From the sequence record OL362041.1: a stretch of 64,000 nucleotides of DNA, one strand, 5' to 3'. This document shows, piece after piece, positions 1 to 64,000 of this stretch (positions within the stretch are counted from its first letter, which is position 1; each line of letters starts with the position of its first letter). Both the position numbers and the translations under genes were made by a program. Source of the stretch: Escherichia phage vB_Eco_OMNI12. The notes beneath the pieces were generated by a model that worked only from the letters and a program-made list of their open reading frames with translations, had not been told where the DNA came from and made no database searches.

Positions 1-2068
<2,068 letters not shown>

Positions 2069-2099
2069 ATATATTAAAGCATATTAAAGAGGATTAAAA

Positions 2100-4079
2100 A
2101 TGACTTTATTATCTCCGGGCATTGAGCTCAAAGAAACTACGGTTCAAAGCACCGTGGTTAATAACTCTACTGGTACAGCAGCTTTGGCCGGTAAATTCCA
2201 GTGGGGTCCTGCTTTTCAGATTAAACAGGTTACAAACGAAGTAGATTTAGTTAATACTTTTGGTCAACCTACAGCTGAAACTGCTGACTATTTTATGTCT
2301 GCAATGAATTTCTTACAATATGGAAATGATTTGCGAGTTGTGCGCGCTGTCGATAGAGATACCGCTAAAAACTCATCTCCGATTGCTGGTAATATTGAAT
2401 ACACAATTTCTACCCCAGGTAGTAACTACGCGGTTGGAGATAAAATCACGGTCAAATATGTTTCAGAAGATGTTGAAACAGAAGGTAAAATTACCGAAGT
2501 AGATGCTGATGGAAAAATTAAGAAAATTAATATTCCTACTGCAAAAATTATTGCTAAAGCTAAAGAAGTTGGCGAATACCCAACATTAGGTTCTAACTGG
2601 ACCGCGGAAATTTCTTCATCTTCTTCCGGTTTAGCTGCAGTAATAACTCTTGGAAAAATTATTACTGATTCTGGTATTTTATTAGCTGAAATTGAAAATG
2701 CTGAAGCTGCTATGACAGCGGTTGACTTTCAAGCAAATCTCGAAAAATACGGAATTCCAGGAGTAGTAGCTCTTTATCCAGGCGAATTAGGCGATAAAAT
2801 TGAAATTGAAATCGTATCTAAAGCTGACTATGCAAAAGGAGCTTCTGCATTACTCCCAATTTATCCAGGTGGCGGAACACGTGCATCTACTGCCAAAGCA
2901 GTGTTTGGATATGGACCACAAACTGATTCACAATACGCTATTATAGTTCGTCGCAATGATGCTATTGTTCAAAGTATTGTTCTTTCAACAAAGCGTGGTG
3001 AAAAAGATATTTACGATAGTAACATCTACATTGATGACTTTTTCACAAAAGGCGGTTCAGAATATATTTTCGCAACTGCACAAAACTGGCCAGAAGGATT
3101 CTCTGGAATTTTAACTCTGTCTGGTGGATTATCATCAAATGCTGAAGTAACAGCAGGAGATTTAATGGAAGCCTGGGACTTCTTTGCTGACCGTGAATCT
3201 GTTGACGTTCAGTTGTTTATTGCGGGTTCTTGTGCCGGTGAATCTTTAGAAACAGCATCTACTGTCCAAAAACACGTCGTTTCAATTGGGGATGCTCGCC
3301 AGGATTGCTTAGTATTATGCTCACCACCGCGCGAAACTGTAGTTGGAATTCCTGTAACTCGCGCTGTTGATAACTTAGTCAATTGGAGAACCGCAACAGG
3401 TTCATACACTGATAATAACTTTAATATCAGTTCAACCTATGCAGCAATTGATGGTAACTACAAATATCAGTATGACAAATATAATGATGTCAATCGCTGG
3501 GTTCCATTAGCAGCTGATATTGCCGGTTTATGTGCAAGAACCGATAACGTTTCTCAGACTTGGATGTCTCCAGCTGGTTATAATCGCGGCCAGATTCTTA
3601 ACGTTATTAAACTTGCTATTGAAACTCGCCAAGCTCAGCGCGACCGTTTATACCAAGAAGCTATCAACCCAGTAACTGGTACAGGTGGTGATGGTTACGT
3701 ATTATATGGTGATAAAACAGCTACTTCTGTTCCTTCTCCATTTGATCGTATTAACGTTCGTCGTCTGTTTAATATGTTGAAAACGAATATCGGACGTAGT
3801 TCAAAATATCGTTTGTTCGAATTAAACAACGCGTTTACTCGTTCATCATTCCGCACAGAAACTGCCCAATACTTACAGGGAATTAAAGCTCTCGGTGGAA
3901 TTTATGAATATCGTGTAGTTTGCGATACAACAAATAACACTCCGTCAGTAATTGATAGAAATGAGTTTGTTGCAACATTCTACATCCAACCTGCACGCAG
4001 TATAAATTATATCCAACTTAACTTCGTTGCGACTGCTACTGGTGCAGATTTCGATGAGTTGACTGGTCTTGCAGGTTAA
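2100..4079 (+). CDS. 18: contractile tail sheath protein
   Basis: 659 aa, same length as T4 gp18; follows gene 17; SD-like GAGG upstream. Confidence 0.9.
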   Translation: MTLLSPGIELKETTVQSTVVNNSTGTAALAGKFQWGPAFQIKQVTNEVDLVNTFGQPTAETADYFMSAMNFLQYGNDLRVVRAVDRDTAKNSSPIAGNIEYTISTPGSNYAVGDKITVKYVSEDVETEGKITEVDADGKIKKINIPTAKIIAKAKEVGEYPTLGSNWTAEISSSSSGLAAVITLGKIITDSGILLAEIENAEAAMTAVDFQANLEKYGIPGVVALYPGELGDKIEIEIVSKADYAKGASALLPIYPGGGTRASTAKAVFGYGPQTDSQYAIIVRRNDAIVQSIVLSTKRGEKDIYDSNIYIDDFFTKGGSEYIFATAQNWPEGFSGILTLSGGLSSNAEVTAGDLMEAWDFFADRESVDVQLFIAGSCAGESLETASTVQKHVVSIGDARQDCLVLCSPPRETVVGIPVTRAVDNLVNWRTATGSYTDNNFNISSTYAAIDGNYKYQYDKYNDVNRWVPLAADIAGLCARTDNVSQTWMSPAGYNRGQILNVIKLAIETRQAQRDRLYQEAINPVTGTGGDGYVLYGDKTATSVPSPFDRINVRRLFNMLKTNIGRSSKYRLFELNNAFTRSSFRTETAQYLQGIKALGGIYEYRVVCDTTNNTPSVIDRNEFVATFYIQPARSINYIQLNFVATATGADFDELTGLAG

Positions 4080-4114
4080 TACGGTGCATTCTAAAGGCCT
4101 GTTTCGGCAGGCCA

Positions 4115-4122
4115 TATAAATA
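4115..4122 (+). promoter_or_regulatory. late promoter TATAAATA upstream of gene 19
   Basis: Exact TATAAATA; second copy at 4174..4181. Confidence 0.6.
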
Positions 4123-4195
4123 CACTATATCCTTAATTCTTTAATTCTATATGCCCTAGGTTAAACATAGGGATATAAATACTACAGAGGCTAAT

Positions 4196-4687
4196 ATGTT
4201 TGTAGATGATGTAACACGAGCGTTTGAATCTGGTGATTTTGCTCGACCTAACTTATTCCAAGTAGAAATTTCTTATCTTGGACAAAATTTTACATTCCAA
4301 TGTAAAGCCACTGCTTTACCAGCTGGTATTGTAGAAAAAATTCCAGTCGGATTTATGAACCGTAAAATTAACGTAGCAGGCGATCGTACATTCGATGACT
4401 GGACTGTTACAGTAATGAACGATGAAGCTCATGATGCTCGCCAGAAGTTTGTTGATTGGCAAAGCATTGCTGCTGGTCAAGGAAACGAAATTACTGGTGG
4501 AAAACCTGCAGAGTATAAAAAGAGCGCTATTGTTCGTCAATATGCTCGTGATGCTAAAACAGTAACAAAAGAAATTGAAATTAAAGGTCTGTGGCCTACT
4601 AACGTGGGTGAACTTCAATTAGATTGGGATTCAAACAATGAAATCCAAACCTTTGAAGTAACTCTTGCTCTCGATTATTGGGAATAA
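4196..4687 (+). CDS. 19: tail tube protein
   Basis: 163 aa, T4 gp19 length; two TATAAATA late promoters upstream. Confidence 0.9.
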   Translation: MFVDDVTRAFESGDFARPNLFQVEISYLGQNFTFQCKATALPAGIVEKIPVGFMNRKINVAGDRTFDDWTVTVMNDEAHDARQKFVDWQSIAAGQGNEITGGKPAEYKKSAIVRQYARDAKTVTKEIEIKGLWPTNVGELQLDWDSNNEIQTFEVTLALDYWE

Positions 4688-4719
4688 AATGAATGGGGAG
4701 AAATCCCCATCCTGCTTAA

Positions 4720-6344
<1,625 letters not shown>

Positions 6345-6345
<1 letters not shown>

Positions 6346-6584
6346 TGGAAGGTTTAATTGAAGCTATTAAATCAAACGACCTCGTAGCCGCTCGTAAATT
6401 ATTTGCTGAAGCCATGGCTGCAAGAACGACTGATTTAATTAAAGAAGAAAAAATCGCTATCGCTCGTAATTTCTTAATCGAAGGTGAAGAACCTGATGAC
6501 GAGGATGATGACGAAGACGAAGATAGTGATGATAAAGACGACAAAAAAGACAAAGACTCTGACGAAGACGAGGATGATGAATAA
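6345..6584 (+). CDS. 67: prohead core protein with acidic C-terminal tail
   Basis: 79 aa; poly-Asp/Glu tail; position between 20 and 68. Confidence 0.7.
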
Positions 6585-7009
6585 TGCTTCTGATCCCTGA
6601 AACTCATGAATTAGTTCTCGAGAATGTCGAAGCACTTATTCCTGAAGCACAGGGTCGCTTTGACGAATTGTCTTCTGCTTTAAATAAAGACGATATAAAT
6701 ACAATTGTCGAGAATATGCTTGATGATGAAACTGATTTAGCGGTTGCATTAGCTTCTATTAATGAAAATATGCCGTTAAATGAATTTATCGTTAAACATG
6801 TTTCTGCCCGTGGTGAAATTACTCGCACTAAAGATCGCAAAACCCGCGAACGTAATGCATTTCAAACTACCGGGTTGTCTAAAGCAAAACGTAGACAAAT
6901 TGCTCGTAAAGCTACCAAAACGAAGATTGCCAATCCAGCAGGTCAATCTCGTGCTCAGCGTAAGCGTAAAAAAGCTCTTAAACGCCGTAAAGCATTAGGA
7001 TTAAGCTAA
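6584..7009 (+). CDS. 68: prohead core protein
   Basis: 141 aa; basic C-terminus; position upstream of gene 21. Confidence 0.7.
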
Positions 7010-7647
7010 TGAATGAACCCCAATTACTAATTGAAACTTGGGGTCAACCTGGCGAAATTATTGATGGCGTACCAATGCTTGAATCTCATGATGGAAAAGA
7101 CTTAGGTTTAAAACCGGGTTTATACATCGAAGGAATATTCATGCAAGCGGAAGTCGTCAATAGAAATAAACGTCTTTATCCAAAACGTATATTAGAAAAA
7201 GCGGTAAAAGACTATATTAATGAGCAAGTTTTAACTAAACAAGCTCTCGGAGAATTAAATCATCCTCCACGCGCTAATGTTGACCCGATGCAAGCCGCTA
7301 TCATTATAGAAGATATGTGGTGGAAAGGAAATGACGTATACGGACGAGCTCGTGTTATTGAAGGTGACCACGGTCCTGGAGATAAATTAGCAGCTAATAT
7401 TCGTGCCGGATGGATTCCAGGAGTTTCTTCTCGTGGATTAGGTTCATTGACTGACACAAATAAAGGTTATCGTATCGTAAACGAAGGATTCAAATTAACT
7501 GTAGGTGTTGATGCAGTATGGGGTCCAAGTGCTCCAGATGCATGGGTAACTCCTAAGGAAATTACCGAATCACAGACGGCGGAAGCCGATACAAGTGCCG
7601 ATGACGCCTATATGGCTCTCGCAGAGGCCATGAAAAAAGCGTTATAA
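7009..7647 (+). CDS. 21: prohead core protease
   Basis: 212 aa as T4 gp21; position between 68 and 22. Confidence 0.85.
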   Translation: MNEPQLLIETWGQPGEIIDGVPMLESHDGKDLGLKPGLYIEGIFMQAEVVNRNKRLYPKRILEKAVKDYINEQVLTKQALGELNHPPRANVDPMQAAIIIEDMWWKGNDVYGRARVIEGDHGPGDKLAANIRAGWIPGVSSRGLGSLTDTNKGYRIVNEGFKLTVGVDAVWGPSAPDAWVTPKEITESQTAEADTSADDAYMALAEAMKKAL

Positions 7648-7677
7648 ATATTATTATCTAAACAACAGGACTACAAA

Positions 7678-8487
7678 ATGCTTAAAGAACAACTGATTGC
7701 CGAAGCGCAGAAAATTGATGCTTCCGTTGCTCTTGATAGTATTTTCGAATCAGTTAATATTTCTCCGGAAGCAAAAGAAACTTTCGGCACTGTATTCGAA
7801 GCTACCGTCAAGCAGCACGCCGTTAAATTAGCTGAATCTCATATCGCTAAAATTGCTGAAAAAGCAGAAGAAGAAGTAGAAAAAAATAAAGAAGAAGCAG
7901 AAGAAAAAGCTGAGAAGAAAATAGCTGAGCAAGCTTCTAAATTCCTTGACCATCTTGCAAAAGAATGGCTCGCTGAAAATAAATTAGCAGTTGATAAAGG
8001 CATCAAAGCCGAACTGTTTGAATCCATGCTTGGTGGATTAAAAGAGCTCTTTGTTGAACACAACGTTGTTGTTCCAGAAGAATCAGTTGATATTGTAGCT
8101 GAAATGGAAGAAGAGCTGCAAGAACATAAAGAAGAATCAGCTCGTCTGTTCGAAGAACTCAATAAGCGTGACGCATATATCAATTATGTGCAGCGTGAAG
8201 TGGCATTGAGCGAAAGTACTAAAGATCTGACTGAGTCTCAAAAAGAAAAAGTCTCTGCTCTGGTCGAAGGTATGGATTATTCAGATGCATTCTCAAGTAA
8301 ATTGAGTGCAATCGTAGAAATGGTGAAGAAATCTAATAAAGATGAAAGCACTATTACTGAGAGTATAAATACTCCTGATACTGAAGCAGCCGGACTGAAT
8401 TTCGTCACTGAAGCTGTAGAAGATAAAGCTGCACCTGGTGCAGAAGATATTGTAAGTGTATATGCGAAAGTCGCATCTCGTTTCTAA
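7678..8487 (+). CDS. 22: prohead scaffolding core protein
   Basis: 269 aa; Glu/Lys-rich coiled-coil-like sequence; immediately upstream of major capsid gene. Confidence 0.85.
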   Translation: MLKEQLIAEAQKIDASVALDSIFESVNISPEAKETFGTVFEATVKQHAVKLAESHIAKIAEKAEEEVEKNKEEAEEKAEKKIAEQASKFLDHLAKEWLAENKLAVDKGIKAELFESMLGGLKELFVEHNVVVPEESVDIVAEMEEELQEHKEESARLFEELNKRDAYINYVQREVALSESTKDLTESQKEKVSALVEGMDYSDAFSSKLSAIVEMVKKSNKDESTITESINTPDTEAAGLNFVTEAVEDKAAPGAEDIVSVYAKVASRF

Positions 8488-8505
8488 TTTTAAAGGTTAA
8501 CACAA

Positions 8506-10071
8506 ATGACTATCAAAACTAAAGCTGAACTTTTGAACAAATGGAAGCCATTACTGGAAGGTGAAGGTTTACCGGAAATTGCTAATAGCAAACAAGCGAT
8601 TATCGCTAAAATCTTTGAAAACCAGGAAAAAGATTTCCAGACAGCTCCGGAATATAAAGACGAAAAAATTGCTCAGGCATTTGGTTCTTTCTTAACAGAA
8701 GCTGAAATCGGTGGTGACCACGGTTACAATGCTACCAACATCGCTGCAGGTCAGACTTCTGGCGCAGTAACTCAGATTGGCCCAGCTGTTATGGGTATGG
8801 TACGTCGTGCTATTCCTAACCTGATTGCTTTCGATATTTGTGGTGTTCAGCCGATGAACAGCCCAACCGGTCAGGTATTCGCACTCCGCGCGGTATATGG
8901 TAAAGACCCAATCGCTGCCGATGCTAAAGAAGCATTCCACCCAATGTATGGTCCAGATGCAATGTTCTCTGGTCAGGGTGCTGCTAAGAAATTCCCAGCT
9001 CTGGCTGCTAGCACACAAACCACAGTAGGTGATATCTATACTCACTTCTTCCAGGACACTGGTACTGTGTATCTGCAAGCTTCTGCTCAAGTAACAATCG
9101 ATGCTGGTGCGACTGATGCTGCTAAATTAGATGCTGAAATTAAGAAACAAATGGAAGCTGGTGCACTGGTAGAAATCGCTGAAGGTATGGCTACTTCTAT
9201 CGCTGAACTTCAGGAAGGTTTCAATGGTTCTACCGATAACCCATGGAATGAAATGGGCTTCCGTATCGATAAGCAAGTTATCGAAGCTAAATCTCGTCAG
9301 CTGAAAGCTGCTTACTCTATTGAATTAGCACAAGACCTCCGCGCTGTTCACGGTATGGATGCTGATGCTGAACTGTCTGGTATTCTGGCTACCGAAATCA
9401 TGCTGGAAATCAACCGTGAAGTTGTTGATTGGATTAACTACTCCGCACAGGTTGGTAAATCTGGTATGACCCTGACTCCGGGTTCTAAAGCTGGTGTATT
9501 TGACTTCCAGGATCCGATTGATATTCGTGGTGCTCGCTGGGCGGGTGAATCCTTTAAAGCTCTGTTGTTCCAGATTGACAAAGAAGCAGTTGAAATTGCT
9601 CGTCAGACCGGTCGTGGTGAAGGTAACTTCATTATCGCTTCCCGTAACGTAGTTAACGTTCTGGCTTCAGTTGATACCGGCATTTCTTATGCTGCACAGG
9701 GTCTGGCTACCGGCTTTAACACTGATACTACCAAGTCAGTATTTGCTGGTGTTCTGGGTGGTAAATACCGCGTATATATCGACCAGTATGCTAAACAAGA
9801 TTATTTCACTGTAGGTTATAAAGGTCCGAACGAAATGGATGCTGGTATTTACTATGCTCCATATGTAGCTCTGACTCCGCTGCGTGGTTCCGATCCGAAG
9901 AACTTCCAACCAGTAATGGGATTCAAAACTCGTTACGGTATCGGTATCAACCCATTTGCAGAATCCGCTGCTCAGGCTCCGGCTTCTCGCATCCAGAGCG
10001 GTATGCCTTCTATCCTGAACAGCCTTGGTAAAAACGCTTACTTCCGCCGTGTATATGTTAAAGGTATCTAA
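8506..10071 (+). CDS. 23: major capsid protein
   Basis: 521 aa; N-terminus MTIKTKAELLNKWKPLLEGEG recognised as T4 gp23; strong terminator downstream. Confidence 0.95.
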   Translation: MTIKTKAELLNKWKPLLEGEGLPEIANSKQAIIAKIFENQEKDFQTAPEYKDEKIAQAFGSFLTEAEIGGDHGYNATNIAAGQTSGAVTQIGPAVMGMVRRAIPNLIAFDICGVQPMNSPTGQVFALRAVYGKDPIAADAKEAFHPMYGPDAMFSGQGAAKKFPALAASTQTTVGDIYTHFFQDTGTVYLQASAQVTIDAGATDAAKLDAEIKKQMEAGALVEIAEGMATSIAELQEGFNGSTDNPWNEMGFRIDKQVIEAKSRQLKAAYSIELAQDLRAVHGMDADAELSGILATEIMLEINREVVDWINYSAQVGKSGMTLTPGSKAGVFDFQDPIDIRGARWAGESFKALLFQIDKEAVEIARQTGRGEGNFIIASRNVVNVLASVDTGISYAAQGLATGFNTDTTKSVFAGVLGGKYRVYIDQYAKQDYFTVGYKGPNEMDAGIYYAPYVALTPLRGSDPKNFQPVMGFKTRYGIGINPFAESAAQAPASRIQSGMPSILNSLGKNAYFRRVYVKGI

Positions 10072-10086
10072 TCTTTGACGATTTAA

Positions 10087-10115
10087 GGGACCTTCGGGTC
10101 CCTTTAGTTGTTTTT
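10087..10115 (+). terminator. rho-independent terminator after gene 23
   Basis: GGGACC-TTCG-GGTCCC hairpin followed by T-rich run. Confidence 0.75.
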
Positions 10116-10119
10116 ATGG

Positions 10120-10127
10120 TATAAATA
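10120..10127 (+). promoter_or_regulatory. late promoter TATAAATA for gene 24
   Basis: Exact TATAAATA about 28 nt upstream of start. Confidence 0.65.
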
Positions 10128-10154
10128 AATCATATAAACCAAAAGGAAAGCGCA

Positions 10155-11438
10155 ATGGCTAAAATCAACGAACTTCTGCGCGAATCAACCACAACGAATA
10201 GCAACTCAATCGGTCGCCCAAATCTCGTTGCTTTGACTCGCGCTACCACTAAATTAATATATTCTGACATTGTAGCAACGCAAAGAACTAATCAACCTGT
10301 TGCTGCTTTTTATGGTATCAAATACCTTAACCCAGACAATGAATTTACATTTAAAACTGGTGCTACTTATGCTGGCGAAGCTGGATATGTAGACCGAGAA
10401 CAAATCACAGAATTAACAGAAGAGTCTAAATTAACTCTCAATAAGGGCGATTTATTCAAATATAATAATATCGTTTATAAAGTATTAGAAGATACACCAT
10501 TTGCTGATATTGAAGAAAGCGATTTAGAATTAGCTCTTCAGATTGCAATTGTTCTTTTAAAGGTTCGTCTATTTTCTGACGCAGCGTCAACAAGCAAATT
10601 TGAAAGCTCTGATAGTGAAATTGCGGATGCTAGATTCCAGATTAATAAATGGCAAACCGCAGTTAAATCTCGTAAACTTAAAACTGGTATCACAGTTGAA
10701 TTAGCACAAGATTTAGAAGCAAATGGATTCGATGCTCCTAATTTCTTGGAAGATTTGCTTGCAACTGAAATGGCAGATGAAATCAATAAAGATATTCTGC
10801 AGTCTTTGATTACAGTGTCAAAACGCTATAAAGTTACAGGAATTACTGATACTGGATTCATCGATTTGAGTTATGCATCTGCACCTGAAGCTGGTCGTTC
10901 ATTATACCGAATGGTATGTGAAATGGTTTCGCATATCCAAAAAGAATCAACTTATACAGCAACGTTCTGTGTTGCTTCAGCTCGTGCTGCTGCGATTCTT
11001 GCTGCATCAGGTTGGTTAAAACATAAACCAGAAGATGATAAATATCTTTCACAAAATGCCTATGGGTTCTTAGCTAATGGTTTACCGCTTTATTGCGATA
11101 CTAACAGCCCATTAGATTATGTAATCGTTGGCGTAGTAGAAAATATCGGTGAAAAAGAAATTGTTGGATCAATTTTCTATGCTCCGTATACAGAAGGTCT
11201 TGACTTAGATGACCCTGAACATGTAGGTGCATTTAAAGTTGTAGTTGATCCAGAAAGTTTGCAGCCATCTATCGGTTTATTAGTTAGATATGCTTTATCT
11301 GCAAATCCTTACACCGTAGCAAAAGATGAAAAAGAAGCAAGAGTAATTGATGGTGGAGACATGGATAAAATGGCGGGTCGTTCAGATTTGTCTGTTTTAT
11401 TAGGTGTTAAATTACCAAAAATTATCGTTGATGAATAA
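10155..11438 (+). CDS. 24: capsid vertex protein
   Basis: 427 aa as T4 gp24; late promoter TATAAATA at 10120; paralogous position after gene 23. Confidence 0.88.
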   Translation: MAKINELLRESTTTNSNSIGRPNLVALTRATTKLIYSDIVATQRTNQPVAAFYGIKYLNPDNEFTFKTGATYAGEAGYVDREQITELTEESKLTLNKGDLFKYNNIVYKVLEDTPFADIEESDLELALQIAIVLLKVRLFSDAASTSKFESSDSEIADARFQINKWQTAVKSRKLKTGITVELAQDLEANGFDAPNFLEDLLATEMADEINKDILQSLITVSKRYKVTGITDTGFIDLSYASAPEAGRSLYRMVCEMVSHIQKESTYTATFCVASARAAAILAASGWLKHKPEDDKYLSQNAYGFLANGLPLYCDTNSPLDYVIVGVVENIGEKEIVGSIFYAPYTEGLDLDDPEHVGAFKVVVDPESLQPSIGLLVRYALSANPYTVAKDEKEARVIDGGDMDKMAGRSDLSVLLGVKLPKIIVDE

Positions 11439-11444
11439 AACAAA

Positions 11445-11460
11445 GGGACCAAAAGGTCCC
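11445..11460. terminator. bidirectional terminator between gene 24 and rnlB
   Basis: GGGACC-AAAA-GGTCCC flanked by A-run and T-run. Confidence 0.7.
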
Positions 11461-11467
11461 TTTTTAT

Positions 11468-12472
11468 TTAACTTACCAATTCAATCCAAGCCGGACGAAG
11501 TACATCTTGTACCATTTTAACTAATTCCTTCTTAATCAAAGAAGGATTATCCGCTTGAGCTAAAGTAATACCTTCACGAGAAGTTTCTTCCAAAATATCT
11601 TGAACAGTTAGTCCCATCACCTTTCCAAAATCCTTCGGACCAATTTCACCAATTTTAGAAATAACGTTATTTACTCGGTTCAGTGTAACGTAACAAGCTA
11701 AAATTCCAACCAATTTGTTATCAGCTTCTGACAGTTCAACTTTAGCTTTAATAGGCTTATCAGACTTTTTCTTTTCACTAAATTTAGAGTTCTTGCATTT
11801 GATAGCTACGCGATTGCCATTAGGCATCCAAGAAGGATAACAAGGTTTCAATACATATCCTTCAGCGGTAAATACTTCGCCTTTTACTTCAGCATTCCAA
11901 ACGCATTTATTTGCATCAACTAATCCAGCATGGTCTACCGTAAAATTATAATCCTGGACGACAGAATCTAAATCATTTGGCAATTTAATAAGTTCTTCAA
12001 ATTTACCACGACCTAAAAGTGGAGCCATTTTAAATTTAAATGTATTACAGAATGATTCCATCATATAATCATCGACATAAGTCACATCACCACTTTCGGT
12101 AGTAACAATAATGTCAAATACATAAAAATCTTTATCACCATAATCGACATTCTTCTGAATGCCAGGTCCAGCGAATTCGCCAAAGACTTGATAAGATACA
12201 ACCGCTGAAGTTTCCATAATATCTTGTACTGCTTTAATAGAATCAGCGTAATTCTTCAAAATAATTTCATACCCAAAGAAATCTTCAGCAGGAAGAATAG
12301 GACCAGTGCGTTTAGCGCAAGTTACTTTATCACGCTCAATAATCAATGAGAAATTTGTGCCGTGAATCTTTTCACGAGCTACCCACTCCCCACCAGTCAA
12401 TCCCAAGCTATAAAGTTTTTCAATAAATTTAGAGTTGTAATGATTTTCAAGACTGCTATACTTTTTAAACAT
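11468..12472 (-). CDS. rnlB: RNA ligase 2
   Basis: 334 aa; nucleotidyltransferase KxHG motif (EKIHGTN) near N-terminus; T4 position after gene 24. Confidence 0.85.
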
Positions 12473-12481
12473 AATTAATCC

Positions 12482-12760
12482 TCAAAATGTAATTTCTAAC
12501 CAATCACCATCACGCTGATCACTATTGACTTTAAAGCTAAATCCTTCTTTTCTCAGCCAATCACCAATTTCTTCAGTAATCAATTTATCGCGAGCAGTAC
12601 AATAATAACTAAAATATGTTTTACCTTGTTCAGCTGCTTTATTAGCAAGTTCCGAAAAATCTTTAATAAAACACTCTAGCTTAAACTGTTTACTTTTAAG
12701 TGCTTTTTCGCGTAATCGATTAGCAAAAGATTCATTTTCATAAAGATCATACTGTTCCAT
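12482..12760 (-). CDS. hypothetical protein (24.2-like position)
   Basis: 92 aa ORF tightly packed between rnlB and next ORF. Confidence 0.5.
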   Translation of the reverse strand: MEQYDLYENESFANRLREKALKSKQFKLECFIKDFSELANKAAEQGKTYFSYYCTARDKLITEEIGDWLRKEGFSFKVNSDQRDGDWLEITF

Positions 12761-12763
12761 TTT

Positions 12764-12961
12764 TCACCTTTTATTAATATGTCTTTTTCTATAGACAACT
12801 TTTTCTCGAGTTTCAAATTTATTCTTAGCAGTCATAGCTCGAGCCCATAATACAGCCACTTCTTTCGCCTGTAAGTTTAATTCACGAGCAATTTCAATGA
12901 ATGACTTTCCAGACTCATGAAGAGTAAACACCACAACCTCAGTTCTCATAATCAATCTCAT
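12764..12961 (-). CDS. hypothetical small protein, possible helix-turn-helix (24.3-like position)
   Basis: 65 aa ORF; segment KSFIEIARELNLQAKEV resembles an HTH. Confidence 0.45.
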   Translation of the reverse strand: MRLIMRTEVVVFTLHESGKSFIEIARELNLQAKEVAVLWARAMTAKNKFETREKVVYRKRHINKR

Positions 12962-13030
12962 GTTATCGAGTTGATGCCATTATATACATCATTTTCTGAG
13001 TATGTTTTGTGTGCTTTCAAAATGAAGAAA

Positions 13031-13045
13031 GGGGCCGAAGCCCCT
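13031..13045 (-). terminator. terminator hairpin downstream of hoc
   Basis: GGGGC-CGAA-GCCCC; U-rich on minus-strand transcript. Confidence 0.55.
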
Positions 13046-13056
13046 TATGATTATGA

Positions 13057-14763
13057 TTATGGATAGGTATAGATGATACCAGTTTCTAAAGCAGTTTTAT
13101 GAATGATGTATCCATTGCGTGATTCTTGAACATCAACTTCTGGATAGTCTTTAATCATCTTCTGAAGAGTGTAACGATGCAGGTAGTATTTACTATCTGG
13201 GTCGTCAGTTTTCCAATCTTTACCTTCTTCGGTCATTTTTTGGATTTCATCCATAACCCACCAACCGCACCAGATATAAGCTGAAGTACGATGTGGAAGA
13301 GGATGAACATAAGGCAATTCACCTTCTGGTTCTGGAGCAACTTTATCAGTTACCTGAACTTGACCTTCTGCTGTAATAGTTTTGCTATCGTAATCAGTTG
13401 CAGTAACGACAGCAGTAACTTCAATAGTTTGACTTCCAACAGATGAGGTATCGACAGTATATACGTTAGTTGACCCTTCTACAGGAGAAGAATCTTTCTT
13501 CCATGAGTAAGTAATTTGTGCTTCTTCTGGAGCACCCGTAACATTAGCCGTAAATGTAGCCGAAGCATCTTGCTGAACGTTAATAGAAGGAGGAGTCAAT
13601 GTAACCTGTGGATTCATTGTTTTCTTATTAACAGTCAATGATACTTCATTAGAAGTAACTTCCTTTTCATTGTAATTTTCTGCAGTTACTTGCGCTACAC
13701 ACTTAACTGTTTTAGCTCCAACTGTGGTAGGAGTATAGTTAAATGTAGTAGTAGTTTCTCCATCGACCAGAGAACCGTCAACATACCACTGATACGTAGC
13801 AGACGCTCCTGGTGGCTGTGAATCCAAGGCAGCAGTAAATTGAACTGGGGTTCCAATTACTCCGGCAGCAGGATTAGCAGGAGTTACGGCTAACGTAGTT
13901 GTCTGTGTCTTCTTATTAACTGTTAATGATACTTCATTAGAAGTAACGCTTAGTGCATCATAATCTGTTGCTGTTACTTGCGCTACGCATTTAATTCTTT
14001 TTACTCCACTTGTAGTTGGAGTATAGCTAAATGTAGCAGAAGTCGCTTCACCAATTTGAGAATCATCTACATACCACTGATACGTAGCAGATGCCCCATC
14101 AGGTTGAGAAGCTAAGGCAGCAGTAAATTCAACGGCTGTTCCAATCACTCCAGCTGGAGGACTATCAGGAGTTACTGCCAAGGTAGTCGTCTGCGTCTTT
14201 TTATTAACAGTCAATGATACTTCATTAGAAGTAACGCTTAGTGCATCATAATCTGCCGCAGTTACTTGAGCTACACACTTGATTTTTTTAACTCCGCTTG
14301 TGTCAGGAGTGTAATTGAATGTAGCGTCAGTTGCTTCGTCTACAGGAGAACCGTCAACGTGCCATTGATACGTAGCGTTTGCACCTGATGGCTGTGAAGC
14401 TAAGGCAGCGGTAAATTCAATTGGAGTTCCAATCACTCCAGCATCAGGGCTACCAGGAGTTACTGCCAAAGTAGTTGTTTGTGTCTTATTTTGAACTGTG
14501 ATAGTTGTACTAATTTCAGCTGTTTCAGGTTCAGATTCTGCAACTTGATTGGTTGCAACTACTTTAATAGTCTTTTGACCGGCAGGTCCTTTTAGTACAT
14601 AACTAAAAGTTGCTGACGTTTCTTCCTGTGGAGCGTCGTCTACAGTCCAAGCATATGTAATAGGTCCATCTCCAGTTTGACCACTGGGTGTAGCAGTAAA
14701 CTGCTTAGTTTCATCAATAACCCCTGTCGGTGTTTTAGGAGTTATATCAACTGTAAAAGTCAT
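13057..14763 (-). CDS. hoc: highly immunogenic outer capsid protein Hoc, enlarged (five Ig-like modules plus capsid-binding C-terminal domain)
   Basis: 568 aa; repeated ~96 aa modules with conserved Trp/Cys Ig-like pattern; position rnlB-hoc-inh as in T4 (T4 Hoc recalled as 376 aa). Confidence 0.85.
   Translation of the reverse strand: MTFTVDITPKTPTGVIDETKQFTATPSGQTGDGPITYAWTVDDAPQEETSATFSYVLKGPAGQKTIKVVATNQVAESEPETAEISTTITVQNKTQTTTLAVTPGSPDAGVIGTPIEFTAALASQPSGANATYQWHVDGSPVDEATDATFNYTPDTSGVKKIKCVAQVTAADYDALSVTSNEVSLTVNKKTQTTTLAVTPDSPPAGVIGTAVEFTAALASQPDGASATYQWYVDDSQIGEATSATFSYTPTTSGVKRIKCVAQVTATDYDALSVTSNEVSLTVNKKTQTTTLAVTPANPAAGVIGTPVQFTAALDSQPPGASATYQWYVDGSLVDGETTTTFNYTPTTVGAKTVKCVAQVTAENYNEKEVTSNEVSLTVNKKTMNPQVTLTPPSINVQQDASATFTANVTGAPEEAQITYSWKKDSSPVEGSTNVYTVDTSSVGSQTIEVTAVVTATDYDSKTITAEGQVQVTDKVAPEPEGELPYVHPLPHRTSAYIWCGWWVMDEIQKMTEEGKDWKTDDPDSKYYLHRYTLQKMIKDYPEVDVQESRNGYIIHKTALETGIIYTYP
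13625..14488 (-). repeat. three tandem near-identical 288-bp coding repeats inside hoc
   Basis: Motif TTATTAACAGTCAATGATACTTCATTAGAAGTAAC recurs at 13625, 13913 and 14201. Confidence 0.85.
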
Positions 14764-14772
14764 AAGTTATCC

Positions 14773-15453
14773 TTATTTTAATGTTACGAAAGAAGAGTTG
14801 CGTGTTTCACGAATTAGAACTGATCCGTCACGGTTAATGTAATAAATTAAGCTAAATAAAGTTTGGTGTGCTGACGCATGTTCAAAACTAGTTGGGTGAG
14901 ATTTCCAATCAGGAGTTTCAGCAATCCATTGATAAATCCACCAAGGAACAGTACAGAATCCTGGATTTTTTCCAATCAACTGAAGATTCGGGCTAAAGTT
15001 TTCCGGAAGAGTAAATACAGACTGCTTTTCAGATTCAATAATCTCAGCTACAGCCTGTTCAAATTTTTCTTCAACAAATGGAGTATCTTCAATCAAAACA
15101 TCGGTATTTTCAGGAATTTTATCTGTTTCTACTACTTCAATTTTAATGTCAGATTTAACCGGAGAATCAATCAAAAGTGCTGCTTCTGGATTGACTTCTT
15201 CATCGTCATATTTTAACCCCTCTGCAGCATCAGCAGCATCAATTAAGTCTTTAATAGATAACCCATCAGTCTCCGGCATAGGTTCACTAGCGAGCTTCTG
15301 GAGAGCTTCTTCAATATCATTAACGATATTATCAAAAGATTTATTCTTTTTGACCTTTATACCAAACTGTTCAGCATATTCAGCTAATTTAGCTTTAGCT
15401 TCTTTATTATCATCAAGAGCCTTCAGCTCTGCAATATAATCTTTATCTATCAT
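14773..15453 (-). CDS. inh: inhibitor of prohead protease
   Basis: 226 aa acidic protein immediately downstream of hoc, T4 gene order. Confidence 0.6.
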   Translation of the reverse strand: MIDKDYIAELKALDDNKEAKAKLAEYAEQFGIKVKKNKSFDNIVNDIEEALQKLASEPMPETDGLSIKDLIDAADAAEGLKYDDEEVNPEAALLIDSPVKSDIKIEVVETDKIPENTDVLIEDTPFVEEKFEQAVAEIIESEKQSVFTLPENFSPNLQLIGKNPGFCTVPWWIYQWIAETPDWKSHPTSFEHASAHQTLFSLIYYINRDGSVLIRETRNSSFVTLK

Positions 15454-15466
15454 AATATTTCCTCAG

Positions 15467-15474
15467 TATAAATA
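15467..15474 (+). promoter_or_regulatory. late promoter TATAAATA upstream of uvsW
   Basis: Exact TATAAATA 30 nt before uvsW ATG. Confidence 0.6.
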
Positions 15475-15503
15475 TAGATATATTTATTACATGGTATTTA
15501 GAC

Positions 15504-17015
15504 ATGACTGACATTAAAGTACATTTTTATGATTTTAGTCACGTGAGAATTGATTGCGAAGAAAGTACATTTCATGAACTCCGTGATTTCTTTAGCTTTG
15601 AAGCTGATGGGTATCGTTTTAATCCGAAGTACAAATATGGCCACTGGGATGGACGAATTCGTCTTTTAGATTATAATCGCCTTCTTCCATTCGGTTTAGT
15701 CGGGCAAATTAAAAAGTTCTGCGATAACTTTGGCTATAAAGCCTGGATTGACCCACAGATTAACGAAAAAGAAGAATTATCAAGAAAAGATTTTGATGAA
15801 TGGCTTTCTAAATTAGAAATCTATTCAGGAAATAAAAGAATTGAACCGCATTGGTATCAAAAAGATGCAGTGTTCGAAGGATTAGTTAATCGTCGTAGAA
15901 TTCTTAATCTTCCAACATCCGCTGGTAAATCGTTAATTCAAGCTTTGCTTGCGCGATATTATTTGGAAAATTATGAAGGTAAAATTCTTATCATTGTTCC
16001 AACAACTGCTCTAACAACTCAGATGGCTGATGACTTCGTTGACTATCGTTTATTCAGTCATGCAATGATAAAGAAAATTGGTGGCGGAGCATCAAAAGAT
16101 GATAAATATAAAAATGATGCACCGGTCGTTGTTGGTACATGGCAAACTGTAGTAAAACAACCGAAAGAATGGTTCTCACAGTTTGGAATGATGATGAATG
16201 ATGAATGCCATCTTGCTACAGGAAAAAGTATTTCATCTATCATATCAGGTTTAAATAACTGCATGTTCAAATTTGGTCTATCTGGTTCATTACGTGATGG
16301 CAAAGCCAATATCATGCAGTATGTTGGAATGTTTGGTGAAATATTTAAGCCAGTAACGACTTCTAAATTAATGGAAGATGGACAAGTAACTGAGTTAAAA
16401 ATTAATAGTATTTTTCTTCGCTATCCCGATGAGTTCACTACTAAATTAAAGGGAAAAACTTACCAAGAAGAAATAAAAATTATTACTGGGCTTAGTAAAA
16501 GAAATAAATGGATCGCTAAATTAGCTATTAAGCTTGCACAAAAAGATGAAAACGCTTTTGTCATGTTTAAACACGTATCGCACGGTAAAGCTATTTTCGA
16601 TTTAATTAAAAATGAATACGATAAAGTTTATTACGTATCAGGGGAAGTTGATACCGAAACCCGCAATATAATGAAAACCTTAGCTGAAAACGGTAAAGGA
16701 ATAATTATAGTAGCTAGTTATGGTGTATTTTCTACTGGTATTTCAGTTAAAAATCTGCATCACGTTGTTTTAGCACACGGTGTTAAATCTAAAATTATTG
16801 TATTGCAAACAATAGGTCGCGTATTACGTAAACATGGTTCTAAAACAATCGCAACAGTCTGGGACCTCATAGATGACTGTGGTGTCAAGCCAAAATCTGC
16901 TAATACTAAAAAGAAATATGTTCACTTGAACTATCTTTTAAAACACGGCATTGATCGTATTCAGCGCTACGCAGATGAAAAATTTAATTACGTAATGAAA
17001 ACAGTTAATTTATAA
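15504..17015 (+). CDS. uvsW: UvsW DNA/RNA helicase (SF2)
   Basis: 503 aa; Walker A LPTSAGKS and DExH MMNDECH motifs; late promoter TATAAATA at 15467. Confidence 0.9.
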   Translation: MTDIKVHFYDFSHVRIDCEESTFHELRDFFSFEADGYRFNPKYKYGHWDGRIRLLDYNRLLPFGLVGQIKKFCDNFGYKAWIDPQINEKEELSRKDFDEWLSKLEIYSGNKRIEPHWYQKDAVFEGLVNRRRILNLPTSAGKSLIQALLARYYLENYEGKILIIVPTTALTTQMADDFVDYRLFSHAMIKKIGGGASKDDKYKNDAPVVVGTWQTVVKQPKEWFSQFGMMMNDECHLATGKSISSIISGLNNCMFKFGLSGSLRDGKANIMQYVGMFGEIFKPVTTSKLMEDGQVTELKINSIFLRYPDEFTTKLKGKTYQEEIKIITGLSKRNKWIAKLAIKLAQKDENAFVMFKHVSHGKAIFDLIKNEYDKVYYVSGEVDTETRNIMKTLAENGKGIIIVASYGVFSTGISVKNLHHVVLAHGVKSKIIVLQTIGRVLRKHGSKTIATVWDLIDDCGVKPKSANTKKKYVHLNYLLKHGIDRIQRYADEKFNYVMKTVNL

Positions 17016-17030
17016 GGGCTTCGGCCCTTT
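17016..17030 (+). terminator. terminator-like hairpin after uvsW
   Basis: GGGC-TTCG-GCCC then TTT; GGAG SD of next ORF follows. Confidence 0.5.
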
Positions 17031-17271
17031 GGAGAAAAAGATGTTACTAGAATTTAAACAATTTCTTTATGAAGCTTCTATTGATGAATTTATGGGTAAA
17101 ATTGCCTCTTGTCAAACATTAGAAGGTTTAGAAGAACTTGAAGCTTATTATAAGAAAAGAGTTAAAGAAACTGAATTAAAAGATACTGATGACATCTCAG
17201 TCAGAGATGCTTTGGCAGGAAAAAGAGCTGAATTAGAAGATTCAGACGATGAAGTAGAAGAAAGCTTTTAA
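17029..17271 (+). CDS. uvsW.1: UvsW.1 small acidic protein
   Basis: 80 aa ORF directly after uvsW with GGAG SD. Confidence 0.6.
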   Translation: MEKKMLLEFKQFLYEASIDEFMGKIASCQTLEGLEELEAYYKKRVKETELKDTDDISVRDALAGKRAELEDSDDEVEESF

Positions 17272-17326
17272 ATTAAAAAAGGCCCAACCAAAAAGGAAGG
17301 GCCAAAACTATAGACTAAAGGTCACA

Positions 17327-17494
17327 CTATAGCAAAAGTTGCGTTTCATTTAATTGTTCTTCCGAACTTTCTGAAACTGGTAGTTCTTTAATGTAATTAT
17401 AGCAAGGCCCAGGATGTACAGGACCTTTGTCTGTTTCAACAACCAATGCAGAATCGATTGGAGTTTTACAGACAACACAAATCTTATCTGACAT
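17327..17494 (-). CDS. small Cys-containing protein (uvsY.-2-like), 55 aa; not in the supplied ORF track
   Basis: Hand-translated: ATG preceded by GAGGAG, reads MSDKICVVCKTPIDSALVVETDKGPVHPGPCYNYIKELPVSESSEEQLNETQLLL. Confidence 0.45.
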   Translation of the reverse strand: MSDKICVVCKTPIDSALVVETDKGPVHPGPCYNYIKELPVSESSEEQLNETQLLL

Positions 17495-17522
17495 GATTGT
17501 CTCCTCTGAATTATATATCTAT

Positions 17523-17747
17523 TTATACAACTCTCATATGCATATCAATGCCCATATCTTTAGAATAAAAATATTCATCAAGATATCCGGCAAATTTTCC
17601 TTTAATATAAAGAACATCTTCACCGCACGGGTGGTCGGCCAGGATACGAATATCCTGACGCTTAAGATTATGCTTTTTCATTAAGAATTGAATTTCCGTT
17701 TCAAATTCTTCTTCATAATTAAAAGCATCATCAATGTTATATCTCAT
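17523..17747 (-). CDS. hypothetical protein (uvsY.-1-like position)
   Basis: 74 aa ORF immediately downstream of uvsY. Confidence 0.5.
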   Translation of the reverse strand: MRYNIDDAFNYEEEFETEIQFLMKKHNLKRQDIRILADHPCGEDVLYIKGKFAGYLDEYFYSKDMGIDMHMRVV

Positions 17748-18160
17748 TATTTTCCAGCCTCAAATGCTCGCATGTCTTGAATATGCTTAATAGCAAATCC
17801 ACGTGATTTAATAGCATCAAGAGCTCCGCTACAGAAATCTAATAAAATCCCCCAATACTGTAACGAGGTATCAACCTTTAAAACATCCTTATCAGCTGAT
17901 AGAACTGTCTTCATTTCTGATTTCTCGTAACGATCCATACTAAATTCATCACCATCTCCTCGTCCCGAGTAGTAGTCTAATTTAGCTTTAAGAGCAACTT
18001 TTTTCTGTGCATCAATTCTAAGCATTTCCTTTTTAATACTTGAATGCTTATTAAGCCATTTACTATATAACATCACATTATTAGCTGCTTCATACTGTAA
18101 TTTAGTCGAATCTATAAACACATCTTTCTTCAATTCTTCTTGAAGATCTTCTAATCTCAT
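17747..18160 (-). CDS. uvsY: UvsY recombination mediator
   Basis: 137 aa as T4 UvsY; position upstream of 25/26 block. Confidence 0.8.
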   Translation of the reverse strand: MRLEDLQEELKKDVFIDSTKLQYEAANNVMLYSKWLNKHSSIKKEMLRIDAQKKVALKAKLDYYSGRGDGDEFSMDRYEKSEMKTVLSADKDVLKVDTSLQYWGILLDFCSGALDAIKSRGFAIKHIQDMRAFEAGK

Positions 18161-18226
18161 ATTGTTCTCTATTCAATTGTTATTGGATGGACTTAGATTC
18201 ATTATACCACGTTTATACGTGAAGCA

Positions 18227-18625
18227 TTATACTCTATTACTGGAAGCCAGTTGTAGTTTTATCTGCTCAATATCATCAGGGTTATCGATGACTGAAAAGC
18301 GTATTTCTACTATCAAAGTATAATCATCATAAACCGGTATTACATTAACTGCTAATTTATCAATACGTGGCTCATAGTTTCTTACTGCGCTTTCGATATT
18401 ACGCTCAACCGTGTCAGCAGTAAGAGGAGTCATATTCTCAAAAAGTTGGTCAGATAAATCGCATCCAAATTCAGGGTCAAACGGTCTTGAACCTTTTCTT
18501 GTTGTAATAATTCCTAAAAGACTATTTTTAATTGACCTTAATCCAAGTGATCTTGAAACGTCTTTGTTCCAATCCATTTTCATCTCTGGGTCAATATCAG
18601 AATAAAGCTTATTAATATTTGCCAT
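18227..18625 (-). CDS. 25: baseplate wedge protein gp25
   Basis: 132 aa as T4 gp25; start overlaps stop of gene 26. Confidence 0.85.
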   Translation of the reverse strand: MANINKLYSDIDPEMKMDWNKDVSRSLGLRSIKNSLLGIITTRKGSRPFDPEFGCDLSDQLFENMTPLTADTVERNIESAVRNYEPRIDKLAVNVIPVYDDYTLIVEIRFSVIDNPDDIEQIKLQLASSNRV

Positions 18626-19251
18626 TACAATAGCTCAAAGAATTCTTTGAGTCCTCTTATTACATGAGCGTGAGTTTTTCCACACTCTGGACATTTAATT
18701 GGAACAGCCAAATAAACAGTAGGCTTTAAAAGCATATCTTTTATAGCTACAATATCTGACTCTGTGATGATAGAATATAAATCTTCTAGTTCCTTTTCAT
18801 TTAAGTCTTCAACTGGAATGCTTTCCCCGTTAGCATGAATCGTTTCTATACATGATACTATCATGTGGGCTATATTTTTATCATCAAAAATTTTAGGGTA
18901 TCGGAATTTAATTTTAATGTCACCCAGTGTATACCAAAGGTCTTCTGGTGCATCTATTTGTGTATGTAATAGATTTATATGGGTTGGTATTTCAGTTCCG
19001 CAGGTGCACTTCCAGGAGTTTTCGTGATTAACTTCTCCAAGAGAATGCGCCCATAAATGAATCAACAATAGTTCTGATTCTTGGCGATTTAAATCTTTTG
19101 CATTTGTGCAGTCTTTGATTAGCTTTTTAACAATTACTTCTACAGAACCATTATTTTTGGCAGTAATAAGTTCTAGATATTCTTTAAGAGTAAATGCGCG
19201 ACAGTTGATTATTTTAGAACCAACTCTCACATCAAATTTGTATTCATACAT
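18625..19251 (-). CDS. 26: baseplate hub protein gp26
   Basis: 208 aa; divergent from gene 51 with shared late promoter region. Confidence 0.8.
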
Positions 19252-19272
19252 ATTTAGCTCCTTTATTTATCA

Positions 19273-19284
19273 TATTTATAAATA
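19273..19284. promoter_or_regulatory. overlapping divergent late promoters for genes 26 (minus) and 51 (plus)
   Basis: TATTTATAAATA contains TATAAATA on both strands. Confidence 0.6.
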
Positions 19285-19301
19285 GAATAAAAGGAGCATC
19301 T

Positions 19302-20051
19302 ATGGCAAACATTATTCGTTGTAAATTACCAGATGGTGTTCATCGTTTTAAACCATTTACGGTAGAAGATTATCGAGATTTTTTGTTAGTTCGAAACGAT
19401 ATAGAACATCGGTCACCACAAGAACAAAAAGAAATAATTACTGATTTAATTGATGATTATTTTGGAGACTATCCGAAGACTTGGCAACCATTTATATTTT
19501 TGCAGGTATTTGTAGGTTCAATAGGTAAAACTAAAGTACCAGTCACATTTGTATGTCCAAAATGTAAAAAAGAAAAGACAGTTCCATTTGAAATATATCA
19601 AAAAGAATTAAAGGAACCTATTTTTGATGTAGCTAATGTTAAAATTAAATTAAATTTTCCTTCTGAGTTTTATGAAAATAAAGCAAAGATGATTACTGAA
19701 AATATTCATTCTGTTCAAGTAGATGAAATGTGGTATGATTGGAAGGAAATTAGTGAATCGAGTCAAATAGAACTTGTTGACGCCATCGAGATAGAAACAT
19801 TAGAAAAAATTCTCGATGCAATGAATCCTATTAATTTAACATTGCACATGTCGTGTTGTGATAAGTACATTAAAAAATACACTGATATAGTAGATGTGTT
19901 TAAGCTATTAGTTAATCCAGATGAGATATTTACTTTTTATCAAATTAATCACACGCTTGTAAAAAGTAATTATAGCTTAAATTCAATAATGAAAATGATT
20001 CCTGCCGAGCGCGGATTCGTATTAAAACTGATTGAGAAGGATAAACAATAA
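19302..20051 (+). CDS. 51: baseplate hub assembly protein gp51
   Basis: 249 aa; late promoter TATAAATA 19277..19284. Confidence 0.8.
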
Positions 20052-21223
20052 TGAGTATGTTGCAACGCCCCGGATATCCAAATCTCAGCGTTAAATTATT
20101 TGAGAGTTATGACGCTTGGAGTAATAATAGATTTGTTGAATTAGCTGCTACTATTACCACATTAACTATGCGGGATTCTCTTTATGGTCGAAATGAAGGA
20201 ATGCTACAATTTTATGATTCTAAAAATATCCATACAAAAATGGATGGAAATGAAATAATTCAGATTTCTGTAGCTAATGCAAACGATATTAATAATGTTA
20301 AAACAAGAATTTATGGATGTAAGCATTTTTCTGTATCTGTAGATTCAAAAGGTGATAACATCATTGCTATTGAATTGGGAACTATTCATTCTATAGAAAA
20401 TCTTAAATTTGGTAGACCATTTTTCCCTGATGCAGGTGAATCTATAAAAGAAATGCTTGGTGTCATTTATCAAGACCGCACATTATTAACTCCAGCAATA
20501 AATGCTATAAATGCTTATGTTCCTGATATTCCATGGACTAGCACATTTGAAAACTATTTGTCATATGTAAGAGAAGTTGCTCTAGCGGTAGGAAGCGATA
20601 AGTTCGTATTTGTATGGCAAGACATCATGGGAGTTAACATGATGGACTATGATATGATGATAAATCAAGAACCATATCCAATGATTGTAGGTGAGCCAAC
20701 TTTAATAGGTCAATTCGTCCAAGAATTGAAATATCCATTAGCATATGATTTTGTTTGGTTGACTAAATCAAACCCGCATAAACGTGATCCAATGAAAAAT
20801 GCTACTATCTATGCTCATTCATTTTTAGATTCTTCATTACCAATGATTACTACAGGAAAGGGTGAAAACTCTATTGTAGTGTCAAGGTCAGGTGCTTATT
20901 CTGAAATGACTTATAGAAATGGATATGAAGAAGCTATTCGTCTTCAGACTATGGCGCAATATGACGGCTATGCTAAATGTTCTACTGTCGGTAATTTTAA
21001 CTTGACTCCTGGCGTTAAAATTATTTTTAATGATAGTAAAAACCAATTTAAAACAGAATTTTACGTTGATGAAGTTATTCACGAATTATCAAATAATAAT
21101 TCCGTAACTCATCTATATATGTTCACTAATGCAACGAAACTGGAAACAATCGACCCAGTTAAGGTTAAAAATGAATTTAAAACTGATACTACCACTGAAG
21201 AAAGTAGTTCTTCCGATAAGTAA
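20051..21223 (+). CDS. 27: baseplate hub protein gp27
   Basis: 390 aa; follows gene 51. Confidence 0.85.
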
Positions 21224-21704
21224 TAAAGAAGTTTCTATTCCTAAGATGGGTCTTAAACATTATAACATTTTAAAAGATGTTAAAGGTCCTGATGAAAATT
21301 TAAAGCTTCTTATTGATTCTATTTGTCCAAATTTATCACCGGCAGAAGTTGATTTCGTTTCTATTCATTTATTGGAATTTAATGGAAAGATTAAATCTCG
21401 TAAAGAAATAGATGGCTATACTTATGACATTAATGATGTTTATGTATGCCAAAGATTAGAATTTCAATACCAAGGAAATACATTTTATTTTAGACCTCCT
21501 GGAAAATTTGAACAATTTTTAACGGTGAGCGATATGTTATCTAAATGCTTGCTTAAGGTCAACGATGAAGTTAAAGAAATTAATTTTCTTGAGATGCCAG
21601 CATTCGTTTTAAAATGGGCAAATGATATTTTTACAACTTTAGCAATTCCTGGCCCTAATGGTCCAATAACTGGAATTGGCAATATTATTGGATTATTTGA
21701 ATGA
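21171..21704 (+). CDS. 28: baseplate hub distal subunit gp28
   Basis: ORF 21129..21704; internal Met start gives 177 aa as recalled for T4 gp28. Confidence 0.7.
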
Positions 21705-23473
21705 AAAAGCCACAAGAAATGCAAACGATGCGTAGAAAAGTTATTTCAGATAATAAACCAACACAGGAAGCGGCTAAATCCGCTTCCAATACTTTATCTG
21801 GACTTAATGACATTTCTACAAAATTGGATGATGCTCAAGCTGCTTCTGAATTAATAGCTCAAACCGTTGAAGAAAAATCGAATGAAATAATTGGAGCAAT
21901 TGACAATGTAGAAAGCGCAGTGAGTGATACTACTGCTGGTTCTGAGTTAATTGCTGAAACTGTCGAAATTGGCAATAATATTAATAAAGAAATCGGTGAA
22001 TCGCTCGGAAGTAAATTAGATAAATTAACGAGTTTACTCGAGCAAAAAATCCAGACAGCCGGAATTCAACAAACAGGAACTAGTTTAGCTACGGTTGAAA
22101 GCGCTATTCCTGTTAAAGTTGTTGAGGACGATACAGCTGAATCCGTGGGTCCTTTATTACCAGCTCCTGAAGCAGTTAATAATGATCCTGACGCTGATTT
22201 TTTCCCTGCCCCTCAACCAGTTGAACCTAAGCGAGAGTCACCGGAAGAAAAACAGAAAAAAGAAGCATTTAATTTAAAATTATCTCAAGCTTTAGATAAA
22301 TTAACAAAGACTGTTGATTTTGGATTTAAAAAATCCATTTCAATTACTGATAAAATATCAAGCATGCTATTTAAGTATACTGTCAGTGCTGCTATTGAAG
22401 CTGCTAAAATGGTTGCATTAATAATGGCTGTTGTTATTGGAATAGACCTACTGATGGTTCATTTTAAATATTGGTCAGATAAATTTTCAAAAGCCTGGGA
22501 TTTGTTTAGCACTGATTTTAAAACTTTTTCAAGCGAAACCGGAACTTGGGGTCCTTTATTACAGAGCATCTTTGAATCTATTGATGAAATTAAAAAGTTC
22601 TGGGAAGCGGGAGATTGGGGCGGTTTGACGGTAGCTATTGTAGAAGGGCTTGGAAAGGTTCTTTATAATTTAGGAGAACTTATTCAGCTTGGAATGGCTA
22701 AATTATCAGCAGCAATTCTTCGAGTTATTCCTGGTATGAAAGATACTGCTGACGAAGTAGAAGGAAGAGCACTGGAAAATTTCCAAAATTCTACTGGAGC
22801 ATCTCTCAATAAAGAAGACCAGGAAAAAGTTGCGAATTATCAAGATAAACGAATGAATGGAGACCTTGGTCCGATAGCAGAAGGACTAGACAAAATTGCG
22901 AACTGGAAAACTCGTGCATCTAACTGGATTCGTGGTGTTGATAATAAAGAAGCATTGACAACTGATGAAGAACGCGCAGCAGAAGAAGAAAAATTAAAGC
23001 AGCTTTCACCAGAAGAAAGAAAAAATGCTTTAATGAAGGCTAATGAAGCCCGTGCCGCGATGATTCGTTTTGAAAAATATGCTGATTCAGCTGATATGAG
23101 TAAAGACTCAACGGTTAAATCAGTTGAAGCTGCCTATGAAGACCTTAAAAAACGAATGGATGACCCGGATTTAAATAATTCACCGGCAGTTAAAAAAGAA
23201 CTTGCTGCTAGATTTTCTAAAATTGATGCTACTTATCAAGAGCTCAAGAAAAATCAGCCTAATGCCAAACCTCAAACTTCTGCTAAATCGCCAGAAGCAA
23301 AACAAGTCCAGGTAATAGAAAAGAACAAAGCACAGCAAGCTCCTATTCAACAAGCATCTCCTTCAATCAATAATACTAATAATGTTATTAAGAAAAATAC
23401 TGTCGTTCATAATATGACACCCGTAACGAGCACGACTGCTCCTGGTGTATTTGATGCGACTGGAGTTAATTAA
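21701..23473 (+). CDS. 29: baseplate hub / tail length determinator gp29
   Basis: 590 aa as T4 gp29; gene order 28-29-48-54. Confidence 0.85.
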   Translation: MKKPQEMQTMRRKVISDNKPTQEAAKSASNTLSGLNDISTKLDDAQAASELIAQTVEEKSNEIIGAIDNVESAVSDTTAGSELIAETVEIGNNINKEIGESLGSKLDKLTSLLEQKIQTAGIQQTGTSLATVESAIPVKVVEDDTAESVGPLLPAPEAVNNDPDADFFPAPQPVEPKRESPEEKQKKEAFNLKLSQALDKLTKTVDFGFKKSISITDKISSMLFKYTVSAAIEAAKMVALIMAVVIGIDLLMVHFKYWSDKFSKAWDLFSTDFKTFSSETGTWGPLLQSIFESIDEIKKFWEAGDWGGLTVAIVEGLGKVLYNLGELIQLGMAKLSAAILRVIPGMKDTADEVEGRALENFQNSTGASLNKEDQEKVANYQDKRMNGDLGPIAEGLDKIANWKTRASNWIRGVDNKEALTTDEERAAEEEKLKQLSPEERKNALMKANEARAAMIRFEKYADSADMSKDSTVKSVEAAYEDLKKRMDDPDLNNSPAVKKELAARFSKIDATYQELKKNQPNAKPQTSAKSPEAKQVQVIEKNKAQQAPIQQASPSINNTNNVIKKNTVVHNMTPVTSTTAPGVFDATGVN

Positions 23474-23481
23474 GGAATAAT

Positions 23482-24576
23482 ATGGCAATTGTTAAAGAAA
23501 TAACTGCTGATTTAATTAAAAAGTCCGGTGAGAAAATTTCAGCCGGACAGAGTACTAAATCAGAAGTAGCAACTAAAACATACACTGCCCAGTTTCCAAC
23601 TGGGCGTGCTAGTGGTAATGACACTACAGGGGACTTCCAGGTAACAGATCTATATAAGAATGGATTATTATTTACTGCATACAATATGTCATCTAGGGAT
23701 TCTGGAAGTCTTAGAACGATGAGATCTAACTACTCTTCTTCATCTTCGAGTATTTTACGTACAGCCAGAAACACTATCAGTAATACAGTATCAAAACTAT
23801 CAAATGGACTAATATCAGATAATAATTCAGGAACAATAAGTAAAGTTCCTGTTGCAAATATTCTTTTACCTAGATCTAAATCTGACGTCGATACGTCATC
23901 ACATAGATTTAATGATGTTCAAGATAGTCTTATTACAAAAGGTGGAGGTACTGCTACTGGTGTGCTAAGCAATATGGCTTCAACCGCAGTATTTGGAGCG
24001 CTGGAAAGTATAACACAAGGTATAATGGCTGATAATAATGAACAGATTTATACGACAGCCAGAAGCATGTACGGCGGTGCTGAAAATAGAACTAAAGTGT
24101 TCACTTGGGATTTGACTCCGCGCTCAACAGAAGATTTAATGGCTATTATTAATATCTATCAGTATTTTAACTATTTTTCTTACGGTGAAACTGGTAAATC
24201 TCAATATGCTGCTGAAATAAAAGGATATCTAGATGAGTGGTACCGTTCTACTTTTATTGAGCCGTTAACTCCAGAAGATGCAGTTAAAAATAAGACGTTA
24301 TTTGAGAAAATGACATCGAGTTTAACTAACGTTCTTGTAGTTTCAAACCCGACAATTTGGATGGTGAAAAACTTTGGTGCAACATCTAAGTTTGATGGAA
24401 AAACGGAAATATTCGGTCCATGTCAAATCCAGAGTATCAGATTTGATAAAACACCTAATGGTAACTTTAACGGATTAGCTATTGCTCCAAATCTCCCTAG
24501 TACATTTACTCTCGAGATTACTATGAGAGAAATTATCACGTTAAACCGTGCTTCTTTATATGCGGGGACTTTTTAA
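23482..24576 (+). CDS. 48: baseplate-tail tube junction protein gp48
   Basis: 364 aa as T4 gp48. Confidence 0.85.
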   Translation: MAIVKEITADLIKKSGEKISAGQSTKSEVATKTYTAQFPTGRASGNDTTGDFQVTDLYKNGLLFTAYNMSSRDSGSLRTMRSNYSSSSSSILRTARNTISNTVSKLSNGLISDNNSGTISKVPVANILLPRSKSDVDTSSHRFNDVQDSLITKGGGTATGVLSNMASTAVFGALESITQGIMADNNEQIYTTARSMYGGAENRTKVFTWDLTPRSTEDLMAIINIYQYFNYFSYGETGKSQYAAEIKGYLDEWYRSTFIEPLTPEDAVKNKTLFEKMTSSLTNVLVVSNPTIWMVKNFGATSKFDGKTEIFGPCQIQSIRFDKTPNGNFNGLAIAPNLPSTFTLEITMREIITLNRASLYAGTF

Positions 24577-25541
24577 TGTATTCTTTAGAGGAATTTAATA
24601 ATCAAGCAATAAACGCAGATTTCCAACGTAATAATATGTTCAGCTGTGTTTTTGCTACAACTCCATCAACTAAAAGCTCTTCGTTGATAAGTTCAATTAG
24701 CAACTTTTCTTATAATAACTTGGGCCTAAATTCAGATTGGTTAGGATTAACTCAAGGCGATATTAATCAGGGAATTACTACGCTAATTACAGCTGGCACA
24801 CAAAAACTGATAAGAAAATCAGGGGTTAGTAAATATCTTATTGGTGCCATGAGTCAACGTACAGTTCAAAGTTTATTAGGCTCATTTACAGTTGGTACAT
24901 ATTTAATTGACTTCTTTAACATGGCATATAACTCATCTGGATTGATGATATACTCTGTAAAAATGCCAGAGAATAGATTATCCTATGAAACTGACTGGAA
25001 CTATAATTCTCCTAATATTCGTATAACTGGGAGAGAATTAGACCCTTTGGTTATTTCATTCAGAATGGATTCAGAAGCTTGTAACTATCGTGCAATGCAA
25101 GACTGGGTTAACGCTGTTCAAGACCCAGTAACTGGATTGCGTGCTTTGCCGCAAGATGTCGAGGCTGATATTCAGGTTAATCTTCATTCTCGCAATGGAT
25201 TACCACATACTGCGGTGATGTTCACTGGATGCATTCCAGTGTCCGTAAGCGCTCCTGAGTTATCATATGATGGAGATAACCAAATAACTACATTTGATGT
25301 TACTTTTGCGTATAGAGTCATGCAGGCTGGAGCAGTTGATAGACAAGCTGCGCTTGAATGGCTTGAATCTGCTGCTATAAATGGTATTCAAAGCGTTCTC
25401 GGAAATAGTGGAGGTGTCACTGGACTATCTAATTCGCTTTCACGACTTAGTAGATTAGGGGGAACTGCAGGAAGCATTTCAAATATTAACACTATGACAG
25501 GAATTGTCAATTCGCAAAGTAAAATATTAGGAGCAATATAA
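24576..25541 (+). CDS. 54: baseplate-tail tube initiator gp54
   Basis: 321 aa; followed by bidirectional hairpin terminator. Confidence 0.85.
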   Translation: MYSLEEFNNQAINADFQRNNMFSCVFATTPSTKSSSLISSISNFSYNNLGLNSDWLGLTQGDINQGITTLITAGTQKLIRKSGVSKYLIGAMSQRTVQSLLGSFTVGTYLIDFFNMAYNSSGLMIYSVKMPENRLSYETDWNYNSPNIRITGRELDPLVISFRMDSEACNYRAMQDWVNAVQDPVTGLRALPQDVEADIQVNLHSRNGLPHTAVMFTGCIPVSVSAPELSYDGDNQITTFDVTFAYRVMQAGAVDRQAALEWLESAAINGIQSVLGNSGGVTGLSNSLSRLSRLGGTAGSISNINTMTGIVNSQSKILGAI

Positions 25542-25544
25542 CAA

Positions 25545-25564
25545 TGGGGACCTTTCGGTCCCCA
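25545..25564. terminator. bidirectional terminator between gene 54 and the minus-strand block
   Basis: TGGGGACC-TTTC-GGTCCCCA followed by T-run. Confidence 0.7.
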
Positions 25565-25569
25565 TATTT

Positions 25570-25860
25570 TTATTTACGGAATGAAATGAAAGCAGCAACT
25601 GAAGCAACTAAACTGTCTTCAATATAAACTTCAATTTTTACCGGAGCTTCTGACTCAAATTTACCTGTTACTACACCCTGAAAAATACTTTCAGTCTGTT
25701 CTGGCTTTGAAAAATTTTCAGAAGGAAAAATTCCGAACTTTTTATCTGTTCCAAAAATTTTGATAAATTCATCGTAAACTGCTTCATTAAAAGCATTATC
25801 AGCAGGAATAACGCCTTCAACTACAAGTTCTTGACCTAAAAAGCGCAAAGAAGATTTCAT
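25570..25860 (-). CDS. hypothetical protein downstream of alt
   Basis: 96 aa ORF; its SD lies inside the repeated hairpin element at 25868..25921. Confidence 0.5.
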   Translation of the reverse strand: MKSSLRFLGQELVVEGVIPADNAFNEAVYDEFIKIFGTDKKFGIFPSENFSKPEQTESIFQGVVTGKFESEAPVKIEVYIEDSLVASVAAFISFRK

Positions 25861-25867
25861 TTTGTGT

Positions 25868-25921
25868 TCCTCATGTTATGTCAGTAAGACTACTATAACA
25901 CAACACGAGGGACTTGTAAAC
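25868..25921 (-). repeat. 54-bp repeated hairpin element containing the SD of the downstream gene (copy A)
   Basis: 53/54 identical to 41815..41868; 12-bp stem with SD GAGG in the 3' arm. Confidence 0.8.
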
Positions 25922-27978
25922 TACATCTTGAACTTTTTAGACATTCCGTTGATGTTAACCAAAGAAGCTAAGATTTGAGAAACTTCGTTTTCCTCTTCTT
26001 TTGATTCTTCTACAAGGAATTGATTAAATCCAGCCATTGGACGAACTTCACCAGTTTCCATTAGATGGTCGCCATCATATACTGATTCTTCTAATTGTTC
26101 AGAAGGAGGAACGATTGTACCTTCGATTAGATACTTGTTATAAGCAGTTTCTTTCATAAAGTAAGTACTTACTTTATTAATCTTCAGTAAAATTCCACGT
26201 GGTAGAATAACTTCAGCTTCTGACGGAAATCCTGATAAATGACCCGGAACGATAACTTTGATTCGCTCAGCTCCTTTAATTACCATACCCACGCTAGTTT
26301 CAGCATCTTCATTAGCATATGTAGAATGACTACCCATATGCATCAAATCTTCTGCATCAACGGAACCTTCTCCTTCACCAGAAAATACTGCGCCGGAATC
26401 ATCTAGAGCCATATAGTTTTTACCATGCTCACCGAAGATATTTGGTTTAAGCGATGTGGATACGAAGTTCTTGAAATAGAACATTTTATTTTCAATGTTA
26501 TGACGCAAAGTTTTAAAGGTAACTTCTTGTCCACGGTAAAGTGTAGTTCCTGGAGGAAGAACTGAACCTTTAGCGAATGCAGAATCAAGCGTCTCAATAT
26601 GTTTAATAGCTCGTTCCATATATTCTTCACGGGTAGAATCTGGTTTACCCAAAAGGAACGAGTTCATTTCAACATATGAATCTGCACAATAATCTTCAAT
26701 TACATCAGATTCAGCTTGAGTTAATCCTTTTGGAGTTACTTCAGTGCTTGCGTATTCATATGCCTGAGCAGCAGATTCATTAATCAATTTATAAATGCCA
26801 TTCATGACAAATTGAATAATAGCTGTCTTTTCATCTGGCGTAGCTTTAGAACCTTTAACCAAATCATTGATAATTTTCTTAATAACATCAAAGCTATTAG
26901 AAATATTAATATCAGCAAGATCGCTTAAAATTTTATCAGTCTTATAATCAAAGAATTCTTTATTCTTTAAATATTCTTGAGAACCTTGATATGTTATATC
27001 GCTCTGTAACTTGATAGATGGATCACGTAAACGTGCATGGGCTAATGCAATATGATTTCGGAAGCTTTCGAGTTCATAATCACTAGATTTAAAACGAGAA
27101 GCGCTTCTCATACCGCCTATAGCTCCTTTGCTGAAGTTTGAACCAATTTGAATAACGCCAGAGTTCATTGGTCCTTCTGCTTTATACACCGGAACTTTAG
27201 ATTCAAACTCTTGATATTTCTTAGCAGCGAAGCTATCACCCTGAAGTGAAGCATCAACAGTAGAATATTGAGCTTGTGCTGCTAATCGACGACTAATTTT
27301 AGTTTTCTGAATAACAGCTTGGTCCGTGCGCTTATCATTTTCTAAAGCAATAGAAGCAGCAACAGCAACAGCTTTAGGAACAGCATTACCTGTTTTAACA
27401 TCTACATAAACATCACCAACCTTTGATTCAACTTTTGTGAATAACTCAGTTGAAATAGGAGGTACACCTGGAATGTCTTCTAAATTGGCATTTTTACGAT
27501 AAACCATAATATATGCGTACTTTTTATCATAATCCCAGATTTCCTTTAAAAGAACATATCGACCTGCTCCTTTAGTACGTACTAAACGGTCAGCAATAAC
27601 TTGCATTTGACGAGCAGCGCCATTTGTTTTACTCTTTAGTACGCGGAATAAGCATGCATCAATTTTATACTGTTTCATTGTTTGAAGAGCAGTATCAAAA
27701 ACAGCGTTAATGACGCCAATTGGATTTCCACCCAAGTTTCTAAGTTTAACCAGTGATAATTTCTCGTTGACACCTATCATTACGATATGCATCATTTTAT
27801 CGCCTGGCTTAACGTTTTTATTCGTATCACCACCAGAGGTGTATGTACAAAATCTAAATCCAGGAAGCACGCTTTCTTCGCCGGCTTGAATAGCAAAAAT
27901 TTGTGGTATTTTATGCTTAGGATTTAAGTTAACAACCGGCGCCGAAGCGCCGTCAAATAATTCTGTAATAAGTTCCAT
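25921..27978 (-). CDS. alt: Alt-like ADP-ribosyltransferase, paralog 1
   Basis: 685 aa; N-terminus MELITELFD; C-terminal R-S-E type ART motifs (TLYRGQ ... FVSTSL ... EAEVILPRG). Confidence 0.85.
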   Translation of the reverse strand: MELITELFDGASAPVVNLNPKHKIPQIFAIQAGEESVLPGFRFCTYTSGGDTNKNVKPGDKMMHIVMIGVNEKLSLVKLRNLGGNPIGVINAVFDTALQTMKQYKIDACLFRVLKSKTNGAARQMQVIADRLVRTKGAGRYVLLKEIWDYDKKYAYIMVYRKNANLEDIPGVPPISTELFTKVESKVGDVYVDVKTGNAVPKAVAVAASIALENDKRTDQAVIQKTKISRRLAAQAQYSTVDASLQGDSFAAKKYQEFESKVPVYKAEGPMNSGVIQIGSNFSKGAIGGMRSASRFKSSDYELESFRNHIALAHARLRDPSIKLQSDITYQGSQEYLKNKEFFDYKTDKILSDLADINISNSFDVIKKIINDLVKGSKATPDEKTAIIQFVMNGIYKLINESAAQAYEYASTEVTPKGLTQAESDVIEDYCADSYVEMNSFLLGKPDSTREEYMERAIKHIETLDSAFAKGSVLPPGTTLYRGQEVTFKTLRHNIENKMFYFKNFVSTSLKPNIFGEHGKNYMALDDSGAVFSGEGEGSVDAEDLMHMGSHSTYANEDAETSVGMVIKGAERIKVIVPGHLSGFPSEAEVILPRGILLKINKVSTYFMKETAYNKYLIEGTIVPPSEQLEESVYDGDHLMETGEVRPMAGFNQFLVEESKEEENEVSQILASLVNINGMSKKFKM

Positions 27979-27981
27979 GAT

Positions 27982-30039
27982 TTATCCTTGAACGAACTTG
28001 TAAGGCATGTTTGCAATATCTATACAAGACGCAATAATTCCAAGAGATGATTCTACTTTCTGTTTAACATTTGATGAAACAAATGATGCAAAATCAACTC
28101 TGTCTTCTATTTCAATATCACCTGTCATTGTAACTACTTCGCCGGTTTCCATTAGACGGTCACCGTCATAAATTACCGATTCGGTGAGTTCTTCTGTGGT
28201 CATAACTTCAGCTTGAATAAGCTTGTTGTTAGTTTTAACTGTTCCATCATTGTAAGATGCATCGGTTATTTTATTAACTTTGACCATTAATCCACGTGGC
28301 AAAATGACTTCCATTTCATTTGAAGGTGCTAAACTTCCACCTGGTAAAACAACATTGACTTTATCAGCCCCAGTAATAACCCATCCAATTCCAACTAAAT
28401 TATCGCTAGAATTTACTAGTCCTTCATCAGTTTTATCAATAGAAACACTTAAACGCTTTTCGTCTGGTAAAACACCCACAGATGAATCAGTCATCCAGGT
28501 ACCAAAAATATTTGGATATAATGATGTTGACACAAAATTTCTAAAATAAAAAACTCGATTTTTTACCAGTGCTTCATATATTGAAGGTAACATTCGTTGT
28601 GAACGATACAAAGTAATACCTTTTGGTAATCGTTCACCATTTTTAAAGGCAGAATCTAAATTATCAATAGCTTTTTCTATATCAGATGCTGTCAAAATAC
28701 TTGTACGCTCATCTGGATTATATAATCCCAAAAGAGCGTTATTTATGTCTACATATCCTGAACTTACGTATTCACGAATTCCGCGTTTTTGTGCCGGTGT
28801 GTATTTAGATGAATCTTTATTTTCGACTATAGGATGTAGTGACCATCCAGCGGTAAGAGCATATCCACGCAATTCTCTTCGAATAATCTTTGTTTTTATT
28901 GCATTCCAAGAATTTTGTACTAACTCATTCGCAGCATCTTGATTTAAATGCGAATGCTTGTTAATGTTTCTTTCTAACCAAGCACCTTTATATTTTTCTA
29001 AAGTATCATCAACTATAGAAGCAATAGTTTCTAAAGTTTTTATTGAAGTAATAGATTCTTTTCGTAATCTTTCTAAAGCTTTATTTTTTATTTCTGCATT
29101 AACATCAGATTCTTTATCTTCAGGAATTATAGAAGCTTCTCTGAATGCCATTCCAGCTGTAACACTACTAAGAGCATTCTCTAATGCAAATCCTGAAGTA
29201 GAAATAACAGTTAATTCATTAGCGTCAGAAATTAAAGGAGCGTCAGCAGGTTTATTTAATTCTGCTGCTGAAGCCTCAAATTTTTGAAACATCGGCGTTT
29301 CAAATCTAGAAGATTCCAATGATTGACTTTGCGCAATTGCTCTACGGGAAATTTTAACTTTAACGATTACAGCTTGGTCAGAACGTTTATCATTTTCTTG
29401 TGCAATAGATGCTGCAATTGCCTCATTTTTGGTTACTTGAACTCCGGTATCTTTATTGATATAAACATCACCGACCTTCGATTCAACTTTAGTAAAGAGC
29501 TCGGTACTAATTTCCGGAACTCCTGGAATGTCTTCTAGTGATACATTTTTGCGATGTATAAGAATATATGCATACTTTTTATCATAATCCCAGAGTTCCT
29601 TAAGAAGGACGTATCTGCCACCTGAACGACTACGGATAAGTCTATCAGCAATAACTTGAATTTGTCGAGCTTGACCAGCGGTTTTAGACTTAAGAATACG
29701 AAGCATACAAGCATCAATTTTATACTGACGCATTGTTTGCATTGCAACAGTAAAAACTGAATTGATATAATTAATTGGGCTTGGACCAAGACCTTTTAAT
29801 TTAGCAATTGAACCTTTAGCAGTTAATGTAAAAGGAACAATATGCATCATTTTATCGCCCATCTTTAAATCGCGATTAGTATCACCTCCAGATGTATAGG
29901 TACATAAACGAAAACCTGGTTGTTCAATTGCATCATCAACATGAACTGAAAAAATTTGTGGTATTTTCTTCTTTGGATTTAAGTTTGTAATCGGAAGAGT
30001 AGTATCTTCGTCAAATAATTCTGTAATAAGTTCCATCAT
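27982..30039 (-). CDS. alt: Alt-like ADP-ribosyltransferase, paralog 2
   Basis: 685 aa; same N-terminus; ART motifs (TLYRSQ ... FVSTSL ... EMEVILPRG); late promoter upstream. Confidence 0.85.
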   Translation of the reverse strand: MMELITELFDEDTTLPITNLNPKKKIPQIFSVHVDDAIEQPGFRLCTYTSGGDTNRDLKMGDKMMHIVPFTLTAKGSIAKLKGLGPSPINYINSVFTVAMQTMRQYKIDACMLRILKSKTAGQARQIQVIADRLIRSRSGGRYVLLKELWDYDKKYAYILIHRKNVSLEDIPGVPEISTELFTKVESKVGDVYINKDTGVQVTKNEAIAASIAQENDKRSDQAVIVKVKISRRAIAQSQSLESSRFETPMFQKFEASAAELNKPADAPLISDANELTVISTSGFALENALSSVTAGMAFREASIIPEDKESDVNAEIKNKALERLRKESITSIKTLETIASIVDDTLEKYKGAWLERNINKHSHLNQDAANELVQNSWNAIKTKIIRRELRGYALTAGWSLHPIVENKDSSKYTPAQKRGIREYVSSGYVDINNALLGLYNPDERTSILTASDIEKAIDNLDSAFKNGERLPKGITLYRSQRMLPSIYEALVKNRVFYFRNFVSTSLYPNIFGTWMTDSSVGVLPDEKRLSVSIDKTDEGLVNSSDNLVGIGWVITGADKVNVVLPGGSLAPSNEMEVILPRGLMVKVNKITDASYNDGTVKTNNKLIQAEVMTTEELTESVIYDGDRLMETGEVVTMTGDIEIEDRVDFASFVSSNVKQKVESSLGIIASCIDIANMPYKFVQG

Positions 30040-30059
30040 AGCCTCTCTAGTGTTTATTC

Positions 30060-30067
30060 TATTTATA
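30060..30067 (-). promoter_or_regulatory. late promoter TATAAATA (minus strand) upstream of alt paralog 2
   Basis: TATTTATA on plus strand 21 nt from the alt start. Confidence 0.6.
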
Positions 30068-30073
30068 AAATTA

Positions 30074-30090
30074 AAGGCCCGAAGGCCTTT
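30074..30090 (-). terminator. terminator hairpin downstream of gene 30 block
   Basis: AAAGGCC-CGAA-GGCCTTT. Confidence 0.55.
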
Positions 30091-30277
30091 AGTAATCTAG
30101 TGGTAAGAGAGTACGATATATTTCAAACTTTGGTCCTTTTTCATAGGCATCAAATGTTTCTGTAAATTTATTATAAGCGTATGCATCTACAAATTCGAGA
30201 ATGACTTGTGATACAGAAGTAGAAACATCTCCACCTTCTTTTTGAGCAATGACAATTGTTTCTAAGTAAGCTTTCAT
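30089..30277 (-). CDS. hypothetical small protein
   Basis: 62 aa ORF between gene 30 and alt, start overlaps stop of gene 30. Confidence 0.4.
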   Translation of the reverse strand: MKAYLETIVIAQKEGGDVSTSVSQVILEFVDAYAYNKFTETFDAYEKGPKFEIYRTLLPLDY

Positions 30278-31737
30278 AAACCAGTTACCTCATGAAAATC
30301 ACCAAATACATCCTCGAATGTATTAGCTTTAGTTTTATCTTCACGTAAACGAATCGCAATCGGAAGAAATAATTTAACGTAATCAGTGCGGCCATCAGAT
30401 TTTAACCAACCGTTGCATTCGCACTCTAGAATTTTTCCAATATAATAATTTTGGTTTTCCATAATGCGAGTACGGTCAAGTTCATGCGATTTTACACCGG
30501 CTTTATCTTTTAAGCCTGAACCAGCATTTACCTTAATTTTTCCACACTCTGATTCAAGAATAAATCCACCCGCTTTAGTAGGGTCTTTACGGTGAGGATA
30601 AATTCCTACAATTTTTAAATCAACATCAATTACTTCTTTAAATTTATAGAGATTTTTTGAACGAGCATTTTCCCACAATCCATCGGTATTTTTGAGAATA
30701 ATACCTTCAAGACCTTGGTCAATATACTTTTTATAAATTACCTTAGCTTCATCTAGGTTATTTACTACCTGGTTTTCAATTAAAATTACTTTATCATAAC
30801 CTGATGTCATTTGTTCTAGTTTAGAAAAACGTACATCATATTTCAAACGAAATGCAGGAAGACCGTATATTTCTACCAACGGGACATAATCCCAGACCTG
30901 AAACTTCATGCATTGAGCTTCTTTTTCAGAAATGGTTCCCTTTAAAGATTTATTGGCGATGCCATTAGATGCAGTACGTGATTCAGCTACTTCGGCGAAT
31001 TCTTTAGCTTTACTAATTTCAGGATAAGCATCAAAAAGAAAATCTAGGCCTTCTGGCTCCTTTTCAACTTGCTCATGGTATACCAATTCGCCATCAATTA
31101 ACACACCTTCTGGATGAATCTGGCGGGCTTCAGCAGTCATTTTGATTAACTCTTCCTTAAGAAGATCTAATCCTAGATATTCATTACCAGCTCGTGATAA
31201 AAGACGAACATCATCTAATTCATCACCTCTGACTTCAGCAAAACACCGAGCTCCATCAGCTTTTAACTGGGCAAAGGCTGGAAATTTGATATTCTTACTA
31301 ATGCCTTTTTCATCATAAGAACTTGCAAGCATTTGAGGTTGTTCAGGAATTAAACCTGGCCAAACTTTGTTTGCAATAGATACTGAAGCACCGCATTCAA
31401 GGTCTCGCATCATCACCCGACGCAAAACTTCAACATCATCTTTTTTACCGTCAGTAATATATCCAGTTAATTCCTCAATTGCCGCATTTCCAGTCAATTT
31501 CCGAGTAGCTAACGTGAATTCAATGAAGTCAAGCATATCGGTAAGAGTCAACATTCCAAAACTCTGGGTAGCAATACCCGGTTTAGGCCATTTCTTGATA
31601 TAATACTGTAACCCACGAGAATAAGTCAGACGATATACTCGTTTAAGCAATTCATTATCTTTATTCTTTTCAAGAATTGCTTGCTTCTGCTTAGTTGAAC
31701 CAATAGATGCTATTTCGCTCAGAATTTTAAGAATCAT
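30274..31737 (-). CDS. 30: ATP-dependent DNA ligase
   Basis: 487 aa as T4 ligase; adenylation motif KADG (AQLKADGARC). Confidence 0.9.
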   Translation of the reverse strand: MILKILSEIASIGSTKQKQAILEKNKDNELLKRVYRLTYSRGLQYYIKKWPKPGIATQSFGMLTLTDMLDFIEFTLATRKLTGNAAIEELTGYITDGKKDDVEVLRRVMMRDLECGASVSIANKVWPGLIPEQPQMLASSYDEKGISKNIKFPAFAQLKADGARCFAEVRGDELDDVRLLSRAGNEYLGLDLLKEELIKMTAEARQIHPEGVLIDGELVYHEQVEKEPEGLDFLFDAYPEISKAKEFAEVAESRTASNGIANKSLKGTISEKEAQCMKFQVWDYVPLVEIYGLPAFRLKYDVRFSKLEQMTSGYDKVILIENQVVNNLDEAKVIYKKYIDQGLEGIILKNTDGLWENARSKNLYKFKEVIDVDLKIVGIYPHRKDPTKAGGFILESECGKIKVNAGSGLKDKAGVKSHELDRTRIMENQNYYIGKILECECNGWLKSDGRTDYVKLFLPIAIRLREDKTKANTFEDVFGDFHEVTGL

Positions 31738-32003
31738 TGTTCATCCTTTAGAGTTTGGTTTACAGCTCTATTATAAATCAATTCATCATTAAGCTCAGTC
31801 AAAGACCTGTGGTACGTGGTTCTAACTTTATTTCCTTGCATCCAGTGCTTGACGTAAATGAAACCTTGCTCTACACATTTTTTAAAAATTCGTTCGTCTT
31901 TTTGAGCTCGGAATTCTGGATTGCATCTAAAAAATTGATTTACGTGACCGTAATCACGTGTAGTATTACCTTCATTTTCATAAATAGTATGAACAACAAA
32001 CAT
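31734..32003 (-). CDS. hypothetical protein (30.1-like position)
   Basis: 89 aa ORF translationally coupled to neighbours. Confidence 0.5.
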   Translation of the reverse strand: MFVVHTIYENEGNTTRDYGHVNQFFRCNPEFRAQKDERIFKKCVEQGFIYVKHWMQGNKVRTTYHRSLTELNDELIYNRAVNQTLKDEQ

Positions 32004-32857
32004 TAGAATGCTCCTTGGAAAATATTATCACCACTACCACTAGTAAGTCTATTAAAATACCCTGCATCGCCAGGCTTAATATAACTCCATGTATGAAATG
32101 GATGCACATGATATGGATGTGTATAATATGGATGATATGGATTATAAGGATTAAATCCAGGAGTTCTCCAAGTAGTGTTCCAACGAAAAGAATCGTTTTT
32201 AATCATCTTTTCAATTACATCTTTTATAGCTTTTTCACTATCAAAACTTTCTTTATTTTCCTTTGGTGAAAAAAGCTTATTTTCTACATCATTCCATGTA
32301 TAAACTCGCTGTGCAGTTTTTGGAATACTGTCACGCTCCCCTCGAGCCATCCAATAAACTGGAACATTTAATATTTCACTCGCATGATCGCAGTGGTGAG
32401 CGAGATCGTCAATATAACAAATCACGTTATATTTCTCTTTTGCCTTTTTGAACAACTCTTCTTTTGAAGAATCATGACCACACATCATTACTTCTGAGAA
32501 GGCACCAGGAAAAAGAGCATTCAAATTAAATTGACGATTCAACAGAGCGTCAATAGAATCACCCAGCGCTGTAACAGCTACAAAATTATAATCTTCTTTT
32601 AATTTGTTAATTACACACAGGGCATCTTTATATGGAGACAAGTAACGAATAAAATCTGAACGATTGTATTTTTCAATTAACTTGACGCCAAGTTCTTCAT
32701 CACAATTAAAGAGTTTACCAGGAGAAATAAATTTCTCATCTTGGATCATTTTTAAAATATGTTCTAACGGAAGATTATATTTCTGAGCAAAATAAGGAAG
32801 GCCTGATTGCCAGCTTAAACATACTCCATCAATATCAGTTAAAATAGTAGGCTTCAT
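32003..32857 (-). CDS. HAD-superfamily phosphatase-like protein with His/Pro/Tyr-rich C-terminal tail
   Basis: 284 aa; N-terminal DxD motif (LTDIDGV); tail NPYNPYHPYYTHPYHVHPFHTW. Confidence 0.55.
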   Translation of the reverse strand: MKPTILTDIDGVCLSWQSGLPYFAQKYNLPLEHILKMIQDEKFISPGKLFNCDEELGVKLIEKYNRSDFIRYLSPYKDALCVINKLKEDYNFVAVTALGDSIDALLNRQFNLNALFPGAFSEVMMCGHDSSKEELFKKAKEKYNVICYIDDLAHHCDHASEILNVPVYWMARGERDSIPKTAQRVYTWNDVENKLFSPKENKESFDSEKAIKDVIEKMIKNDSFRWNTTWRTPGFNPYNPYHPYYTHPYHVHPFHTWSYIKPGDAGYFNRLTSGSGDNIFQGAF

Positions 32858-33318
32858 AGAGAGTCTCTTAATAGGTTTAACACATCAATAAATTCAGCTT
32901 CGGTTAATATTGTATCATCTTTTGTTAGACCACTAGCCATGCTGTGCTTCAAAACTTTTCCTTTCGAGGCGTGTAATGCATCACGAAAGCCCTTGTTTTG
33001 GATCGCTGCTTCAAAATATGCATTTGTGTATAATTCTTTCCATGCTGGGGAGTATCTTGAAAACGGAACTCCAAGCCAGAAGAGGGTCCCACGGTCCTGA
33101 GCTCTAGCATAAGACCTTCCAGCTTGTTGGGCGGCAAGCCCGGATAACCCAAATATACGACGTTGTTGTTCAGCATTTTTCACCTTGCATCCTTGGAAGA
33201 ATCCTTCAAGACCTCCGAATTGAATACCATCCATGACGAAAGGCCATTGGGCGAAATTACTTAATGCACACGATGGCCATCTAAAATTGCTTCTAATCTC
33301 TAACTCAGACATTTTCAA
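32854..33318 (-). CDS. NADAR / YbiA-like (DUF1768) domain protein
   Basis: 154 aa; motif LSNFAQWPFVMDG...EGFFQGCK resembles YbiA FSNFAAWP..DG...EHYFQAQK (from memory). Confidence 0.55.
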   Translation of the reverse strand: MKMSELEIRSNFRWPSCALSNFAQWPFVMDGIQFGGLEGFFQGCKVKNAEQQRRIFGLSGLAAQQAGRSYARAQDRGTLFWLGVPFSRYSPAWKELYTNAYFEAAIQNKGFRDALHASKGKVLKHSMASGLTKDDTILTEAEFIDVLNLLRDSL

Positions 33319-33511
33319 TACTTATAATTTCAACATCAGCCCAATGACCATAGCAAGGAAGACGAAATTCAACTGGCCAGTTAGGGTCCTTTTCTAATAT
33401 AATAGACTTAACTTGTGGTTCTTCATGTTCATCAGTATATGGATTTTTATCTGTTACTTTATATGTGACCTTAATGTACTGAATTCCAAAAATCTTATTA
33501 ATTATATTCAT
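33305..33511 (-). CDS. hypothetical protein
   Basis: 68 aa ORF in packed 30.x block. Confidence 0.4.
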   Translation of the reverse strand: MNIINKIFGIQYIKVTYKVTDKNPYTDEHEEPQVKSIILEKDPNWPVEFRLPCYGHWADVEIISIENV

Positions 33512-33705
33512 ACTAATTCCTTTAATCCGTAGATAGGAGATAATTCATCGCCCATACGAAGGTCTTCATTTCCATCTACCCAAGAAACAATATAAGCCTC
33601 TTTTATTTGAATACCACTCCATTTAAACGGAGGTAGAACCTTAGAAATTAATCCAGGTATACCAACTCCCTTTAATTCAACAGTTTGACCTAAAAAGAAT
33701 TTCAT
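33508..33705 (-). CDS. hypothetical protein
   Basis: 65 aa ORF in packed 30.x block. Confidence 0.4.
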   Translation of the reverse strand: MKFFLGQTVELKGVGIPGLISKVLPPFKWSGIQIKEAYIVSWVDGNEDLRMGDELSPIYGLKELV

Positions 33706-34043
33706 TAAAACCTCATCTGAAAACCGTGCGATTTAACATTACCGCCATTAATATCAGAACTATTAATTTCACGTGCAATTGAGGGATCAATGTCAATTTC
33801 GCGATTGAGTTTAGTGATAGCTAAAGTATCGCGCCCATTTACAGTACGGAACTCTAAAGGGCAGACTACATTAACGTAGTTTTTAATCGATTCACTGGTA
33901 GGTTGCAAATGTGCAGGAAGGTCTTTAGGCGCCTTTGAGAAAACTACTTCGCAGAAGTTTTTACGGGTATCAAAATAAGTAGTCATAAACATAACATTTT
34001 CCTCAGTAAGGGGCCAAAGCCCCTCATTTATTTTAAATATCAA
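33705..34043 (-). CDS. hypothetical protein
   Basis: 112 aa ORF in packed 30.x block. Confidence 0.45.
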   Translation of the reverse strand: MIFKINEGLWPLTEENVMFMTTYFDTRKNFCEVVFSKAPKDLPAHLQPTSESIKNYVNVVCPLEFRTVNGRDTLAITKLNREIDIDPSIAREINSSDINGGNVKSHGFQMRF

Positions 34044-34410
34044 ATTCGTTAAGAACTACATCAAAGATTGCTTCAAGATGCTCAGGTTTAGCTCTGTTAC
34101 TCAGAATATGACGAATCCAAGTTTTAACCAAAAGCTTGCGATTAACGCCATTCCAGCAAGGATGAGTCCCTAAATCGCGTTCACGGAAATCATCATCCAG
34201 AGCGATTTTAAAGTTGGAACCTTCCATCGTGATTGAAACCGTGATACCGTTTTCAAATCGCATATAAACGTAATTAGGAGTCATATACTGCTCAATTTCG
34301 CATACTGATCCATTTTGATGTTTCCAAAGGCAAATAGTATCAATAGAACCTGCAATACTATTAGAAACATATTTACGTTCAAAGTTGATGTAGTTCATTT
34401 TATTCTCCAA
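34033..34410 (-). CDS. hypothetical protein
   Basis: 125 aa ORF; hairpin GGTACAGG/CCTGTACC upstream. Confidence 0.45.
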   Translation of the reverse strand: MENKMNYINFERKYVSNSIAGSIDTICLWKHQNGSVCEIEQYMTPNYVYMRFENGITVSITMEGSNFKIALDDDFRERDLGTHPCWNGVNRKLLVKTWIRHILSNRAKPEHLEAIFDVVLNEFDI

Positions 34411-34465
34411 GATGTTTAATTGCGGTACAGGTATATAATATCATATCCTGTACCAAAGTAAACAA

Positions 34466-34798
34466 TTATTTTACTACTTTCCAATGCTGCATGTCAAGTT
34501 TACCAACTTTTTTCATCTTCTCAATTAAGCGTTCGGCACGTTGGCGAGCTGTAACATAATACCATTCACCTAATTCATTTTGTTCAATTTTTCCAACGAT
34601 TACTGTATTCAATTCATAAATCCAACCAGTAAAGAAATTATGAACTTGAATTGTAAAGGTGAAATCTGTTCCCATACCTTCTGTTGTTTCTACTTCAATA
34701 ATATCACCTTCAACTGCCATTAAGAACCACATAGTTTCATCATATTTACCATTGAAGCATTTAGTTTTAACTGCAGCGTTCAGATTAATCGTTTTCAT
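34466..34798 (-). CDS. hypothetical protein
   Basis: 110 aa ORF. Confidence 0.45.
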   Translation of the reverse strand: MKTINLNAAVKTKCFNGKYDETMWFLMAVEGDIIEVETTEGMGTDFTFTIQVHNFFTGWIYELNTVIVGKIEQNELGEWYYVTARQRAERLIEKMKKVGKLDMQHWKVVK

Positions 34799-34885
34799 TT
34801 TATTCTCCTTTGTTTGTGTAAGATAATACTATCACAAAGGAACCATACTGTAAACAACTTTATGCAATCTTTGGAAAATAAAAAA

Positions 34886-34903
34886 GGACTCCCGAAGGAG
34901 TCC
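34886..34903 (-). terminator. terminator hairpin downstream of the 30.9-like ORF
   Basis: GGACTCC-CGAA-GGAGTCC; on minus transcript UUCG loop then U-run. Confidence 0.6.
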
Positions 34904-34908
34904 TCAAC

Positions 34909-35127
34909 TTATGCTTTCTGCTTACCAAAACGAGAAGCATCATCTCGAAGAACCGCACGTGCTCGGCGCATGATCTTCTCAACAGTTTGATTGATACGAG
35001 AGTTCGACCCACGCTTGTAGCCAGCGCGTTTAGAATCACCAACTTTCTTTTCAACTGCTTTCTTTGCTTTAGCTTGTTTTGCCATTATAAATTCTCTTTT
35101 AAATGAAAATGCAGGACTTATTGGCAT
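34909..35127 (-). CDS. small basic protein (30.9-like position); true start may be the internal Met (MAKQAKAKK)
   Basis: 72 aa Lys/Arg-rich ORF followed by UUCG-loop terminator hairpin. Confidence 0.45.
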   Translation of the reverse strand: MPISPAFSFKREFIMAKQAKAKKAVEKKVGDSKRAGYKRGSNSRINQTVEKIMRRARAVLRDDASRFGKQKA

Positions 35128-35402
35128 TGCCTGCGCAAGCCCTCAAGGGGAACATAGGTTTTTTGATATTTAACGACCAGGATAACCATAAACCCGTCAT
35201 CATACCTTATAGCTCTTATCTGTTGCACACCGTTAGCTTAAAGGTTCCGGGTTCGATTTCTCGAGGATAAGATATATACTGATGGATATATAGGCCTTGA
35301 GGCGTACTCCCGATTGGCCATCACCTCGGGGTAGCATGCACTTGCCGCTATAAGAATAACATTCAAGAGGTACACCGTAAAACTGCCGGGGTCTTAAAAC
35401 TA

Positions 35403-35422
35403 TAATGATTCGCAAATCATTA
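35403..35422. promoter_or_regulatory. perfect 8-4-8 palindrome TAATGATT-CGCA-AATCATTA, candidate protein-binding site
   Basis: Read directly; located in 355-bp non-coding island. Confidence 0.35.
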
Positions 35423-35483
35423 ATCAGACAGTTCGACGGCTCCTCGTTTTAACTTCACACTAAGGCAGTGACTCTCCAATAAA

Positions 35484-35732
35484 TTACTTCAGTGTTACCA
35501 CAAAGTGACGAACTGCTTTTCGTGCAGCAGAAGCCAGAGGCTTAGCATATTTAAGTTCATCTTTTTCCTGAAGCTCAGCAGCTAATGCAGTTTGAGCAGG
35601 ATTCAGATGTTTGAAATAACGCAGGATTTCAAGAGCTTCGGCTTCAACATCAATAGATGCGCCATAGTTTTCGTGACCATTATTCCATGCGTTTCGTTGC
35701 AGTTCAAGAGCGTGTTGTAATTGTTTAATCAT
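35484..35732 (-). CDS. rIII: rIII lysis-inhibition accessory protein
   Basis: 82 aa; sequence MIKQLQHALELQRNAWNNGHENYGASIDVEAEALE recognised as T4 rIII; position next to gene 31. Confidence 0.8.
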   Translation of the reverse strand: MIKQLQHALELQRNAWNNGHENYGASIDVEAEALEILRYFKHLNPAQTALAAELQEKDELKYAKPLASAARKAVRHFVVTLK

Positions 35733-35871
35733 TTAAAAATTCTCGTTAGAGATTAAAACTCGGTAGTCACGTTCTTCTGAATTTCATCTTCTTTCGACAG
35801 ATCTCTCAGTTGTAGACTACCACATAGAATTGTTCGGTTAACTTATTATTCCGACACCCAATTCATATTAT

Positions 35872-35879
35872 TATTTATA
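35872..35879 (-). promoter_or_regulatory. candidate late promoter TATAAATA (minus strand) upstream of rIII
   Basis: TATTTATA on plus strand. Confidence 0.4.
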
Positions 35880-36215
35880 TCACTTATAAAGACATGGAAT
35901 AGCTTTATAGTGACAGGTAACGAATTTTTGTTTAATTTCTTTTGGCTGCTTAAGACCCAGAGCTACAAAAGGGTGTGGAACGTTTCGAATTTGACCAACT
36001 GGAAGAGAAGTCAAATCACCAACTTCACAGAAACCTTCAGGAACATCAGGACCGACAGAGTGAACTACACACAGTTCAGGAACTTCACCTTGAACACGTT
36101 TACCGATAATAAGTCCTGATTCTGTAACTTCTTCATCACCGGCTTGTGCAGGTTCAGAAACTAAAATAACATATTCACCGACAGCACGAATTGGTAGCTG
36201 TTGTACTTCAGACAT
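35880..36215 (-). CDS. 31: GroES-like co-chaperonin for capsid folding
   Basis: 111 aa as T4 gp31; N-terminus [19 protein letters not shown]. Confidence 0.85.
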
Positions 36216-36263
36216 CGTTTTTCCTTTTTGTTAACAGATGAATTAATAATAACAAATAATTCT

Positions 36264-36271
36264 TAAAGCAT
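36264..36271 (-). promoter_or_regulatory. candidate MotA box (ATGCTTTA) of a middle promoter for gene 31
   Basis: Match to (a/t)(a/t)TGCTT(t/c)A with TATTAT -10-like element about 13 bp downstream. Confidence 0.35.
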
Positions 36272-36580
36272 TTATTTACCAATAAATTGGAGCAAATGCT
36301 CAACTTTCATACCATTAACGGAAATCAATTTGTCAATAGAAAAACCTCGCCATGCACCAAGTTCAACATCAAATACTGGAATCATATCAGTAGATTCTTT
36401 CCGAGTAGATTCAGTCAATTTACCAGTTTGCATGGTTGGCATAAAGTCAGCATCGCGAGTACCTTTCATAACACGAATAGTACCATCAGACTTTTCAAAA
36501 ACTACGTTTGAAACACCCATGGACAATTTAGTTTTCAAAATTTCACGAATTGCTACTTTTTGTTCAGTCGTCAGTTTCAT
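36272..36580 (-). CDS. hypothetical protein (31.1-like position)
   Basis: 102 aa ORF. Confidence 0.5.
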   Translation of the reverse strand: MKLTTEQKVAIREILKTKLSMGVSNVVFEKSDGTIRVMKGTRDADFMPTMQTGKLTESTRKESTDMIPVFDVELGAWRGFSIDKLISVNGMKVEHLLQFIGK

Positions 36581-36817
36581 TTATTTACCTATTACAGTTT
36601 TAATATGAGTTGTTCCACGTTCTTTAAGAGTGGAAAGTAATTTTTGGCATTTTTCTAAATCAGATTTCCAACTATGTGGTCTATCAATACAAACCCAGTT
36701 TGACTTATAATACTGCTTCCATTTAGAGAAAAAATACTTCTTATACTCTACAGCAAATGAAATGTTCTCATTGGAATAAGAACTAATTGCTGTGAGCTGT
36801 ACCAAACGAAATTTCAT
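36581..36817 (-). CDS. hypothetical protein (31.2-like position)
   Basis: 78 aa ORF. Confidence 0.45.
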   Translation of the reverse strand: MKFRLVQLTAISSYSNENISFAVEYKKYFFSKWKQYYKSNWVCIDRPHSWKSDLEKCQKLLSTLKERGTTHIKTVIGK

Positions 36818-37398
36818 TATTCACCACAGAATTCGTTGATATTTTCCCAGTTTAACTTATTTAAGTTTTTCTTAGGAACATTAAACACTTCAATACCTGC
36901 ATTTCGCAGAATATCATCCCAGCCAGGTTTATTTTTATCGTATGTTTCACAATAAACCAGCTTTTTAATTCCAGATTGAGCTATTGCTTTTGCACAATCT
37001 GGGCAAGGAGAAAGTGTTACATACATAGTAGCACCTTCAATTGAAGAACCGTTTCGTGCAGCAAACAAAATCGCATTTAGTTCAGCATGAATTTCATTTT
37101 TAGACGACCATTCAGAGTGCGCGCTACGATGTTCTTTCGCCAATACAAAACGATCAGTTGAACCAAATGATACACATTCAGGCTTATGACCTTGAATGAT
37201 AGTATGTTTAGGTTTATTCAGCAACCAACCTTGCTCAGCAGCATAATCACAACAGTTCACACCACCTGCAGGTGAACCATTATATCCAGTAGAAATAATA
37301 CGTCCATTCTTTTCAATTACTGCTCCTACTTTCCAGGAGCAACATTTTGATTCTTGTGATACTAAATATGCAATTTGAAGTACTGTACTCGCTTTCAT
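36817..37398 (-). CDS. cd: dCMP deaminase
   Basis: 193 aa; zinc-binding HAELNA ... PCPDCA cytidine/dCMP deaminase motifs. Confidence 0.9.
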   Translation of the reverse strand: MKASTVLQIAYLVSQESKCCSWKVGAVIEKNGRIISTGYNGSPAGGVNCCDYAAEQGWLLNKPKHTIIQGHKPECVSFGSTDRFVLAKEHRSAHSEWSSKNEIHAELNAILFAARNGSSIEGATMYVTLSPCPDCAKAIAQSGIKKLVYCETYDKNKPGWDDILRNAGIEVFNVPKKNLNKLNWENINEFCGE

Positions 37399-37733
37399 TT
37401 CATAATCACCAGATAAGCAGATTTAGCAGTTTCAACACGATAAATTTCGTGACGAAGTTTAGTTATACTTTTAATAACAGAACTAATTATATTCTGCCCA
37501 TCTTTAAAGCGGTTTTTCTTATCAATAAAAATTGCACCAGCCATCTTTTTGTGAAGCTCAACTGGATACTTCGTCACAATAATAGCATCATACACAGAAG
37601 GATGAATACTATTCACTAGAGTATCGTTCATTAAAGTTATTCTAATGAACTGTGCTGTTTCAGAGTCAAGCGCTCTATGATCGCCAGTATCATTTTCAAG
37701 ACAATTATCAATTATATCAGTTAAATTCATCAT
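37395..37733 (-). CDS. hypothetical protein (cd.x block)
   Basis: 112 aa ORF. Confidence 0.45.
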   Translation of the reverse strand: MMNLTDIIDNCLENDTGDHRALDSETAQFIRITLMNDTLVNSIHPSVYDAIIVTKYPVELHKKMAGAIFIDKKNRFKDGQNIISSVIKSITKLRHEIYRVETAKSAYLVIMK

Positions 37734-37966
37734 AGTACGCCATACACCCTTTGTGCTTCAACTAATCCATCAAAATCCAATTTGAGATGTGTTATTTGGT
37801 CACCATCACCTGGATTCACAATTACTAATACCGAACGAGGAGTTTCGGTAATAACACGAACCGACGTTTCAGGAAATCGTTCAGAAACCTTATTTACCAA
37901 TTCTTGAGCAAATAGTTTAACTTTTTCTTGGAATTCTTTAACAGTAATTGGTTTTTCGCTTAGCAT
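37730..37966 (-). CDS. hypothetical protein (cd.x block)
   Basis: 78 aa ORF. Confidence 0.45.
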   Translation of the reverse strand: MLSEKPITVKEFQEKVKLFAQELVNKVSERFPETSVRVITETPRSVLVIVNPGDGDQITHLKLDFDGLVEAQRVYGVL

Positions 37967-38487
37967 GTTGATCCTAGCTCCTTACTTTCAACATTTTTAA
38001 CTAATTTGACAGAAACTAATTCAGCATCTTGGGTAATCATTACCGGACCTTCTTCATGCTCTTCAAGATATTCTAGAGCTTTCTTTTTAGCTTCTTCCTT
38101 CGTATCAGTTTGAGCATAGATATAGAACATACAACCAGTAATACCTACTACTTTCCACTTAATTTCTTTATCAGTTTTAATTTCAAATTTACTTACAGAA
38201 TCATCTTTTTGAACTTCTTCGAAAAAAGAATATTCTAACATATAAGCAATTGAAAATAACGGGCTAACTTTATAGGATTCACCCATTACATCAACAGCTT
38301 TATACCAACAATCATCAATTTCACGTTTAATGCTAATAACATTTTTCGCAGGATCTATTTTTACTTTAAATGAATTTTCCCCAATAAACTGGGCAATTCG
38401 TTTATTAGCCCCGCAAGTTTCATTAAAAATATCTTTATATCCAGCTTTAAAGCGATAAACCTTATCTTCTTCAAACCATTCGCTCAT
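37960..38487 (-). CDS. hypothetical protein (cd.x block)
   Basis: 175 aa ORF. Confidence 0.5.
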   Translation of the reverse strand: MSEWFEEDKVYRFKAGYKDIFNETCGANKRIAQFIGENSFKVKIDPAKNVISIKREIDDCWYKAVDVMGESYKVSPLFSIAYMLEYSFFEEVQKDDSVSKFEIKTDKEIKWKVVGITGCMFYIYAQTDTKEEAKKKALEYLEEHEEGPVMITQDAELVSVKLVKNVESKELGSTC

Positions 38488-38549
38488 TTCAATTTCCTCA
38501 TTTGTTTTGGTAGAGCTATAATATCACAACTCTACCGTAAAGTAAACTA

Positions 38550-38855
38550 TTAAATTGCTTTGAATTCTGATGTCTGTGATTCAAAGCGAATGTCGCCTTT
38601 GATAACTAGCTCAGCATCAAGACCAAATACAACAATGATATGCGCGGAACCTGGATACAACGTAATGGCAATAGAATCCACCTGGTCTGGAAGCAAAGCG
38701 TTCAATACATGAGTCACTTGAGCGTGGATTCGAAGTTCAGCTGCATTATCAAGCTTTTCAAACATGTTATTAGCGATAATTTGGCTAAACACTACTTCTA
38801 CGATTTTAGAGTAAGTCGGAAACATATTTACCTCACATAATTTTCTTCGAGCCAA
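38550..38855 (-). CDS. hypothetical protein (cd.x block)
   Basis: 101 aa ORF. Confidence 0.45.
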   Translation of the reverse strand: MARRKLCEVNMFPTYSKIVEVVFSQIIANNMFEKLDNAAELRIHAQVTHVLNALLPDQVDSIAITLYPGSAHIIVVFGLDAELVIKGDIRFESQTSEFKAI

Positions 38856-39020
38856 TCAATAACATCCAAAGCGTTATCAAAAGTTGCGCCATCTACTTTG
38901 TCTTCTGTTTCATAATCAAGAACATCTAGGCCTACTCTTCCGTCAACAATAGGCCATAGACAAAATAGATATTTCTTTTCTTTTTCAATTTTATCACAAA
39001 GACGATAAATCTTTTCTAGG

Positions 39021-39028
<8 letters not shown>
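38828..39028 (-). CDS. hypothetical protein
   Basis: 66 aa ORF. Confidence 0.4.
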
Positions 39029-40436
<1,408 letters not shown>

Positions 40437-40440
<4 letters not shown>

Positions 40441-40667
40441 TTATTTTTCTCAACTAATGATTGAATATAATCATGCAGGTCTTTAGATGCTTTACCCCAC
40501 TTATTTTGATATTCATTTTTGAGATTAGCACGGGATTGAGCTAATAAAACATCATTAGTTGGAGGTAAAGATTCTAACCGCTGAATCTGGCGTCCATAAA
40601 TCATTGCAGCCATCTCGGATTCATAAATCAATCCTTTGAGATGTTCAAATTGATGCCATGAAATCAT
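40437..40667 (-). CDS. hypothetical protein
   Basis: 76 aa ORF. Confidence 0.4.
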
Positions 40668-40963
40668 TTACATTTATCCTCTTTTAACTCTTGACGATAA
40701 TAACATATCATAGTTTTTTGGTCATGTACATATCGTTTTACATCATTAAGCCAAATACGAAATTCCTGAGAATCTTCAAATGGCATACCGACCCAAGCTT
40801 TACCATCAATAACTTTAACTTGCCAAGATAGTTTAGCTTCATCATATGACTTTATCTGTACAGGCCAATTAGGATGAACTGTTTCTTTCTTTACTTCTAG
40901 AGGCTTTGTCGAACAACCAGCTAGAAGACCGATAGATAATATTACTGCTGATAGTCTAATCAT
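40664..40963 (-). CDS. outer-membrane lipoprotein, candidate o-spanin
   Basis: 99 aa; signal peptide with lipobox LLAGC; sits immediately downstream of the TM/coiled-coil ORF. Confidence 0.55.
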   Translation of the reverse strand: MIRLSAVILSIGLLAGCSTKPLEVKKETVHPNWPVQIKSYDEAKLSWQVKVIDGKAWVGMPFEDSQEFRIWLNDVKRYVHDQKTMICYYRQELKEDKCK

Positions 40964-41313
40964 TTAGAAAGGTCCTGGATGTCTTCTGCGAACTTGTTGA
41001 AGGAGTTGTTGATTTGTTTTTCAACCAATCCTGGCTTACGAGCCACCACATCCGCCTTCTTTGCATCTTTGCGCAGTTTTTCATTTTCACGCTCAATAGC
41101 AGCAATCGCCTCACGATTTTTATTATTCATCGCATCAATATAATTATACTGAATTCGCAAATTATTTAATGCTAAGGCGTTTTCATTGGCCGTTTTTGTA
41201 ATTTCTACAACAGACGTTTCTAATCTTTCAATTTTATTTTTTAAAATTAAAGAAGTTCCGCCTAATGCAATTACAATTAATAGCAAACCTGCTGTCGTAT
41301 TACTTAATTGCAT
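40960..41313 (-). CDS. membrane-anchored coiled-coil protein, candidate i-spanin
   Basis: 117 aa; N-terminal hydrophobic helix GLLLIVIALGGTSLIL then charged heptad-like region. Confidence 0.55.
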   Translation of the reverse strand: MQLSNTTAGLLLIVIALGGTSLILKNKIERLETSVVEITKTANENALALNNLRIQYNYIDAMNNKNREAIAAIERENEKLRKDAKKADVVARKPGLVEKQINNSFNKFAEDIQDLSK

Positions 41314-41810
41314 AAAGTTTTAATAACCTCTATAATATCGTCTTGAGAAAGACCGTTAATTAAAATATGATGTTCAGCCGGAGATTTAGAAATTTTAAAG
41401 CATGCCTCAACATCTTCTGCCATATCCGATGCACTACGATTTGGATTACTAATTCCAAGACGATGCTTTCCAGTCAAAGGATTAACGATGATATAGCATT
41501 TACAACTATTGATATGAACATTAGGTTGAGTCTGATTAATAAATACATCACAATCATATTTCGCAAGCTGATTTTCTAAAAAGACTTTCATCTCTTCAAC
41601 CGCATCAGGAAGCATATCACGGGCTTGCTCAAGACGACGATTTCGATATTCTTTAATGGTCGTTTTCCGCTTGACTTGCTTAGCTAAATCTTTCTTAAGA
41701 TCGGTGATATATCCAACTCGACGGTTTCCTTTAAATACAGAAATCCCATCTGTAGTATCACCGTATGCTTCAACGACCATTTCAGTAGTAATGAGCTGCA
41801 AATCCATCAT
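41304..41810 (-). CDS. alc: Alc-like transcription terminator for cytosine-containing DNA
   Basis: 168 aa; position between the pseT.x block and rnlA as in T4; SD inside repeated hairpin element. Confidence 0.55.
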   Translation of the reverse strand: MMDLQLITTEMVVEAYGDTTDGISVFKGNRRVGYITDLKKDLAKQVKRKTTIKEYRNRRLEQARDMLPDAVEEMKVFLENQLAKYDCDVFINQTQPNVHINSCKCYIIVNPLTGKHRLGISNPNRSASDMAEDVEACFKISKSPAEHHILINGLSQDDIIEVIKTLCN

Positions 41811-41814
41811 AAAG

Positions 41815-41868
41815 TCCTCATGTTATGTCAGTAAGACTACTGTAACACAACACGAGGGACTTGTAAAC
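41815..41868 (-). repeat. 54-bp repeated hairpin element containing the SD of alc (copy B)
   Basis: 53/54 identical to 25868..25921. Confidence 0.8.
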
Positions 41869-41871
41869 AGC

Positions 41872-43459
<1,588 letters not shown>

Positions 43460-43486
43460 AATAAAATGGGCCTTGCGGCCCACTCC

Positions 43487-44665
43487 TTAAAAGTATTTTT
43501 TAAAACTCATCATAACTTTATCATCAACATCATTATCAATCTGTGCAACAAGATAAGATGACAGTTCTACTTCTTGTGGCGCTGATTGAACATTATCAGA
43601 ATTAAGATATTCACGAATCCAAGGATATGGATGTTTAACCGGAGCATCGGTAATTGGGCATGGAAGACCACACTGTTTCATACGAGATACAGTTAAGTAA
43701 TCAATAAAGCTCCACATGCTATTTGTATTTAATCCAGGAACATCGCCATCTTTAAATAAATGAACTGCCCAATCTTTTTCTTGGCGGTTAACTTCCATGA
43801 AAATATCAACTGCTTCTTGCTCGCACTCTTGAGCAATTTTAACCCATTCATCGCCATCAGTACCAGATTGAAGTTGACGAATAATATATTGTGTACCTTT
43901 AAGATGAAGCTGCTCATCACGTGCAATGAACTTCATAATCTTGGCATTACCTTCCATGATTTCCATGTTTTTATGGAAGTTAAAGGTACACGCAAAGGAT
44001 ACATAAAAACGAATAGCTTCTAATGCATTGATTACATGCAAACAGAGGTAAAGAGATTTCATTAGCTCACGCTTCCAATATGTCTCATGCTCAATAGCAT
44101 CTTCAATAACGTCTTCGTCTGCATTAATTTCTTTTTGGTATTCGATATCAGCTTTAGCGTTTTCCCAATAACGAGTTTTAATCAGAACATCATCATAATA
44201 ACGTCCAATGGATTCAGCACGTTTCATAATAGCTTCATCTAATACAATCTCATCAAATACCTTTGACGGATCAGTATAAAGATTTCGCATGATATGAGTG
44301 TATGAACGACTGTGAATAGTTTCACTAAAAGTCCATGTAGCAACCCATGTATCAAGGCTTGGGTCTGAAATTAACGACATAAGTACAGCAGATGGTGCAC
44401 GACCCTGAATGCTATCCAAAAGTGATTGATACTTCAAGTTGTTAGTAAAAATATTTTGCTGATACTGAGGAAGCTTATTAAACTGTGCAGCATCCATCAT
44501 TAAGTTTACTTCTTCCGGGCGCCAGAAAAATGATAAGGACTTTTCTGTAAGTTCTTCAAATACTCGATGCCGTTGAATATCATAACGCGCAATACCAAGA
44601 CCTGAACCAAAAAACATAGGTTCTTTTAAAACATCAACTGGATTTGTATTAAAAACTGTGCTCAT
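43487..44665 (-). CDS. nrdB: ribonucleotide reductase beta subunit, uninterrupted
   Basis: 392 aa continuous ORF with di-iron ligand motifs typical of class Ia R2. Confidence 0.9.
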   Translation of the reverse strand: MSTVFNTNPVDVLKEPMFFGSGLGIARYDIQRHRVFEELTEKSLSFFWRPEEVNLMMDAAQFNKLPQYQQNIFTNNLKYQSLLDSIQGRAPSAVLMSLISDPSLDTWVATWTFSETIHSRSYTHIMRNLYTDPSKVFDEIVLDEAIMKRAESIGRYYDDVLIKTRYWENAKADIEYQKEINADEDVIEDAIEHETYWKRELMKSLYLCLHVINALEAIRFYVSFACTFNFHKNMEIMEGNAKIMKFIARDEQLHLKGTQYIIRQLQSGTDGDEWVKIAQECEQEAVDIFMEVNRQEKDWAVHLFKDGDVPGLNTNSMWSFIDYLTVSRMKQCGLPCPITDAPVKHPYPWIREYLNSDNVQSAPQEVELSSYLVAQIDNDVDDKVMMSFKKYF

Positions 44666-44716
44666 AAATTTTCCGCTTAGTTAATAGTTGGTGACTCGTC
44701 CGTGAGTCAAATTATA

Positions 44717-46981
44717 TCATAATTTACAGGATGAACAATCTTCAGCTTTTGGAGTTTCTATTTCATAATCATCAGTACCAGAACCATCACGGGTATTATG
44801 ATAATAGAAATTTTTAATGCCATAATACCATCCGTATAGCATGTCATCAATCATTATTGACATTGGAACCTTTCCTTTTGGAAAAATCTGCGGGTCATAG
44901 TATGTATTCGCTGAAGCTGATTGACATACCCATTTCAGCATAATAGCTACCTGCGTAAGATAAGGTTTATTACCTTTCTTAGCTAATTTCCATGTATAAT
45001 CATAGAGGTCTATGTTATGCTCAATATTGGGCACGACTTGATTAAAGGAGCCCTCTTTTGATTCTTTAACAGAGACTGGTCCACGTGGAGGCTCGATACC
45101 GTTTGTACTGTTAGAAACTTGGGAAGATGACTCACATGGCATAAGTGCTGATAATGTGCTATTACGGATGCCAAAGAGCTTAAGGTCTTCCCGCAGCGCC
45201 GACCAGTCACAAACGTATTTTGGAGCTGCGATTTGGTCAATCTTTTTATTGTACCAGTCGATAGGTAATTCGCCTCGAGACCAACGAGTGTCTGAATAAT
45301 ATTCGCAAGGTCCTTTTTCTTTGGCGAGCTTAATGGATGCTTTAATGAGCCCATACTGTAATCTCTCAAATAGTTCATGTGTTAAATCGTTAGCATCTTC
45401 ATAAGAAGCAAAGTTACTTGCCAGCCAAGCTGCATAGTTGGTAACACCTACACCGAGGTTACGGCGCTTTTTAGCTTTTTCTGCTTCAGGAACTGGATAT
45501 CCTTGGTAATCCAAAAGATTATCAAGAGCACGAACTTGAACTTCTGCCAATTCATTAATTTTATCTTGGTCTTGCCAGTCAAAATTATCTAGTACGAATG
45601 CAGAGAGAGTACACAATCCAATTTCAGCATCAGGACTATTCACATCATTTGTTGGAATAGCAATTTCACAACACAAGTTGCTCTGACGAATAGGTGCCTT
45701 TTCACGAATAAACGGAGTATAGTTATTCGTATTATCTATGAACTGTACATAAATCCTTGCTGTTCCTGAGCGTTCAGTCATGAGTAATTCAAACAGTTCA
45801 CGGGCTTTAATACGCTTTTTACGAATATTAGGGTCTTTTTCTGCGGCTTCGTATAATTCACGGAAACGGTCTTGGTCTTTAAAATAAGAATAATAAAGCT
45901 CGCCACCCATTTCATGCGGACTGAACAAAGTAATGTAATCGTTCTTTCCAAAACGTTCCATCATCAAATCATTCAGCTGAACACCATAATCCATATGACG
46001 AATGCGGTTTTCTTCTACGCCTTTGTTATTTTTCAAAACGAGAAGATTTTCAACTTCCAAATGCCAAATAGGATAATAAGCAGTAGCAGCGCCGCCACGA
46101 ATTCCGCCCTGTGAACATGATTTAACAGCAGTCTGAAAATGTTTCCAAAAAGGAATAACACCAGTATGGCGTACTTCACCCATGCCAATCTTAGAACCTT
46201 CAGCACGAATCATACCAACGTTAATACCAATTCCAGCACGTTTGGAGATATATTCAACAATTGAAGCAGAAGCCTTATTAATAGACTTTAATGAATCACC
46301 TGCCTCAATAACAACGCATGAACTAAACTGCCGAGTTGGAGTACGGCAACCAGCCATAATAGGAGTTGGTAATGAAATCTGTCGAGTAGATACTGCTTCA
46401 TAAAAACGAATAACATGTTTTAATCTATCAACAGGTTCATCTTGATGCAATGCCATTCCAATAGTCATAAATGCAAACTGTGGAGTTTCATAAATTTGAC
46501 CAGTGGTTTTATCTTTAACTAGATATTTTTCTTTTAATTGCATCGCCCCGGAATAAGTAAATTCCATATCCCGCTCGTGCTTAATTTTTGATTCTAAAAA
46601 TGTAATTTCTTCTGCTGAATATTTTGACAATAATTCAGGGTCATATTTACCTTCATTTACACAGTAAGAAATATGGTCAATAAATGAACGTGGTTCATAC
46701 TGCCCATAAACATGCTTACGAAGAGCAAACATTAAACAGCGTGCAGCTACATATTGATAATCAGGTTCTTCAACCGAAATAGAATTCGCAGCGGCCTTAA
46801 TGACAATAGTCTGAATATCATCAGTTGTCATTCCATCACGGAGATAAGATTTAATATTTTCATATAATTCATAAGGATCTACTGATGTTCCCTCAGCTGC
46901 CCAAGATAAAACTTTAATAATTTTTTGTGGGTCAAAGCTCTGAGAAACACCACTACTTTTGATAACATTAATTAATTGCAT
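44717..46981 (-). CDS. nrdA: ribonucleotide reductase alpha subunit
   Basis: 754 aa; ATP-cone N-terminus and catalytic Cys motifs (NLCCEIAIP, CESSS). Confidence 0.9.
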   Translation of the reverse strand: MQLINVIKSSGVSQSFDPQKIIKVLSWAAEGTSVDPYELYENIKSYLRDGMTTDDIQTIVIKAAANSISVEEPDYQYVAARCLMFALRKHVYGQYEPRSFIDHISYCVNEGKYDPELLSKYSAEEITFLESKIKHERDMEFTYSGAMQLKEKYLVKDKTTGQIYETPQFAFMTIGMALHQDEPVDRLKHVIRFYEAVSTRQISLPTPIMAGCRTPTRQFSSCVVIEAGDSLKSINKASASIVEYISKRAGIGINVGMIRAEGSKIGMGEVRHTGVIPFWKHFQTAVKSCSQGGIRGGAATAYYPIWHLEVENLLVLKNNKGVEENRIRHMDYGVQLNDLMMERFGKNDYITLFSPHEMGGELYYSYFKDQDRFRELYEAAEKDPNIRKKRIKARELFELLMTERSGTARIYVQFIDNTNNYTPFIREKAPIRQSNLCCEIAIPTNDVNSPDAEIGLCTLSAFVLDNFDWQDQDKINELAEVQVRALDNLLDYQGYPVPEAEKAKKRRNLGVGVTNYAAWLASNFASYEDANDLTHELFERLQYGLIKASIKLAKEKGPCEYYSDTRWSRGELPIDWYNKKIDQIAAPKYVCDWSALREDLKLFGIRNSTLSALMPCESSSQVSNSTNGIEPPRGPVSVKESKEGSFNQVVPNIEHNIDLYDYTWKLAKKGNKPYLTQVAIMLKWVCQSASANTYYDPQIFPKGKVPMSIMIDDMLYGWYYGIKNFYYHNTRDGSGTDDYEIETPKAEDCSSCKL

Positions 46982-47298
46982 AAGTCCTCAACTTGAAAAT
47001 CGTCTTTAAACAATCGGTTAACTATATGAGCTATTATATCACCATGACACGGCTTTGGTTTACATGTGCATCCTAGCCTCATTCCACGTAAAGGCTCTAA
47101 ATGTGCTTTAGTTATTTCTCCGGATTTAATTCGACGTATAAAATCTTTTTTGAATAATTCAATGGCAGCCTCCCGGCTGCCAGCATCTTTACCGACGTAA
47201 TTTCCCCAAAATGTACCACGGTGAATATTAACATCAAAGTCGGATTTGTATTTATTCACTACCCGACATAGACGGCCCGCGCGGTGATAATTCGGCAT
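46972..47298 (-). CDS. DUF4326-like protein (nrdA.1 position)
   Basis: 108 aa; WGN...[12 protein letters not shown] pattern. Confidence 0.5.
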
Positions 47299-47515
47299 AT
47301 TGTTTTTCCGTTAAAACAGTAATATCGTAGTAACAGTCAGAAGAAGTTTTAACTGTGGAAATTTTATTATCAAAATACTCACGAGTCATTTTATGAGTAT
47401 AATATTTTTTGCCATAAATGATAATAGGCTGATTTGGTCCTGGAACTTCTAGCTCACTTGGATTAGGAAGTGTAAAAAGAACTACACCAGAAGTATCTTT
47501 AAATCGTAAAATCAT
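47252..47515 (-). CDS. hypothetical protein (nrdA.2 position)
   Basis: 87 aa ORF; 47-nt overlap with downstream ORF. Confidence 0.4.
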
Positions 47516-48372
47516 ATTGCCATTTTCCCTTTAATTGCTGGATGCGATTCATAATTTTCAAGGATAAAATCTTTCGGTTTCATGTATTCAGTTAACCAGT
47601 AAAGCTGTGTTTCGGTGTCACAATTTCCAAACTCTATAGGCCAATCAATTTTAAGTTCACATAGTTCTTTAGGCTCACGACGTAAAATTTCTTTACATTG
47701 CTCAGTATGATTCATATAGATGTGAGTATTACCACCAGAAAATATCAAATCTCCTGGGATAAGATTACACATCTTAGCCACAATATGCGTCAAGGCAGCG
47801 TACGAGGCAATGTTGAATGGCAATCCCAAGAAAACATCTACACTTCTTTGGTACCATTGTAAATCAAGATAACCATTACGCACATTAAACTGATAGAACA
47901 TATGACAGGGCGGTAATGCCATTTGATTGATTTCAGCTGGATTCCATGCTGAAACGATTTGACGTCGATCAGTTGGTAATTTTTTAATACGATCAATAGT
48001 TTCAACTAATTGATCCACACCGCCGAAATCACGCCATTGTTTACCGTATATAGGACCAAGTTCACCACTATGATATCCTAGGTCTTTAGCCTGGTTTTCA
48101 TAGTTATCGTCCCAAATAGTTTTACCTTGAATAAGACTACCATGTGTGCGAAGACGTAAATCATTAACATTGGTAGAACCGGAAATAAACCATAGAAGCT
48201 CAGCAATGCATGCATTCCATGCAAGCTTCTTAGTTGTTACCGCAGGAAAACCTTTAGTTAAATCCCAACGTAATTTAGTACCGAACAAAGCAATTGTTCC
48301 TGTGCCTGTTCGGTCATCGGTTTCATAGCCATTTTCAAAAATGTCTTTAATTAAATCTTGGTATTGTTTCAT
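47512..48372 (-). CDS. td: thymidylate synthase, uninterrupted
   Basis: 286 aa continuous ORF; catalytic PPCH motif ([11 protein letters not shown]). Confidence 0.9.
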
Positions 48373-48417
48373 TTAGTACCTTATATAAATTATAATACAT
48401 TTTATGAAGCTAAATAA

Positions 48418-48765
48418 TCAATACGGTTTAGCATCAAATTTTCTCTCAATTTCAGGCGTGAAATATAATTCTTTACCGCGTTTGGAAAAGCGACCAATAA
48501 TATGATAATTATTCTCATCAAACGTGATATTACCAATATCCATAGCTTTCAACCAAATATCGATATTTCTATCCAGCTTTATGTCAAAATTCCAATACGG
48601 AGAACTATTACCGAAAATACTGCAAGCGGATTCAGTGAAACAACTGCTATAAATCTTGTCTTTAGGAACTACTAATTGATAGACACCTTTAATAAACTGA
48701 GGACCCTGCCACTTTGGCTGTTTCGTGTCTTTTTCTAATAGAATAGGGTAATAATTAAAATTCAT
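48418..48765 (-). CDS. hypothetical protein between frd and td
   Basis: 115 aa ORF; no motif recognised. Confidence 0.45.
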   Translation of the reverse strand: MNFNYYPILLEKDTKQPKWQGPQFIKGVYQLVVPKDKIYSSCFTESACSIFGNSSPYWNFDIKLDRNIDIWLKAMDIGNITFDENNYHIIGRFSKRGKELYFTPEIERKFDAKPY

Positions 48766-48784
48766 ATTTCCGCCACGCGTTATT

Positions 48785-49611
<827 letters not shown>

Positions 49612-49621
49612 ATTATTTTCC

Positions 49622-49864
49622 TTAAACAGACTTTTTCACAATTTTCCAATCAGCTTTAAACTGATCGACGTCAGAGTGATAAATCCAAAATCCTGCGCTT
49701 TCACCGTCTTCATAAAGCGGACACCCATCACATTCATCTTCCCATCCCATGCCACGTAAAAGGTGTTCAGCTTTTTCAACAAGTTCAGAATCTTTACCGA
49801 TGATATTAAAATACCATTTACCTCTAACTTCTGAATCTTTGATGCTCTGGCGTTGTAATCTCAT
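49622..49864 (-). CDS. hypothetical protein (frd.2-like position)
   Basis: 80 aa ORF. Confidence 0.45.
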   Translation of the reverse strand: MRLQRQSIKDSEVRGKWYFNIIGKDSELVEKAEHLLRGMGWEDECDGCPLYEDGESAGFWIYHSDVDQFKADWKIVKKSV

Positions 49865-49874
49865 TTTATTCTCC

Positions 49875-49943
49875 TTAGCAAGCTTTAATCAAAAGATATA
49901 AACAGACCAACATAACTGCTGCCATAATATAAGGTGCGAACAT
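49875..49943 (-). CDS. candidate 22-aa hydrophobic micro-peptide (MFAPYIMAAVMLVCLYLLIKAC); not in the supplied ORF track
   Basis: Hand-translated; GGAG about 9 nt upstream of ATG. Confidence 0.3.
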   Translation of the reverse strand: MFAPYIMAAVMLVCLYLLIKAC

Positions 49944-50002
49944 TTTCTTTTCTCCATTAGTTTTGATAGGGTAATAGTATCACACTACTACCCTTCTGTA
50001 AA

Positions 50003-50368
50003 CTACTTTTTGAAAGTTTTTCGCAAAAGTTCAATGATTTCATCTACATTGTTTTCGTCAACAATGCAGTGAATTTTTGTTACGCCAGAAACTTTGTCTT
50101 TGACTTCATCTTCTTCAGAAGTCGGTTCTTTATACTCACGAAAACAATGAAATTCGTCTTCACAAACGTTAAAGTAAAAATGCTTTCCATTTGCGCATTC
50201 AATGTGTTTTATTACTCTAAATCCATCAACAAAGAAAGCTTCTTTAACTTCAAACCATCCGCCATTTTCTTGAATAATTTTAACTATTGCTGAATTAGAA
50301 CGTGGGCGATAATTAATAAATGTATCAATAAGTCTTGGAACAAGTTCATACTTTTTACCGATATACAT
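50003..50368 (-). CDS. hypothetical protein (frd.3-like position)
   Basis: 121 aa ORF. Confidence 0.45.
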   Translation of the reverse strand: MYIGKKYELVPRLIDTFINYRPRSNSAIVKIIQENGGWFEVKEAFFVDGFRVIKHIECANGKHFYFNVCEDEFHCFREYKEPTSEEDEVKDKVSGVTKIHCIVDENNVDEIIELLRKTFKK

Positions 50369-50412
50369 TATGTTTTCCTCATTTTAACGGGGCTGTAATA
50401 GCCCCTTGATAA

Positions 50413-50706
50413 TTATTGTTCAATCAATCCCATGTAAAATTCTGCGTCTTCAGAATCCATACCATCACAATATTCATTAGCCATAAAGCGGGTGAGGTCT
50501 TCAAGAGGACCTTCAATGACAATAGAAAAATTGCAATAATTGGGATCATCGTGAATACTTGTGATACTAAGTTCAGGATAACGATTACGAATAATTTCTT
50601 CGATATATTCAAAATCAACGATGTCAATATCAACTTTAGCCATATTATTTTCCTCTTTAATCATCAGCAGTATTGCCGATAGTTGTATAGTACCATGGAA
50701 GGACAA
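50413..50706 (-). CDS. hypothetical protein
   Basis: 97 aa ORF downstream of gene 32. Confidence 0.45.
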
Positions 50707-50747
50707 GGATGTAAACCGTTTTGTGAAAAAATTTTTGAAATAAAAAA

Positions 50748-50766
50748 GGGGACCTCTAGGGTCCCC
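50748..50766 (-). terminator. terminator downstream of gene 32
   Basis: GGGGACC-CTAG-AGGTCCCC then U6 on minus transcript. Confidence 0.75.
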
Positions 50767-50788
50767 AATTAATTAGTAATATAATCTG

Positions 50789-51697
50789 TTAAAGGTCATT
50801 CAAAAGGTCATCTAGATCCGTGTCATCAGCACTAGATGAACTGCCAGAGCTTGAGCTCATAAAATCATCTTCAGTTTTTGTTTTGAAGTCATCAACATTG
50901 AATGCATCCAAATCATCAGCAACTTTATCAGCTTTCTTAGCGGCAGTTGCAGCGGCACCACCCATTGCAGCAGTTCCCATAACTTGACTGAACTTAGTGC
51001 TCAGTTCTTCAAATGATTTGAATTTATCTTTAGAAGTCATTTCAGAAAGGTCAACCATTTGTTCGAACAGTTCTTTCTGGAAAGATTCATCGTCAATGTT
51101 TGGAATCGCAGATTGATTCAGGAATTTAGATTCGTCGTAGTTACTAAAACCAGAAACTTGTTTAACTTTCAGTACAAAGTTAGCACCTTCCCACGGACAA
51201 GTTACATCAACCGGAGTTTCACCCATTTCAACATCAACCGCAATCATTGCATTGATTTTATCCCAGATTTTCTTACCGAAACGATATTTAAATACTTTAC
51301 CTTCGTTTTCTGGAGCAGCTGGGTCTTTTACAACAAGAATGTTAGCCCAGTAAGAAGTTTTACGTTTAACAAGACTGTACTCTTTATTGTCAGTGTTGTA
51401 CAAATCATTTTTACTGATATACTGACATACTGGACAAGAATCGTAATCACCGTGGGTAGATGAACATGTTTCAATATACCATTTACCATTTTTCTTGAAA
51501 CCGTGATTTACAAGAATTGCGAATGGTGCTTGTTCATCATTTTTAGACGGAAGAAAACGAATTACTGCTTGACCGTTACCCGCATTATCGAGTTTCAGTT
51601 TCCACTCGCCTTTATCTTCAGAAGAAAAACCACCTTTATTTCCAGCCAGTTTAGCCATTTGTGCAGCGAGTTCAGCAGTAGATTTACGTTTAAACAT
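50789..51697 (-). CDS. 32: single-stranded DNA-binding protein
   Basis: 302 aa; zinc-binding Cys/His cluster and acidic Ser/Asp-rich C-terminus; T4-type leader and terminator. Confidence 0.9.
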
Positions 51698-51770
51698 TTT
51701 TATTTCCTTTTTAATTTAATTAACAGTTGGTGCTATGACGATGTATGACCTCATAGCTGGTCAGTGAGAT
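51698..51770 (-). promoter_or_regulatory. gene 32 autoregulatory translational operator / leader
   Basis: Minus transcript reads ...UUAAUUAAAUUAAAAAGGAAAUAAAAAUG as in T4 gene 32 leader. Confidence 0.6.
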
Positions 51771-51780
51771 AATTATAATC

Positions 51781-51788
51781 TATTTATA
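51781..51788 (-). promoter_or_regulatory. late promoter TATAAATA (minus strand) upstream of gene 32
   Basis: TATTTATA on plus strand. Confidence 0.55.
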
Positions 51789-51796
51789 ATAAGCAA

Positions 51797-52450
51797 TTAA
51801 TACTTGCAAGATTTCACAGTTTCAATGAAAACATTTTTAGCTTTCTGTGAATCAATATTTAAAATTTTTCTATAAGCCTTTAACTTTATAGAATAATTAT
51901 TCCAGACTAAATTATCAGTCTGTTCATCATGTTTATCAATTATATTTAAAAACGAATCAAGCAAGATAAACGTCTCAAACGAAATTATGTTCGATTGCAG
52001 AAGTTTAAAAATATAACTTGACTGAACCTTTGGATTATATTCAAAGATTTCTTTAAAAGCAGAAACTTCAACTTTTTTACTAAAATAATAAATGTTGCGA
52101 ATATCTTCTTCAAACTTAAATTTAATTTGCTTTAAGCGTCCGATATATTCACGATAAAACACAAGTGCATCAGCGTCAGAGATGTCACCAATCCAAGCAT
52201 CTTGGTTAGCAACCAAATTACTTATAAAAATTAAAGCAAGTTCCTTTAATTTATATTTTTCTGATAACTTCTGGAAAAAATACTTATCCCTTCGCCTTTG
52301 ATAAGCGGCATCAGACACCCGCATGCACCAATTATACTTAATAACATCATACTTTCCATTCATATGTTGTTTTATCATTAAGTATAATTTATAAACTGAT
52401 TTACCATCAATGTATCTTTCACCACCAGCAGGCATGCGGAGTTTAATCAT
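51797..52450 (-). CDS. 59: helicase loader gp59
   Basis: 217 aa as T4 gp59; position upstream of gene 32. Confidence 0.8.
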   Translation of the reverse strand: MIKLRMPAGGERYIDGKSVYKLYLMIKQHMNGKYDVIKYNWCMRVSDAAYQRRRDKYFFQKLSEKYKLKELALIFISNLVANQDAWIGDISDADALVFYREYIGRLKQIKFKFEEDIRNIYYFSKKVEVSAFKEIFEYNPKVQSSYIFKLLQSNIISFETFILLDSFLNIIDKHDEQTDNLVWNNYSIKLKAYRKILNIDSQKAKNVFIETVKSCKY

Positions 52451-52785
52451 AGCAGAAAATCTAATGTATTAGTTTTTTCACAACGAACAACAGAAGGACG
52501 TAAAAGATTTTCGTCAATGGCTTCTGACTGAATTTTTTCAATTATACCCGAAGGAATAAATTTAGCAAATTGAGTTTCAGGAATAGAGTTTTCTTCCAAG
52601 AATGCTGTCGTAGCTTCAAGATAACTCATTCCAAATTCTTCTACCATTTTTTCAATAATAAATCCATTTTCTTGACGATCAAGAAGCTTTGCTATTTCAT
52701 CCTTTTCTTTCTTGATTGAAAGTTCTTTTTCTGAAAGACCGGTCTCATCGACCGGACGAATGTCATTTAGAGAAAACTGTGTCAT
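52447..52785 (-). CDS. 33: late transcription co-activator gp33
   Basis: ORF 52447..52794; internal Met gives 112 aa. Confidence 0.7.
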   Translation of the reverse strand: MTQFSLNDIRPVDETGLSEKELSIKKEKDEIAKLLDRQENGFIIEKMVEEFGMSYLEATTAFLEENSIPETQFAKFIPSGIIEKIQSEAIDENLLRPSVVRCEKTNTLDFLL

Positions 52786-53032
52786 AAAGTTCAACTACCT
52801 CTTCAGTTTCAGCTTCAAACACATCACGGTTATCTTTATGATACAAAGCTAATAGACGATTAAACATCTTACCATCAACGCCAAGTTCATCTTTAGCACG
52901 AATTCGAATATCTTTAATCAGTTCATTATAACCGGAAATTTTCAGTTTATGATCAGATGCTTCTTTAATAAATTTAGCCAAGTCTTCGCCATGGATAGCT
53001 TCATCAAATTCAACCATTTCTTTTTTAGCCAT
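52763..53032 (-). CDS. dsbA: dsDNA-binding protein DsbA
   Basis: 89 aa as T4 DsbA; position between rnh and 33. Confidence 0.7.
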   Translation of the reverse strand: MAKKEMVEFDEAIHGEDLAKFIKEASDHKLKISGYNELIKDIRIRAKDELGVDGKMFNRLLALYHKDNRDVFEAETEEVVELYDTVFSK

Positions 53033-53040
53033 TATTCACC

Positions 53041-53958
53041 TCAAAATTCATTAATGCTATTAGTTAATTTAGAAAGACCCGCTTTTACAAAATATGAATA
53101 AATTTTGCCACGCGGTGGTAATTTATATGAATTATAGTAATTCACAATGTTTGAAGCAATATTATCAGGAATATAATCAAAATCAATTAGAACTAAATTT
53201 TCTTTATAACGATTATATTCAGATTCTGTGAGAAGCACCTTAGCTTGCTCACGGTCATTAGCAATAGCTTCAACGATTGAAGTTTTCATTGAAGGAGTCC
53301 GTTCACCTTCAACTCTGGTAAACCAAAAGTCAGAACGTACTTTAACTGAAGCAACGTTATCCTTTTTGTCACCCTTAAGAATTTTAGTCATACAATCAAT
53401 TTCAGCAGAACCGCTTTTAATTTTAACCCATTTCTTGTGCATCGGTGACCATTGCTTAACATTTGGATATTTGTGAAGCTGTGTAAAGTCACCGTCCGAT
53501 GAAATGATTAAAATCTTGTGTCCTTCTAAAGAGAACTTTTTAACAAGAACAGCAATGTGATCATCTGCTTCATACTTATCAATATCCATAACAATGTATG
53601 GCATATAAGCTTTCAATTCATCTATAACTTTATGACTGGATTCAAAATAACCTTCCCAGTCCCAAGTAGATTCTTCTCGTGCTTTTCCACGGTTTTTCTT
53701 GTAATAGTAAGCAAAATCACGACGCCAGTATCCAGATTTCGCGTTATCAATACACAGCACAATTTTAGTGTATCCAAGCGTTTTTGCTTTTTTGACATTA
53801 AACTTAATTGAGTTCAATATCAAATGACGAACCATCGATAAATTAATTTTTTCTTTATCTGGGAAGTTTACCAGAGCAGTTGAAAGAGCAATTTGACTAA
53901 AGTCAATAAAGCAAATTCCTTCTTTGTAATCTTCATCCAGCATCATTTCTAAATCCAT
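53041..53958 (-). CDS. rnh: RNase H / 5'-3' flap exonuclease
   Basis: ORF 53041..53973; internal Met gives 305 aa; acidic metal-binding residues. Confidence 0.85.
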   Translation of the reverse strand: MDLEMMLDEDYKEGICFIDFSQIALSTALVNFPDKEKINLSMVRHLILNSIKFNVKKAKTLGYTKIVLCIDNAKSGYWRRDFAYYYKKNRGKAREESTWDWEGYFESSHKVIDELKAYMPYIVMDIDKYEADDHIAVLVKKFSLEGHKILIISSDGDFTQLHKYPNVKQWSPMHKKWVKIKSGSAEIDCMTKILKGDKKDNVASVKVRSDFWFTRVEGERTPSMKTSIVEAIANDREQAKVLLTESEYNRYKENLVLIDFDYIPDNIASNIVNYYNSYKLPPRGKIYSYFVKAGLSKLTNSINEF

Positions 53959-54020
53959 ATGAACCTCGTTCAATTAGTGAGATTTCTATTATATACTATC
54001 TAAATCTTAAAGTAAACAGG

Positions 54021-54028
54021 TATAAATA
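54021..54028 (+). promoter_or_regulatory. late promoter TATAAATA for gene 34
   Basis: Exact TATAAATA 35 nt upstream of start. Confidence 0.65.
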
Positions 54029-54062
54029 CTTATTATTGAAAACACAATAGGAGCCCGGGAGA

Positions 54063-57000
54063 ATGGCCGAGATTAAAAGAAAGTTCAGAGCAGAAGATGG
54101 TCTGGACGCAGGTGGCGATAAAATAATCAACGTAGCTTTAGCTGATCGTACCGTAGGAACTGACGGTGTTAACGTTGATTACTTAATTCAAGAAAACACA
54201 GTTCAGCAATATGATCCAACTCGTGGATATTTAAAAGATTTTGTAATCATTTATAATAATCGTTTTTGGGCAGCAACGGATAATATTCCAAAACCTGCTG
54301 GAAATTTTAATAGAATTCGTTGGAAAGCATTACGTACTGATGCCGTATATACAACCGTATCATCTGGACCATATCAATTAAAATCCGGAGAAGCAATTTC
54401 AGTAGATACATCAGTTGGCAATGACATTGAGTTTACTTTACCACCTTCTCCGCTTGATGGAGAAACCGTAATAATTCAAGATATCGGTGGAAAACCTGGC
54501 ATAAATCAGGTTAAAATAAATTCTTCAAATCAGAGTATTGTCAATTTTAGAGGTGAACAAGTACGTTCAGTTTTAATGACTCATCCAAAGTCACAGATGA
54601 TATTCATTTTTAATAATCGTTTGTGGCAAATGTATGTTGCTGATTATAGCAGAGAAGCTGCGATTGTTACTCCATCGACTGCGTATCAAGCACAATCTAA
54701 TGATTTTATCGTACGTAGATTTACTTCTGCTGCACCAATTAATGTTAAACTTCCGAGATTTGCTAATCATGGCGATATTATTAATTTCGTCGATTTGGAC
54801 AAATTAAATCCACTTTATCATACAATTGTTACTACATACGATGAAACAACTTCAGTACAAGAAGTTGGAACTCATTCCATTGAAGGTCGTACATCGATTG
54901 ATGGTTTCTTAATGTATGATGATAATGAAAAATTGTGGAGATTGTTTGACGGGGATAGTAAAGCACGTTTACGTATTATAACAACTAATTCTAGTATTCG
55001 TCCAAATGAAGAAGTTATGGTATTTGGAGCGAATAACGGAACAACCCAAACAATTGAACTTCAGCTTCCAACTGATATTTCTATTGGTGATACTGTTAAA
55101 ATTTCCATGAATTACATGAGAAAAGGACAAACAGTTAAAATCAAAGCTGCTGGTGAAGATAAAATTGCTTCTTCAGTTCAATTGCTGCAATTCCCAAAAC
55201 GTTCAGAATATCCGCCTGAAGCTGAATGGGTAACAGTTCAAGAATTAGTTTTTAATGGTGAAACTAATTATGTTCCAGTTTTACAACTTGCTTATATAGA
55301 AGATTCTGATGGAAAATACTGGGTTGTACAGCAAAACGTTCCAACTGTAGAAAGAGTAGACTCTTTAAATGCTTCTACTAGAGCAAGATTAGGCGTAATT
55401 GCTTTAGCTACGCAAGCTCAAGCAAATGCTGATTTAGAAAATTCTCCACAAAAAGAATTGGCAATTACTCCAGAAACGTTAGCTAATCGTACTGCTACAG
55501 AAACTCGCAGAGGTATTGCAAGAATAGCAACTACTGCTCAAGTGAATCAGAACACCACATTCTCTTTTGCAGATGACCTTATCATCACTCCTAAAAAGCT
55601 GAATGAAAGAACTGCTACAGAAACTCGCAGAGGTGTCGCTGAAATTGCTACGCAGCAGGAAACTAATACAGGTACTGATGATACTACAATCATTACTCCT
55701 AAAAAGCTTCAAGCTCGCCAAGGTTCTGAATCATTATCTGGTATTGTAACTTTTGTATCTACCGCAGGAGCTACTCCAGCTTCTAGTCGTGAATTAAATG
55801 GTACGAATGTTTATAATAAAAACACTAATAATTTAGTTGTTTCACCTAAAGCTTTGGATCAGTATAAAGCTACTCCAACGCAACAAGGCGCAGTAATTTT
55901 AGCAGTTGAAAGTGAAGTAATTGCTGGACAAAGCCAAGAAGGATGGGCAAATGCGGTTGTAACACCAGAAACGTTACATAAAAAGACATCAACTGATGGA
56001 AGAATTGGTTTAATTGAAATTGCTACGCAAAGCGAAGTTAATACAGGAACTGATTATACTCGCGCAGTCACTCCTAAAACTTTAAATGACCGTAGAGCAA
56101 CTGAAAGTTTAAGTGGTATAGCTGAAATTGCTACACAGGTTGAATTCGACGCAGGCGTCGACGATACTCGTATCTCTACACCATTAAAAATTAAAACCAG
56201 ATTTAATAGTACTGATCGTACTTCTGTTGTTGCTCTATCTGGATTAGTTGAATCAGGAACTCTCTGGGACCATTATACCCTTAATATTCTTGAAGCAAAT
56301 GAGACACAGCGTGGTACACTTCGTGTAGCTACACAAGTTGAAGCTGCTGCAGGAACATTAGATAATGTTTTAATAACTCCTAAAAAGCTTTTAGGTACTA
56401 AATCTACCGAATCGCAAGAAGGTGTTATTAAAGTTGCAACTCAGTCTGAAACTGTGACTGGAACGTCAGCAAATACTGCTGTATCTCCAAAAAATTTAAA
56501 ATGGATTGTACAGAGTGAACCTACTTGGGCAGCTACTACTTTGGTAAGAGGTTTTGTTAAAACTTCATCTGGTTCAATTACATTCGTTGGTAATGATACG
56601 GTAGGTTCAACACAGTCATTAGAATTATATGAGAAAAATAGCTATGCAGTATCGCCATATGAATTAAACCGCGTATTAGCAAATTATTTGCCGTTAAAAG
56701 CAAAAGCTGTAGATAGTAATTTATTAGATGGTCTAGATTCGCTCCAGTTCATTCGTAGGGACATTGCACAAACAGTTAATGGTTCACTAACCTTAACCCA
56801 ACAAACGAATCTGAGTGCCCCTCTTGTATCATCTAGTACTGCTACATTCGGTGGATCAGTTTCAGCAAATAGTACATTAACTATTTCTAATACTGGAACG
56901 GCAACTCGTCTGATTTTTGAGAAAGGACCTCAAACTGGAACAAACCCAGCTCAAACGATGACAGTCAGAGTGTGGGGAAATCAATTTAGTGGGGAATCAG

Positions 57001-57932
57001 ACACAACACGTTCTACCGTATTTGAAGTTAGTGATGAAACGTCTAGTCATTTTTATTCTCAGCGTAATAAAGCTGGAAATATAACATTTAATATCAACGG
57101 TACAGTAACACCGATAAATGTTAATGCTTCAGGAACATTGAATGCAAATGGTGTAGCAACATTTGGTAATTCAGTCACTGCAACTGGTGAAATTATTTCT
57201 CGAAGCGCAAATGCTTTCCGTGCTATTAGCGGAAATTATGGTTTCATTGTTCGCAATGACGGGTCAGTAACGAATTTTATGCTTACTGCATCGGGTGATC
57301 AGACTGGCGGATTTAATGGATTGCGTCCTTTAGCTATTAATAATGCATCTGGCCAAGTAACGATTGGTGAAAGCTTAATCATTGCAAAAGGTGCTACTAT
57401 AAGTTCGGGTGGTTTGACTGTTAACTCGAGAATTCGTTCTCAGGGTACTAAAACCTCTGATTTATATACCCGTGCGCCAACATCTGATACAGTAGGATTC
57501 TGGTCAATCGATATTAATGATTCAGCCACTTATAACCAGTTCCCGGGTTATTTTAAAATGGTTGAAAAAACTAATGAAGTGACTGGACTTCCATACTTAG
57601 AACGTGGTGAAGAAGTTAAATCTCCTGGTACATTGACTCAGTTTGGTAACACACTTGATTCACTTTACCAAGATTGGATTACTTATCCAACGACCCCAGA
57701 AGCACGTACCACTCGCTGGACACGTACATGGCAGAAAACCAAAAACTCTTGGTCAAGTTTTGTTCAGGTATTTGACGGAGGTAACCCTCCTCAACCTTCA
57801 GATATAGGAGCGATCCCATCTGATAATGGAATAATAGGTAATCTTACTATTCGCGATTTCTTGCGAATTGGTAATGTTCGCATTATTCCTGACCCAGTGA
57901 ATAAAACTGTTAAATTTGAGTGGATTGAATAA
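54063..57932 (+). CDS. 34: long tail fibre proximal subunit
   Basis: 1289 aa as T4 gp34; late promoter at 54021. Confidence 0.9.
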   Translation: MAEIKRKFRAEDGLDAGGDKIINVALADRTVGTDGVNVDYLIQENTVQQYDPTRGYLKDFVIIYNNRFWAATDNIPKPAGNFNRIRWKALRTDAVYTTVSSGPYQLKSGEAISVDTSVGNDIEFTLPPSPLDGETVIIQDIGGKPGINQVKINSSNQSIVNFRGEQVRSVLMTHPKSQMIFIFNNRLWQMYVADYSREAAIVTPSTAYQAQSNDFIVRRFTSAAPINVKLPRFANHGDIINFVDLDKLNPLYHTIVTTYDETTSVQEVGTHSIEGRTSIDGFLMYDDNEKLWRLFDGDSKARLRIITTNSSIRPNEEVMVFGANNGTTQTIELQLPTDISIGDTVKISMNYMRKGQTVKIKAAGEDKIASSVQLLQFPKRSEYPPEAEWVTVQELVFNGETNYVPVLQLAYIEDSDGKYWVVQQNVPTVERVDSLNASTRARLGVIALATQAQANADLENSPQKELAITPETLANRTATETRRGIARIATTAQVNQNTTFSFADDLIITPKKLNERTATETRRGVAEIATQQETNTGTDDTTIITPKKLQARQGSESLSGIVTFVSTAGATPASSRELNGTNVYNKNTNNLVVSPKALDQYKATPTQQGAVILAVESEVIAGQSQEGWANAVVTPETLHKKTSTDGRIGLIEIATQSEVNTGTDYTRAVTPKTLNDRRATESLSGIAEIATQVEFDAGVDDTRISTPLKIKTRFNSTDRTSVVALSGLVESGTLWDHYTLNILEANETQRGTLRVATQVEAAAGTLDNVLITPKKLLGTKSTESQEGVIKVATQSETVTGTSANTAVSPKNLKWIVQSEPTWAATTLVRGFVKTSSGSITFVGNDTVGSTQSLELYEKNSYAVSPYELNRVLANYLPLKAKAVDSNLLDGLDSLQFIRRDIAQTVNGSLTLTQQTNLSAPLVSSSTATFGGSVSANSTLTISNTGTATRLIFEKGPQTGTNPAQTMTVRVWGNQFSGESDTTRSTVFEVSDETSSHFYSQRNKAGNITFNINGTVTPINVNASGTLNANGVATFGNSVTATGEIISRSANAFRAISGNYGFIVRNDGSVTNFMLTASGDQTGGFNGLRPLAINNASGQVTIGESLIIAKGATISSGGLTVNSRIRSQGTKTSDLYTRAPTSDTVGFWSIDINDSATYNQFPGYFKMVEKTNEVTGLPYLERGEEVKSPGTLTQFGNTLDSLYQDWITYPTTPEARTTRWTRTWQKTKNSWSSFVQVFDGGNPPQPSDIGAIPSDNGIIGNLTIRDFLRIGNVRIIPDPVNKTVKFEWIE

Positions 57933-57940
57933 GAGGTATT

Positions 57941-59056
57941 ATGGAAAAATTTATGGCAGAGTTTGGACAAGGATATGTCCAAACGCCATTTTTATCGGAA
58001 AGCAATTCAGTAAGATATAAAATAAGCATAGCGGGTTCTTGCCCGCTTTCTACTGCGGGGCCATATGTTAAATTTCAGGATAATCCCGTTGGAAATCAAA
58101 CATTTAGTGCAGGTCTTCATTTAAGAGTTTTTGACCCTTCTACGGGAGCATTAGTTGATAGCAAGTCATATGCTTTTTCTGCTTCAAACAATACAACATC
58201 TGCCGCTTTTGTCAGTTTCATGAATTCTTTGTCAAACAATAGACTTGTTGCTATATTAACTAGCGGAAAGGTTAATTTTCCTCCTGAAGTGGTATCTTGG
58301 TTAAGGGGAGCAGGAACTTCAGTTTTTCCATCAGATTCAGTATTGTCAAGATTTGACGTATCATATGCTGCTTTTTATACTTCTTCTAAAAGAGCTATTG
58401 CATTAGAGCATGTTAAACTAAGTAATAGAAAAAGCACAGATGATTATCAAACTATTTTAGATGTTGTATTTGATAGTTTAGAAGACGTCGGAGCGACAGG
58501 ATTTCCAAAAAGAACTTATGAAAGTGTCGAGCAATTCATGTCAGCAGTTGGTGGAACTAATAACGAAATTGCGCGATTGCCAACTTCAGCTGCTATAAGT
58601 AAACTTTCTGACTATAATTTAATTCCTGGTGATGTTCTTTATCTTAAAGCACAGTTATATGCTGATGCTGATTTACTTGATCTTGGAACTACAAACATAT
58701 CCATTCGTTTTTATGATGCATCAAATGGATATATTTCCTCTACCCAAGCTGAGTTTACTGGGCAAGCTGGGTCTTGGGAATTAAAAGAAGACTATGTAGT
58801 TGTTCCTGAAAATGCAGTAGGATTTACGATATATGCACAAAGAACTGCCCAAGCAGGTCAAGGCGGCATGAGAAATTTAAGCTTTTCTGAAGTATCAAGA
58901 AATGGCGGCATTTCAAAACCTGCCGAATTTGGCGTCAACGGTATTCGCGTTAATTATGTCTGCGAATCGGCTTCACCTCCAGATATAATGGTACTTCCTA
59001 CACAAGCCTCTTCTAAAAATGGCAAAGTGTTTGGACAGGAATTTAGAGAAGTTTAA
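57941..59056 (+). CDS. 35: long tail fibre hinge protein
   Basis: 371 aa; order 34-35-36-37. Confidence 0.85.
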   Translation: MEKFMAEFGQGYVQTPFLSESNSVRYKISIAGSCPLSTAGPYVKFQDNPVGNQTFSAGLHLRVFDPSTGALVDSKSYAFSASNNTTSAAFVSFMNSLSNNRLVAILTSGKVNFPPEVVSWLRGAGTSVFPSDSVLSRFDVSYAAFYTSSKRAIALEHVKLSNRKSTDDYQTILDVVFDSLEDVGATGFPKRTYESVEQFMSAVGGTNNEIARLPTSAAISKLSDYNLIPGDVLYLKAQLYADADLLDLGTTNISIRFYDASNGYISSTQAEFTGQAGSWELKEDYVVVPENAVGFTIYAQRTAQAGQGGMRNLSFSEVSRNGGISKPAEFGVNGIRVNYVCESASPPDIMVLPTQASSKNGKVFGQEFREV

Positions 59057-59061
59057 ACTGA

Positions 59062-59079
59062 GGGAGCCTTCGGGTTCCC
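59062..59079 (+). terminator. terminator hairpin after gene 35
   Basis: GGGAGCC-TTCG-GGTTCCC then T-run. Confidence 0.65.
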
Positions 59080-59087
59080 TTTTTCTT

Positions 59088-59095
59088 TATAAATA
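59088..59095 (+). promoter_or_regulatory. late promoter TATAAATA for gene 36
   Basis: Exact TATAAATA. Confidence 0.65.
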
Positions 59096-59118
59096 ATATT
59101 AAAATAAAGGGGCATATA

Positions 59119-59769
59119 ATGGCTGATTTAAAAGTAGGTTCAACTGTAGGTGGATCTGTCATTTGGCATCAAGGAAATTTTCCATTGAATTCAGCCGGTG
59201 ACGATGTACTCTACAAATCATTTAAAATATATTCAGAATATAATAAACCGCAGGCAGCTGATAACGATTTCGTTTCTAAAGCTAATGGTGGTACTTACGC
59301 CGGTCCAATTACTATTAATTACGGGGTAAATAGTTATCTTCAATTAAGTAATAATGAAACCCCTATCCGAATTCGTTCTGGTGGCGGCACTGGTAATACT
59401 CTTGTAGTTGGCGGCTCTTCCGGTGGTATTAGTTTTAGACCTGCAGGTAGTGAAATCACTACTGGACAAATTACTATTACGCCAGAAGGTTTGACAACAT
59501 TTACCAGGGCTGTAACGGCTCCATCGGTAACTGTTACATCTACTCCTTCCGCAGCATCTGATGTTACTCGCAAAGATTATGTTGATGGAGCAATAAATAC
59601 TGTTACAGCAAATGCAAACTCTAGGGTATTACGCTCTGGAGACACTATGACAGGAAATTTAACTGCGCCAAACCTTTTTTCACAGAATCCTGCATCTCAA
59701 CCTTCACACGTTCCACGATTTGACCAAATCGTAATTAAGGATTCTGTTCAAGATTTCGGCTATTATTAA
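59119..59769 (+). CDS. 36: long tail fibre distal connector
   Basis: 216 aa; late promoter and terminator hairpin upstream. Confidence 0.85.
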
Positions 59770-59777
59770 GAGGACTT

Positions 59778-62744
59778 ATGGCTACTTTAAAACAAATACA
59801 ATTTAAAAGAAGCAAAACTGCAGGAGCACGTCCTGCCGCTTCAGTATTAGCCGAAGGTGAATTGGCTATAAACTTAAAAGATAAAACAATTTTCACAAAA
59901 GATGACTCAGGTAGTGTTATAGAATTAGGTTTAAAATATGGAGGAACTATAAATGGGTCTTTAGAGGTTACAGAAAATATAACTGGAACTTTAATTGGAA
60001 ATTCTAGCACAGCTACTAAATTGCAAACACCTAGGAAAATTAATGGTATATCTTTTGATGGGTCAAAGGACATTACCTTAACTCCATCTGACATAAATGT
60101 CAATAGCACAACATTTATAAAAAATAATGGCGAATTACCTACTGATGCTAATTTAGATACGTATGGGCCCATTGAAGAATATCTTGGTGTTTGGTCGAAA
60201 TCTACTTCAACAAATGCGCAACCAGCAAATAAATTCCCAGAAGAAAATGCCGTAGGTGTACTAGAAGTGTTTGTGGCCGGCCAATTTGCTGGCACTCAGC
60301 GTTATACTGTAAGATCTGGTAACGTCTATATTCGTTCCTTATCTGCTAAATGGAATGGCGTCGATGGTCCATGGGGTGTGTGGCGTAATGTTCAAGCGTC
60401 AACTCGTCCACTTTCACAAACGATTGACCTTGATAGCTTGGGAGAATTAGAACATTGCGGCTTATGGCGAAACAGTTCAAGCGCAATCGCATCATTTGAT
60501 CGCCATTATCCAGAAGAAGGATCAGCCGCACAAGGATTTTTAGAAATATTTGAAGGTGGTTTATACACGAGAACTCAGCGTTATACTACCCGAATGGGTG
60601 TTGTATATGTTCGTTGTCTTGCTGGTGCATGGGATCCAGAAGCTCCGAATTGGGGACCGTGGCAACAAGTAGGTATGGTTACTCCCAACACATTCTATGA
60701 CGGGGATCTTAATAATTTTCGTTCTCCTGGCTTATATAATATTTTAGGCACTGATGCCGTTATTAACCGTCCAGTTGCAGAAGGTGTTCCGGTTGAGATG
60801 ACCGGATTGCTTGAGGTTAAACAGCGTGCTTCCGGTGCCGCTATTTTCCAACGTTTCACTACCGCAGGAACGGGTGCAACTACGCGATCTCGCGTGTTTG
60901 AACGTGCGATGACAAATAACATCTGGGGAAATTGGTACGAAGTATATACGTCCTATTCTATGCCGATCACTCTGGGTATGGGTGGTGTTAAATCTCAATT
61001 AGCGGAGCTAGACTGGCAAACCTTTGATTTTGTCCCTGGTAGTATGTTTAGTGTTCCTTTGAACAAAATAAAGAATATGCCAGCAAATATGGATTGGGGG
61101 ACGATTGACGGAAACTTGGTTATGTTTTCTGTCGGTCCTAGCGAACATACCGGAACGGGTCGAACTGTTCAAGTGTGGCGCGGTACTGTATCTCAGGCGA
61201 ACTATCGTTATTTCGTTGTTCGTATCGCTGGTAATCCAGGAAGTAGGACTAATACTTGTCGTCGTGTTGTTGTGGAAGATGGTCGCCACACATGGACAGC
61301 ACAGCAAGATTTTAATGGTGCTGTCAACTTTGGTGGTTCGACAACTTTTAAGTCCACTACAACTTTTAACACAGAAGTTAAATTCCGTTCATCCAATGCA
61401 TTTAAAATGTATGGCGGTAATTTTGGCACAATTTTCCGTAATGATGGTGAAAGTCTTTATATTCTTTCCACCGACGAAGATGATCAAGATGGAAACTTTA
61501 ATACAAATAGACCTTTCCGTTATGAATTAAGAACTGGTGATGTTACTTTAGGTGGTACTAGTGGTGCTAACGTTTTAAAATTAAAACGTGATTCTCTCAC
61601 CGCATTTTTTGGTGGTGATATTAACATGAAAGGCTTGATGACTTTTGACGCCGGACGTTTAGGATCACGAGATTATTTTAAATTTAACCATTGGGGTGAT
61701 AGTAATAATGCGCGCGATAACATTATTCAGTTAGAAGACAGCAAAGGCGTTCATTTTTCCACTGAACGTACTTTAGCGACAGGTGCAATTAAGACTAAAT
61801 TTTTTGGTGAAATTGAATCCGATGGTAAATTGATTATTAAACGTCCGGGCGATTCTATTGTATTATCAACAACTGCTAGTAATTCTTTGCATATTCGCGG
61901 TGATATAGACGGGACTGGTAACTGGTATATTGGTAAAGGTGGTGCTGATAATGGATTAGCGTTCTATAGTTATGCTACTAATGCTGGTGTATACATTACA
62001 AACGCAGGAGATATCTCGCTAAGTCCAAAGGGTGCCGAAATGGCTCAGGTCAATAACGTTCGATTATATGTTCATGGTGAACGTTGGACCGCTAGTCAAC
62101 CAGGTGATTGGGGCAGTCAGTGGCAAGTGGAAGCGCCAATATTCGTCGATCATGGTTATGTTGGACCAGATAGCTATTATCCAATTATTAAAGGAAGAAG
62201 TGTAGTCACCAATCAAGGGTTTGTAACTGCCGTCGATCTTGGTATTCGTCGTGTCCCTAACAATTGGGGGCAAGCAATTATTCGTGTTGGATCTGCAGAG
62301 GCATCGCCAGCGGCTGGACACCCTAACGCGGTATTTGAATTTCATTACGACGGTACTTTCTATTCTCCTGGTAATGGTAACTTTAACGATGTGTATATTC
62401 GTTCCGATGGTCGTCTTAAGATTAATAAAAAAGAGCTAGAAAACGGAGCACTTGAAAAAGTATGTCGACTGAAAGTTTATACATACGATAAGGTTAAGTC
62501 TATTAAAGATCGTAGTGTTATTAAACGTGAAGTTGGTATTATTGCTCAGGATCTTGAAAAAGAATTATCAGAAGCTGTATCTAAAGTTGAAGTTGATGGA
62601 TCTGATGTTCTGACAATTTCTAACTCCGCTGTAAATGCTCTTTTAATTAAGGCTATCCAAGAAATGAGCGAAGAAATTAAAGAATTGAAAACGCCTTTCT
62701 TCACTAAAATTGCTCGCAAAATTGGTAAATACTTTAAATTCTAA
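59778..62744 (+). CDS. 37: long tail fibre distal subunit with C-terminal intramolecular-chaperone-like domain
   Basis: 988 aa; C-terminus SDGRLK ... [11 protein letters not shown] resembles the S74-type chaperone domain of other fibre proteins. Confidence 0.85.
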
Positions 62745-62750
62745 TAACAA

Positions 62751-62763
62751 GGGGCATTGCCCC
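62751..62763 (+). promoter_or_regulatory. hairpin between genes 37 and 38 adjacent to the gene 38 SD
   Basis: GGGG-CATTG-CCCC followed by TTT GGAG. Confidence 0.5.
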
Positions 62764-62777
62764 TTTGGAGATAAATT

Positions 62778-63578
62778 ATGGCAGTAGTTGGTGTTCCTGG
62801 TTGGATTGGAAGTTCATCCGTAAATGAAACAGGGCAACGATGGATGAGTCAAGCGGCTGGTCAATTAAGATTGGGTGTTCCTTGCTGGATGAGTCAATTT
62901 GCAGGTCGCTCGCGAGAAATTATTCACACGCTTGGAGCAGACCATAACTTCAATGGTCAATGGTTCCGAGATAGATGTTTTGAGGCAGGTAGTGCACCTA
63001 TAGTGTTTAATATTACAGGTGATTTAGTATCATATTCTAAAGATGTTCCTTTATTCTTCATGTACGGGGATACGCCTAATGAATATGTTGTTCTTAATAT
63101 TCATGGCGGTGTTCATATGTGGGGTCGTGGTGGTAATGGTGGATACACTCACTCAGGAGGCGACGGTAACGGTACACAAGGCGGTCATGTTATTCAAAAT
63201 GATATCGGTGGACGGCTTCGTATTTGGAACTACGGTGTTATAGCTGCTGGCGGTGGCGGCGGTGGTGGTATTGCATATCGTCCACACTCAGGGGCAAACT
63301 GGCAAGATATCGGTGGCGGTGGTGGTCGACCTTTCGGTGCCGCGGGCGGTGGCGGTTATTCCGGTGGTGCTGCTTCGTATGAAGGTCCGGGTGGTGGTTA
63401 TGACTATGGTAACGCACACTCCGGCGCAGGTGGTAATGCTGGTGCTGCTGGTCAGAATGCATGGTCTGACGGCGGTAAAGTTCTTAAAGTTGGTGTTGGT
63501 GGTGCGTCTGGTCATGCAGTGTTTGGGTCTTCTCCAACTTGGGGTGCTGTTGGAACAATTTACGGACCAAGAGTATAA
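62778..63578 (+). CDS. 38: T2-type receptor-recognising adhesin gp38 with glycine-rich motifs
   Basis: 266 aa; poly-Gly motifs ([25 protein letters not shown]) separating short variable segments. Confidence 0.8.
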
Positions 63579-63608
63579 TGTGAATAAATACCCTTAAAAG
63601 GAGGGTCT

Positions 63609-64000
63609 ATGGCAGCACCTAGAATATCATTTTCGCCCTCTGATATTCTGTTTGGTGTTCTAGATCGCTTGTTCAAAGATAACGCTACCGGGAAGGTTCT
63701 TGCTTCCCGAGTAGCTGTCGTAATTCTTTTATTTATGATGGCGATTGTTTGGTATAGGGGAGATAGTTTCTTTGAGTACTATAAGCAATCAAAGTATGAA
63801 ACATACAGTGAAATTATTGAAAAGGAAAGAAATGCACGCTTTGAATCTGTCGCCCTGGAACAACTCCAGATAGTTCATATATCATCTGAGGCAGACTTTA
63901 GTGCGGTGTATTCTTTCCGCCCTAAAAACTTAAACTATTTTGTTGATATTATAGCATATGAAGGAAAATTACCTTCAACAATAAGTGAAAAATCACTTGG
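63609..64000 (+). CDS. t: holin t, N-terminal part (3' end outside window)
   Basis: Hand-translated MAAPRISFSPSDILFGVLDRLFKDNATGKVLASRVAVVILLF matches T4 holin; frame open to window end. Confidence 0.85.
   Translation, partial: MAAPRISFSPSDILFGVLDRLFKDNATGKVLASRVAVVILLFMMAIVWYRGDSFFEYYKQSKYETYSEIIEKERNARFESVALEQLQIVHISSEADFSAVYSFRPKNLNYFVDIIAYEGKLPSTISEKSL

What the first reader, a model, noticed from the sequence alone, without database searches (positions are those of the whole stretch)
32854..33318. NADAR/YbiA-like protein in the gene 30.x block, a possible reverser of nucleic-acid ADP-ribosylation
The 154-aa ORF carries a motif (LSNFAQWPFVMDG ... EGFFQGCK) that I recognise as resembling the YbiA/NADAR (DUF1768) family. 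NADAR enzymes have been reported to remove ADP-ribose from guanine bases, so a phage copy is a plausible counter-measure to DarT-type defence toxins. The family assignment is from memory and the function is inference.
Basis: partly seen in the sequence, partly recalled or inferred. Interest (0 to 1): 0.5.

Follow-up and report, generated by a model that had tools for sequence, protein, structure and literature searches.

The report
Phage T4 AdfN (gp30.3) NADAR ortholog
This gene is the near-identical counterpart of phage T4 gene 30.3 (AdfN), an enzyme already shown by experiment to strip ADP-ribose from guanine in phage DNA and so defeat the bacterial DarTG1 defence.

Summary
The ORF is real. 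The window is a T4-like (Tequatrovirus) genome. The protein is 148/152 identical to T4 gp30.3, sits in the same 30.4-30.3-30.2-30.1-30 gene order, and scores 230 bits against Pfam PF08010 (Phage_30_3).

It gives no direct hit to the Pfam NADAR model PF08719. Four other results still place it in the NADAR superfamily:
- A profile of the family finds E. coli YbiA as its best PDB match (E 0.0023).
- 17 of 145 family representatives also match PF08719.
- The catalytic residues E36, K43 and the phage-type H123 are present.

Published work names T4 gp30.3 AdfN. It removes guanine-linked ADP-ribose from DNA and RNA in vitro. It is necessary and sufficient for T-even phages to plate on hosts carrying DarTG1.

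Verdict: interpretation supported, already known, low interest. This allele has not itself been tested, and it carries a rare L39F change between the two catalytic residues.

The parts
32854..33312 (-). adfN / gene 30.3 coding sequence, 152 aa plus a TGA stop at 32856-32854. It encodes a single-domain phage-type NADAR ADP-ribosylglycohydrolase.
   Evidence: ORF. PF08010 E 8.3e-69. 148/152 identical to T4 NP_049816. NADAR fold.
33313..33318 (-). The two in-frame codons (TTG AAA) that the mechanical ORF call adds upstream of the ATG. They are probably not translated.
   Evidence: versus the T4 annotation and the published residue numbering E36/K43 (PMC11825919).
33205..33207 (-). Codon GAA for Glu36, the catalytic glutamate that contacts the distal ribose. 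It corresponds to PnNADAR E43 and E. coli C7 NADAR E88.
   Evidence: Sequence. Invariant in alignments A1 and A3. E in 144 of 149 representative hits. Aligned to YbiA E48. E36A mutant in PMC11825919.
33184..33186 (-). Codon AAG for Lys43, the lysine that binds the pyrophosphate. It corresponds to PnNADAR K50 and E. coli C7 NADAR K95.
   Evidence: Sequence. K in 135 of 149 representative hits and R in 9. Aligned to YbiA K55. K43A mutant in PMC11825919.
32944..32946 (-). Codon CAC for His123, at the end of the last beta-strand (model strand 120-123). This is the residue that marks the phage branch; it is Glu in YbiA-type and Asp in DarG1-type NADARs.
   Evidence: Sequence. H in 140 of 149 representative hits. 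Strand E120-123 in the model. Branch definition in PMC11543638 and PMC11125620.
33196..33198 (-). Codon TTC for Phe39, an unusual substitution (Leu in T4) on the helix between E36 and K43.
   Evidence: L39F relative to T4; this position is L in 134, I in 9, V in 3 and F in 1 of 149 representative hits.
32857..32901 (-). Codons for the C-terminal helix (about residues 138-152). RB69 lacks this helix because of a frameshift, and it is needed for full activity. It is intact here.
   Evidence: Helix H138-151 in the model. Full-length alignment to T4. RB69 truncation and the truncated T4 construct in PMC11825919.
32003..32857 (-). Gene 30.2, the downstream neighbour, whose start overlaps the 30.3 stop as ATGA. 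It has an N-terminal HAD-superfamily phosphatase domain resembling 5'(3')-deoxyribonucleotidases, followed by a disordered tail rich in Pro, Tyr and His. It is context only and is not shown to be part of the mechanism.
33305..33511 (-). Gene 30.4, the upstream neighbour, 68 aa. Its stop overlaps the 30.3 start by 8 nt. No function is known.
   Evidence: phrog_2042, unknown function.

Best explanation
The gene is the ortholog of T4 gene 30.3 (adfN). It encodes a 152-aa protein that is a bare NADAR (YbiA-fold) domain.

Proposed mechanism: when the phage infects a cell carrying the DarTG1 toxin-antitoxin defence, the DarT1 toxin attaches ADP-ribose to the N2 of guanines in phage DNA, which blocks replication. 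AdfN binds the ADP-ribose. K43 holds the pyrophosphate. E36 and H123 flank the distal ribose. The enzyme hydrolyses the N-glycosidic bond between ribose and guanine, which restores unmodified DNA so that replication can proceed. In effect it is an orphan antitoxin carried by the phage.

Shown here: gene identity, fold, conserved residues and synteny. Shown in the literature for the T4 protein: the enzyme activity and the anti-DarTG1 phenotype. Inferred: that this allele, with four substitutions, does the same.
For: - Identity: 148/152 identical to T4 gp30.3, with no gaps.
- Synteny: same order 30.4-30.3-30.2-30.1-30 as in T4. The window is 99.7% identical to Tequatrovirus vB_EcoM_G29 over this stretch.
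- Family: PF08010, 230 bits.
- Sequence link to NADAR: a profile of the family has YbiA (2b3w) as its best PDB match, E 0.0023, with E36 and K43 aligned to YbiA E48 and K55. 17 of 145 PF08010 representatives also match PF08719 NADAR at E<=1e-3.
- Residues: E36, K43 and H123 are invariant among close homologs. They are present in 144, 135 and 140 of 149 representative hits.
- Literature: T4 and T2 deletions lose plating on DarTG1 hosts, ectopic expression rescues RB69, purified protein removes ADP-ribose from DNA, and E36A and K43A weaken it (PMC11825919). T4 NADAR hydrolyses guanine-linked ADP-ribose on DNA and RNA, but not the thymidine- or cytidine-linked forms (PMC11125620, PMC11833690, PMC12945103).
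- Naming: UniProt calls the T4 protein 'Anti-DarT factor NADAR'.
Against: - This protein gives no direct hit to PF08719 at E<=1.
- The YbiA-type NCBIfam model TIGR02464 scores only 12.5 bits against a cut-off of 73.7.
- The allele differs from T4 at four positions. One of them, L39F, lies between the two catalytic residues, at a position that is Leu in 134 of 149 representative hits and Phe in 1. Its activity has not been tested.
- The T4 protein does not rescue uninfected E. coli from DarT1. It only partly rescues phages outside the T-even group (PMC11825919, PMC11125620). The mechanism in vivo is therefore incompletely understood.
Confidence: 0.9

Rival explanations
1. The enzyme is a NADAR, but its main job in infection is not repair of DarT1-modified DNA. 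Instead it removes guanine-linked ADP-ribose from RNA, or it degrades soluble ADP-ribose derivatives that host immune systems use as signals or toxins.
For: T4 NADAR also hydrolyses guanosine-ADP-ribose on RNA in vitro (PMC11833690). Iyer et al. argued from genome context that phage NADARs mainly target low-molecular-weight ADP-ribose derivatives (PMC9503650). Relatives of the gp30.3 domain are fused to Tpt1/KptA, histidine phosphatase, HD, SLOG and NT5C domains, which points to RNA-end or nucleotide chemistry. Two Alt-type ADP-ribosyltransferase genes lie 0.2-4 kb downstream of gene 30 in the same early region.
Against: Deleting the gene in T4 and T2 abolishes plating specifically on DarTG1 hosts, and DNA ADP-ribosylation is reversed in vitro (PMC11825919). 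The two roles are not mutually exclusive. No soluble substrate has been shown for the phage branch.
Confidence: 0.12
2. It is a YbiA-type N-glycosidase that clears reactive riboflavin-pathway intermediates. This is the function named by the NCBIfam model that gave the weak hit.
For: The weak hit to TIGR02464 'riboflavin biosynthesis intermediates N-glycosidase' covers residues 14-49, E 0.13. YbiA is the best structural match.
Against: The score is 12.5 bits against a cut-off of 73.7. The residue that defines the YbiA branch, Glu in the last strand, is His here (PMC11125620). There are no riboflavin genes nearby. The anti-DarTG1 phenotype is demonstrated for T4 (PMC11825919).
Confidence: 0.02
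3. This particular allele is weakened or inactive because of the rare L39F change on the catalytic helix, much as RB69 carries a defective 30.3.
For: Position 39 is Leu in 134 of 149 representative hits and Phe in only 1. It lies between E36 and K43, next to the nearly invariant Q40. The exact sequence was seen on only 2 contigs, against 165 for the T4 sequence. Defective natural alleles exist, such as the RB69 frameshift (PMC11825919), and several truncated database entries appear.
Against: Leu to Phe is a conservative hydrophobic change. The reading frame, length, C-terminal helix and all three catalytic residues are intact. Nine phage records carry a protein at least 99% identical, so the allele persists in a viable lineage.
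Confidence: 0.07

Closest known systems
T4 gp30.3 = AdfN (anti-DarT factor NADAR; UniProt NADAR_BPT4; Pfam PF08010 Phage_30_3)
   Same: 97% identical over all 152 residues, with the same length and the same neighbours. It has the same catalytic residues E36, K43 and H123 and an intact C-terminal helix.
   Different: Four substitutions: L39F, V47A, Q114H and I125M. L39F is rare in the family. The activity of this allele has not been tested.
DarG1 antitoxins (BC4488-type NADARs, e.g. Geobacter lovleyi NADAR 8BAT and E. coli C7 NADAR)
   Different: There is no adjacent DarT1 toxin gene and no N-terminal extension. The last strand carries His where DarG1 has Asp. The T4 protein cannot replace DarG1 in uninfected cells (PMC11825919, PMC11125620).
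E. coli YbiA (2B3W; TIGR02464; YbiA branch of NADAR)
   Different: About 20% identity. His replaces the Glu that defines the branch. The protein scores far below the TIGR02464 cut-off. YbiA is a host riboflavin-intermediate N-glycosidase and does not protect against DarT1 in vivo (PMC11125620).
Other phage NADARs: AdfN-Bas32 (T5-like phages) and AdfN-Bas60 (Vequintavirinae)
   Same: They are also orphan phage NADARs that neutralise DarTG1 and are specific for guanine (PMC11825919).
   Different: They belong to other NADAR clades, were acquired independently, and work without any further phage factor (PMC11825919).

Membership tests
NADAR superfamily (YbiA fold) | An alpha+beta YbiA fold: a core of about five helices flanked by small beta-hairpins. 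| tested here: met
NADAR superfamily (YbiA fold) | A catalytic Glu and Lys seven residues apart on the first core helix (PnNADAR E43/K50; E. coli C7 NADAR E88/K95). | tested here: met
   E36 and K43 are present. They are invariant among close homologs, occur in 144 and 135 of 149 representative hits, and align to YbiA E48 and K55.
NADAR superfamily (YbiA fold) | Detectable sequence homology to recognised NADAR proteins at the level of the family. | tested here: met
   The profile of alignment A1 finds YbiA as its top PDB hit, E 0.0023. 17 of 145 PF08010 representatives also match PF08719, best E 1.2e-6.
Pfam PF08719 (NADAR domain model, YbiA and BC4488 branches) | A direct match of this protein to the PF08719 model. 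| tested here: not met
   No PF08719 hit at E<=1; only PF08010 is reported. The gp30.3 branch has its own Pfam model, so this excludes the protein from that model but not from the superfamily.
Phage gp30.3 / AdfN branch (PF08010) | A match to PF08010 above the gathering score. | tested here: met
   230.2 bits against a cut-off of 36, E 8.3e-69, covering profile positions 1-138 of 138.
Phage gp30.3 / AdfN branch (PF08010) | His in the last beta-strand, where YbiA has Glu and DarG1 has Asp. | tested here: met
   H123 lies at the end of model strand 120-123. It is invariant among close homologs and present in 140 of 149 representative hits. The definition comes from PMC11543638 and PMC11125620.
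Phage gp30.3 / AdfN branch (PF08010) | Orthology with T4 30.3: high identity and the conserved position between 30.4 and 30.2 in the DNA-ligase block. | tested here: met
   148/152 identical. Same gene order in T4, G29, Bp7, MN01 and NBG1.
Phage gp30.3 / AdfN branch (PF08010) | An intact C-terminal helix, which is lost in the inactive RB69 allele. | tested here: met
   Full length of 152 aa, aligned to T4 through L152. Helix 138-151 in the model.
Phage gp30.3 / AdfN branch (PF08010) | Guanine-ADP-ribose glycohydrolase activity and protection from DarTG1. | not testable with these tools
   Shown for the T4 protein only (PMC11825919, PMC11125620, PMC11833690, PMC12945103).
YbiA branch (TIGR02464, riboflavin-intermediate N-glycosidase) | A score above the equivalog cut-off, and Glu in the last strand. 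| tested here: not met
   12.5 bits against a cut-off of 73.7. His is found at the Glu position.
DarG1 antitoxin (BC4488 branch) | Encoded next to a DarT1 toxin, with an N-terminal extension and Asp in the last strand. | tested here: not met
   The neighbours are 30.4 and 30.2, and no DarT domain was found. The protein is the bare 152-aa core. His is found at the Asp position.

The most novel reading that the evidence does not exclude
The published work leaves one question open: AdfN-T4 needs an unidentified factor specific to T-even phages for full activity (PMC11825919). The most novel reading my evidence does not exclude is that this factor is the product of the adjacent gene 30.2.

For it:
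- Gene 30.2 is translationally coupled to 30.3 through an ATGA overlap.
- I find it to be a HAD-superfamily phosphatase resembling 5'(3')-deoxyribonucleotidases.
- The 30.3-30.2 pair is kept in five genera of T4-like phages.
- One metagenomic gp30.3-like protein also carries an NT5C domain.

Against it:
- 30.2 occurs next to the ligase gene without any 30.3 in Shewanella phage Thanatos-1 and in a metagenomic contig.
- KP15 has two small genes between 30.3 and 30.2.
- gp30.3-like genes in Rhizobium and Ralstonia phages have no HAD-annotated neighbour.

The pairing may therefore be inherited synteny only.
Probability: 0.07. Interest if true: 0.5.

Novelty: already known. Interest (0 to 1): 0.12.

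Why it matters
Scientifically this adds little, because the function of T4 gene 30.3 was established in 2024-2025. Three practical points remain:
- The nearest GenBank genomes, and most of the 40 records sampled from the 1,510 phage records that encode a homolog, still label it 'hypothetical protein'. The gene can now be annotated as adfN, an anti-DarTG1 counter-defence.
- A routine Pfam scan does not report 'NADAR' for this branch. Automated screens for anti-defence genes that key on PF08719 will miss it.
- The rare L39F allele and the neighbouring HAD phosphatase are cheap experimental follow-ups to the open question of which T-even factor potentiates AdfN.

Tried and rejected
- **Direct family scans.** Pfam gave only PF08010 and no NADAR hit. 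NCBIfam gave a sub-threshold TIGR02464 hit. PHROGs gave only families of unknown function. None of these names the function.
- **gp30.2 as a fusion partner of gp30.3-like domains.** A profile of the gp30.2 family found nothing among the 164 proteins held at that point, P0001-P0164, which include the gp30.3-like representatives. phmmer with the neighbouring proteins found only mis-called fusions of adjacent T4 genes. I did not identify which protein carries the NT5C domain reported.
- **NADAR-HAD linkage beyond T4-like synteny.** This was not supported.
- **The overlapping ORF 30.3' as a conserved second gene.** It is open in the window, T4, Bp7 and MN01, but a stop codon interrupts it in Mosigvirus NBG1 even though gp30.3 there is intact. 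The evidence that it codes for protein is weak.
- **Promoter and terminator scan.** The number of sites is no greater than in shuffled sequence, so I draw no conclusion about transcription from it.
- **Active-site geometry.** I could not check it in the model, because no tool exposes the coordinates.

Full report
**1. Observation**

The ORF table shows an ORF at 32854..33318 on the minus strand, 154 aa from a TTG start. The sequence shows an ATG two codons further in, at 33312-33310. With that start the protein is 152 aa. The start overlaps the TGA of the upstream gene by 8 nt, and the stop overlaps the ATG of the downstream gene as ATGA (32854-32857). This tight packing is typical of the T4 30.x block.

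**2. Where the window comes from**

A 1.2-kb stretch around the ORF is 99.7% identical to Escherichia phage vB_EcoM_G29 and its relatives, and it matches 656 phage records. G29 is a Tequatrovirus. The surrounding ORFs are the T4 genes 30 (DNA ligase, 487 aa), 30.1 (DUF3045), 30.2, 30.4-30.9, rIII and 31.

**3. Identity of the protein**

- Pfam gives a single hit, PF08010 Phage_30_3, at E 8.3e-69 and 230 bits against a cut-off of 36.
- Against the T4 record, the protein is 148/152 identical to gp30.3 (NP_049816) with no gaps. The differences are L39F, V47A, Q114H and I125M.
- The exact sequence is already in NCBI as a 'hypothetical protein' of phage vB_Eco_OMNI12. UniProt names the T4 sequence 'Anti-DarT factor NADAR'.

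**4. Is it a NADAR?**

There is no PF08719 hit at E<=1. The YbiA-type NCBIfam model reaches only E 0.13 and 12.5 bits, against a cut-off of 73.7. Four independent lines nevertheless establish membership of the superfamily.

(a) A profile built from eight gp30.3 proteins has E. coli YbiA (2b3w) as its top PDB match, E 0.0023. The alignment pairs LSNFAkWPFvmDG with FSNFAAWPIKVDG, and places E36 and K43 on YbiA E48 and K55.

(b) An exhaustive HMMER search found 703 cluster representatives at E<=1e-3. All 145 proteins scanned (the window protein plus 144 representatives) match PF08010, and 17 of them also match PF08719 NADAR.

(d) The residues described as catalytic in solved NADARs are present. 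[quoted passage not shown] Here they are E36, K43 and H123. All three are invariant among close homologs and are present in 144, 135 and 140 of 149 representative hits. A His at the third position is the published hallmark of the phage gp30.3 branch. YbiA-type proteins have Glu there and DarG1-type proteins have Asp (PMC11125620).

**5. Function**

The function has been published for the T4 protein.

- Johannesman et al. (PMC11825919) mapped DarTG1 resistance in T2 x RB69 and T4 x RB69 chimeras to gene 30.3 and renamed it adfN.
- Deleting it from T4 and T2 abolishes plaques on DarTG1 cells. Plasmid expression restores RB69.
- E36A, K43A and a truncation mimicking the RB69 allele each weaken the rescue.
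- The purified protein, but not the E36A mutant, removes ADP-ribose from DarT1-modified DNA.
- It does not counter DarTG2, which modifies thymidine.
- Independent in vitro work shows that T4 NADAR hydrolyses guanine-linked ADP-ribose on DNA (PMC11125620) and on RNA (PMC11833690), but not the cytidine-linked form (PMC12945103).

The window's protein is full length, keeps the C-terminal helix (model helix 138-151) and has all three catalytic residues. The same function is therefore the natural inference.

**6. Caveats**

- The activity of this allele is inferred. L39F sits between E36 and K43 at a position that is Leu in 134 and Phe in 1 of 149 representative hits. The other three substitutions fall at variable positions.
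- AdfN-T4 does not protect uninfected E. coli from DarT1. It only partly rescues phages outside the T-even group. The authors therefore propose an unknown T-even cofactor (PMC11825919, PMC11125620).

**7. Neighbourhood**

- The downstream gene 30.2 (284 aa) has no Pfam hit. Its homologs are named HAD hydrolase or 5'(3')-deoxyribonucleotidase by some sources.
- A family profile of gp30.2 hits mouse cytosolic deoxyribonucleotidase at E 0.011, across the DxDG motif.
- A confident model (pLDDT above 90 for residues 1-190, with a disordered tail from about residue 225) gives 110 Foldseek hits at E<=1e-3. All 50 listed are HAD-fold proteins. The deoxyribonucleotidases show the lowest rmsd values.
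- The 30.3-30.2 pair is kept in Tequatrovirus, Dhakavirus, Gaprivervirus, Mosigvirus and an Acinetobacter T4-like phage.
- However, 30.2 also occurs beside the ligase gene without 30.3. Two small genes separate the pair in KP15. gp30.3-like genes outside Straboviridae have no such neighbour.
- I therefore treat a functional link between the two genes as a low-probability idea, not a result.

**8. Verdict**

The protein is a member of the phage gp30.3/AdfN branch of the NADAR superfamily. It is not a YbiA-type enzyme and not a DarG1 antitoxin. Novelty: already known. Interest: low.

Noticed in passing
window 32003-32857 (-): Gene 30.2, labelled 'hypothetical' in T4 and G29, is a HAD-superfamily phosphatase resembling 5'(3')-deoxyribonucleotidases. 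D8, D10 and G11 (the DxDG motif) are invariant. It ends in a disordered tail of about 60 residues rich in Pro, Tyr and His. Its ATG overlaps the 30.3 stop as ATGA. In distant T4-like phages it stays next to the DNA ligase gene more consistently than next to 30.3.
   Followed up: yes
window 32949-33176 (-): This is the overlapping ORF 30.3', 75 aa, in the +1 frame inside 30.3. T4 annotates it as 'internal translation'. It is open in the window, T4, Bp7 and MN01. A stop codon interrupts it in Mosigvirus NBG1, although gp30.3 there is intact. The evidence that it codes for protein is weak.
   Followed up: partly
window 25921-27978 (-) and 27982-30039 (-): Two tandem 685-aa Alt-type ADP-ribosyltransferase genes, both matching PF03496 and 41% identical to each other, lie just beyond gene 30. 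T4 has one full alt gene plus the remnants alt.-1 and alt.-2 of an old duplication. This phage and G29 keep a complete second paralog, which G29 annotates as 'hypothetical protein'.
   Followed up: partly
window 33196-33198 (-), codon 39 of 30.3: Phe occurs at a position that is Leu in 134 of 149 family representative hits, on the helix carrying the catalytic residues E36 and K43. The exact protein was seen on only 2 contigs, against 165 for the T4 sequence.
   Followed up: partly
representative proteins P0021-P0164: In metagenomic proteins the gp30.3-type NADAR domain is fused to Tpt1/KptA RNA 2'-phosphotransferase, NT5C, histidine phosphatase, HD, YpsA-SLOG, ASCH and BspA-type LRR domains. 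Some proteins carry it in two or three copies. I did not identify the individual architectures.
   Followed up: no
proteins P0007, P0012, P0015, P0016, P0018, P0019: Several database entries from T4-like phages are truncated gp30.3 proteins of 86-109 aa, or apparent fusions with neighbouring genes. Examples come from phages SV76, vB_Eco_NR1, UGJNEcP4 and RPN226. This suggests that frameshifted alleles like the one in RB69 are not rare. How often they occur, and whether they track the presence of DarTG1 in hosts, was not examined.
   Followed up: no
cluster look-up: The 90%-identity cluster that holds this protein (1,386 members) mixes 152-aa gp30.3 sequences with 278-284-aa gp30.2 sequences under a gp30.2 representative (P0165). 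This is probably a clustering artefact caused by gene calls that run through both genes. Member counts for this cluster should not be trusted.
   Followed up: no
window 34884-34905 (-) and 34468-34497 (-): A strong terminator-like hairpin (9 pairs followed by a T-run) lies just after 30.9 and coincides with a terminator annotated in G29. An 11-of-12 sigma-70-like site (TTGACA, 18 nt, TAAAAT) lies upstream of 30.7 and could drive early transcription of the block from 30.7 to 30. These are consensus matches only, and the total number of sites is no greater than in shuffled sequence.
   Followed up: no

What the first reader, a model, noticed from the sequence alone, without database searches (positions are those of the whole stretch)
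35128..35483. About 355-bp non-coding island between the 30.9-like ORF and rIII
The genome is otherwise tightly packed, but this stretch has no ORF with a credible RBS (only a 60-aa frame without SD). It contains a perfect 8-4-8 palindrome (35403..35422), a GCATGC palindrome and several potential stems. Candidate roles are a small structured RNA, a promoter cluster, or the decayed remnant of a mobile gene such as a homing endonuclease.
Basis: seen in the sequence. Interest (0 to 1): 0.5.

Follow-up and report, generated by a model that had tools for sequence, protein, structure and literature searches.

The report
New structured RNA in T-even phages
The apparently empty gap between the phage genes rIII and 30.9 holds a 135-base RNA gene with an intricate, evolutionarily conserved fold that about 400 T4-like phage genomes (but not T4 itself) share almost unchanged and that matches no known RNA family; beside it lies the decayed remnant of a known RNA decoy against a bacterial suicide toxin.

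Summary
The gap is real. With the true 30.9 start at 35088 it runs 35089-35483, and it has no credible ORF, tRNA or Rfam match. It is not junk. Window 35213-35347, read on the minus strand (the sense of rIII and 30.9), is a 135-nt element that is 80-100% identical across about 400 Tevenvirinae genomes from at least 10 genera. It always lies between rIII and 30.9, whereas the flanking genes are only 62-91% identical. T4, RB6 and RB69 lack it.

Twenty-three distinct variants support a fold of 42 base pairs, 22 of them with compensatory changes (99.3% of cells paired; 0 of 500 shuffles reach this). The fold has six helices, a three-way junction and a 6-bp kissing-loop contact. Forty-two G·U pairs that would be C·A on the other strand assign the RNA to the minus strand.

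Nothing similar turned up in E. coli genomes, plasmids or GTDB species genomes. The element does not match tRNA, T4 rnaC/rnaD or ToxI.

Just downstream of the rIII stop codon (35446-35477) lies a decayed copy of pseudo-ToxI, the phage mimic of the ToxIN antitoxin. Relatives carry near-intact copies there.

Function is unknown. My best guess is a processed, trans-acting accessory RNA, possibly for counter-defence. Cis-regulatory and ribozyme roles remain open.

The parts
35213..35347 (-). Core: a 135-nt conserved structured RNA. Nucleotide n of the RNA corresponds to window position 35348-n. The sequence runs 5'-CGGCAAGUGCAUGC...CAACAGAUAAGAG-3'.
   Evidence: The covariance model scores 167.7 bits here. 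The element is 80-100% identical in about 400 phage genomes. The fold has 42 pairs, 22 of them with compensatory changes. There is no Rfam, tRNA or tmRNA match.
35293..35346 (-). Domain 1. P1 pairs nt 2-4 with 53-55. The long hairpin P2 pairs nt 13-22 with 35-46, with A40 and C44 bulged. The joining strands AAGUGCAU and CUCAAG are nearly invariant.
   Evidence: In P2, 8 of 10 pairs show compensatory changes, and the stem is entirely rewritten in L173 and fHe-Yen9-01. P1 shows a C-G to U-A change.
35318..35323 (-). Kissing-loop strand 1: P2 loop nt 25-30 (YGAUGG).
   Evidence: It pairs with nt 63-68. All 22 sequences that cover this part of the RNA are Watson-Crick at every position, and 3 of 6 pairs covary (C-G/U-A 15:7; G-C/A-U/U-A 17:3:2; G-C/A-U 19:3).
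35273..35292 (-). Hairpin P3 (nt 56-62 paired with 69-75). Its 6-nt loop CCAUCR (nt 63-68, window 35280-35285) is kissing-loop strand 2.
   Evidence: Three P3 pairs show compensatory changes, and the U.G closing pair changes to C-G or U-A.
35214..35272 (-). Domain 2, a three-way junction. P4 pairs nt 76-82 with 128-134. P5 is a tetraloop hairpin (nt 84-95; loop mostly GAAA, also GUAA, UAAA, UAAU). P6 pairs nt 96-100 with 116-121 and carries a nearly invariant 15-nt loop GAMCCUUUAAGCUAA. The joining strand is GCAACA.
   Evidence: P4, P5 and P6 all show compensatory changes. In L173 the loop segment CCUUUAAG is replaced by a mini-hairpin.
35204..35358 (.). A 155-bp segment that is present here but absent from T4-type Tequatroviruses such as T4 and RB6. 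It comprises the core plus short A+U-rich flanks.
   Evidence: In blastn against RB6 the match breaks at 35203 and resumes at 35359, with 98% identity on both sides. See also the alignments. T4 itself has a 244-bp spacer and no covariance-model hit in it.
35446..35477 (-). A decayed single copy of pseudo-ToxI, the mimic of the 36-nt ToxI antitoxin repeat of the type III ToxIN system: GGAGAGUCACUGCCUUAGUGUGAAGUUAAAAC.
   Evidence: It aligns column by column with near-intact copies at the same place in VR5/VR20-type phages and with ToxI itself. On its own it is not significant (p=0.08; nhmmer E about 3). The orthologous RB6 copy reaches p<0.005, and the JD18, L135, L136 and L143 copies reach E=1e-4 to 1e-5.
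35394..35422 (-). An A+U-rich hairpin, UAAUGAUU-UGCG-AAUCAUUA, followed by UAGUUUUAA. It may be a weak terminator or a processing site.
   Evidence: It is conserved in Tequatrovirus and Mosigvirus spacers with changes only in the loop (UGCG, UGAG, UGUG), so covariation provides no test. The terminator scan does not call it.
35353..35381 (-). A weak promoter-like site: TTTACG, 17 nt, TATTCT. The predicted start falls at about nt 1-2 of the core.
   Evidence: Read from the sequence. It matches 8 of 12 positions, below the scan threshold. The -10 part lies in the inserted segment. It is not conserved in other genera, and in Moon and IT22 the core starts 11 nt after the rIII stop. This is inference only.
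35165..35210 (-). A conserved hairpin block: UAUGAUG..GGUUAUCC..CGUUAAAUAUC.AAAACC.
   Evidence: It is homologous to a block that lies upstream of the core in JD18, Muldoon, PEi20 and SonariX, but downstream of it in IT22 (72/80 identical), fHe-Yen9-01, EnC07 and this window.
35101..35150 (-). Two hairpins in front of gene 30.9: CCCCUUGAGGG (35140-35150) and GCAGG..CCUGC (35111-35134) followed by AUUUUCAUUU. After them come the ribosome-binding site and the ATG at 35088.
   Evidence: They are also conserved in phages that lack the core, so they belong to the 30.9 leader and not to the core.
35484..35732 (-). Upstream neighbour rIII, the lysis-inhibition accessory protein.
   Evidence: phrog_1457, E=4.7e-44.
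34909..35088 (-). Downstream neighbour 30.9 (59 aa, basic, function unknown), followed by a strong intrinsic terminator at 34884-34905.
   Evidence: phrog_1427, E=4.5e-32; terminator; start codon by comparison with T4.

Best explanation
Window 35213-35347 (minus strand) is a gene for a previously undescribed, elaborately folded 135-nt non-coding RNA.

**Shown**
- The RNA is in the sense orientation of rIII and 30.9.
- It lies inside their transcription unit, which ends at the terminator after 30.9.
- It folds into six helices with a three-way junction and a 6-bp kissing-loop contact.
- It is under much stronger purifying selection than its neighbouring genes.
- It is dispensable, since T4, RB6 and RB69 lack it.
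- It sits at different positions relative to neighbouring spacer blocks in different genera.

**Inferred**
- It is cut out of the rIII-30.9 transcript at its A+U-rich flanks, as T4 tRNAs and rnaC/rnaD are cut from polycistronic precursors.
- It acts in trans by binding a partner that is conserved across Enterobacterales hosts or across T-even phages.
- Because the spacer is also where T-even phages keep a ToxI mimic, the role I consider most likely is an accessory host-takeover or counter-defence function.
For: **A structured RNA on the minus strand**
- The consensus fold has 42 pairs. Of these, 22 show changes on both sides, 99.3% of cells form standard pairs, and 0 of 500 shuffles reach the observed values. 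Versions with partners slid by 1-3 columns collapse to 28-42% paired.
- The 42 G.U cells on the minus strand would be C.A mismatches on the plus strand (654 against 616 canonical cells out of 662).
- The kissing loop is 100% Watson-Crick, with three covarying pairs.

**Selection**
- The core is 80-100% identical where rIII is 70-84%, gp31 62-81% and 30.9 69-91%.
- Long unpaired stretches are invariant.
- G+C is 49% against 36.5% for the window.

**Distribution**
- 409 phage records match, 395 of them over at least 80% of the element's length. None carries an RNA annotation there: the listed records show either no feature or only 'hypothetical protein' calls. Every locus inspected has it between rIII and 30.9.
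- Further copies occur in IMG/VR and metagenome contigs, all of T-even size where the contig is long enough to tell.

**Part of the rIII-30.9 transcript**
- In Moon and IT22 the core begins 11 nt after the rIII stop.
- No promoter or terminator is called inside the gap, and the terminator lies after 30.9.

**Position-independent and accessory**
- Distance to the rIII stop ranges from 11 to 136 nt, and to the 30.9 start from 44 to 185 nt (from the coordinates).
- The same 80-nt block lies upstream of the core in JD18 and downstream of it in IT22 (72/80 identical).
- The core is absent from T4, RB6, RB69 and 10 of 16 rIII loci sampled from IMG/VR.

**Counter-defence neighbourhood**
- Single pseudo-ToxI copies lie in the same spacer. 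In Jiaodavirus/Marfavirus-type phages and in fHe-Yen9-01 they sit directly 5' of the core.
- ToxI-identical toxIN plasmids are common in E. coli, Salmonella and Klebsiella.
- Pseudo-ToxI is an established RNA counter-defence in phage phiTE (PMC3475682).
Against: - No expression, processing or binding data exist. The trans-acting and counter-defence parts are inference from context.
- The element has no promoter or terminator of its own, and it always lies upstream of 30.9 in the same orientation. That is equally what a cis-acting mRNA element would look like.
- The invariant-junction, covarying-stem pattern with a kissing loop is also typical of riboswitch aptamers and ribozymes.
- It is not a sequence mimic of any host RNA that could be found: nothing in 5,426 complete E. 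coli genomes, 72,556 plasmids, or a 20-mer scan of 185,579 species genomes.
- Its similarity to ToxI is not significant (p=0.02-0.2).
- RB69, which largely escapes ToxIN (PMC9391042), has neither the core nor pseudo-ToxI. Many phages have the core without pseudo-ToxI, and vice versa.
- Folded alone, the window's copy is not unusually stable (z=-1.3).
Confidence: 0.4

Rival explanations
1. A cis-acting mRNA element. It would be a ligand- or protein-sensing leader (riboswitch-like), a put-like processive antiterminator, or a stability element, controlling expression of 30.9 and downstream genes or the decay of rIII mRNA.
For: The element is always in the same orientation between rIII and 30.9 and has no promoter or terminator of its own. 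Covarying stems, invariant junctions and a kissing loop are typical of aptamers. A partner such as host RNA polymerase or a common metabolite would explain near-invariance across phages of different host genera. An element that acts on the transcribing polymerase would tolerate variable spacing.
Against: No expression platform is present. There is no terminator or anti-Shine-Dalgarno helix overlapping the 3' strand of the fold, and 44-185 nt of unrelated, rearranged sequence separate it from the 30.9 start. The 30.9 leader hairpins and ribosome-binding site are conserved with or without the core. T4, RB6 and RB69 keep rIII and 30.9 without it.
Confidence: 0.25
2. A new self-cleaving ribozyme or other RNA-processing module. 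It would cut the polycistronic transcript at its own boundary, defining the 3' end of rIII mRNA (or of an upstream pseudo-ToxI unit) and the 5' end of 30.9 mRNA.
For: Conservation boundaries are sharp and the flanks are unconstrained and A+U-rich. The fold is compact, with tertiary contacts and invariant junction nucleotides. In JD18-type phages and fHe-Yen9-01 the element directly follows a pseudo-ToxI unit, which needs a defined 3' end. From my own background knowledge, not checked here: many small ribozyme classes occur in phage genomes.
Against: No known ribozyme family is matched even at E<=10. At 135 nt the element is larger than most self-cleavers. Nothing in the sequence identifies a cleavage site. 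This rival cannot be tested by computation.
Confidence: 0.1
3. The core is itself an elaborated ToxI derivative: a single-copy, scaffolded decoy that binds and neutralises ToxN-family endoribonucleases.
For: It lies in the pseudo-ToxI locus, contiguous with a pseudo-ToxI unit in several genera. A GAAA(A)U ToxN-type site is present at the junction in JD18-, SonariX- and PEi20-type phages, and fHe-Yen9-01 has UAAAAU there. nhmmer extends the ToxI alignment from the repeat into the core's 5' end (CAAGUG-CAUGCUACC against CAGGUGAUUUGCUACC). The P6 loop ACCUUUAAG equals ToxI nt 13-21.
Against: Similarity between core and ToxI is not significant against shuffles (p=0.018-0.21). The ToxI-like GCUAC is paired differently in the core (P2). 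L173 replaces the CCUUUAAG segment. The core occurs without any ToxI unit in Moon, Kosakonia 305, UFV01, IT22, EnC07 and Muldoon. Pseudo-ToxI copies in unrelated phages have no core. No core-like RNA lies next to toxN on plasmids.
Confidence: 0.08
4. A DNA-level feature, such as a promoter cluster, replication or recombination site, or homing-endonuclease target, or the decayed remnant of a protein gene.
For: Several GenBank records annotate 'hypothetical proteins' over it. The region is a presence/absence hotspot with alternative inserts.
Against: The strand-asymmetric G.U/C.A pattern requires RNA. Every frame carries stop codons in nearly all variants. Length differences between variants are not all multiples of three. 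No promoter is called. Changes in stems are compensatory.
Confidence: 0.03

Closest known systems
Pseudo-ToxI of Pectobacterium phage phiTE (the RNA mimic of the type III antitoxin ToxI; Blower et al. 2012, PMC3475682)
   Same: It is a phage-encoded, unannotated, sense-strand non-coding sequence in an intergenic spacer. The T-even spacer carries a true homologue: VR20-type AGGUGAUUCGCUACCUUAAGUGCGGCUAGAAAA is 91% identical to the annotated phiTE ncRNA. It shares phiTE's U9C/A25G compensatory pair, the 2-U variant and the extra 3' A (PMC3475682). The window keeps a decayed copy at 35446-35477.
   Different: The 135-nt core is not this. It has no significant similarity to ToxI, no repeats and a different fold. 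The T-even copies are single units, not 1.5 repeats that can expand. Unlike phiTE's, the intact-looking T-even copies retain C27 and U28. The window's copy has lost most determinants.
T4 stable RNAs processed from polycistronic transcripts (tRNAs; rnaC/species 1 and rnaD/species 2)
   Same: They are G+C-rich RNA genes of 75-140 nt with no promoter or terminator of their own, embedded in an early transcription unit. They vary in presence among T-even phages. rnaC and rnaD are likewise of unknown function.
   Different: There is no sequence or structure relationship: the best covariance-model score on the T4 tRNA/rnaC/rnaD region is 8.4 bits, and ARAGORN finds nothing. The genomic locus is different. 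There is no CCA-type 3' end.
Riboswitch aptamers organised by loop-loop contacts (for example purine and lysine riboswitches)
   Same: They share multi-helix junctions, covarying stems, near-invariant joining strands and a Watson-Crick kissing loop that locks two hairpins together.
   Different: No Rfam riboswitch is matched. No adjoining expression platform is present. The distance and sequence content up to the next gene vary. The kissing hairpins are neighbouring hairpins and not two arms of the same junction.
Mobile regulatory cassettes of T4-type genomes (PeSLs, promoter-early stem-loops; Arbiol, Comeau and Krisch 2010). Cited from memory and not read here.
   Same: They are short non-coding cassettes that shuffle between intergenic positions in plastic regions of T-even genomes.
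   Different: As I recall them, PeSLs are about 50-70 bp units made of a promoter plus a single stem-loop. This element is 135 nt, has six helices plus a tertiary contact, and no promoter is called.

Membership tests
Any Rfam 15 family (riboswitches, ribozymes, sRNAs, tRNA-like and others) | A covariance-model score at or above the family's gathering threshold, or at least E<=10 in a small search space | tested here: not met
   There were no matches at gathering thresholds over 64 kb. Nothing fell inside the gap at E<=10 over 1 kb or over 171 nt.
tRNA / tmRNA | A cloverleaf with anticodon arm, or a tmRNA fold | tested here: not met
   ARAGORN finds 0 genes in the window. The GGTTCGATT seen on the plus strand is not conserved (TCC and TCT variants) and forms part of P5/P6 on the other strand.
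ToxI / pseudo-ToxI, tested on the 135-nt core | Significant sequence similarity to the 36-nt ToxI unit | tested here: not met
   Smith-Waterman against 1000 shuffles gives p=0.018-0.21. The best ungapped match is 9 nt.
ToxI / pseudo-ToxI, tested on the 135-nt core | The ToxI pseudoknot pairings (nt 2-4 with 13-15; 9-11 with 23-25) and the C27/U28 contact bases | tested here: not met
   The ToxI-like GCUAC segment pairs with nt 41-46 in the covariation-supported P2. No C27/U28 equivalent can be placed.
ToxI / pseudo-ToxI, tested on the remnant at 35446-35477 | Homology to the ToxI unit | tested here: inconclusive
   On its own it gives p=0.08 and nhmmer E about 3. It is positionally orthologous to significant copies: RB6 at p<0.005, and VR5/VR20 at E=6e-5 to 2e-4.
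ToxI / pseudo-ToxI, tested on the remnant at 35446-35477 | A complete unit with intact pseudoknot pairs and the C27/U28 bases needed for antitoxic activity (PMC3475682) | tested here: not met
   The window reads ..GUGUGAAGUUAAAAC where ToxI reads ..GUGCAGCUAGAAAUUC. The 9-25 pair and the C27/U28 context are lost. VR20-type relatives keep them.
ToxI / pseudo-ToxI | Neutralises ToxN in vivo | not testable with these tools
   This needs a ToxN toxicity-rescue or plating assay.
T4 rnaC / rnaD stable RNAs | Sequence or structure homology | tested here: not met
   cmsearch with filters off on the T4 tRNA/rnaC/rnaD region gives a best score of 8.4 bits (E=0.17), and that hit is not on rnaC or rnaD.
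Riboswitch | An aptamer directly coupled to an expression platform (a terminator, or a helix sequestering the ribosome-binding site) of the downstream gene | tested here: not met
   No terminator follows the core. A spacer of 44-185 nt with rearranged content separates it from 30.9.
Riboswitch | Specific ligand binding | not testable with these tools
   This needs in-line probing or ITC.
Self-cleaving ribozyme | Site-specific self-scission | not testable with these tools
   No known class is matched. Catalysis needs an in vitro assay.
Protein-coding gene or pseudogene (for example a homing-endonuclease remnant) | A reading frame conserved among homologues, with codon-like substitution | tested here: not met
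   At least one stop codon is present in every frame in nearly all of the 22 full-length variants. Lengths of 132, 135, 136 and 144 nt occur. Stem changes are compensatory.

The most novel reading that the evidence does not exclude
The 135-nt RNA founds a new functional RNA class in a textbook phage group. It would be either an RNA-only counter-defence factor that disables a host immunity protein through a new fold (not by sequence mimicry), or a new ribozyme or ligand-sensing RNA. It went unnoticed because the reference phage T4 has deleted it. Under this reading the rIII-30.9 spacer is an 'RNA anti-defence island' that also carries ToxI mimics.
Probability: 0.3. Interest if true: 0.85.

Novelty: categorically new. 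Interest (0 to 1): 0.7.

Why it matters
T-even phages are among the best-studied genomes in biology, yet this RNA carries no RNA annotation in any of the roughly 400 public records that hold it; the records shown list either no feature or only "hypothetical protein" calls. It is also absent from Rfam 15. The likely reason is that T4 itself lacks it.

It is the most conserved segment of its locus. Its fold, with a junction and a kissing loop, is of the complexity usually seen in riboswitches, ribozymes or specific RNA-protein complexes, so a defined molecular function is likely and can be tested directly. Natural deletion variants exist, and there are model phages that carry the element (JS98, VR7, JD18).

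The same spacer holds ToxI mimics, ranging from near-intact (VR20, TG1, JD18) to decayed (T4 and this window). Similar single ToxI-like units occur in unrelated phage families. This suggests that RNA mimicry of type III antitoxins, known experimentally only from phiTE, is widespread. That bears on why ToxIN restricts some T-even phages and not others.

In practical terms, the spurious "hypothetical protein" calls over the element should be replaced by an ncRNA feature.

Tried and rejected
1. **tRNA-like element on the plus strand.** This was prompted by GGTTCGATT. ARAGORN was negative, the motif is not conserved, and the wobble asymmetry puts the RNA on the other strand.
2. **Known Rfam family.** Three searches found nothing in the gap. 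The Atu_C8 and Phe_leader hits at 34870-34953 are just the 30.9 terminator.
3. **Host-derived sequence or mimic.** There was no match in E. coli genomes, only chance 30-nt matches in plasmids, and no match for a 20-mer scanned across the GTDB species genomes. Two metagenome 20-mer hits (L164, L165) were chance matches in unrelated sequence.
4. **Homology of the core to ToxI.** This was my own lead, and it is not significant.
5. **Relationship to T4 rnaC/rnaD.** None was found.
6. **P2 tip helix.** The RNAalifold helix pairing nt 23-25 with 30-32 was replaced by the better-supported kissing loop.
7. **A pseudoknot between AAGG (nt 50-53) and CCUU (nt 104-107).** No covariation supports it, and P1 is supported instead.
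8. **GNRA tetraloop-receptor docking of P5.** The loop is mostly GAAA or GUAA, but UAAA and UAAU variants occur, so I make no such claim.
9. **A link to ToxIN resistance in RB69.** RB69 has neither the core nor pseudo-ToxI.
10. **Literature.** Searches for an earlier description of the RNA or of T-even pseudo-ToxI found none. The supplement of the virus-wide structured-RNA survey PMC10690425 is not held, so prior listing there cannot be excluded.
11. **Escherichia phage UPEC06 (Vequintavirinae).** Its partial blastn match gave no covariance-model hit.
Full report
**1. Setting and observation**

The window is a T4-like (Tequatrovirus) phage genome. Its genes cd, 31.2, 31.1, 31, rIII, 30.9 and 30.8 lie on the minus strand. 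rIII is 35484-35732. gp30.9 starts at MAKQ, as in T4 and RB6, so its ATG is at 35088. The non-coding stretch is therefore 35089-35483, or 395 bp.

- The only frames in the gap are weak TTG or GTG starts.
- The 8-4-8 palindrome is exactly at 35403-35422.
- GCATGC is at 35334-35339.
- A single perfect 8-bp hairpin is not remarkable: the window holds 23, against about 10.7 in Markov-1 random sequence.
- ARAGORN finds no tRNA.
- Rfam 15 matches nothing in the gap, even at E<=10 in a 171-nt search.
- No sigma-70-type promoter or intrinsic terminator is called inside the gap. A strong terminator follows 30.9 at 34884-34905.

**2. A conserved core**

blastn of the gap against 50,697 phage records showed a mosaic. 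The flanks match T4-type phages. T4-type genomes lack window 35204-35358, while identity on both sides is 98%. T4 itself has a 244-bp spacer and no hit to the model.

The central 135 nt (35213-35347) are present in 409 records, 395 of them over at least 80% of the length. The hosts named in those records are Escherichia, Shigella, Klebsiella, Enterobacter, Citrobacter, Serratia, Yersinia, Salmonella, Raoultella, Edwardsiella, Erwinia and Kosakonia. The genera represented among the loci I inspected are Tequatrovirus, Mosigvirus, Jiaodavirus, Marfavirus, Karamvirus, Kanagawavirus, Moonvirus, Muldoonvirus, Roskildevirus and Tegunavirus.

In every locus inspected the element lies between rIII and 30.9, in the same orientation. 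None of the records inspected or listed annotates it as RNA. Several place "hypothetical proteins" over it.

It is the most conserved part of the locus. The core is 80-100% identical to the window's copy, where rIII is 70-84%, gp31 62-81% and 30.9 69-91%. Its G+C content is 49%, against 36.5% for the window.

**3. It is an RNA, on the minus strand, with a complex fold**

- RNAalifold on 17 distinct minus-strand sequences gave 39 pairs, 20 with compensatory changes.
- On that alignment 98.8% of cells are paired. No shuffle out of 500 reaches any of the five measures. Sliding the partners by 1-3 columns drops pairing to 28-43%.
- Of 662 cells, 654 are canonical on the minus strand, including 42 G.U pairs. 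On the plus strand only 616 are canonical, and those 42 become C.A mismatches. The RNA is therefore in the sense of rIII and 30.9.
- A covariance model (R1), together with pattern scans of IMG/VR and metagenomes, gave 44 copies and 23 distinct sequences. Divergent variants such as L173 and fHe-Yen9-01 rewrite the whole P2 stem while preserving pairing.
- A scan for extra covarying column pairs revealed a 6-bp loop-loop contact between the P2 loop (nt 25-30, YGAUGG) and the P3 loop (nt 63-68, CCAUCR). It is Watson-Crick in all 22 sequences that cover it. Three of its six pairs covary: C-G/U-A 15:7, G-C/A-U/U-A 17:3:2 and G-C/A-U 19:3.

The final model has 42 pairs, 22 of them with compensatory changes, and 99.3% of cells paired. 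Its parts, in RNA numbering, are:
- P1: nt 2-4 with 53-55.
- P2: nt 13-22 with 35-46.
- P3: nt 56-62 with 69-75.
- The P2-P3 kissing loop described above.
- A three-way junction of P4 (76-82 with 128-134), P5 (84-95) and P6 (96-100 with 116-121).

The joining strands and the 15-nt P6 loop are nearly invariant. No reading frame is open through the element in the variants. Folded alone, the window's copy is not unusually stable, with z=-1.3 on the minus strand. The support therefore comes from comparison between phages, not from thermodynamics.

**4. Expression context (inferred)**

In Moon and IT22 the core begins 11 nt after the rIII stop codon, which leaves no room for a promoter. It must be transcribed with rIII.

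Its flanks are A+U-rich and unconstrained, and no U-tract terminator follows. T4 tRNAs and rnaC/rnaD give a precedent in this family for stable RNAs cut from polycistronic early transcripts.

In the Tequatrovirus and Mosigvirus lineage, a weak promoter-like site (TTTACG, 17 nt, TATTCT; 8 of 12 matches) would start transcription at core nt 1-2. It falls below the scan threshold and is not conserved elsewhere.

**5. Cassette-like behaviour**

The core lies 11-136 nt after the rIII stop and 44-185 nt before the 30.9 start.

An 80-nt block that is upstream of the core in JD18 (and in Muldoon, PEi20 and SonariX) is 72/80 identical to a block downstream of the core in IT22. The same arrangement appears, more weakly, in fHe-Yen9-01, EnC07 and this window.

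JS98 (Mosigvirus) has a core 100% identical to this Tequatrovirus, although its rIII is only 84% identical.

Ten of 16 rIII loci sampled from IMG/VR lack the core. RB69 and some others carry an unrelated insert of about 50 nt at the same point.

The element is thus dispensable, is exchanged between phages, and does not depend on its exact neighbours.

**6. The ToxI connection**

The sequence next to the core in JD18 resembled, from my memory, the ToxI antitoxin RNA of the type III toxin-antitoxin abortive-infection system ToxIN. I checked that recollection.
- The recalled 36-nt repeat occurs 5.5 times upstream of toxN on pECA1039.
- It is also 100% identical in small plasmids of E. coli, Salmonella and Klebsiella. 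In all, 75 plasmid records match.

On the sense strand of the rIII-30.9 spacer, T-even phages carry one ToxI-like unit.
- **JD18 and PWKp18 types:** GGUGAUUUGCUACC-AAAGUGCAGCUAGAAAAU, directly 5' of the core (nhmmer E about 1e-4).
- **VR5, VR20 and TG1 types:** AGGUGAUUCGCUACCUU(A)AGUGCGGCUAGAAAA, just after the rIII stop. This form is 91% identical to the annotated pseudo-ToxI ncRNA of phiTE. It shares phiTE's U9C/A25G compensatory pair, its 2-U form and its extra A. Unlike phiTE's, it keeps the C27/U28 bases that phiTE lost and that are needed for antitoxic activity (PMC3475682).
- **fHe-Yen9-01:** a fairly good copy contiguous with the core.
- **T4 and RB6:** a degenerate copy.
- **JS98 and RB69:** the unit is deleted.
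- **This window:** 35446-35477 aligns column for column with these copies but is more decayed. It is not significant on its own.

Near-exact single ToxI units also occur, unannotated, in unrelated phages: Salmonella phage 7-11, the Kuravirus XT18, the Sugarlandvirus pzk-kv7 (between tRNA genes) and the tRNA cluster of Erwinia phage IT22.

Rfam gave no hit even on the genuine toxI array. That explains why the Rfam searches did not flag these units.

**7. Is the core a ToxI derivative?**

Some points are suggestive. nhmmer runs from the JD18-type repeat into the core's first 15 nt. The P6 loop contains ToxI's ACCUUUAAG.

The similarity is nevertheless not significant against shuffles, at p=0.018-0.21. 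The ToxI-like bases are paired differently in the core. L173 replaces the loop segment. The core and pseudo-ToxI each occur without the other. I therefore do not file the core under ToxI.

It is also not a sequence mimic of any host RNA I could find, and it is unrelated to T4 rnaC/rnaD.

RB69, which largely escapes ToxIN through its TifA protein (PMC9391042, PMC10853763), has neither element. No correlation with ToxIN resistance is available.

**8. Interpretation**

Established with high confidence (about 0.95): this is a real, previously undescribed, sense-strand structured RNA under strong selection. It is accessory and is exchanged among T-even phages.

Its function is not established. I favour, at about 0.4, a processed trans-acting RNA that binds a partner conserved across Enterobacterales hosts or T-even phages, plausibly in counter-defence or host takeover. 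The reasons are:
- its independence from its neighbours;
- the family precedent for processed stable RNAs;
- its presence/absence pattern, which is typical of accessory loci;
- its location in a spacer that also holds an RNA counter-defence element.

The rivals are a cis-acting element (riboswitch-like, antitermination or stability; 0.25), a new self-cleaving or processing ribozyme (0.1), a ToxN decoy specifically (0.08), and a DNA-level or protein-gene remnant (0.03). The fold's architecture would suit any of the RNA-based readings.

**9. Novelty**

All membership tests against known families failed. Literature searches found no description of the RNA or of pseudo-ToxI in T-even phages. I cannot exclude that it is listed in the large automated motif catalogue PMC10690425, because that paper's supplement is not held.

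I rate the core as a new RNA family with no assignable kind. The pseudo-ToxI remnant is a new, decayed member of a known kind.

Noticed in passing
L136 1747-1782 (VR20-type), L135, L143 (Yersinia TG1-type), L001 about 1641-1672 (JD18): Near-intact single pseudo-ToxI units lie in the rIII-30.9 spacer of about 90 or more T-even phages. They keep C27/U28 and the compensatory U9C/A25G pair and are unannotated. They could be functional ToxN decoys. I found no report of this in the papers searched.
   Followed up: partly
L150 701-733 (Salmonella phage 7-11), L152 (Kuravirus XT18), L151 (Klebsiella pzk-kv7, two copies), L153 701-732 (Erwinia IT22 tRNA cluster): Almost exact single ToxI units (AGGUGAUUUGCUACCUUAAGUGCAGCUAGAAA) occur in intergenic or tRNA-cluster positions of unrelated phage families. 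Only phiTE's copy is annotated. ToxI mimicry may be widespread among phages of enterobacteria.
   Followed up: partly
window 35088 versus 35127: The mechanical ORF for 30.9 starts at 35127 (72 aa). Homologues in T4 and RB6 start at MAKQ, which puts the ATG at 35088 (59 aa here). The non-coding gap is therefore about 40 bp longer than the finding states.
   Followed up: yes
L132 about 1875-1925, L136, and L179 6455-6505 (RB69): An alternative insert of about 50 nt (ACUAUCACGCGUCAGAAAAAGGUUAUCUGUCUAAGUCGUGGUUGG) occupies the exact site where the core sits in this window. The site is a swap point for small non-coding cassettes.
   Followed up: no
window 35165-35210 and the homologous blocks in L001, L125, L127 and L128: A conserved hairpin block (loop ..UGGUUAUCC.., then CGUUAAAUAUC.AAAACC) is shared across T-even genera, T4 included. 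It lies on either side of the core in different genera. Its function is unknown.
   Followed up: partly
L147 (IMGVR_UViG_3300045988_074297), 1-2344: A 97-kb viral contig has a truncated rIII-like fragment embedded in a cluster of 12 tRNA genes. The first tRNA after it begins with the same GGAGAUU that starts the T4-type decayed pseudo-ToxI.
   Followed up: no
window 34870-34953 (-): Sub-threshold Rfam hits (Atu_C8 at 31 bits; Phe_leader) are just the intrinsic terminator after 30.9. They are not sRNA genes.
   Followed up: yes
GenBank records such as MZ234027 and OQ067376 over the core: Up to three overlapping 'hypothetical protein' CDSs are annotated across the RNA in some records. They are almost certainly spurious, since no frame is conserved.
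   Followed up: partly
L131 1708-1905 (pECA1039 toxI): An Rfam 15 search at E<=1 gives no hit on the genuine ToxI repeat array. Type III antitoxin RNAs therefore appear not to be detectable with this library.
   Followed up: yes
core nt 79/131 and nt 106/109 (window 35269/35217 and 35242/35239): In the Muldoon/L175 lineage, the P4 pair changes from U79-A131 to C-G together with U106C and A109G in the P6 loop. This may reflect a tertiary contact between the P6 loop and P4, but it rests on a single lineage.
   Followed up: no

What the first reader, a model, noticed from the sequence alone, without database searches (positions are those of the whole stretch)
40664..41313. Candidate two-component spanin pair located far from holin t
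A 117-aa protein with an N-terminal transmembrane helix and coiled-coil body is followed, with a 4-nt overlap, by a 99-aa lipoprotein with a LLAGC lipobox. This is the i-spanin/o-spanin architecture, embedded in the pseT-alc block rather than next to the holin, as reported for T4 pseT.3/pseT.2 from memory.
Basis: partly seen in the sequence, partly recalled or inferred. Interest (0 to 1): 0.35.

Follow-up and report, generated by a model that had tools for sequence, protein, structure and literature searches.

The report
T4-type spanin gene pair (pseT.3/pseT.2)
These two small adjacent genes are near-identical copies of the phage T4 spanin pair PseT.3/PseT.2, which breaks the host outer membrane in the last step of lysis, so the finding is correct but ordinary.

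Summary
On the minus strand, ORF 41313..40960 encodes a 117-aa protein with one N-terminal transmembrane segment and a long helical body. ORF 40963..40664 encodes a 99-aa lipoprotein precursor with lipobox LLAGC (Cys17). The two overlap by 4 nt (ATGA).

The window is a Tequatrovirus (T4-like) genome segment. The proteins are 91% and 97% identical to T4 PseT.3 and PseT.2. They sit in the same rnlA-alc-pseT.3-pseT.2-pseT.1-pseT order and match the PHROG 'Rz-like spanin' families at E 4e-37 and 1e-42.

T4 pseT.3/pseT.2 have been shown to complement a lambda Rz-am Rz1-am lysis defect. PseT.2 Cys87 and Cys98 are essential for that function (Kongari et al. 2018, PMC6139136), and both are present here.

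The holin gene t begins at 63609, about 22 kb away, and is cut by the window end. So 'far from the holin' is also correct, and it is a published feature of T4.

The pair keeps its transmembrane segment, lipobox and C-terminal cysteine pair in seven more distant phages I examined.

The parts
40960..41313 (-). i-spanin gene, orthologue of T4 pseT.3 (117 aa)
   Evidence: ORF. 91% identical to T4 PseT.3. PHROG 739 'Rz-like spanin' E 4.3e-37. Annotated i-spanin in MZ501096.
41242..41298 (-). Codons 6-24 of the i-spanin: the single N-terminal transmembrane segment (TTAGLLLIVIALGGTSLIL)
   Evidence: Kyte-Doolittle 19-residue maximum of 2.11. An N-terminal hydrophobic segment is kept in all 8 orthologues examined.
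41134..41241 (-). Codons 25-60 of the i-spanin: the heptad-repeat (coiled-coil-prone) part of the long periplasmic helix alpha1
   Evidence: 80% core hydrophobics at heptad positions a/d, p about 0.002 against shuffles. AF2 helix 2-91 with pLDDT above 90. Kongari 2018 reports that only alpha1 is coiled-coil prone.
40966..41034 (-). Codons 94-116 of the i-spanin: C-terminal helix alpha2 after the KPG break. With the preceding VVA-x-KPG motif this is the most conserved stretch, and it is the inferred contact site for the o-spanin
   Evidence: AF2 helix 94-116. The motif VVAxKPGLVEKQINxSFxxFAxD is conserved from T4 to Aeromonas phiAS5 and RB16. The contact role is an inference.
40960..40963 (-). 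ATGA overlap of the i-spanin stop codon and the o-spanin start codon, consistent with translational coupling
   Evidence: Sequence. The same arrangement occurs in T4, RB14, Mosigvirus, the Klebsiella phage and RB16.
40664..40963 (-). o-spanin gene, orthologue of T4 pseT.2 (99-aa precursor, 83-aa mature lipoprotein)
   Evidence: ORF. 97% identical to T4 PseT.2. PHROG 812 'Rz-like spanin' E 1e-42. Annotated o-spanin or Rz1 in many records.
40913..40927 (-). Lipobox L13-L14-A15-G16-C17 (CTT CTA GCT GGT TGT). Cys17 is the predicted lipidated first residue of the mature protein, and Ser18 at +2 implies outer-membrane sorting
   Evidence: Pattern match. Cys17 aligns with the lipobox Cys in all orthologues, and the +2 residue is always Ser or Ala.
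40703..40705 (-). Codon for Cys87 of the o-spanin
   Evidence: Present here. Essential in T4 PseT.2. Conserved in all orthologues examined.
40670..40672 (-). Codon for Cys98 of the o-spanin
   Evidence: Present here. Essential in T4 PseT.2. Conserved in all orthologues examined.
41839..41867 (-). Candidate early-type promoter (GTTTACA, 17-nt spacer, TACAGT with a TG extension) upstream of alc. It probably feeds the alc-pseT.3-pseT.2 unit. This is context and is inferred only
   Evidence: Consensus scan. The number of promoter-like sites in the region is no higher than in shuffles, so this is weak on its own.
63609..64000 (+). 5' part of holin gene t (130 codons, cut by the window end). Shown as context for the 'far from the holin' statement
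   Evidence: Translation. PHROG 860 holin E 5.5e-57, profile positions 2-127 of 215.

Best explanation

The 117-aa protein is anchored in the inner membrane by its N-terminal transmembrane helix. It projects a long helix (alpha1, partly coiled-coil) and a short conserved C-terminal helix (alpha2) into the periplasm.

The 99-aa protein is exported. It is lipidated on Cys17 after signal peptidase II cleavage and sorted to the inner leaflet of the outer membrane, because Ser rather than Asp is at +2. Its 83-aa periplasmic domain binds the C-terminal part of the i-spanin, so the complex spans the periplasm through the peptidoglycan mesh.

Cys87 and Cys98 form disulfides that isomerise to intermolecular o-spanin links. 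Holin T triggers and endolysin E then removes the peptidoglycan. The freed complexes are thought to change conformation, pull the inner and outer membranes together and fuse them. That destroys the outer membrane and releases progeny.

Shown here: the anatomy, the orthology, the synteny and the conservation.
Shown in the literature for the T4 orthologues: complementation of lambda Rz/Rz1 and the cysteine requirement.
Inferred: topology, lipidation, the contact surface and the fusion mechanism for this particular allele.
For: - ORFs, overlap, transmembrane segment, lipobox and cysteines.
- Helical rod with a KPG break and heptad periodicity in residues 25-60.
- 91% and 97% identity to T4 PseT.3 and PseT.2.
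- PHROG 739 and 812 'Rz-like spanin', E 4e-37 and 1e-42.
- Same gene order as T4, RB14 and Paracelsus. About 500 Tequatrovirus records are at least 90% identical over the locus.
- Experimental evidence for T4: pseT.3/pseT.2 are functionally equivalent to Rz/Rz1 in a lambda Rz-am Rz1-am lysogen. The C87S and C98S alleles are lysis-defective. Disulfide-linked PseT.2 dimers form only when PseT.3 is present (PMC6139136).
- The membrane-fusion model is taken from the same paper.
- Transmembrane segment, lipobox, +2 Ser/Ala and the C-terminal Cys pair are conserved in Mosigvirus, Kanagawavirus, a Klebsiella T4-like phage, Aeromonas phiAS5, RB16 and a T5-like Erwinia phage.
- Purifying selection against T4: pN/pS about 0.32 for the i-spanin and about 0.09 for the o-spanin, from small counts.
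Against: Nothing substantive. Minor caveats:
- No Pfam or NCBIfam model covers either protein, so family assignment rests on PHROGs and direct orthology.
- The i-spanin of this window, like that of T4, has no Lys or Arg before the transmembrane segment, while K25, K27 and R30 follow it. The positive-inside rule therefore does not by itself predict the required N-in/C-out topology.
- The single-sequence o-spanin model is poor (pLDDT 48.9), so its fold is not established here.
- No TATAAATA late-promoter consensus lies on the coding strand anywhere between 35879 and 51781. Expression timing relative to the late holin and endolysin is therefore not explained by the sequence.
- This exact allele (10 substitutions in the i-spanin and 2 in the o-spanin relative to T4) has not itself been tested.
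Confidence: 0.95

Rival explanations
1. The pair is a membrane protein plus lipoprotein with a different main job. One example would be superinfection exclusion or receptor masking, as done by the lipoproteins Llp of T5 or Cor of phi80-like phages. On this reading the spanin annotation is only a by-product of architecture.
For: The genes lie in an early/middle-type block (alc, pseT, rnlA) with no late-promoter consensus on their strand for about 10 kb upstream. They are 22 kb from the holin. No curated Pfam or NCBIfam spanin model hits them.
Against: The T4 orthologues (91% and 97% identical) fully replace lambda Rz/Rz1 in lysis, and point mutations of the conserved cysteines abolish this. The pair always travels together, with transmembrane segment, lipobox and Cys pair conserved. 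That is what a periplasm-spanning complex needs, whereas an exclusion lipoprotein acts alone. A second, additional role is not excluded.
Confidence: 0.03
2. The ORFs are decaying or non-functional remnants, or chance ORFs, in this particular phage.
For: None beyond the fact that this allele has not been tested. Small ORFs are common in AT-rich phage DNA (one search lists many spurious ones).
Against: Both ORFs are full length and colinear with T4, without gaps. All functional residues are retained. pN/pS is below 1. Profile E-values are around 1e-40. Hundreds of near-identical intact copies exist.
Confidence: 0.01

Closest known systems
Phage T4 PseT.3 / PseT.2 two-component spanin ('separated' architecture; Kongari et al. 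2018, PMC6139136; first proposed by Summer et al. 2007, J Mol Biol, cited from my own knowledge)
   Same: Same lengths (117 and 99 aa). 91% and 97% identity. Same ATGA overlap. Same position between alc and pseT.1. No Cys in the i-spanin. Cys17, Cys87 and Cys98 in the o-spanin. Same alpha1-KPG-alpha2 layout.
   Different: The i-spanin has 10 substitutions. Nine lie in residues 2-36, in and around the transmembrane segment, where the window resembles RB14 more than T4. The tenth is H92R. The o-spanin has K3R and lipobox LLAGC instead of LLVGC; T4 residue 86 is ambiguous (X) in the record. None of these touches a residue known to be required.
Phage lambda Rz / Rz1 spanin
   Same: Same functional class and overall logic: a type II inner-membrane protein with a helical periplasmic domain plus a small outer-membrane lipoprotein. 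T4 orthologues of this pair substitute for Rz/Rz1 in vivo.
   Different: No sequence homology was detected. There are no hits to any Pfam family above its cut-off, and only weak PHROG 214 and 89 hits (E 8e-6 and 3e-3) that may reflect coiled-coil composition. The genes here are side by side, whereas Rz1 is embedded within Rz. The disulfide cysteines are only in the o-spanin and both are required. The o-spanin is predicted to be structured (beta-alpha-beta), whereas Rz1 is proline-rich and unstructured (low-confidence model). The genes are not in a lysis cassette.
T5-like (Demerecviridae) spanin pair, e.g. Erwinia phage KEY key_118/key_119
   Same: The o-spanin is a detectable homologue (32% identity, E 6e-8). 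Its lipobox, the central 'V-x-P-[FY]-x-D' segment and the C-terminal C-x10-C pair all align.
   Different: It comes from a different virus family. The genes overlap by 40 nt. The i-spanin carries two C-terminal cysteines and lacks the KPGLVEKQIN motif.

Membership tests
Two-component spanin (functional class, lambda Rz/Rz1 paradigm) | i-spanin: small protein with a single N-terminal transmembrane domain | tested here: met
   Residues 6-24, Kyte-Doolittle 19-residue mean 2.11, and no other hydrophobic segment.
Two-component spanin (functional class, lambda Rz/Rz1 paradigm) | i-spanin topology is N-in/C-out (type II), so that the C-terminal domain is periplasmic | tested here: inconclusive
   There is no Lys or Arg before the transmembrane segment, and K25, K27 and R30 follow it, so the positive-inside rule gives no clear call. 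More distant orthologues do carry a Lys before the segment. No topology predictor was available. The topology is implied by the function of the T4 orthologue.
Two-component spanin (functional class, lambda Rz/Rz1 paradigm) | Periplasmic domain of the i-spanin is mainly alpha-helical, usually with coiled-coil propensity | tested here: met
   AF2 helices 2-91 and 94-116, pLDDT 89.4. Heptad register in residues 25-60, p about 0.002.
Two-component spanin (functional class, lambda Rz/Rz1 paradigm) | o-spanin: signal peptidase II signal sequence with a lipobox and an invariant Cys | tested here: met
   VILSIGLLAGC at residues 7-17 matches the PROSITE-style lipoprotein rule, with R3 in the n-region. 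Conserved in orthologues. Lipidation itself was not tested.
Two-component spanin (functional class, lambda Rz/Rz1 paradigm) | Outer-membrane sorting: no Lol-avoidance Asp at +2 of the mature lipoprotein | tested here: met
   The +2 residue is Ser18. It is Ser or Ala in all orthologues examined. The sorting rule itself is established E. coli knowledge.
Two-component spanin (functional class, lambda Rz/Rz1 paradigm) | The two genes are adjacent, in embedded, overlapped or separated architecture | tested here: met
   Adjacent on the same strand with a 4-nt ATGA overlap. Kongari et al. classify the T4 pair as 'separated'.
Two-component spanin (functional class, lambda Rz/Rz1 paradigm) | At least one periplasmic Cys available for homotypic intermolecular disulfide bonds | tested here: met
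   Cys87 and Cys98 in the o-spanin and none in the i-spanin. This is the commonest '0 + 2' pattern.
Two-component spanin (functional class, lambda Rz/Rz1 paradigm) | Required for outer-membrane disruption; complements a lambda Rz-am Rz1-am lysis defect | not testable with these tools
   Shown experimentally for the T4 orthologues, which are 91% and 97% identical (PMC6139136). Not shown for this allele.
T4 PseT.3 / PseT.2 sequence families (PHROG 739 / PHROG 812) | Significant full-length sequence similarity to family members | tested here: met
   BLASTP E 4e-79 and 4e-74 against the T4 proteins. PHROG E 4.3e-37 and 1e-42, full-length.
T4 PseT.3 / PseT.2 sequence families (PHROG 739 / PHROG 812) | Conserved genomic position between alc/rnlA and pseT | tested here: met
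   Same order in T4, RB14, Paracelsus, Mosigvirus, PEi20, Klebsiella M198 and RB16.
Lambda Rz / Rz1 sequence families (homology, not function) | Match to the curated Rz or Rz1 protein family models | tested here: not met
   Neither protein has a Pfam hit above its cut-off. The 99-aa protein has no Pfam hit at all, and the 117-aa protein has only sub-threshold coiled-coil hits. NCBIfam gives none. The pair is a functional analogue of Rz/Rz1, not a demonstrable homologue.

The most novel reading that the evidence does not exclude
The spanin genes sit in an early/middle-type transcription block. They have no late-promoter consensus on their strand for about 10 kb upstream. The i-spanin also lacks the usual positive charge before its transmembrane segment. 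Together these leave open that T4-type spanin complexes are made and installed well before holin triggering. They might then have a second role, for example in envelope stability during lysis inhibition or in superinfection. Nothing here supports this directly; the evidence simply does not exclude it.
Probability: 0.05. Interest if true: 0.35.

Novelty: already known. Interest (0 to 1): 0.05.

Why it matters
It matters little beyond correct annotation. Many deposited Tequatrovirus genomes still label one or both genes 'hypothetical protein', so recognising the pair helps annotation and phage-engineering work. The biology is already published for T4: the spanin function, the separation from the holin and endolysin genes, and the cysteine requirement.

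Tried and rejected
- **Pfam and NCBIfam scans of both proteins.** Nothing passed a curated cut-off. Only PHROGs carries models for these families.
- **Sequence search of the PDB.** No solved relative for either protein; best E-values were 0.23 and 0.37, which is noise.
- **Single-sequence AlphaFold2 of the o-spanin.** The model was poor (pLDDT 48.9), so I did not run a fold search on it. Its strand-helix-strand order agrees with the published prediction, but it is not evidence.
- **Promoter and terminator scans around the locus.** Counts were no higher than in shuffles.
- **Late-promoter and MotA-box searches.** No exact T4 late-promoter motif and no MotA-box/-10 combination was found on the coding strand upstream. 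Expression timing could not be read from the sequence.
- **Literature search for other work on pseT.3/pseT.2.** Only three papers in the held library mention them, and only one is experimental. The HIDEN-SEQ preprint says nothing specific about the T4 spanins in its main text.
- **Chance ORFs or pseudogenes.** Considered and rejected.

Full report
**What is there**

Two ORFs lie head to tail on the minus strand.
- 41313..40960 encodes 117 aa.
- 40963..40664 encodes 99 aa.

The stop codon of the first and the start codon of the second share the tetranucleotide ATGA at 40960-40963.

The 117-aa protein:
- It has one strongly hydrophobic segment, residues 6-24 (TTAGLLLIVIALGGTSLIL, Kyte-Doolittle mean 2.11), and no cysteine.
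- A single-sequence AlphaFold2 model is confident (mean pLDDT 89.4). It is almost entirely helical: helix 2-91, a break at Lys-Pro-Gly, and helix 94-116.
- A simple heptad test finds a register in residues 25-60 with 80% core hydrophobic residues at positions a/d, against 51% +/- 7% in shuffles (p about 0.002). Residues 60-91 show no significant heptad pattern.

The 99-aa protein:
- It starts with a typical lipoprotein signal, MIRLSAVILSIGLLAGC. The lipobox is LLAGC, with Cys17 followed by Ser18.
- It has two further cysteines, at 87 and 98.

The one refinement is that coiled-coil character covers only the first half of the helical rod.

**Where the window comes from**

The 1.6-kb stretch around the locus matches about 500 phage records at 95-99% identity. 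Nearly all are Tequatrovirus (T4-like phages of Escherichia, Shigella and Yersinia). The best matches reach 99.0%, for example Escherichia phage Paracelsus. Identity to T4 itself over the two genes is 95.1%.

In Paracelsus the genes are annotated i-spanin and o-spanin. In RB14 and T4 RefSeq they are pseT.3 and pseT.2, 'Rz-like spanin'.

The local order is that of T4: rnlA, alc (Pfam ALC, E 1.4e-91), pseT.3, pseT.2, pseT.1, pseT (polynucleotide kinase). The one difference is an extra 106-aa ORF between pseT.1 and pseT, which T4 lacks and RB14 has.

[quoted passage not shown] They match PHROG 739 and PHROG 812, both 'Rz-like spanin', at E 4.3e-37 and 1e-42 over their full length.

**What is known about the orthologues**

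All of the following comes from Kongari et al. 2018 (BMC Bioinformatics 19:326, PMC6139136), read.
- T4 PseT.3/PseT.2 are described as the paradigm of 'separated' two-component spanins.
- pseT.3 and pseT.2 complement the lysis defect of a lambda Rz-am Rz1-am lysogen as well as Rz/Rz1 do.
- PseT.3 has no cysteine. PseT.2 has Cys87 and Cys98, and single or double Cys-to-Ser changes abolish lysis.
- The paper predicts two helices joined by a very short linker in PseT.3, with only alpha1 coiled-coil prone. It predicts a beta-alpha-beta organisation in PseT.2. Both agree, and at low confidence.
- The mature o-spanin is given as 83 aa, which equals 99 minus the 16-residue signal peptide found here.

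**Mechanism**

The model comes from the same paper and from established knowledge of lambda Rz/Rz1.
- The i-spanin sits in the inner membrane and the lipidated o-spanin in the outer membrane.
- Their periplasmic domains bind each other through the peptidoglycan mesh.
- Once the holin has triggered and the endolysin has removed the peptidoglycan, the complexes are free to move and change conformation.
- They then fuse the two membranes, which removes the last barrier to progeny release.

For this window, the anatomy and orthology are shown. Topology, lipidation, the contact surface and fusion are inferred.

**Conservation**

A tblastn search with the lipoprotein finds 1,195 phage records. I fetched seven increasingly distant loci: Mosigvirus, Kanagawavirus PEi20, a Klebsiella T4-like phage, Aeromonas phiAS5, RB16 and a T5-like Erwinia phage, in addition to RB14.

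In every locus an ORF with an N-terminal hydrophobic segment directly precedes a lipoprotein ORF. In every locus the lipobox Cys, a Ser or Ala at +2, and the two C-terminal cysteines are aligned. The cysteine spacing is C-x10-C, or C-x7-C in RB16.

The most conserved part of the i-spanin is the C-terminal VVA-x-KPGLVEKQIN-x-SF-x-x-FA-x-D stretch. I take this as the likely o-spanin contact, which is an inference.

Against T4, both genes show more synonymous than non-synonymous change per site. pN/pS is about 0.32 for the i-spanin and 0.09 for the o-spanin, from small counts. Nine of the ten i-spanin substitutions lie in residues 2-36, in and around the membrane anchor. There the window resembles RB14 rather than T4.

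**Location relative to other lysis genes**

- Holin gene t begins at 63609 on the plus strand, directly after a T2-type gp38 gene, and is cut by the window end. Its 130 codons match PHROG 860 'holin' at E 5.5e-57. That is 22.3 kb from the spanin pair and on the other strand.
- rIII, a lysis-inhibition accessory gene, lies at 35484-35732.
- The endolysin gene e is outside the window.

So the lysis genes are scattered, as in T4.

**Loose ends**

1. No exact T4 late-promoter motif (TATAAATA) lies on the coding strand between 35879 and 51781, and 1-mismatch versions are unconvincing. An early-type promoter-like site lies just upstream of alc at 41867..41839. The pair therefore appears to belong to an early/middle transcription unit, but the scans are weak evidence and I found no expression data in the held literature.
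2. The i-spanin of the window and of T4 has no basic residue before the transmembrane segment, and three basic residues just after it. More distant orthologues have a Lys before the segment. The N-in/C-out topology that function requires is thus not predicted by the positive-inside rule alone.

Neither point challenges the spanin assignment.

**Comparison with known families**

The pair is a member of the T4 PseT.3/PseT.2 families by sequence, synteny and every testable defining feature. It works like lambda Rz/Rz1 but is not demonstrably homologous to them. There is no Pfam or NCBIfam hit above a cut-off. The only links are weak PHROG 214 and 89 matches that may be compositional. No solved structure exists for a relative.

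**Verdict**

Interest is low (0.05). Confidence in the spanin explanation is 0.95.

Noticed in passing
window 40120-40440 (-): A 106-aa ORF lies between pseT.1 and pseT. T4 lacks it (there pseT.1 abuts pseT), but RB14 (RB32ORF217c-like) and Paracelsus have it. It matches PHROG 2364, unknown function. The 'putative homing endonuclease' label in MZ501096 has no Pfam or NCBIfam support.
   Followed up: partly
window 37960-38487 (-): A 175-aa ORF lies between cd.2 and cd.3 and is absent from T4 at this position. It is annotated 'putative homing endonuclease' in Paracelsus. It has no Pfam or NCBIfam hit and matches PHROG 3710, unknown function. It may be a mobile insertion.
   Followed up: partly
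window 41242-41313 (-), i-spanin residues 1-30: The i-spanin of the window and of T4 has no Lys or Arg N-terminal to the transmembrane segment, and K25, K27 and R30 follow it. Orthologues in Mosigvirus, the Klebsiella phage, phiAS5, RB16 and KEY all have a Lys before the segment. The positive-inside signal for the required N-in topology is weak.
   Followed up: partly
window 35879-51781, minus strand: No exact T4 late-promoter motif TATAAATA occurs on the minus strand across this 16-kb block, which contains the spanin genes. Most of the 18 exact matches in the window precede plus-strand structural genes. The spanin genes apparently have no late promoter of their own.
   Followed up: partly
window 35484-35732 (-) and 63609-64000 (+): Two other lysis-related genes are in the window. 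One is rIII, a lysis-inhibition accessory gene (PHROG 1457, E 4.7e-44). The other is the 5' 130 codons of holin t (PHROG 860, E 5.5e-57), which is truncated by the window end.
   Followed up: yes
window 62778-63578 (+): gp38 is the T2/T6-type tail-fibre adhesin (Pfam GP38 PF05268, E 2e-68, plus Gp38_N). From my own knowledge this differs from the T4-type gp38 chaperone. So the phage is T2-like in receptor recognition although T4-like overall.
   Followed up: no
L006 (Edwardsiella phage PEi20, AP014714.1) 1501-1788: The annotated pseT.2 start (VTGCSQ...) cuts off the signal peptide. The reading frame continues upstream to MNLKVAAICLSVLVTGC, which restores a normal lipoprotein signal. This is a likely start-codon mis-annotation in the public record.
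   Followed up: partly
L010 (Erwinia phage KEY, MZ616364.1) 1076-1821: This T5-like (Demerecviridae) phage has an unannotated spanin pair, two 'hypothetical proteins' that overlap by 40 nt. Its o-spanin is a detectable homologue of T4 PseT.2 (32% identity, E 6e-8) with the C-terminal Cys pair conserved. Its i-spanin is not obviously related and carries two C-terminal cysteines.
   Followed up: partly
window 41872-43032 (-): The mechanical ORF for rnlA starts at a GTG 12 codons upstream of the ATG used in annotated relatives (MQELFNN..., 374 aa). The extension is probably an ORF-calling artefact.
   Followed up: no

What the first reader, a model, noticed from the sequence alone, without database searches (positions are those of the whole stretch)
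41815..41868. Second copy of the SD-sequestering hairpin element, upstream of alc (copy B)
Same element as at 25868..25921, with one A/G difference that falls in the loop. Here GAGGA lies 4 nt before the alc AUG, and the element directly follows the rnlA stop codon.
Basis: seen in the sequence. Interest (0 to 1): 0.5.

Follow-up and report, generated by a model that had tools for sequence, protein, structure and literature searches.

The report
Early promoter hidden inside alc hairpin
The 54-base repeat in front of the T4-type alc gene is an early promoter built into an RNA hairpin, so that only transcripts started at that promoter should expose the ribosome-binding site; it is an early-gene version of a switch that T4 is known to use for late genes.

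Summary
Window 41815..41868 (minus strand) repeats 25868..25921 at 53 of 54 bases. On the sense RNA it folds into a strong hairpin (-25.7 kcal/mol, z -6) that pairs the GAGGA Shine-Dalgarno. The window is a Tequatrovirus (T4 genus); 499 phage records carry the element, nearly all as two copies.

The 5' arm is the promoter spacer. Transcripts started here therefore lack that arm (opening the SD costs about 1.6 kcal/mol). Read-through RNA from rnlA forms the hairpin (about 7-11 kcal/mol).

The single difference is not in the loop. It is position 3 of the -10 hexamer and a stem pair (C-G, U.G, or U-A in T4).

At the alc locus this layout persists across Tevenvirinae genera with different, mutually complementary arms (permutation p<5e-5). 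Strong pairing occurs in 26/34 alc cassettes and 0/33 cassettes of other genes. At alt.-3 only Tequatrovirus has it, so that copy looks like a duplicated cassette.

It fits the published PeSL promoter-stem-loop class and mirrors the late-promoter hairpins of e, soc, 49 and I-TevI. No transcript 5' end or translation measurement was available. Verdict: new variant of a known kind, moderate interest.

The parts
41872..41874 (-). rnlA (gene 63) stop codon TAA, 3 nt upstream of the element
   Evidence: ORF 41872..43032; sequence; homolog of T4 rnlA.
41862..41868 (-). -35 element GTTTACA of a T4-type early promoter (copy B)
   Evidence: Promoter scan hit TTTACA-17-TACAGT with TG. It matches the GTTTACA consensus of 75 cassettes. 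The same site is annotated as a predicted promoter in fPS-65 (there called early) and JB75.
41845..41861 (-). 17-nt promoter spacer, which is also the 5' arm of the hairpin (anti-SD CCCUC plus GUGUUGUGU); its last 3 nt are the TGn extended -10
   Evidence: Fold. Duplex spacer versus 5'UTR -22.2 kcal/mol, z -6.3 against shuffled spacers.
41839..41844 (-). -10 hexamer TACAGT (TATAGT in copy A and in T4); position 3 (41842) is the single site that differs between the copies
   Evidence: The site pairs with the G (A in the T4 alt.-3 copy) of UACUG, giving C-G, U.G or U-A.
41829..41842 (-). Apical stem-loop CAGUA-GUCU-UACUG of the read-through hairpin
41832..41832 (-). Predicted transcription start (A, 7 nt after the -10 hexamer, in the conserved T-A-C context); inferred, not measured
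   Evidence: Among 75 cassettes, T at +6 in 89%, A at +7 in 89%, C at +8 in 73%.
41812..41828 (-). 3' arm of the hairpin, containing the Shine-Dalgarno GAGGA (41815..41819)
   Evidence: The free energy to open the SD is 7.2 kcal/mol on read-through RNA and 1.6 kcal/mol on the predicted primary transcript.
41304..41810 (-). alc (inhibitor of host transcription); tandem AUGAUG start, the second AUG (41807..41805) being the start annotated in T4
25868..25921 (-). Copy A of the same cassette: -35 at 25915..25921, -10 TATAGT at 25892..25897, SD at 25868..25872. It lies between the stop of the second alt paralog (TAG 25921..25923) and the alt.-3 homolog
25570..25860 (-). alt.-3 homolog (96 aa), the gene served by copy A

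Best explanation
The element is a compact early-gene cassette of the T4 type. It consists of a strong sigma-70 early promoter (GTTTACA, 17-nt spacer ending in TGn, TAYAGT) followed by a short leader that carries the Shine-Dalgarno and start codon of alc. The promoter spacer has evolved to be complementary to the SD region.

On RNA that enters from upstream (rnlA and the genes before it), spacer and SD pair into a hairpin of about 22 bp. This hairpin should strongly reduce initiation at alc. RNA polymerase that starts at the cassette's own promoter begins about 7 nt after the -10 hexamer, downstream of the 5' arm, so that transcript has a free SD and is translated.

The predicted result is that Alc is made only from its own immediate-early promoter and is insulated from delayed-early, middle or late read-through. 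The same cassette sits in front of alt.-3 in the T4 genus, directly behind the late-transcribed alt genes.

Shown here: the repeat, the promoter match, the predicted hairpin, the difference in SD accessibility, and co-variation of the two arms across genera that is specific to the alc locus. Inferred: the position of the transcription start, the size of the translational block, and its biological purpose.
For: Repeat and fold:
-.

Promoter:
- TTTACA-17-TACAGT/TATAGT with TG.
- Predicted-promoter annotations in related records.
- Fit to the consensus of 75 cassettes, including the conserved T-A-C start context.
- My scan also recovers the T4-documented Pe133295 site.

Expression class switches at both copies in T4:
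- alt has late protein and middle RNA; alt.-1 and alt.-2 have middle RNA; alt.-3 has early RNA and early protein.
- rnlA has early RNA and late protein; alc has early RNA and early protein (PMC9697503).

Accessibility:
- The free energy to open the SD is 7.2 kcal/mol (alc) and 11.1 kcal/mol (alt.-3) on read-through RNA, against 1.6 and 1.8 kcal/mol on the predicted primary transcripts.

Covariation at alc:
- Gelderlandvirus, Karamvirus, Jiaodavirus, Dhakavirus, Marfavirus and other lineages keep a -35-to-ATG distance of 59-63 nt, but with different arms, e.g. UCUCCAUUUGGUU/AACCAAAUGGAGA and UCCUCAUCAG/CUGAUGAGGA.
- Cognate spacer/leader duplexes have median -17.7 kcal/mol; non-cognate pairs have median -7.5. 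Of 17 lineages, 11 rank first. Permutation gave 0/20000.

Locus specificity:
- A duplex of -14 kcal/mol or stronger occurs in 26/34 alc cassettes, 5/5 Tequatrovirus alt.-3 cassettes, 0/2 alt.-3 cassettes of other genera and 0/33 cassettes of other genes.
- One Dhaka-like genome uses the same leader module at alc and at alt.-3, but only the alc spacer is anti-SD.

Within Tequatrovirus:
- All three substitution types seen in the 11-bp middle stem preserve pairing.
- The variable site runs C-G, U.G, U-A.
- G.U pairs make the sense strand 5-8 kcal/mol more stable than the antisense strand.

Precedent:
- The RBS hairpin of gene e lowers lysozyme synthesis about 100-fold on long transcripts (PMC3014915).
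Against: - No 5'-end mapping or translation measurement for alc or alt.-3 was found. The start site and the block are predictions.
- In T4 RNA-seq at 5 min, read density in the first replicate group of Table S1 is lower over alc (12.9 reads/nt) than over rnlA (21.2). It rises only modestly from alt.-2 (9.6) to alt.-3 (15.6). This neither shows a strong promoter at that time nor excludes partial attenuation at the hairpin.
- 5 of the 17 sampled alc lineages do not pair the SD. In L037 (its variant L054 likewise) and L044 the hairpin stops just 5' of the SD. Mosigvirus L042, L040, L055 and L056 have only a local spacer hairpin or none. The feature is therefore dispensable.
- alt.-3 cassettes of five other genera do not sequester the SD, so copy A may be a tolerated by-product of duplication.
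- Outside Tequatrovirus the stems are almost all Watson-Crick, so an RNA-level and a DNA-level structure cannot be told apart there.
- The upstream stop codon lies 6-9 nt before the 5' arm. Terminating ribosomes might partly open the base of the stem.
- No late-promoter consensus lies near rnlA, so the 'late read-through' rationale is documented only for alt.
Confidence: 0.68

Rival explanations
1. The stem-loop acts mainly as a transcription terminator or attenuator for RNA polymerase arriving from rnlA or alt, as proposed for the stem-loops of PeSL cassettes. Pairing of the SD would then be incidental.
For: [quoted passage not shown] T4 RNA-seq density falls from rnlA to alc.
Against: No U tract follows the stem: CUUUAUGA at alc, ACACAAAA at alt.-3, A-rich in other genera. 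The terminator scan finds nothing at either copy. A terminator need not include the SD, yet the 3' arm includes the SD in 12 of 17 alc lineages, and strong spacer-leader complementarity is absent from 33 other cassettes.
Confidence: 0.14
2. The hairpin is an RNA processing or stability element. It would be an RNase III-type cleavage site, or a 3' protective stem that separates and stabilises the upstream rnlA or alt message.
For: The stem is about 22 bp and nearly continuous, within the size range of RNase III substrates (general knowledge). It sits exactly at the gene boundary.
Against: No processing data were found. Stems in other genera are shorter (9-14 bp), which is poor for RNase III. 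This idea does not explain why the SD is the conserved partner, or why the feature is specific to alc.
Confidence: 0.07
3. The hairpin is a translational coupling device. It keeps alc silent on polycistronic RNA unless a ribosome finishing rnlA melts the stem, which would tie Alc synthesis to RnlA synthesis.
For: The upstream stop codon lies at a fixed short distance. TAG abuts TTTACA in most genera, and the gap is 3 nt in this window.
Against: The first paired base is 6-9 nt past the stop codon. That is at or beyond the reach of the ribosomal helicase (about +11 from the P site; general knowledge), so at most one or two base pairs would open. In T4 the two proteins fall in different temporal classes: RnlA late, Alc early.
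Confidence: 0.06
4. The inverted repeat works at the DNA level. It would be a cruciform that modulates the promoter, a palindromic protein site, or a recombination hot spot that merely homogenises promoter cassettes.
For: Single-stranded DNA folding is significant on both strands (-13.1 and -10.1 kcal/mol). PeSL cassettes recombine with each other. The two loci share a cassette, and leader modules are shared between loci in other genera.
Against: The arm sequences are not conserved between genera; only their complementarity is. That argues against a protein site. In Tequatrovirus, G.U pairs favour the sense RNA. Recombination explains the copying but not the alc-specific anti-SD spacers.
Confidence: 0.05

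Closest known systems
T4 RBS-sequestering hairpins with an internal promoter (genes e, soc, 49, I-TevI/II/III, segB; mobE of Aeh1)
   Same: A stable RNA helix pairs the SD on long read-through transcripts. A promoter lies so that its own transcript lacks the 5' arm and can be translated (PMC2988022, PMC3014915).
   Different: In every described case the internal promoter is late (or middle) and the gene is late; the review says 'they are all late genes'. Here the internal promoter is a sigma-70 early promoter and the genes are early. The polarity of the switch is therefore reversed: translation is confined to the immediate-early transcript. The 5' arm here is the promoter spacer itself.
PeSL (promoter-early stem-loop) cassettes of T4-like phages (Arbiol 2010; Comeau 2014)
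   Same: Upstream stop codon, A/T-rich stretch, -35, -10, a stem-loop between -35 and -10 or overlapping the -10, and SD plus start codon at the 3' end. The T4/PST promoter consensus is TTTACW-N17-TAYWAT. The cassettes are repeated in the genome and prone to exchange between loci.
   Different: PeSL stem-loops are interpreted as terminators or attenuators, and the 2010 paper never uses the word 'translation'. Here the 3' arm is the SD region and no U tract follows. The 2014 figure legend for PST places the stem-loop just upstream of the promoter. Whether these two T4 sites are on the published PeSL lists could not be checked, because figures are not held.
T4 early promoters (Pe; 'UP/-35/TGn/-10' class)
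   Same: GTTTACA -35, 17-nt spacer, TGn, TAnnnT -10, and A/T-rich DNA upstream (inside the rnlA coding end).
   Different: The -10 is TACAGT in this window (TATAGT in T4 and in copy A), which is one step further from TATAAT. No published start-site measurement for this promoter could be retrieved.
Intrinsic (Rho-independent) terminators
   Same: A stable G+C-containing hairpin at the end of a gene.
   Different: There is no U run after the stem. The consensus scan does not call it.

Membership tests
T4-type early promoter | -35 GTTTAC(A/T), 17 +/- 1 nt spacer, -10 TAnnnT | tested here: met
   TTTACA-17-TACAGT (9/12) and TTTACA-17-TATAGT (10/12).
T4-type early promoter | Extended -10 TGn | tested here: met
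   TG is flagged by the scan at both copies.
T4-type early promoter | A/T-rich UP-like region upstream of -35 | tested here: met
   AAAAATTATAAAAAATTTAT lies 20-40 nt upstream of the -35 at alc. The family profile is A/T-rich upstream. The stretch is weaker at copy A.
T4-type early promoter | Initiation immediately after infection without phage proteins | not testable with these tools
   Indirect only. T4 alc and alt.-3 are classed as early RNA and early protein, while the genes upstream are middle or late.
T4 promoter-in-hairpin translational switch (e/soc/49/I-TevI type) | A stable helix includes the SD and/or AUG on long transcripts | tested here: met
   Prediction only: -25.7 kcal/mol, z -6; the SD is paired; opening it costs 7-11 kcal/mol.
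T4 promoter-in-hairpin translational switch (e/soc/49/I-TevI type) | The promoter is positioned so that its transcript lacks the 5' arm | tested here: met
   The whole 5' arm lies upstream of the -10 hexamer. On the predicted primary transcript the SD opens for 1.6-1.8 kcal/mol. The start site is inferred.
T4 promoter-in-hairpin translational switch (e/soc/49/I-TevI type) | The internal promoter is a late promoter (TATAAATA) and the gene is late | tested here: not met
   There is no TATAAATA at the element. The promoter is of the sigma-70 early type, and the genes are early.
T4 promoter-in-hairpin translational switch (e/soc/49/I-TevI type) | Measured translational repression on long transcripts | not testable with these tools
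   This needs reporter fusions, toeprinting or Ribo-seq.
PeSL cassette | An intergenic unit made of upstream stop codon, A/T-rich stretch, sigma-70-like promoter, stem-loop, SD and start codon | tested here: met
   All components are present within 67 nt. Definition taken.
PeSL cassette | The stem-loop acts as a terminator or attenuator | tested here: inconclusive
   No U tract and no terminator call. Read density drops from rnlA to alc at 5 min.
PeSL cassette | Repeated in the genome and associated with exchange between loci | tested here: met
   997 places in 499 records, nearly all with two places each. Leader modules are shared between alc, alt.-3 and a third gene in other genera. In T4 the alt.-3 copy abuts a rearranged alt paralog.
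Intrinsic terminator | A G+C-rich hairpin followed by a U run | tested here: not met
Any Rfam family | A match at or near the gathering score | tested here: not met
   The best hits score 16 bits against a threshold of 135, E = 1.3.

The most novel reading that the evidence does not exclude
Across Tevenvirinae, alc is the one early gene (among those sampled) whose promoter spacer is kept complementary to its own ribosome-binding site. This implies selection to confine Alc synthesis strictly to transcripts from its own immediate-early promoter. Alc made later, from read-through RNA, would then be harmful to the phage, for example by acting on not-yet-modified phage DNA or on late transcription. 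The T4 genus then copied this 'insulated early cassette' to a second locus behind the late alt genes. It would be a reusable, portable module that sets both when a gene is transcribed and from which transcripts it is translated.
Probability: 0.35. Interest if true: 0.55.

Novelty: new variant of a known kind. Interest (0 to 1): 0.42.

Why it matters
T4 is the textbook case of using promoter position inside an RNA hairpin to decide which transcripts of a gene are translated. So far that logic has been described for late genes sitting in early regions.

This element applies the same logic in the opposite temporal direction. It does so in a single 54-nt unit that is promoter, anti-SD, leader and SD at once. 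At alc it is maintained by compensatory change in most of the sampled genera (12 of 17 lineages).

If confirmed, three things follow:
- Alc dosage or timing is under unusually tight control.
- The stem-loops that overlap T4-type early promoters would gain a concrete function besides termination.
- Phage and synthetic-biology designs would gain a compact natural part that insulates a gene from upstream transcription at the level of translation.

It also shows that annotating such sites only as 'promoter' or only as 'hairpin' misses half of the mechanism.

Tried and rejected
- **T4 records.** NC_000866 and AF158101 carry no promoter features at either site. The published table of T4 middle promoters has no entry for rnlA, alc or alt.-3.
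- **Miller 2003.** The MMBR genome review, which holds the list of T4 early promoters, is not held.
- **Literature searches.** Searches for 'alt.-3', for Pe136/Pe123-style promoter names, for T4 start-site data sets and for an alc hairpin gave nothing relevant. The PeSL paper has no held supplement.
- **14-mer scan.** A 20-specified-base pattern found only 8 viral and 9 metagenome stretches, so variation within the genus is thinly sampled.
- **MAFFT alignment.** The alignment of the cassettes puts the 3' arms out of register between genera. I therefore did not use alignment-based pair counts, and used a cognate versus non-cognate duplex permutation test instead.
- **Late promoter upstream of rnlA.** Rejected: there is no TATAAATA on that strand within about 8 kb. 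A MotA-box-like TGCTT plus TGn-TACTAT upstream of rnlA was noted but not pursued.
- **Rfam.** No family matches.
- **Gene conversion between the two copies.** This cannot be claimed. One or two differences in 54 nt is also what plain conservation within this tight genus would give.
- **Direction of copying (alc to alt.-3 or the reverse).** Not settled. The architecture is ancestral at alc, but the string AACATGAGGAACA resembles the alt.-3 leaders of other genera.

Full report
**What is there**

The window is a T4-genus phage (Tequatrovirus). A 1-kb stretch around the finding is 99.5% identical to Shigella phage Sf21 and 98.9% to T6, and 497 phage records match it. The genes here run on the minus strand.

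On that strand the finding reads GTTTACAAGTCCCTCGTGTTGTGTTACAGTAGTCTTACTGACATAACATGAGGA. It lies between the rnlA stop (TAA, 41874..41872) and alc (first AUG at 41810). The other copy, at 25868..25921, differs at one base.

- A mismatch-tolerant search finds only these two sites, against none in 100 shuffles. An independent repeat finder reports the same 54-nt pair.
- Identity begins at the G of GTTTACA and ends with GAGGA; the flanks are unrelated.
- The sense RNA folds into a hairpin of about 22 bp: -25.7 kcal/mol, z -6.1 for copy B and -23.0 kcal/mol, z -4.4 for copy A. GAGGA lies in the 3' arm.

- The single difference is a stem position and position 3 of a -10 hexamer, not a loop base.
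- GAGGA is 4 nt from the first AUG of a tandem AUGAUG and 7 nt from the second, which is the T4-annotated start.
- Three nucleotides separate the rnlA stop from the element.

The same 54 nt are a sigma-70 promoter of the T4 early type:

- TTTACA, 17 nt, TACAGT (copy B) or TATAGT (copy A), each preceded by TG.
- An A/T-rich stretch lies upstream, inside the end of rnlA.
- Three related records annotate a predicted promoter at exactly this place: fPS-65 (which calls it an early promoter), JB75 and SA21RB.
- A profile of 75 distinct cassettes from T4-like phages gives GTTTACA-N17 (ending TGTG.)-TAt.AT, followed by a conserved T-A-C 6-8 nt after the -10. The element fits this profile. The likely start is the A at 41832 (copy B) and 25885 (copy A). 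This start is inferred, not measured.

The 5' arm of the hairpin is the promoter spacer and lies wholly upstream of the -10 hexamer. Any transcript from this promoter therefore lacks it. The computed cost of opening the SD is 7.2 kcal/mol (alc) and 11.1 kcal/mol (alt.-3) on read-through RNA. On the predicted primary transcripts it is 1.6 and 1.8 kcal/mol.

**Context of the two copies**

Copy A follows the stop codon of a second full-length alt paralog. The two paralogs are tandem 685-aa genes at 27982..30039 and 25921..27978. The pair is preceded by a terminator hairpin and a perfect late promoter TATAAATA at 30060..30067. In T4 this second paralog survives only as alt.-1 and alt.-2, and the cassette sits between alt.-2 and alt.-3.

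Published time-resolved data for T4 (PMC9697503) give these classes:

| Gene | RNA class | Protein class |
|---|---|---|
| alt | middle | late |
| alt.-1, alt.-2 | middle | not classed (NA) |
| alt.-3 | early | early |
| denA | middle | late |
| rnlA | early | late |
| alc | early | early |

The temporal class thus switches at both copies, as expected if each carries its own early promoter.

RNA-seq at 5 min is not decisive. Read density, in reads per nt for the first replicate group of Table S1:

| Gene | Reads/nt |
|---|---|
| rnlA | 21.2 |
| alc | 12.9 |
| alt.-2 | 9.6 |
| alt.-3 | 15.6 |

**Comparative evidence**

The 65-nt region occurs at 997 places in 499 phage records, nearly all with two places each. 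Going by organism names and the records inspected, these are T4-genus phages. T4 itself has both copies.

That genus is very tight: Alc is at least 95% identical within it and at most about 60% to the other genera listed, so conservation inside it says little. I therefore fetched the rnlA-alc junction from other genera.

- Nearly all keep the layout stop codon, GTTTACA, 17-nt spacer, TGn-TAnnnT, short leader, SD, AUG, with a -35-to-ATG distance of 59-63 nt.
- The spacer and the SD region are mutually complementary but differ between lineages. Examples are UCUCCGUUU/AAACGGAGA, UCUCCAUUUGGUU/AACCAAAUGGAGA, UCCUCAUCAG/CUGAUGAGGA, ACCUCUCAUUUU/AAAAUGAGAGGU and CCUCGUUUGUU/AACAAACGAGG.
- In a test that pairs each spacer with its own leader or with those of the other 16 lineages, cognate duplexes have median -17.7 kcal/mol and non-cognate ones -7.5. 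Eleven lineages rank first, and no permutation out of 20000 reaches the observed mean.
- Twelve of 17 lineages pair the SD. In two the stem ends just 5' of it. Mosigvirus and a few others have only a small hairpin inside the spacer, or none.

Among 74 distinct early-promoter cassettes in all fetched DNA, a spacer-leader duplex of -14 kcal/mol or stronger is distributed as follows (the cassettes are not phylogenetically independent):

| Cassette group | With duplex of -14 kcal/mol or stronger |
|---|---|
| alc | 26 of 34 |
| alt.-3, Tequatrovirus | 5 of 5 |
| alt.-3, other genera | 0 of 2 |
| other genes | 0 of 33 |

- By eye, the alt.-3 junctions of five other genera all have the promoter but not the sequestration.
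- One Dhaka-like genome uses the identical leader module CCTTACACAAACATGAGGAGAACATTATG at alc and at alt.-3. Only the alc spacer (TCTCCTCATG) is anti-SD.
- Within Tequatrovirus, the few substitutions in the 11-bp middle stem all preserve pairing. The variable -10 site forms C-G, U.G or U-A with its partner.
- G.U pairs make the sense strand 5-8 kcal/mol more stable than the antisense strand.

**Mechanism**

The best-supported reading has two outcomes, depending on where transcription starts. RNA arriving from upstream folds the spacer onto the SD, and alc is not initiated. RNA started at the cassette's own promoter has a free SD.

This is the logic established for T4 e, soc, 49, I-TevI and relatives. 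There a late promoter sits inside the hairpin, and the helix lowers lysozyme synthesis about 100-fold on long transcripts. The temporal sign is reversed here. [quoted passage not shown]

The element also fits the published PeSL description: stop codon, A/T-rich stretch, -35, -10, a stem-loop between -35 and -10 or overlapping the -10, and SD plus start codon. Its authors read the stem-loops as terminators and did not discuss translation.

A terminator role is not supported by sequence, since there is no U tract and no terminator call. Partial attenuation cannot be excluded.

Other rivals are weaker but untested: an RNase III or stability element, translational coupling to rnlA, and a DNA-level palindrome. 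None of them explains why the SD is the conserved partner, or why only alc shows it.

**What is shown and what is inferred**

Shown by computation on sequence:
- the repeat, the promoter match, the predicted structure and its significance;
- the accessibility contrast;
- the alc-specific covariation;
- the restriction of the alt.-3 copy to the T4 genus.

Taken from the literature:
- the temporal classes of the T4 genes;
- the precedent for promoter-in-hairpin switches;
- the PeSL concept.

Inferred:
- the start site;
- the size of the translational block in vivo;
- the biological reason, namely confining Alc to the immediate-early window;
- that copy A arose by copying a cassette between the two loci (direction unresolved).

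**Novelty and score**

The promoter is probably on old T4 lists that I could not access. Cassettes of this general kind are published. The comprehensive 2010 reviews of T4 post-transcriptional control and of RBS hairpins do not mention alc.

I rate it a new variant of a known kind. It is of moderate interest to phage RNA biologists (0.42) and directly testable with fusions and 5'-end mapping.

Noticed in passing
window 25921..27978 and 27982..30039 (minus strand): Two tandem full-length alt (ADP-ribosyltransferase) paralogs, both 685 aa. T4's small ORFs alt.-1 and alt.-2 correspond to the start of the second paralog joined to its last codons (…KKFKM*), so T4 carries an internal deletion of a gene that is intact here.
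   Followed up: partly
window 30060..30100 (minus strand): A G+C-rich terminator-like hairpin (AAAGGCCTTCGGGCCTTT followed by a T run) lies directly before a perfect late promoter TATAAATA and the first alt gene. Late alt transcripts would run into copy A about 4 kb downstream.
   Followed up: partly
window 34798..34854 (minus strand): A third, weaker case of the same layout lies upstream of the gene 30.8 homolog. It reads GTTTACA-17-TAGTAT, with spacer UUCCUUUGUG complementary to CAAAGGAG at the SD (duplex -11.3 kcal/mol, z -3.0).
   Followed up: partly
window 34398..34462 and 38487..38546 (minus strand): Two other early-promoter cassettes lie upstream of the 30.7 homolog and at the site matching T4 Pe133295. 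Their inverted repeats flank the -10 hexamer (GGTACAGG…CCTGTACC; GGTAGAG…CTCTACC) and do not reach the SD. The same type replaces SD sequestration at alc in some genera (L037, L044). Their function is unexplained.
   Followed up: no
L013-L017 (alt to alt.-3 junctions of Dhaka-, Mosig-, Marfa-, Karam- and Gelderlandvirus) and L011/L042 (Mosigvirus alc): The promoter spacers contain a short local hairpin with a GGA-containing loop (e.g. [quoted passage not shown] This is a recurrent motif of unknown role.
   Followed up: no
L198, L200, L199/L202: An identical 29-nt leader module (CCTTACACAAACATGAGGAGAACATTATG) serves alc, alt.-3 and an unrelated gene (MINTFRKYGEMK…) in different genera. This suggests that leader and SD modules are exchanged between early cassettes.
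   Followed up: partly
L009, L028, L029, L058 (Gaprivervirus VR7 group): Between rnlA and alc there is an extra ORF annotated as a partial alc-like gene. It is preceded by a terminator-like hairpin whose loop holds a -35-like TGTACA, then CATAAT, then an SD hairpin GGUUCCAUCA/UGAUGAGGACC. This is a rearranged version of the same switch.
   Followed up: no
window 43010..43060 (minus strand): Upstream of rnlA lies a MotA-box-like TGCTT followed 15 nt later by TGG-TACTAT, a possible middle promoter. It is not in the published T4 middle-promoter table.
   Followed up: no
window 25544..25565: A perfect 9-bp G+C-rich hairpin with T runs on both strands lies between gene 54 (+) and alt.-3 (-). It looks like a bidirectional terminator at the convergent gene ends.
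   Followed up: no
window 13619..14494: Three tandem copies of a unit of about 288-300 nt (78% identity) lie inside a coding region; found by the repeat finder.
   Followed up: no
L011 (phage NHEP10): The annotated alc start (overlapping the rnlA stop) is probably about 60 nt too far upstream. The conserved promoter, SD and ATG lie inside the annotated N-terminus.
   Followed up: no

Follow-up and report, generated by a model that had tools for sequence, protein, structure and literature searches.

The variable td and nrdB introns of T-even phages, their intron-less recipients and the co-conversion of flanking exons are textbook and review knowledge (PMC2988022, PMC2790892). The question raised by the td–nrdB region of Escherichia phage vB_Eco_OMNI12 (OL362041.1) is whether its genes for thymidylate synthase (td) and the ribonucleotide reductase beta subunit (nrdB) are truly free of such elements, whether they could still receive them, and whether they ever held them. 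The source phage is a Tequatrovirus of the T2/RB14-like kind, and the stretch analysed, referred to here as the window, covers 64,000 nucleotides of its sequence. The genes and spacers concerned are as follows.

43049–43483, minus strand: denA (endonuclease II), GIY-YIG fold, orthologue of T4 denA
43487–44665, minus strand: nrdB, single continuous ORF of 392 aa with a Pfam Ribonuc_red_sm match
44666–44716, minus strand: nrdA–nrdB spacer of 51 bp, an empty site where T4 has mobE and nrdB.1
44717–46981, minus strand: nrdA, uninterrupted ORF of 754 aa
46972–47298, minus strand: nrdA.1 (DUF4326)
47252–47515, minus strand: nrdA.2 (DUF5496), its start overlapping the td stop, where T4 instead has a 20-nt gap
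47512–48372, minus strand: td, single continuous ORF of 286 aa, divergent allele type
48376–48779, minus strand: frd–td insert of 404 nt relative to T4, carrying a 115-aa ORF (48418–48765)

The initial annotation held that td and nrdB are uninterrupted and without group I introns, and base-by-base examination of the junctions bore this out, both genes being colinear with spliced T4. T4 (NC_000866) has orthologous, syntenic genes with flanks 94–97% identical to the window and a nearly identical nrdB insertion site, but differs in its 1017-nt td intron with I-TevI, its 598-nt nrdB intron with a truncated I-TevIII, its mobE and nrdB.1, its lack of the frd–td ORF and its strongly diverged td coding sequence. 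In BLAST against the annotated T4 record, the gap at the td intron position measures 1021 nt in T4 and 4 nt in the window; the corresponding BLAST gaps are 598 against 0 nt at the nrdB intron and 700 against 55 nt at the position of mobE and nrdB.1. With the T4 td gene spliced by hand, its junction reads TTGGGT/CTACCG and the window equivalent TTGGGA/TTGCCA, in frame and with no extra bases, while the nrdB junction (TTTGCGT/GTACC) is the same in spliced T4 and the window, again in frame with nothing added. Chance is not an issue for the absence of the introns, because presence or absence was verified base by base. The alignment with T4 at the insertion points, which had been proposed as a check, gave no intron remnants at either junction.

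Searches for the elements themselves agree with the junctions. Neither nucleotide BLAST nor tblastn detected similarity to the T4 td and nrdB introns, I-TevI, I-TevIII, MobE or NrdB.1 anywhere in the 64 kb, and with the clean gaps at the junctions this upheld the earlier statement that the T4 introns and their endonucleases are missing here. The Rfam family Intron_gpI was not found in positions 43000–49500 in E-value mode, which did recover it from the td and nrdB introns of T4 used as a control (E 9e-8 and 2e-6); the gathering threshold was uninformative, since it left the window empty but missed both T4 introns too, and E-value mode was used instead. None of the six homing-endonuclease genes that T4 has in the corresponding interval occurs anywhere in the window: I-TevI, I-TevIII and mobE are missing from the td–nrdB interval, and segD, segE and segG from elsewhere in the window, so the description of the region as poor in homing endonuclease genes (HEGs) was correct. 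No nuclease domain was found in the window-specific ORFs, and denA encodes the only GIY-YIG protein in the window. This gene is conserved at the same place in T4, T2 and RB32 and is not a homing endonuclease gene.

The uninterrupted td is a divergent allele. Pfam Thymidylat_synt spans its product end to end (E 7e-96), and 239 of 286 amino acids are identical to T4, with nucleotide identity of 83% over the exon-1-equivalent sequence and of 66% (ungapped) or 71% (gapped alignment) over the exon-2 equivalent. The positions relevant to I-TevI, with the site defined as in PMC2988022, are given below.

47823–47824, minus strand: empty insertion site of the td intron; the exon-1 equivalent ends with base 47824 and the exon-2 equivalent begins with base 47823
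47813–47850, minus strand: 38-bp counterpart of the I-TevI homing site (−27 to +11)

I-TevI requires a 5'-CNNNG-3' motif and cuts 23/25 nt upstream of the insertion site (PMC2988022, PMC5009752). In the window this motif is CAAAG at 47846–47850 (−27 to −23), the correct distance away. Ten of the 38 site bases differ from T4, all synonymously; four of the differing bases are spacer positions next to the cleavage motif, and five of the 20 positions in the equivalent of the primary binding region, which is centred on the insertion site, are unlike T4 (−1, +1, +3, +6 and +9). Over motif plus spacer, the window matches T4 at 15 of 20 positions, while T2 matches T4 at 19 of 20. I-TevI has been described as tolerating substitutions in its target (PMC2988022). 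The window shares its motif and the adjoining six bases of the spacer (CAAAG AAGTGT) with RB32, the one natural td substrate that gave reduced activity with an I-TevI nuclease/linker fusion (PMC4065259); since this is the nearest tested natural substrate, cleavage of td is possibly inefficient. In the literature searched, no report of activity on the CAAAG triplet in particular was found.

Intron-bearing versions of this td allele occur in nature. About 30–31 public records (GenBank/RefSeq duplicates counted) pair a td intron with exon 2 of the window type, and four such alleles were inspected in full: U5 (AY262155), G8, Lutter and e11/2. Over nearly all of the 198 informative sites, defined as those distinguishing the window from T4, both of their exons are of the window type. 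Unlike the window, however, they carry a T4-type tract running from between −49 and −24 to between +3 and +9, which spans the I-TevI cut site (−23/−25) through to the insertion site and includes T at −1; position −1 (47824) is A in the window and T in every intron-bearing allele. The intron, absent from the window, is 1016 nt long in U5, G8 and Lutter and 445 nt in e11/2, the latter a degenerate form also seen in G28. Ordinary recombination, rather than endonuclease-initiated repair, is in principle a possible origin of such chimeric alleles. Because of the roughly 31 records and the short co-conversion tracts in the four alleles inspected, we consider the window-type allele to have been invaded in nature. 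The td allele would thus be a real homing target although its site is not sequence-intact, since natural intron-bearing versions exist with a short T4-type tract from cut to insertion site. The short donor tracts of U5/G8/Lutter-type alleles illustrate I-TevI-initiated repair cleanly in natural phages, although the principle is already published.

The nrdB gene has the length of T2 nrdB, with a divergent patch at about aa 160–200 that adds 4 aa relative to T4. Two target regions lie within it, the second defined as in PMC2790892.

43972–44023, minus strand: I-TevIII homing region (−34 to +18), with the empty intron site at 43990/43989 and cut positions −14/−16 at 44003–44005
44510–44552, minus strand: MobE target equivalent

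From −34 to +18, 51 of 52 bases are identical to T4, the sole change being at −8, and the cut positions known from the characterised I-TevIII substrate (−14/−16; PMC1865063) are unaltered. The insertion site thus appears essentially intact as an I-TevIII homing target. In WilhelmHis, a relative with 97% identity, a full-length nrdB intron of 1091 nt sits exactly at 43989/43990 and contains an endonuclease ORF of 229 aa; this intron-bearing phage is T4-type at positions −8 and +20, where the window has its own type. In the MobE target equivalent, the polymorphic region (nt 114–131) lies at 44535–44552, codon 42 is AAG (44540–44542), as in all mobE-less phages (PMC2790892), and the FFWRPEE-coding block lies at 44510–44530; together with the mobE-less 51-bp spacer, these are the expected features of a MobE target. 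Compared with T2, several bases around the nick site differ, flanking codon 42. The suggestion that both genes are potential homing targets therefore stands for both, with the qualification that the td site has 10 of 38 bases changed, but keeps CNNNG and belongs to an allele invaded in nature, whereas the nrdB site is nearly unchanged.

These observations are very probably explained by td and nrdB being ordinary never-invaded ('empty-site') alleles in a part of the genome that holds none of T4's homing elements. The sequences show directly that the elements are missing, where the junctions lie, what state each target site is in, and that invaded counterparts of these alleles exist in nature. 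That the introns were instead missed or collapsed in assembly is scarcely credible: no evidence for such an artefact was found, and both genes read as unbroken, complete frames that match their Pfam families from end to end. The td allele has more than 100 independent records at ≥90% identity, td is uninterrupted in nine of nine records sampled at ≥96% identity, and T2 is organised the same way. It is also very improbable that the alleles are secondarily intron-less, ancestral introns having been lost precisely. HEG and intron degeneration and loss do belong to the accepted homing cycle (PMC2988022), relatives hold degenerate introns such as the 445-nt form in e11/2 and G28, and the nrdB flanks are close enough to T4 for a loss to be conceivable in that gene. 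Against this, the cut-to-insertion tract of td is window-type at every informative position, so that the T4-type co-conversion footprint of every inspected intron-bearing allele is lacking; group I splicing needs a U at −1, a requirement that the A found there does not fit; and nrdB differs at −8 and +20 from intron-bearing WilhelmHis.

A further possibility, which we regard as unlikely, is that the td allele is partly refractory to I-TevI, synonymous recoding having been selected to lower cleavage so that the intron-less state is actively maintained. The ten changes in the site are all synonymous, among 38-nt td windows whose amino acids are all conserved only 9% are as diverged, the motif and adjoining spacer are those of the reduced-activity RB32 substrate, and td is intron-less in all 40 closest relatives across a 5.8-kb region. 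Yet the divergence of the site from T4 is not significantly unusual and does not exceed the gene-wide level, as 36% of all 38-nt td windows are equally or more diverged; CNNNG retains its critical C and G; and introns do stand beside this allele's exon 2 in the records described above, with co-conversion tracts that begin just upstream of the cut site. That a partly endonuclease-refractory allele of this type owes its frequency to selection against invading introns is quite doubtful, but if true, the intron-less td would reflect an ongoing arms race and not simple non-exposure.

As never-invaded alleles, td and nrdB would be expressed as simple continuous reading frames with no need of splicing, and join() features are unnecessary in their annotation. 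We infer cleavage of this particular DNA by I-TevI, I-TevIII and MobE, as follows. If a relative with the introns infected the same cell, I-TevI would be expected to bind around 47813–47833 and cut at CAAAG (47846–47850). The cut in nrdB would be made by an RB3-type I-TevIII, 14/16 bp upstream of 43990, and a nick close to codon 42 of the same gene by MobE. The breaks would then be repaired from the donor genome, with the intron or endonuclease gene and a short stretch of donor exon copied in. In co-infection with a T4-type phage, markers in the 43.5–48.4 kb interval and close to the unoccupied segD, segE and segG sites are predicted to be excluded.

How common is this state among related phages? 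Among approximately 607 records with the region, the td intron occurs in 197, the nrdB intron in 118 and a full-length mobE in 21, so that the td intron is absent from roughly two thirds of relatives and the nrdB intron from roughly four fifths. T4 is an outlier among its relatives for homing endonuclease load (PMC2988022). The intron-less condition of td and nrdB is the majority state, ordinary and already known; the HEG-poor, intron-less region is real but, being normal for T4 relatives, does not set this phage apart, and the finding matters little on its own. Across 43000–48800, ES12/ES26 (99.2% identical), RB14, the G4498 group and WilhelmHis are 97–99% identical to the window and have the same uninterrupted td. 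T2 (AP018813), which has no introns and is the classical recipient when crossed with T4 (PMC2790892), shares the order denA, nrdB (1179 nt, uninterrupted), 51-nt spacer, nrdA, nrdA.1, nrdA.2, td (861 nt, uninterrupted), 115-aa ORF and frd, as well as the absence of mobE and AAG at nrdB codon 42. Its td is 78% identical to that of the window (668/861) and its nrdB 93%, and its td homing site is close to T4, unlike the window's.

The insert between frd and td is flanked by a 12-nt direct repeat (48364–48375 and 48780–48791) that duplicates the frd-stop/td-start junction. Its 115-aa ORF is labelled a homing endonuclease in two BASEL phage records, a label that we reject for want of support for a nuclease: no Pfam match was obtained at E up to 10 and none in a PDB sequence search, and the AlphaFold model is poor (pLDDT 59.5), with no Foldseek match to the PDB below E 0.9. 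The ORF belongs to a PHROGs family of unknown function, and only three homologue clusters were found. This optional ORF with its repeats could add to any refractoriness of td by breaking flanking homology. A consensus scan of the region for promoters and terminators gave counts at shuffled expectation. Insertions in neighbouring genes and spacers are seen in other phages: NR1 has a Dam-like methyltransferase gene in the nrdA–nrdB spacer, and in the relative UFV-AREG1 an HNH/NUMOD endonuclease gene is inserted within nrdA near 45613–45722.

The DNA from 41.8 to 51.7 kb is a block of T4-type early genes, all on the minus strand, as established from an ORF listing and full-domain Pfam matches:

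41872-43032, minus: rnlA (ORF and Pfam)
43049-43483, minus: denA, endonuclease II (ORF and Pfam)
43487-44665, minus: nrdB, 392 aa (ORF and Pfam)
44717-46981, minus: nrdA, 754 aa (ORF and Pfam)
46972-47298, minus: nrdA.1 (ORF and Pfam)
47252-47515, minus: nrdA.2 (ORF and Pfam)
47512-48372, minus: td, 286 aa (ORF and Pfam)
48418-48765, minus: 115-aa ORF between td and frd
48785-49366, minus: frd (ORF and Pfam)
50789-51697, minus: gene 32, beyond frd in the same block

By megablast against GenBank phages, 43000-48800 is 99.2% identical to Escherichia phages ES12 and ES26, with the G4498 group, RB14, RB18 and numerous further Tequatrovirus genomes following at 97-98.6%.

The annotated T4 record (NC_000866) was aligned to the window, and the whole window to T4 96437-160612. 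The two are colinear, with the alignment interrupted only at extra T4 DNA: the td intron (1021 nt in T4, 4 nt in the window), the nrdB intron (598 and 0 nt), and mobE with nrdB.1, the genes of the T4 nrdA-nrdB spacer (700 and 55 nt). When the T4 genes were spliced by hand, td exon 1 (549 nt) ended TTGGGT with exon 2 starting CTACCG, and nrdB exon 1 (664 nt) ended TTTGCGT, followed by GTACC; the window reads TTGGGA/TTGCCA and TTTGCGT/GTACC across these junctions, both in frame with 0 inserted bases. No significant nucleotide or protein match to either intron, I-TevI, I-TevIII (the td and nrdB intron endonucleases), MobE or NrdB.1 was found in the whole 64 kb. The Rfam group I model in E-value mode had no match in 43000-49500, while as a positive control it matched both T4 introns (E 9e-8 and 2e-6); scanning at the gathering threshold was uninformative, missing both T4 introns too. 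The initial annotation's description of td and nrdB as uninterrupted is therefore borne out by alignment, spliced junctions, similarity searches and the controlled Rfam scan, and alignment at the insertion points revealed no cryptic intron remnants. Its view of the region as poor in homing endonuclease genes also stands, as all six that T4 carries in the matching interval (segD, segE, I-TevIII, mobE, I-TevI and segG) are missing, with a gap of 0-60 nt in the window at each position. The sole GIY-YIG protein nearby is denA, a non-optional gene with the same location in T4, T2 and RB32. The window-specific inserts (37966-38484, 40121-40433, 48376-48779 and 49387-49588) hold small ORFs with no nuclease domain, three of them as follows:

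37960-38487, minus: 175-aa ORF inserted between cd.2 and cd.3, not in T4, no significant Pfam domain
40120-40440, minus: 106-aa ORF inserted beside pseT, not in T4, no significant Pfam domain
49366-49611, minus: 81-aa ORF inserted between frd and frd.1, not in T4, no significant Pfam domain

The remaining insert encodes the 115-aa protein. In T4 the frd stop overlaps the td start, whereas the window has 404 nt there (48376-48779), between the two copies of a 12-nt direct repeat, TAAATGAAATAA / TAAATGAAACAA (span 48364-48791), that duplicates the frd-stop/td-start junction; in the RB32 record the 115-aa ORF is annotated 'flanked by 9 bp repeat'. The ORF occurs in T2, RB32, G8 and others, among them phages that have the td intron and phages that lack it, and not in T4 or e11/2. 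Two BASEL phage records label it a putative homing endonuclease, which domain, sequence and fold searches did not support: Pfam (E up to 10) and PDB sequence searches returned nothing, and the AlphaFold model was of low quality (pLDDT 59.5) and had no match in Foldseek. It belongs to a PHROG family of unknown function; a search for homologues gave three clusters only. The ORF leaves the verdict on the intron-less genes unchanged.

Two other optional elements of close relatives are absent from the window. In UFV-AREG1 an HNH/NUMOD endonuclease gene splits nrdA near window 45613-45722, and the window nrdA is the empty site of this gene. The gene (236 aa, 2914-3929 of the UFV-AREG1 stretch compared, from a phage 97% identical) is flanked on both sides by short duplicated nrdA segments. 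In NR1 (vB_Eco_NR1) the nrdA-nrdB spacer contains a gene for a D12-class N6-adenine DNA methyltransferase; the gene occupies 2001-2792 of the NR1 stretch compared, equivalent to window 44660-44686, the slot of T4 mobE. The window spacer also holds a 6-bp inverted repeat (TGACTC ACGGAC GAGTCA; 44681-44698, minus), which lies immediately 5' of the nrdB ribosome-binding region and is not followed by a run of T; mobE-less phages are described as having no terminator in this spacer (PMC2790892).

T4 relatives normally have td and nrdB without introns, as has been documented before. Some 607 phage records cover 80% or more of the td-nrdB region; 80% or more of the td intron was present in 197, the same share of the nrdB intron in 118, and full-length T4-type mobE in 21; the introns are thus missing in roughly two thirds and four fifths of records respectively, counts being approximate and including GenBank/RefSeq duplicates. 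T2 (AP018813), the standard intron-less recipient for T4 x T2 crosses (PMC2790892), is organised exactly as the window (nrdB 1179 nt, td 861 nt, frd-td ORF present).

Both genes had been proposed as potential homing targets. For nrdB the site departs very little from the characterised substrate: counting from the insertion site, 51 of the 52 bases from -34 to +18 are as in T4, the sole change being at -8, and the cut positions are identical. WilhelmHis, which shares 97% identity with the window in this region, carries an intron of 1091 nt, containing a 229-aa ORF, at precisely the junction of window positions 43990 and 43989. MobE nicks T2 nrdB at nt 122-126, and in mobE-less phages codon 42 is always AAG, followed by a conserved FFWRPEE-coding block (PMC2790892); the window has both, with neighbouring bases unlike T2. 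Separately, nrdB is 92-100% identical to T4 outside a strongly diverged patch at 44025-44185 (codons ~160-200; 30-37 of 60 nt identical, four extra codons) that lies 65-185 nt 5' of the intron site and looks like a recombination mosaic.

The td site, in turn, is not sequence-intact relative to T4. The window td is a distinct allele, 83% identical to T4 in the exon 1 equivalent and 66-71% in that of exon 2 (66% ungapped, 71% gapped), with 239 of 286 residues identical, the last ~45 very different, and just 78% nucleotide identity to T2. Within the 38-bp I-TevI site (-27 to +11, insertion between 47824 and 47823), ten bases differ from T4 (-24, -22 to -19, -1, +1, +3, +6 and +9), every one synonymous. 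Divergence of this order is not unusual in td: 36% of all 38-nt windows of the gene equal or exceed it, as do 9% of those without any amino acid change. As cleavage motif the window has CAAAG where T4 has CAACG, retaining at its natural distance the C and G of CNNNG that I-TevI requires (PMC2988022, PMC5009752). RB32, the closest natural substrate to have been tested, has the same CAAAG and the same six bases (AAGTGT) at the start of the spacer; among phage td sequences it was the only one to lower, without abolishing, the activity of an I-TevI nuclease-linker fusion (PMC4065259).

Intron-bearing td alleles of seven phages were compared at 198 sites separating the window from T4. In U5 (AY262155), G8, Lutter and e11/2 both exons carry the window base nearly throughout, except for a short T4-type tract starting between -49 and -24 and ending between +3 and +9; the shortest clean tract, in U5, switches between -34 and -28 upstream and +3 and +6 downstream. 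In ESh24, AV121 and KarlGJung, exon 1 stays window-type until 50-110 nt short of the insertion site, and the sequence is T4/T2-type thereafter. Since group I splicing needs U at -1, every intron-bearing allele compared has T there; the window has A. A donor tract with its start a little 5' of the I-TevI cut (-23/-25) and its end barely inside exon 2 is as endonuclease-initiated repair predicts, I-TevI remaining bound on the exon II side and biasing co-conversion to exon I (PMC2988022). About 31 records match the intron 3' end plus U5 window-type exon 2 (full coverage, at least 94% identity), and of ~119 matching the window td at 90% or more on the best segment, roughly 80-90 (approximate) are intron-less. 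As the window-type allele is found with the intron elsewhere, the window carries the uninvaded version of an allele invaded in nature, which supports its standing as a potential homing target and argues against complete resistance. Precise intron loss is argued against by the lack of any donor-type tract in the window td. We read the td site as diverged and probably suboptimal, but apparently invadable.

Elsewhere in the window, 59933-63583 (~3.6 kb) does not align with T4 genes 37/38 at the nucleotide level, consistent with a different, possibly T2-type, distal tail-fibre/adhesin module. A 685-aa ORF at 25921-27978 (minus; with 27631-30039), ~69% identical to part of T4 alt and beside the regular alt region, looks like a second, diverged alt-like ADP-ribosyltransferase gene in place of T4 alt.-1/-2/-3. 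At 13906-15490, three overlapping alignments to one T4 hoc segment (T4 110748-111053) indicate one or two putative extra tandem copies, relative to T4, of a ~300-nt Hoc domain-coding unit.
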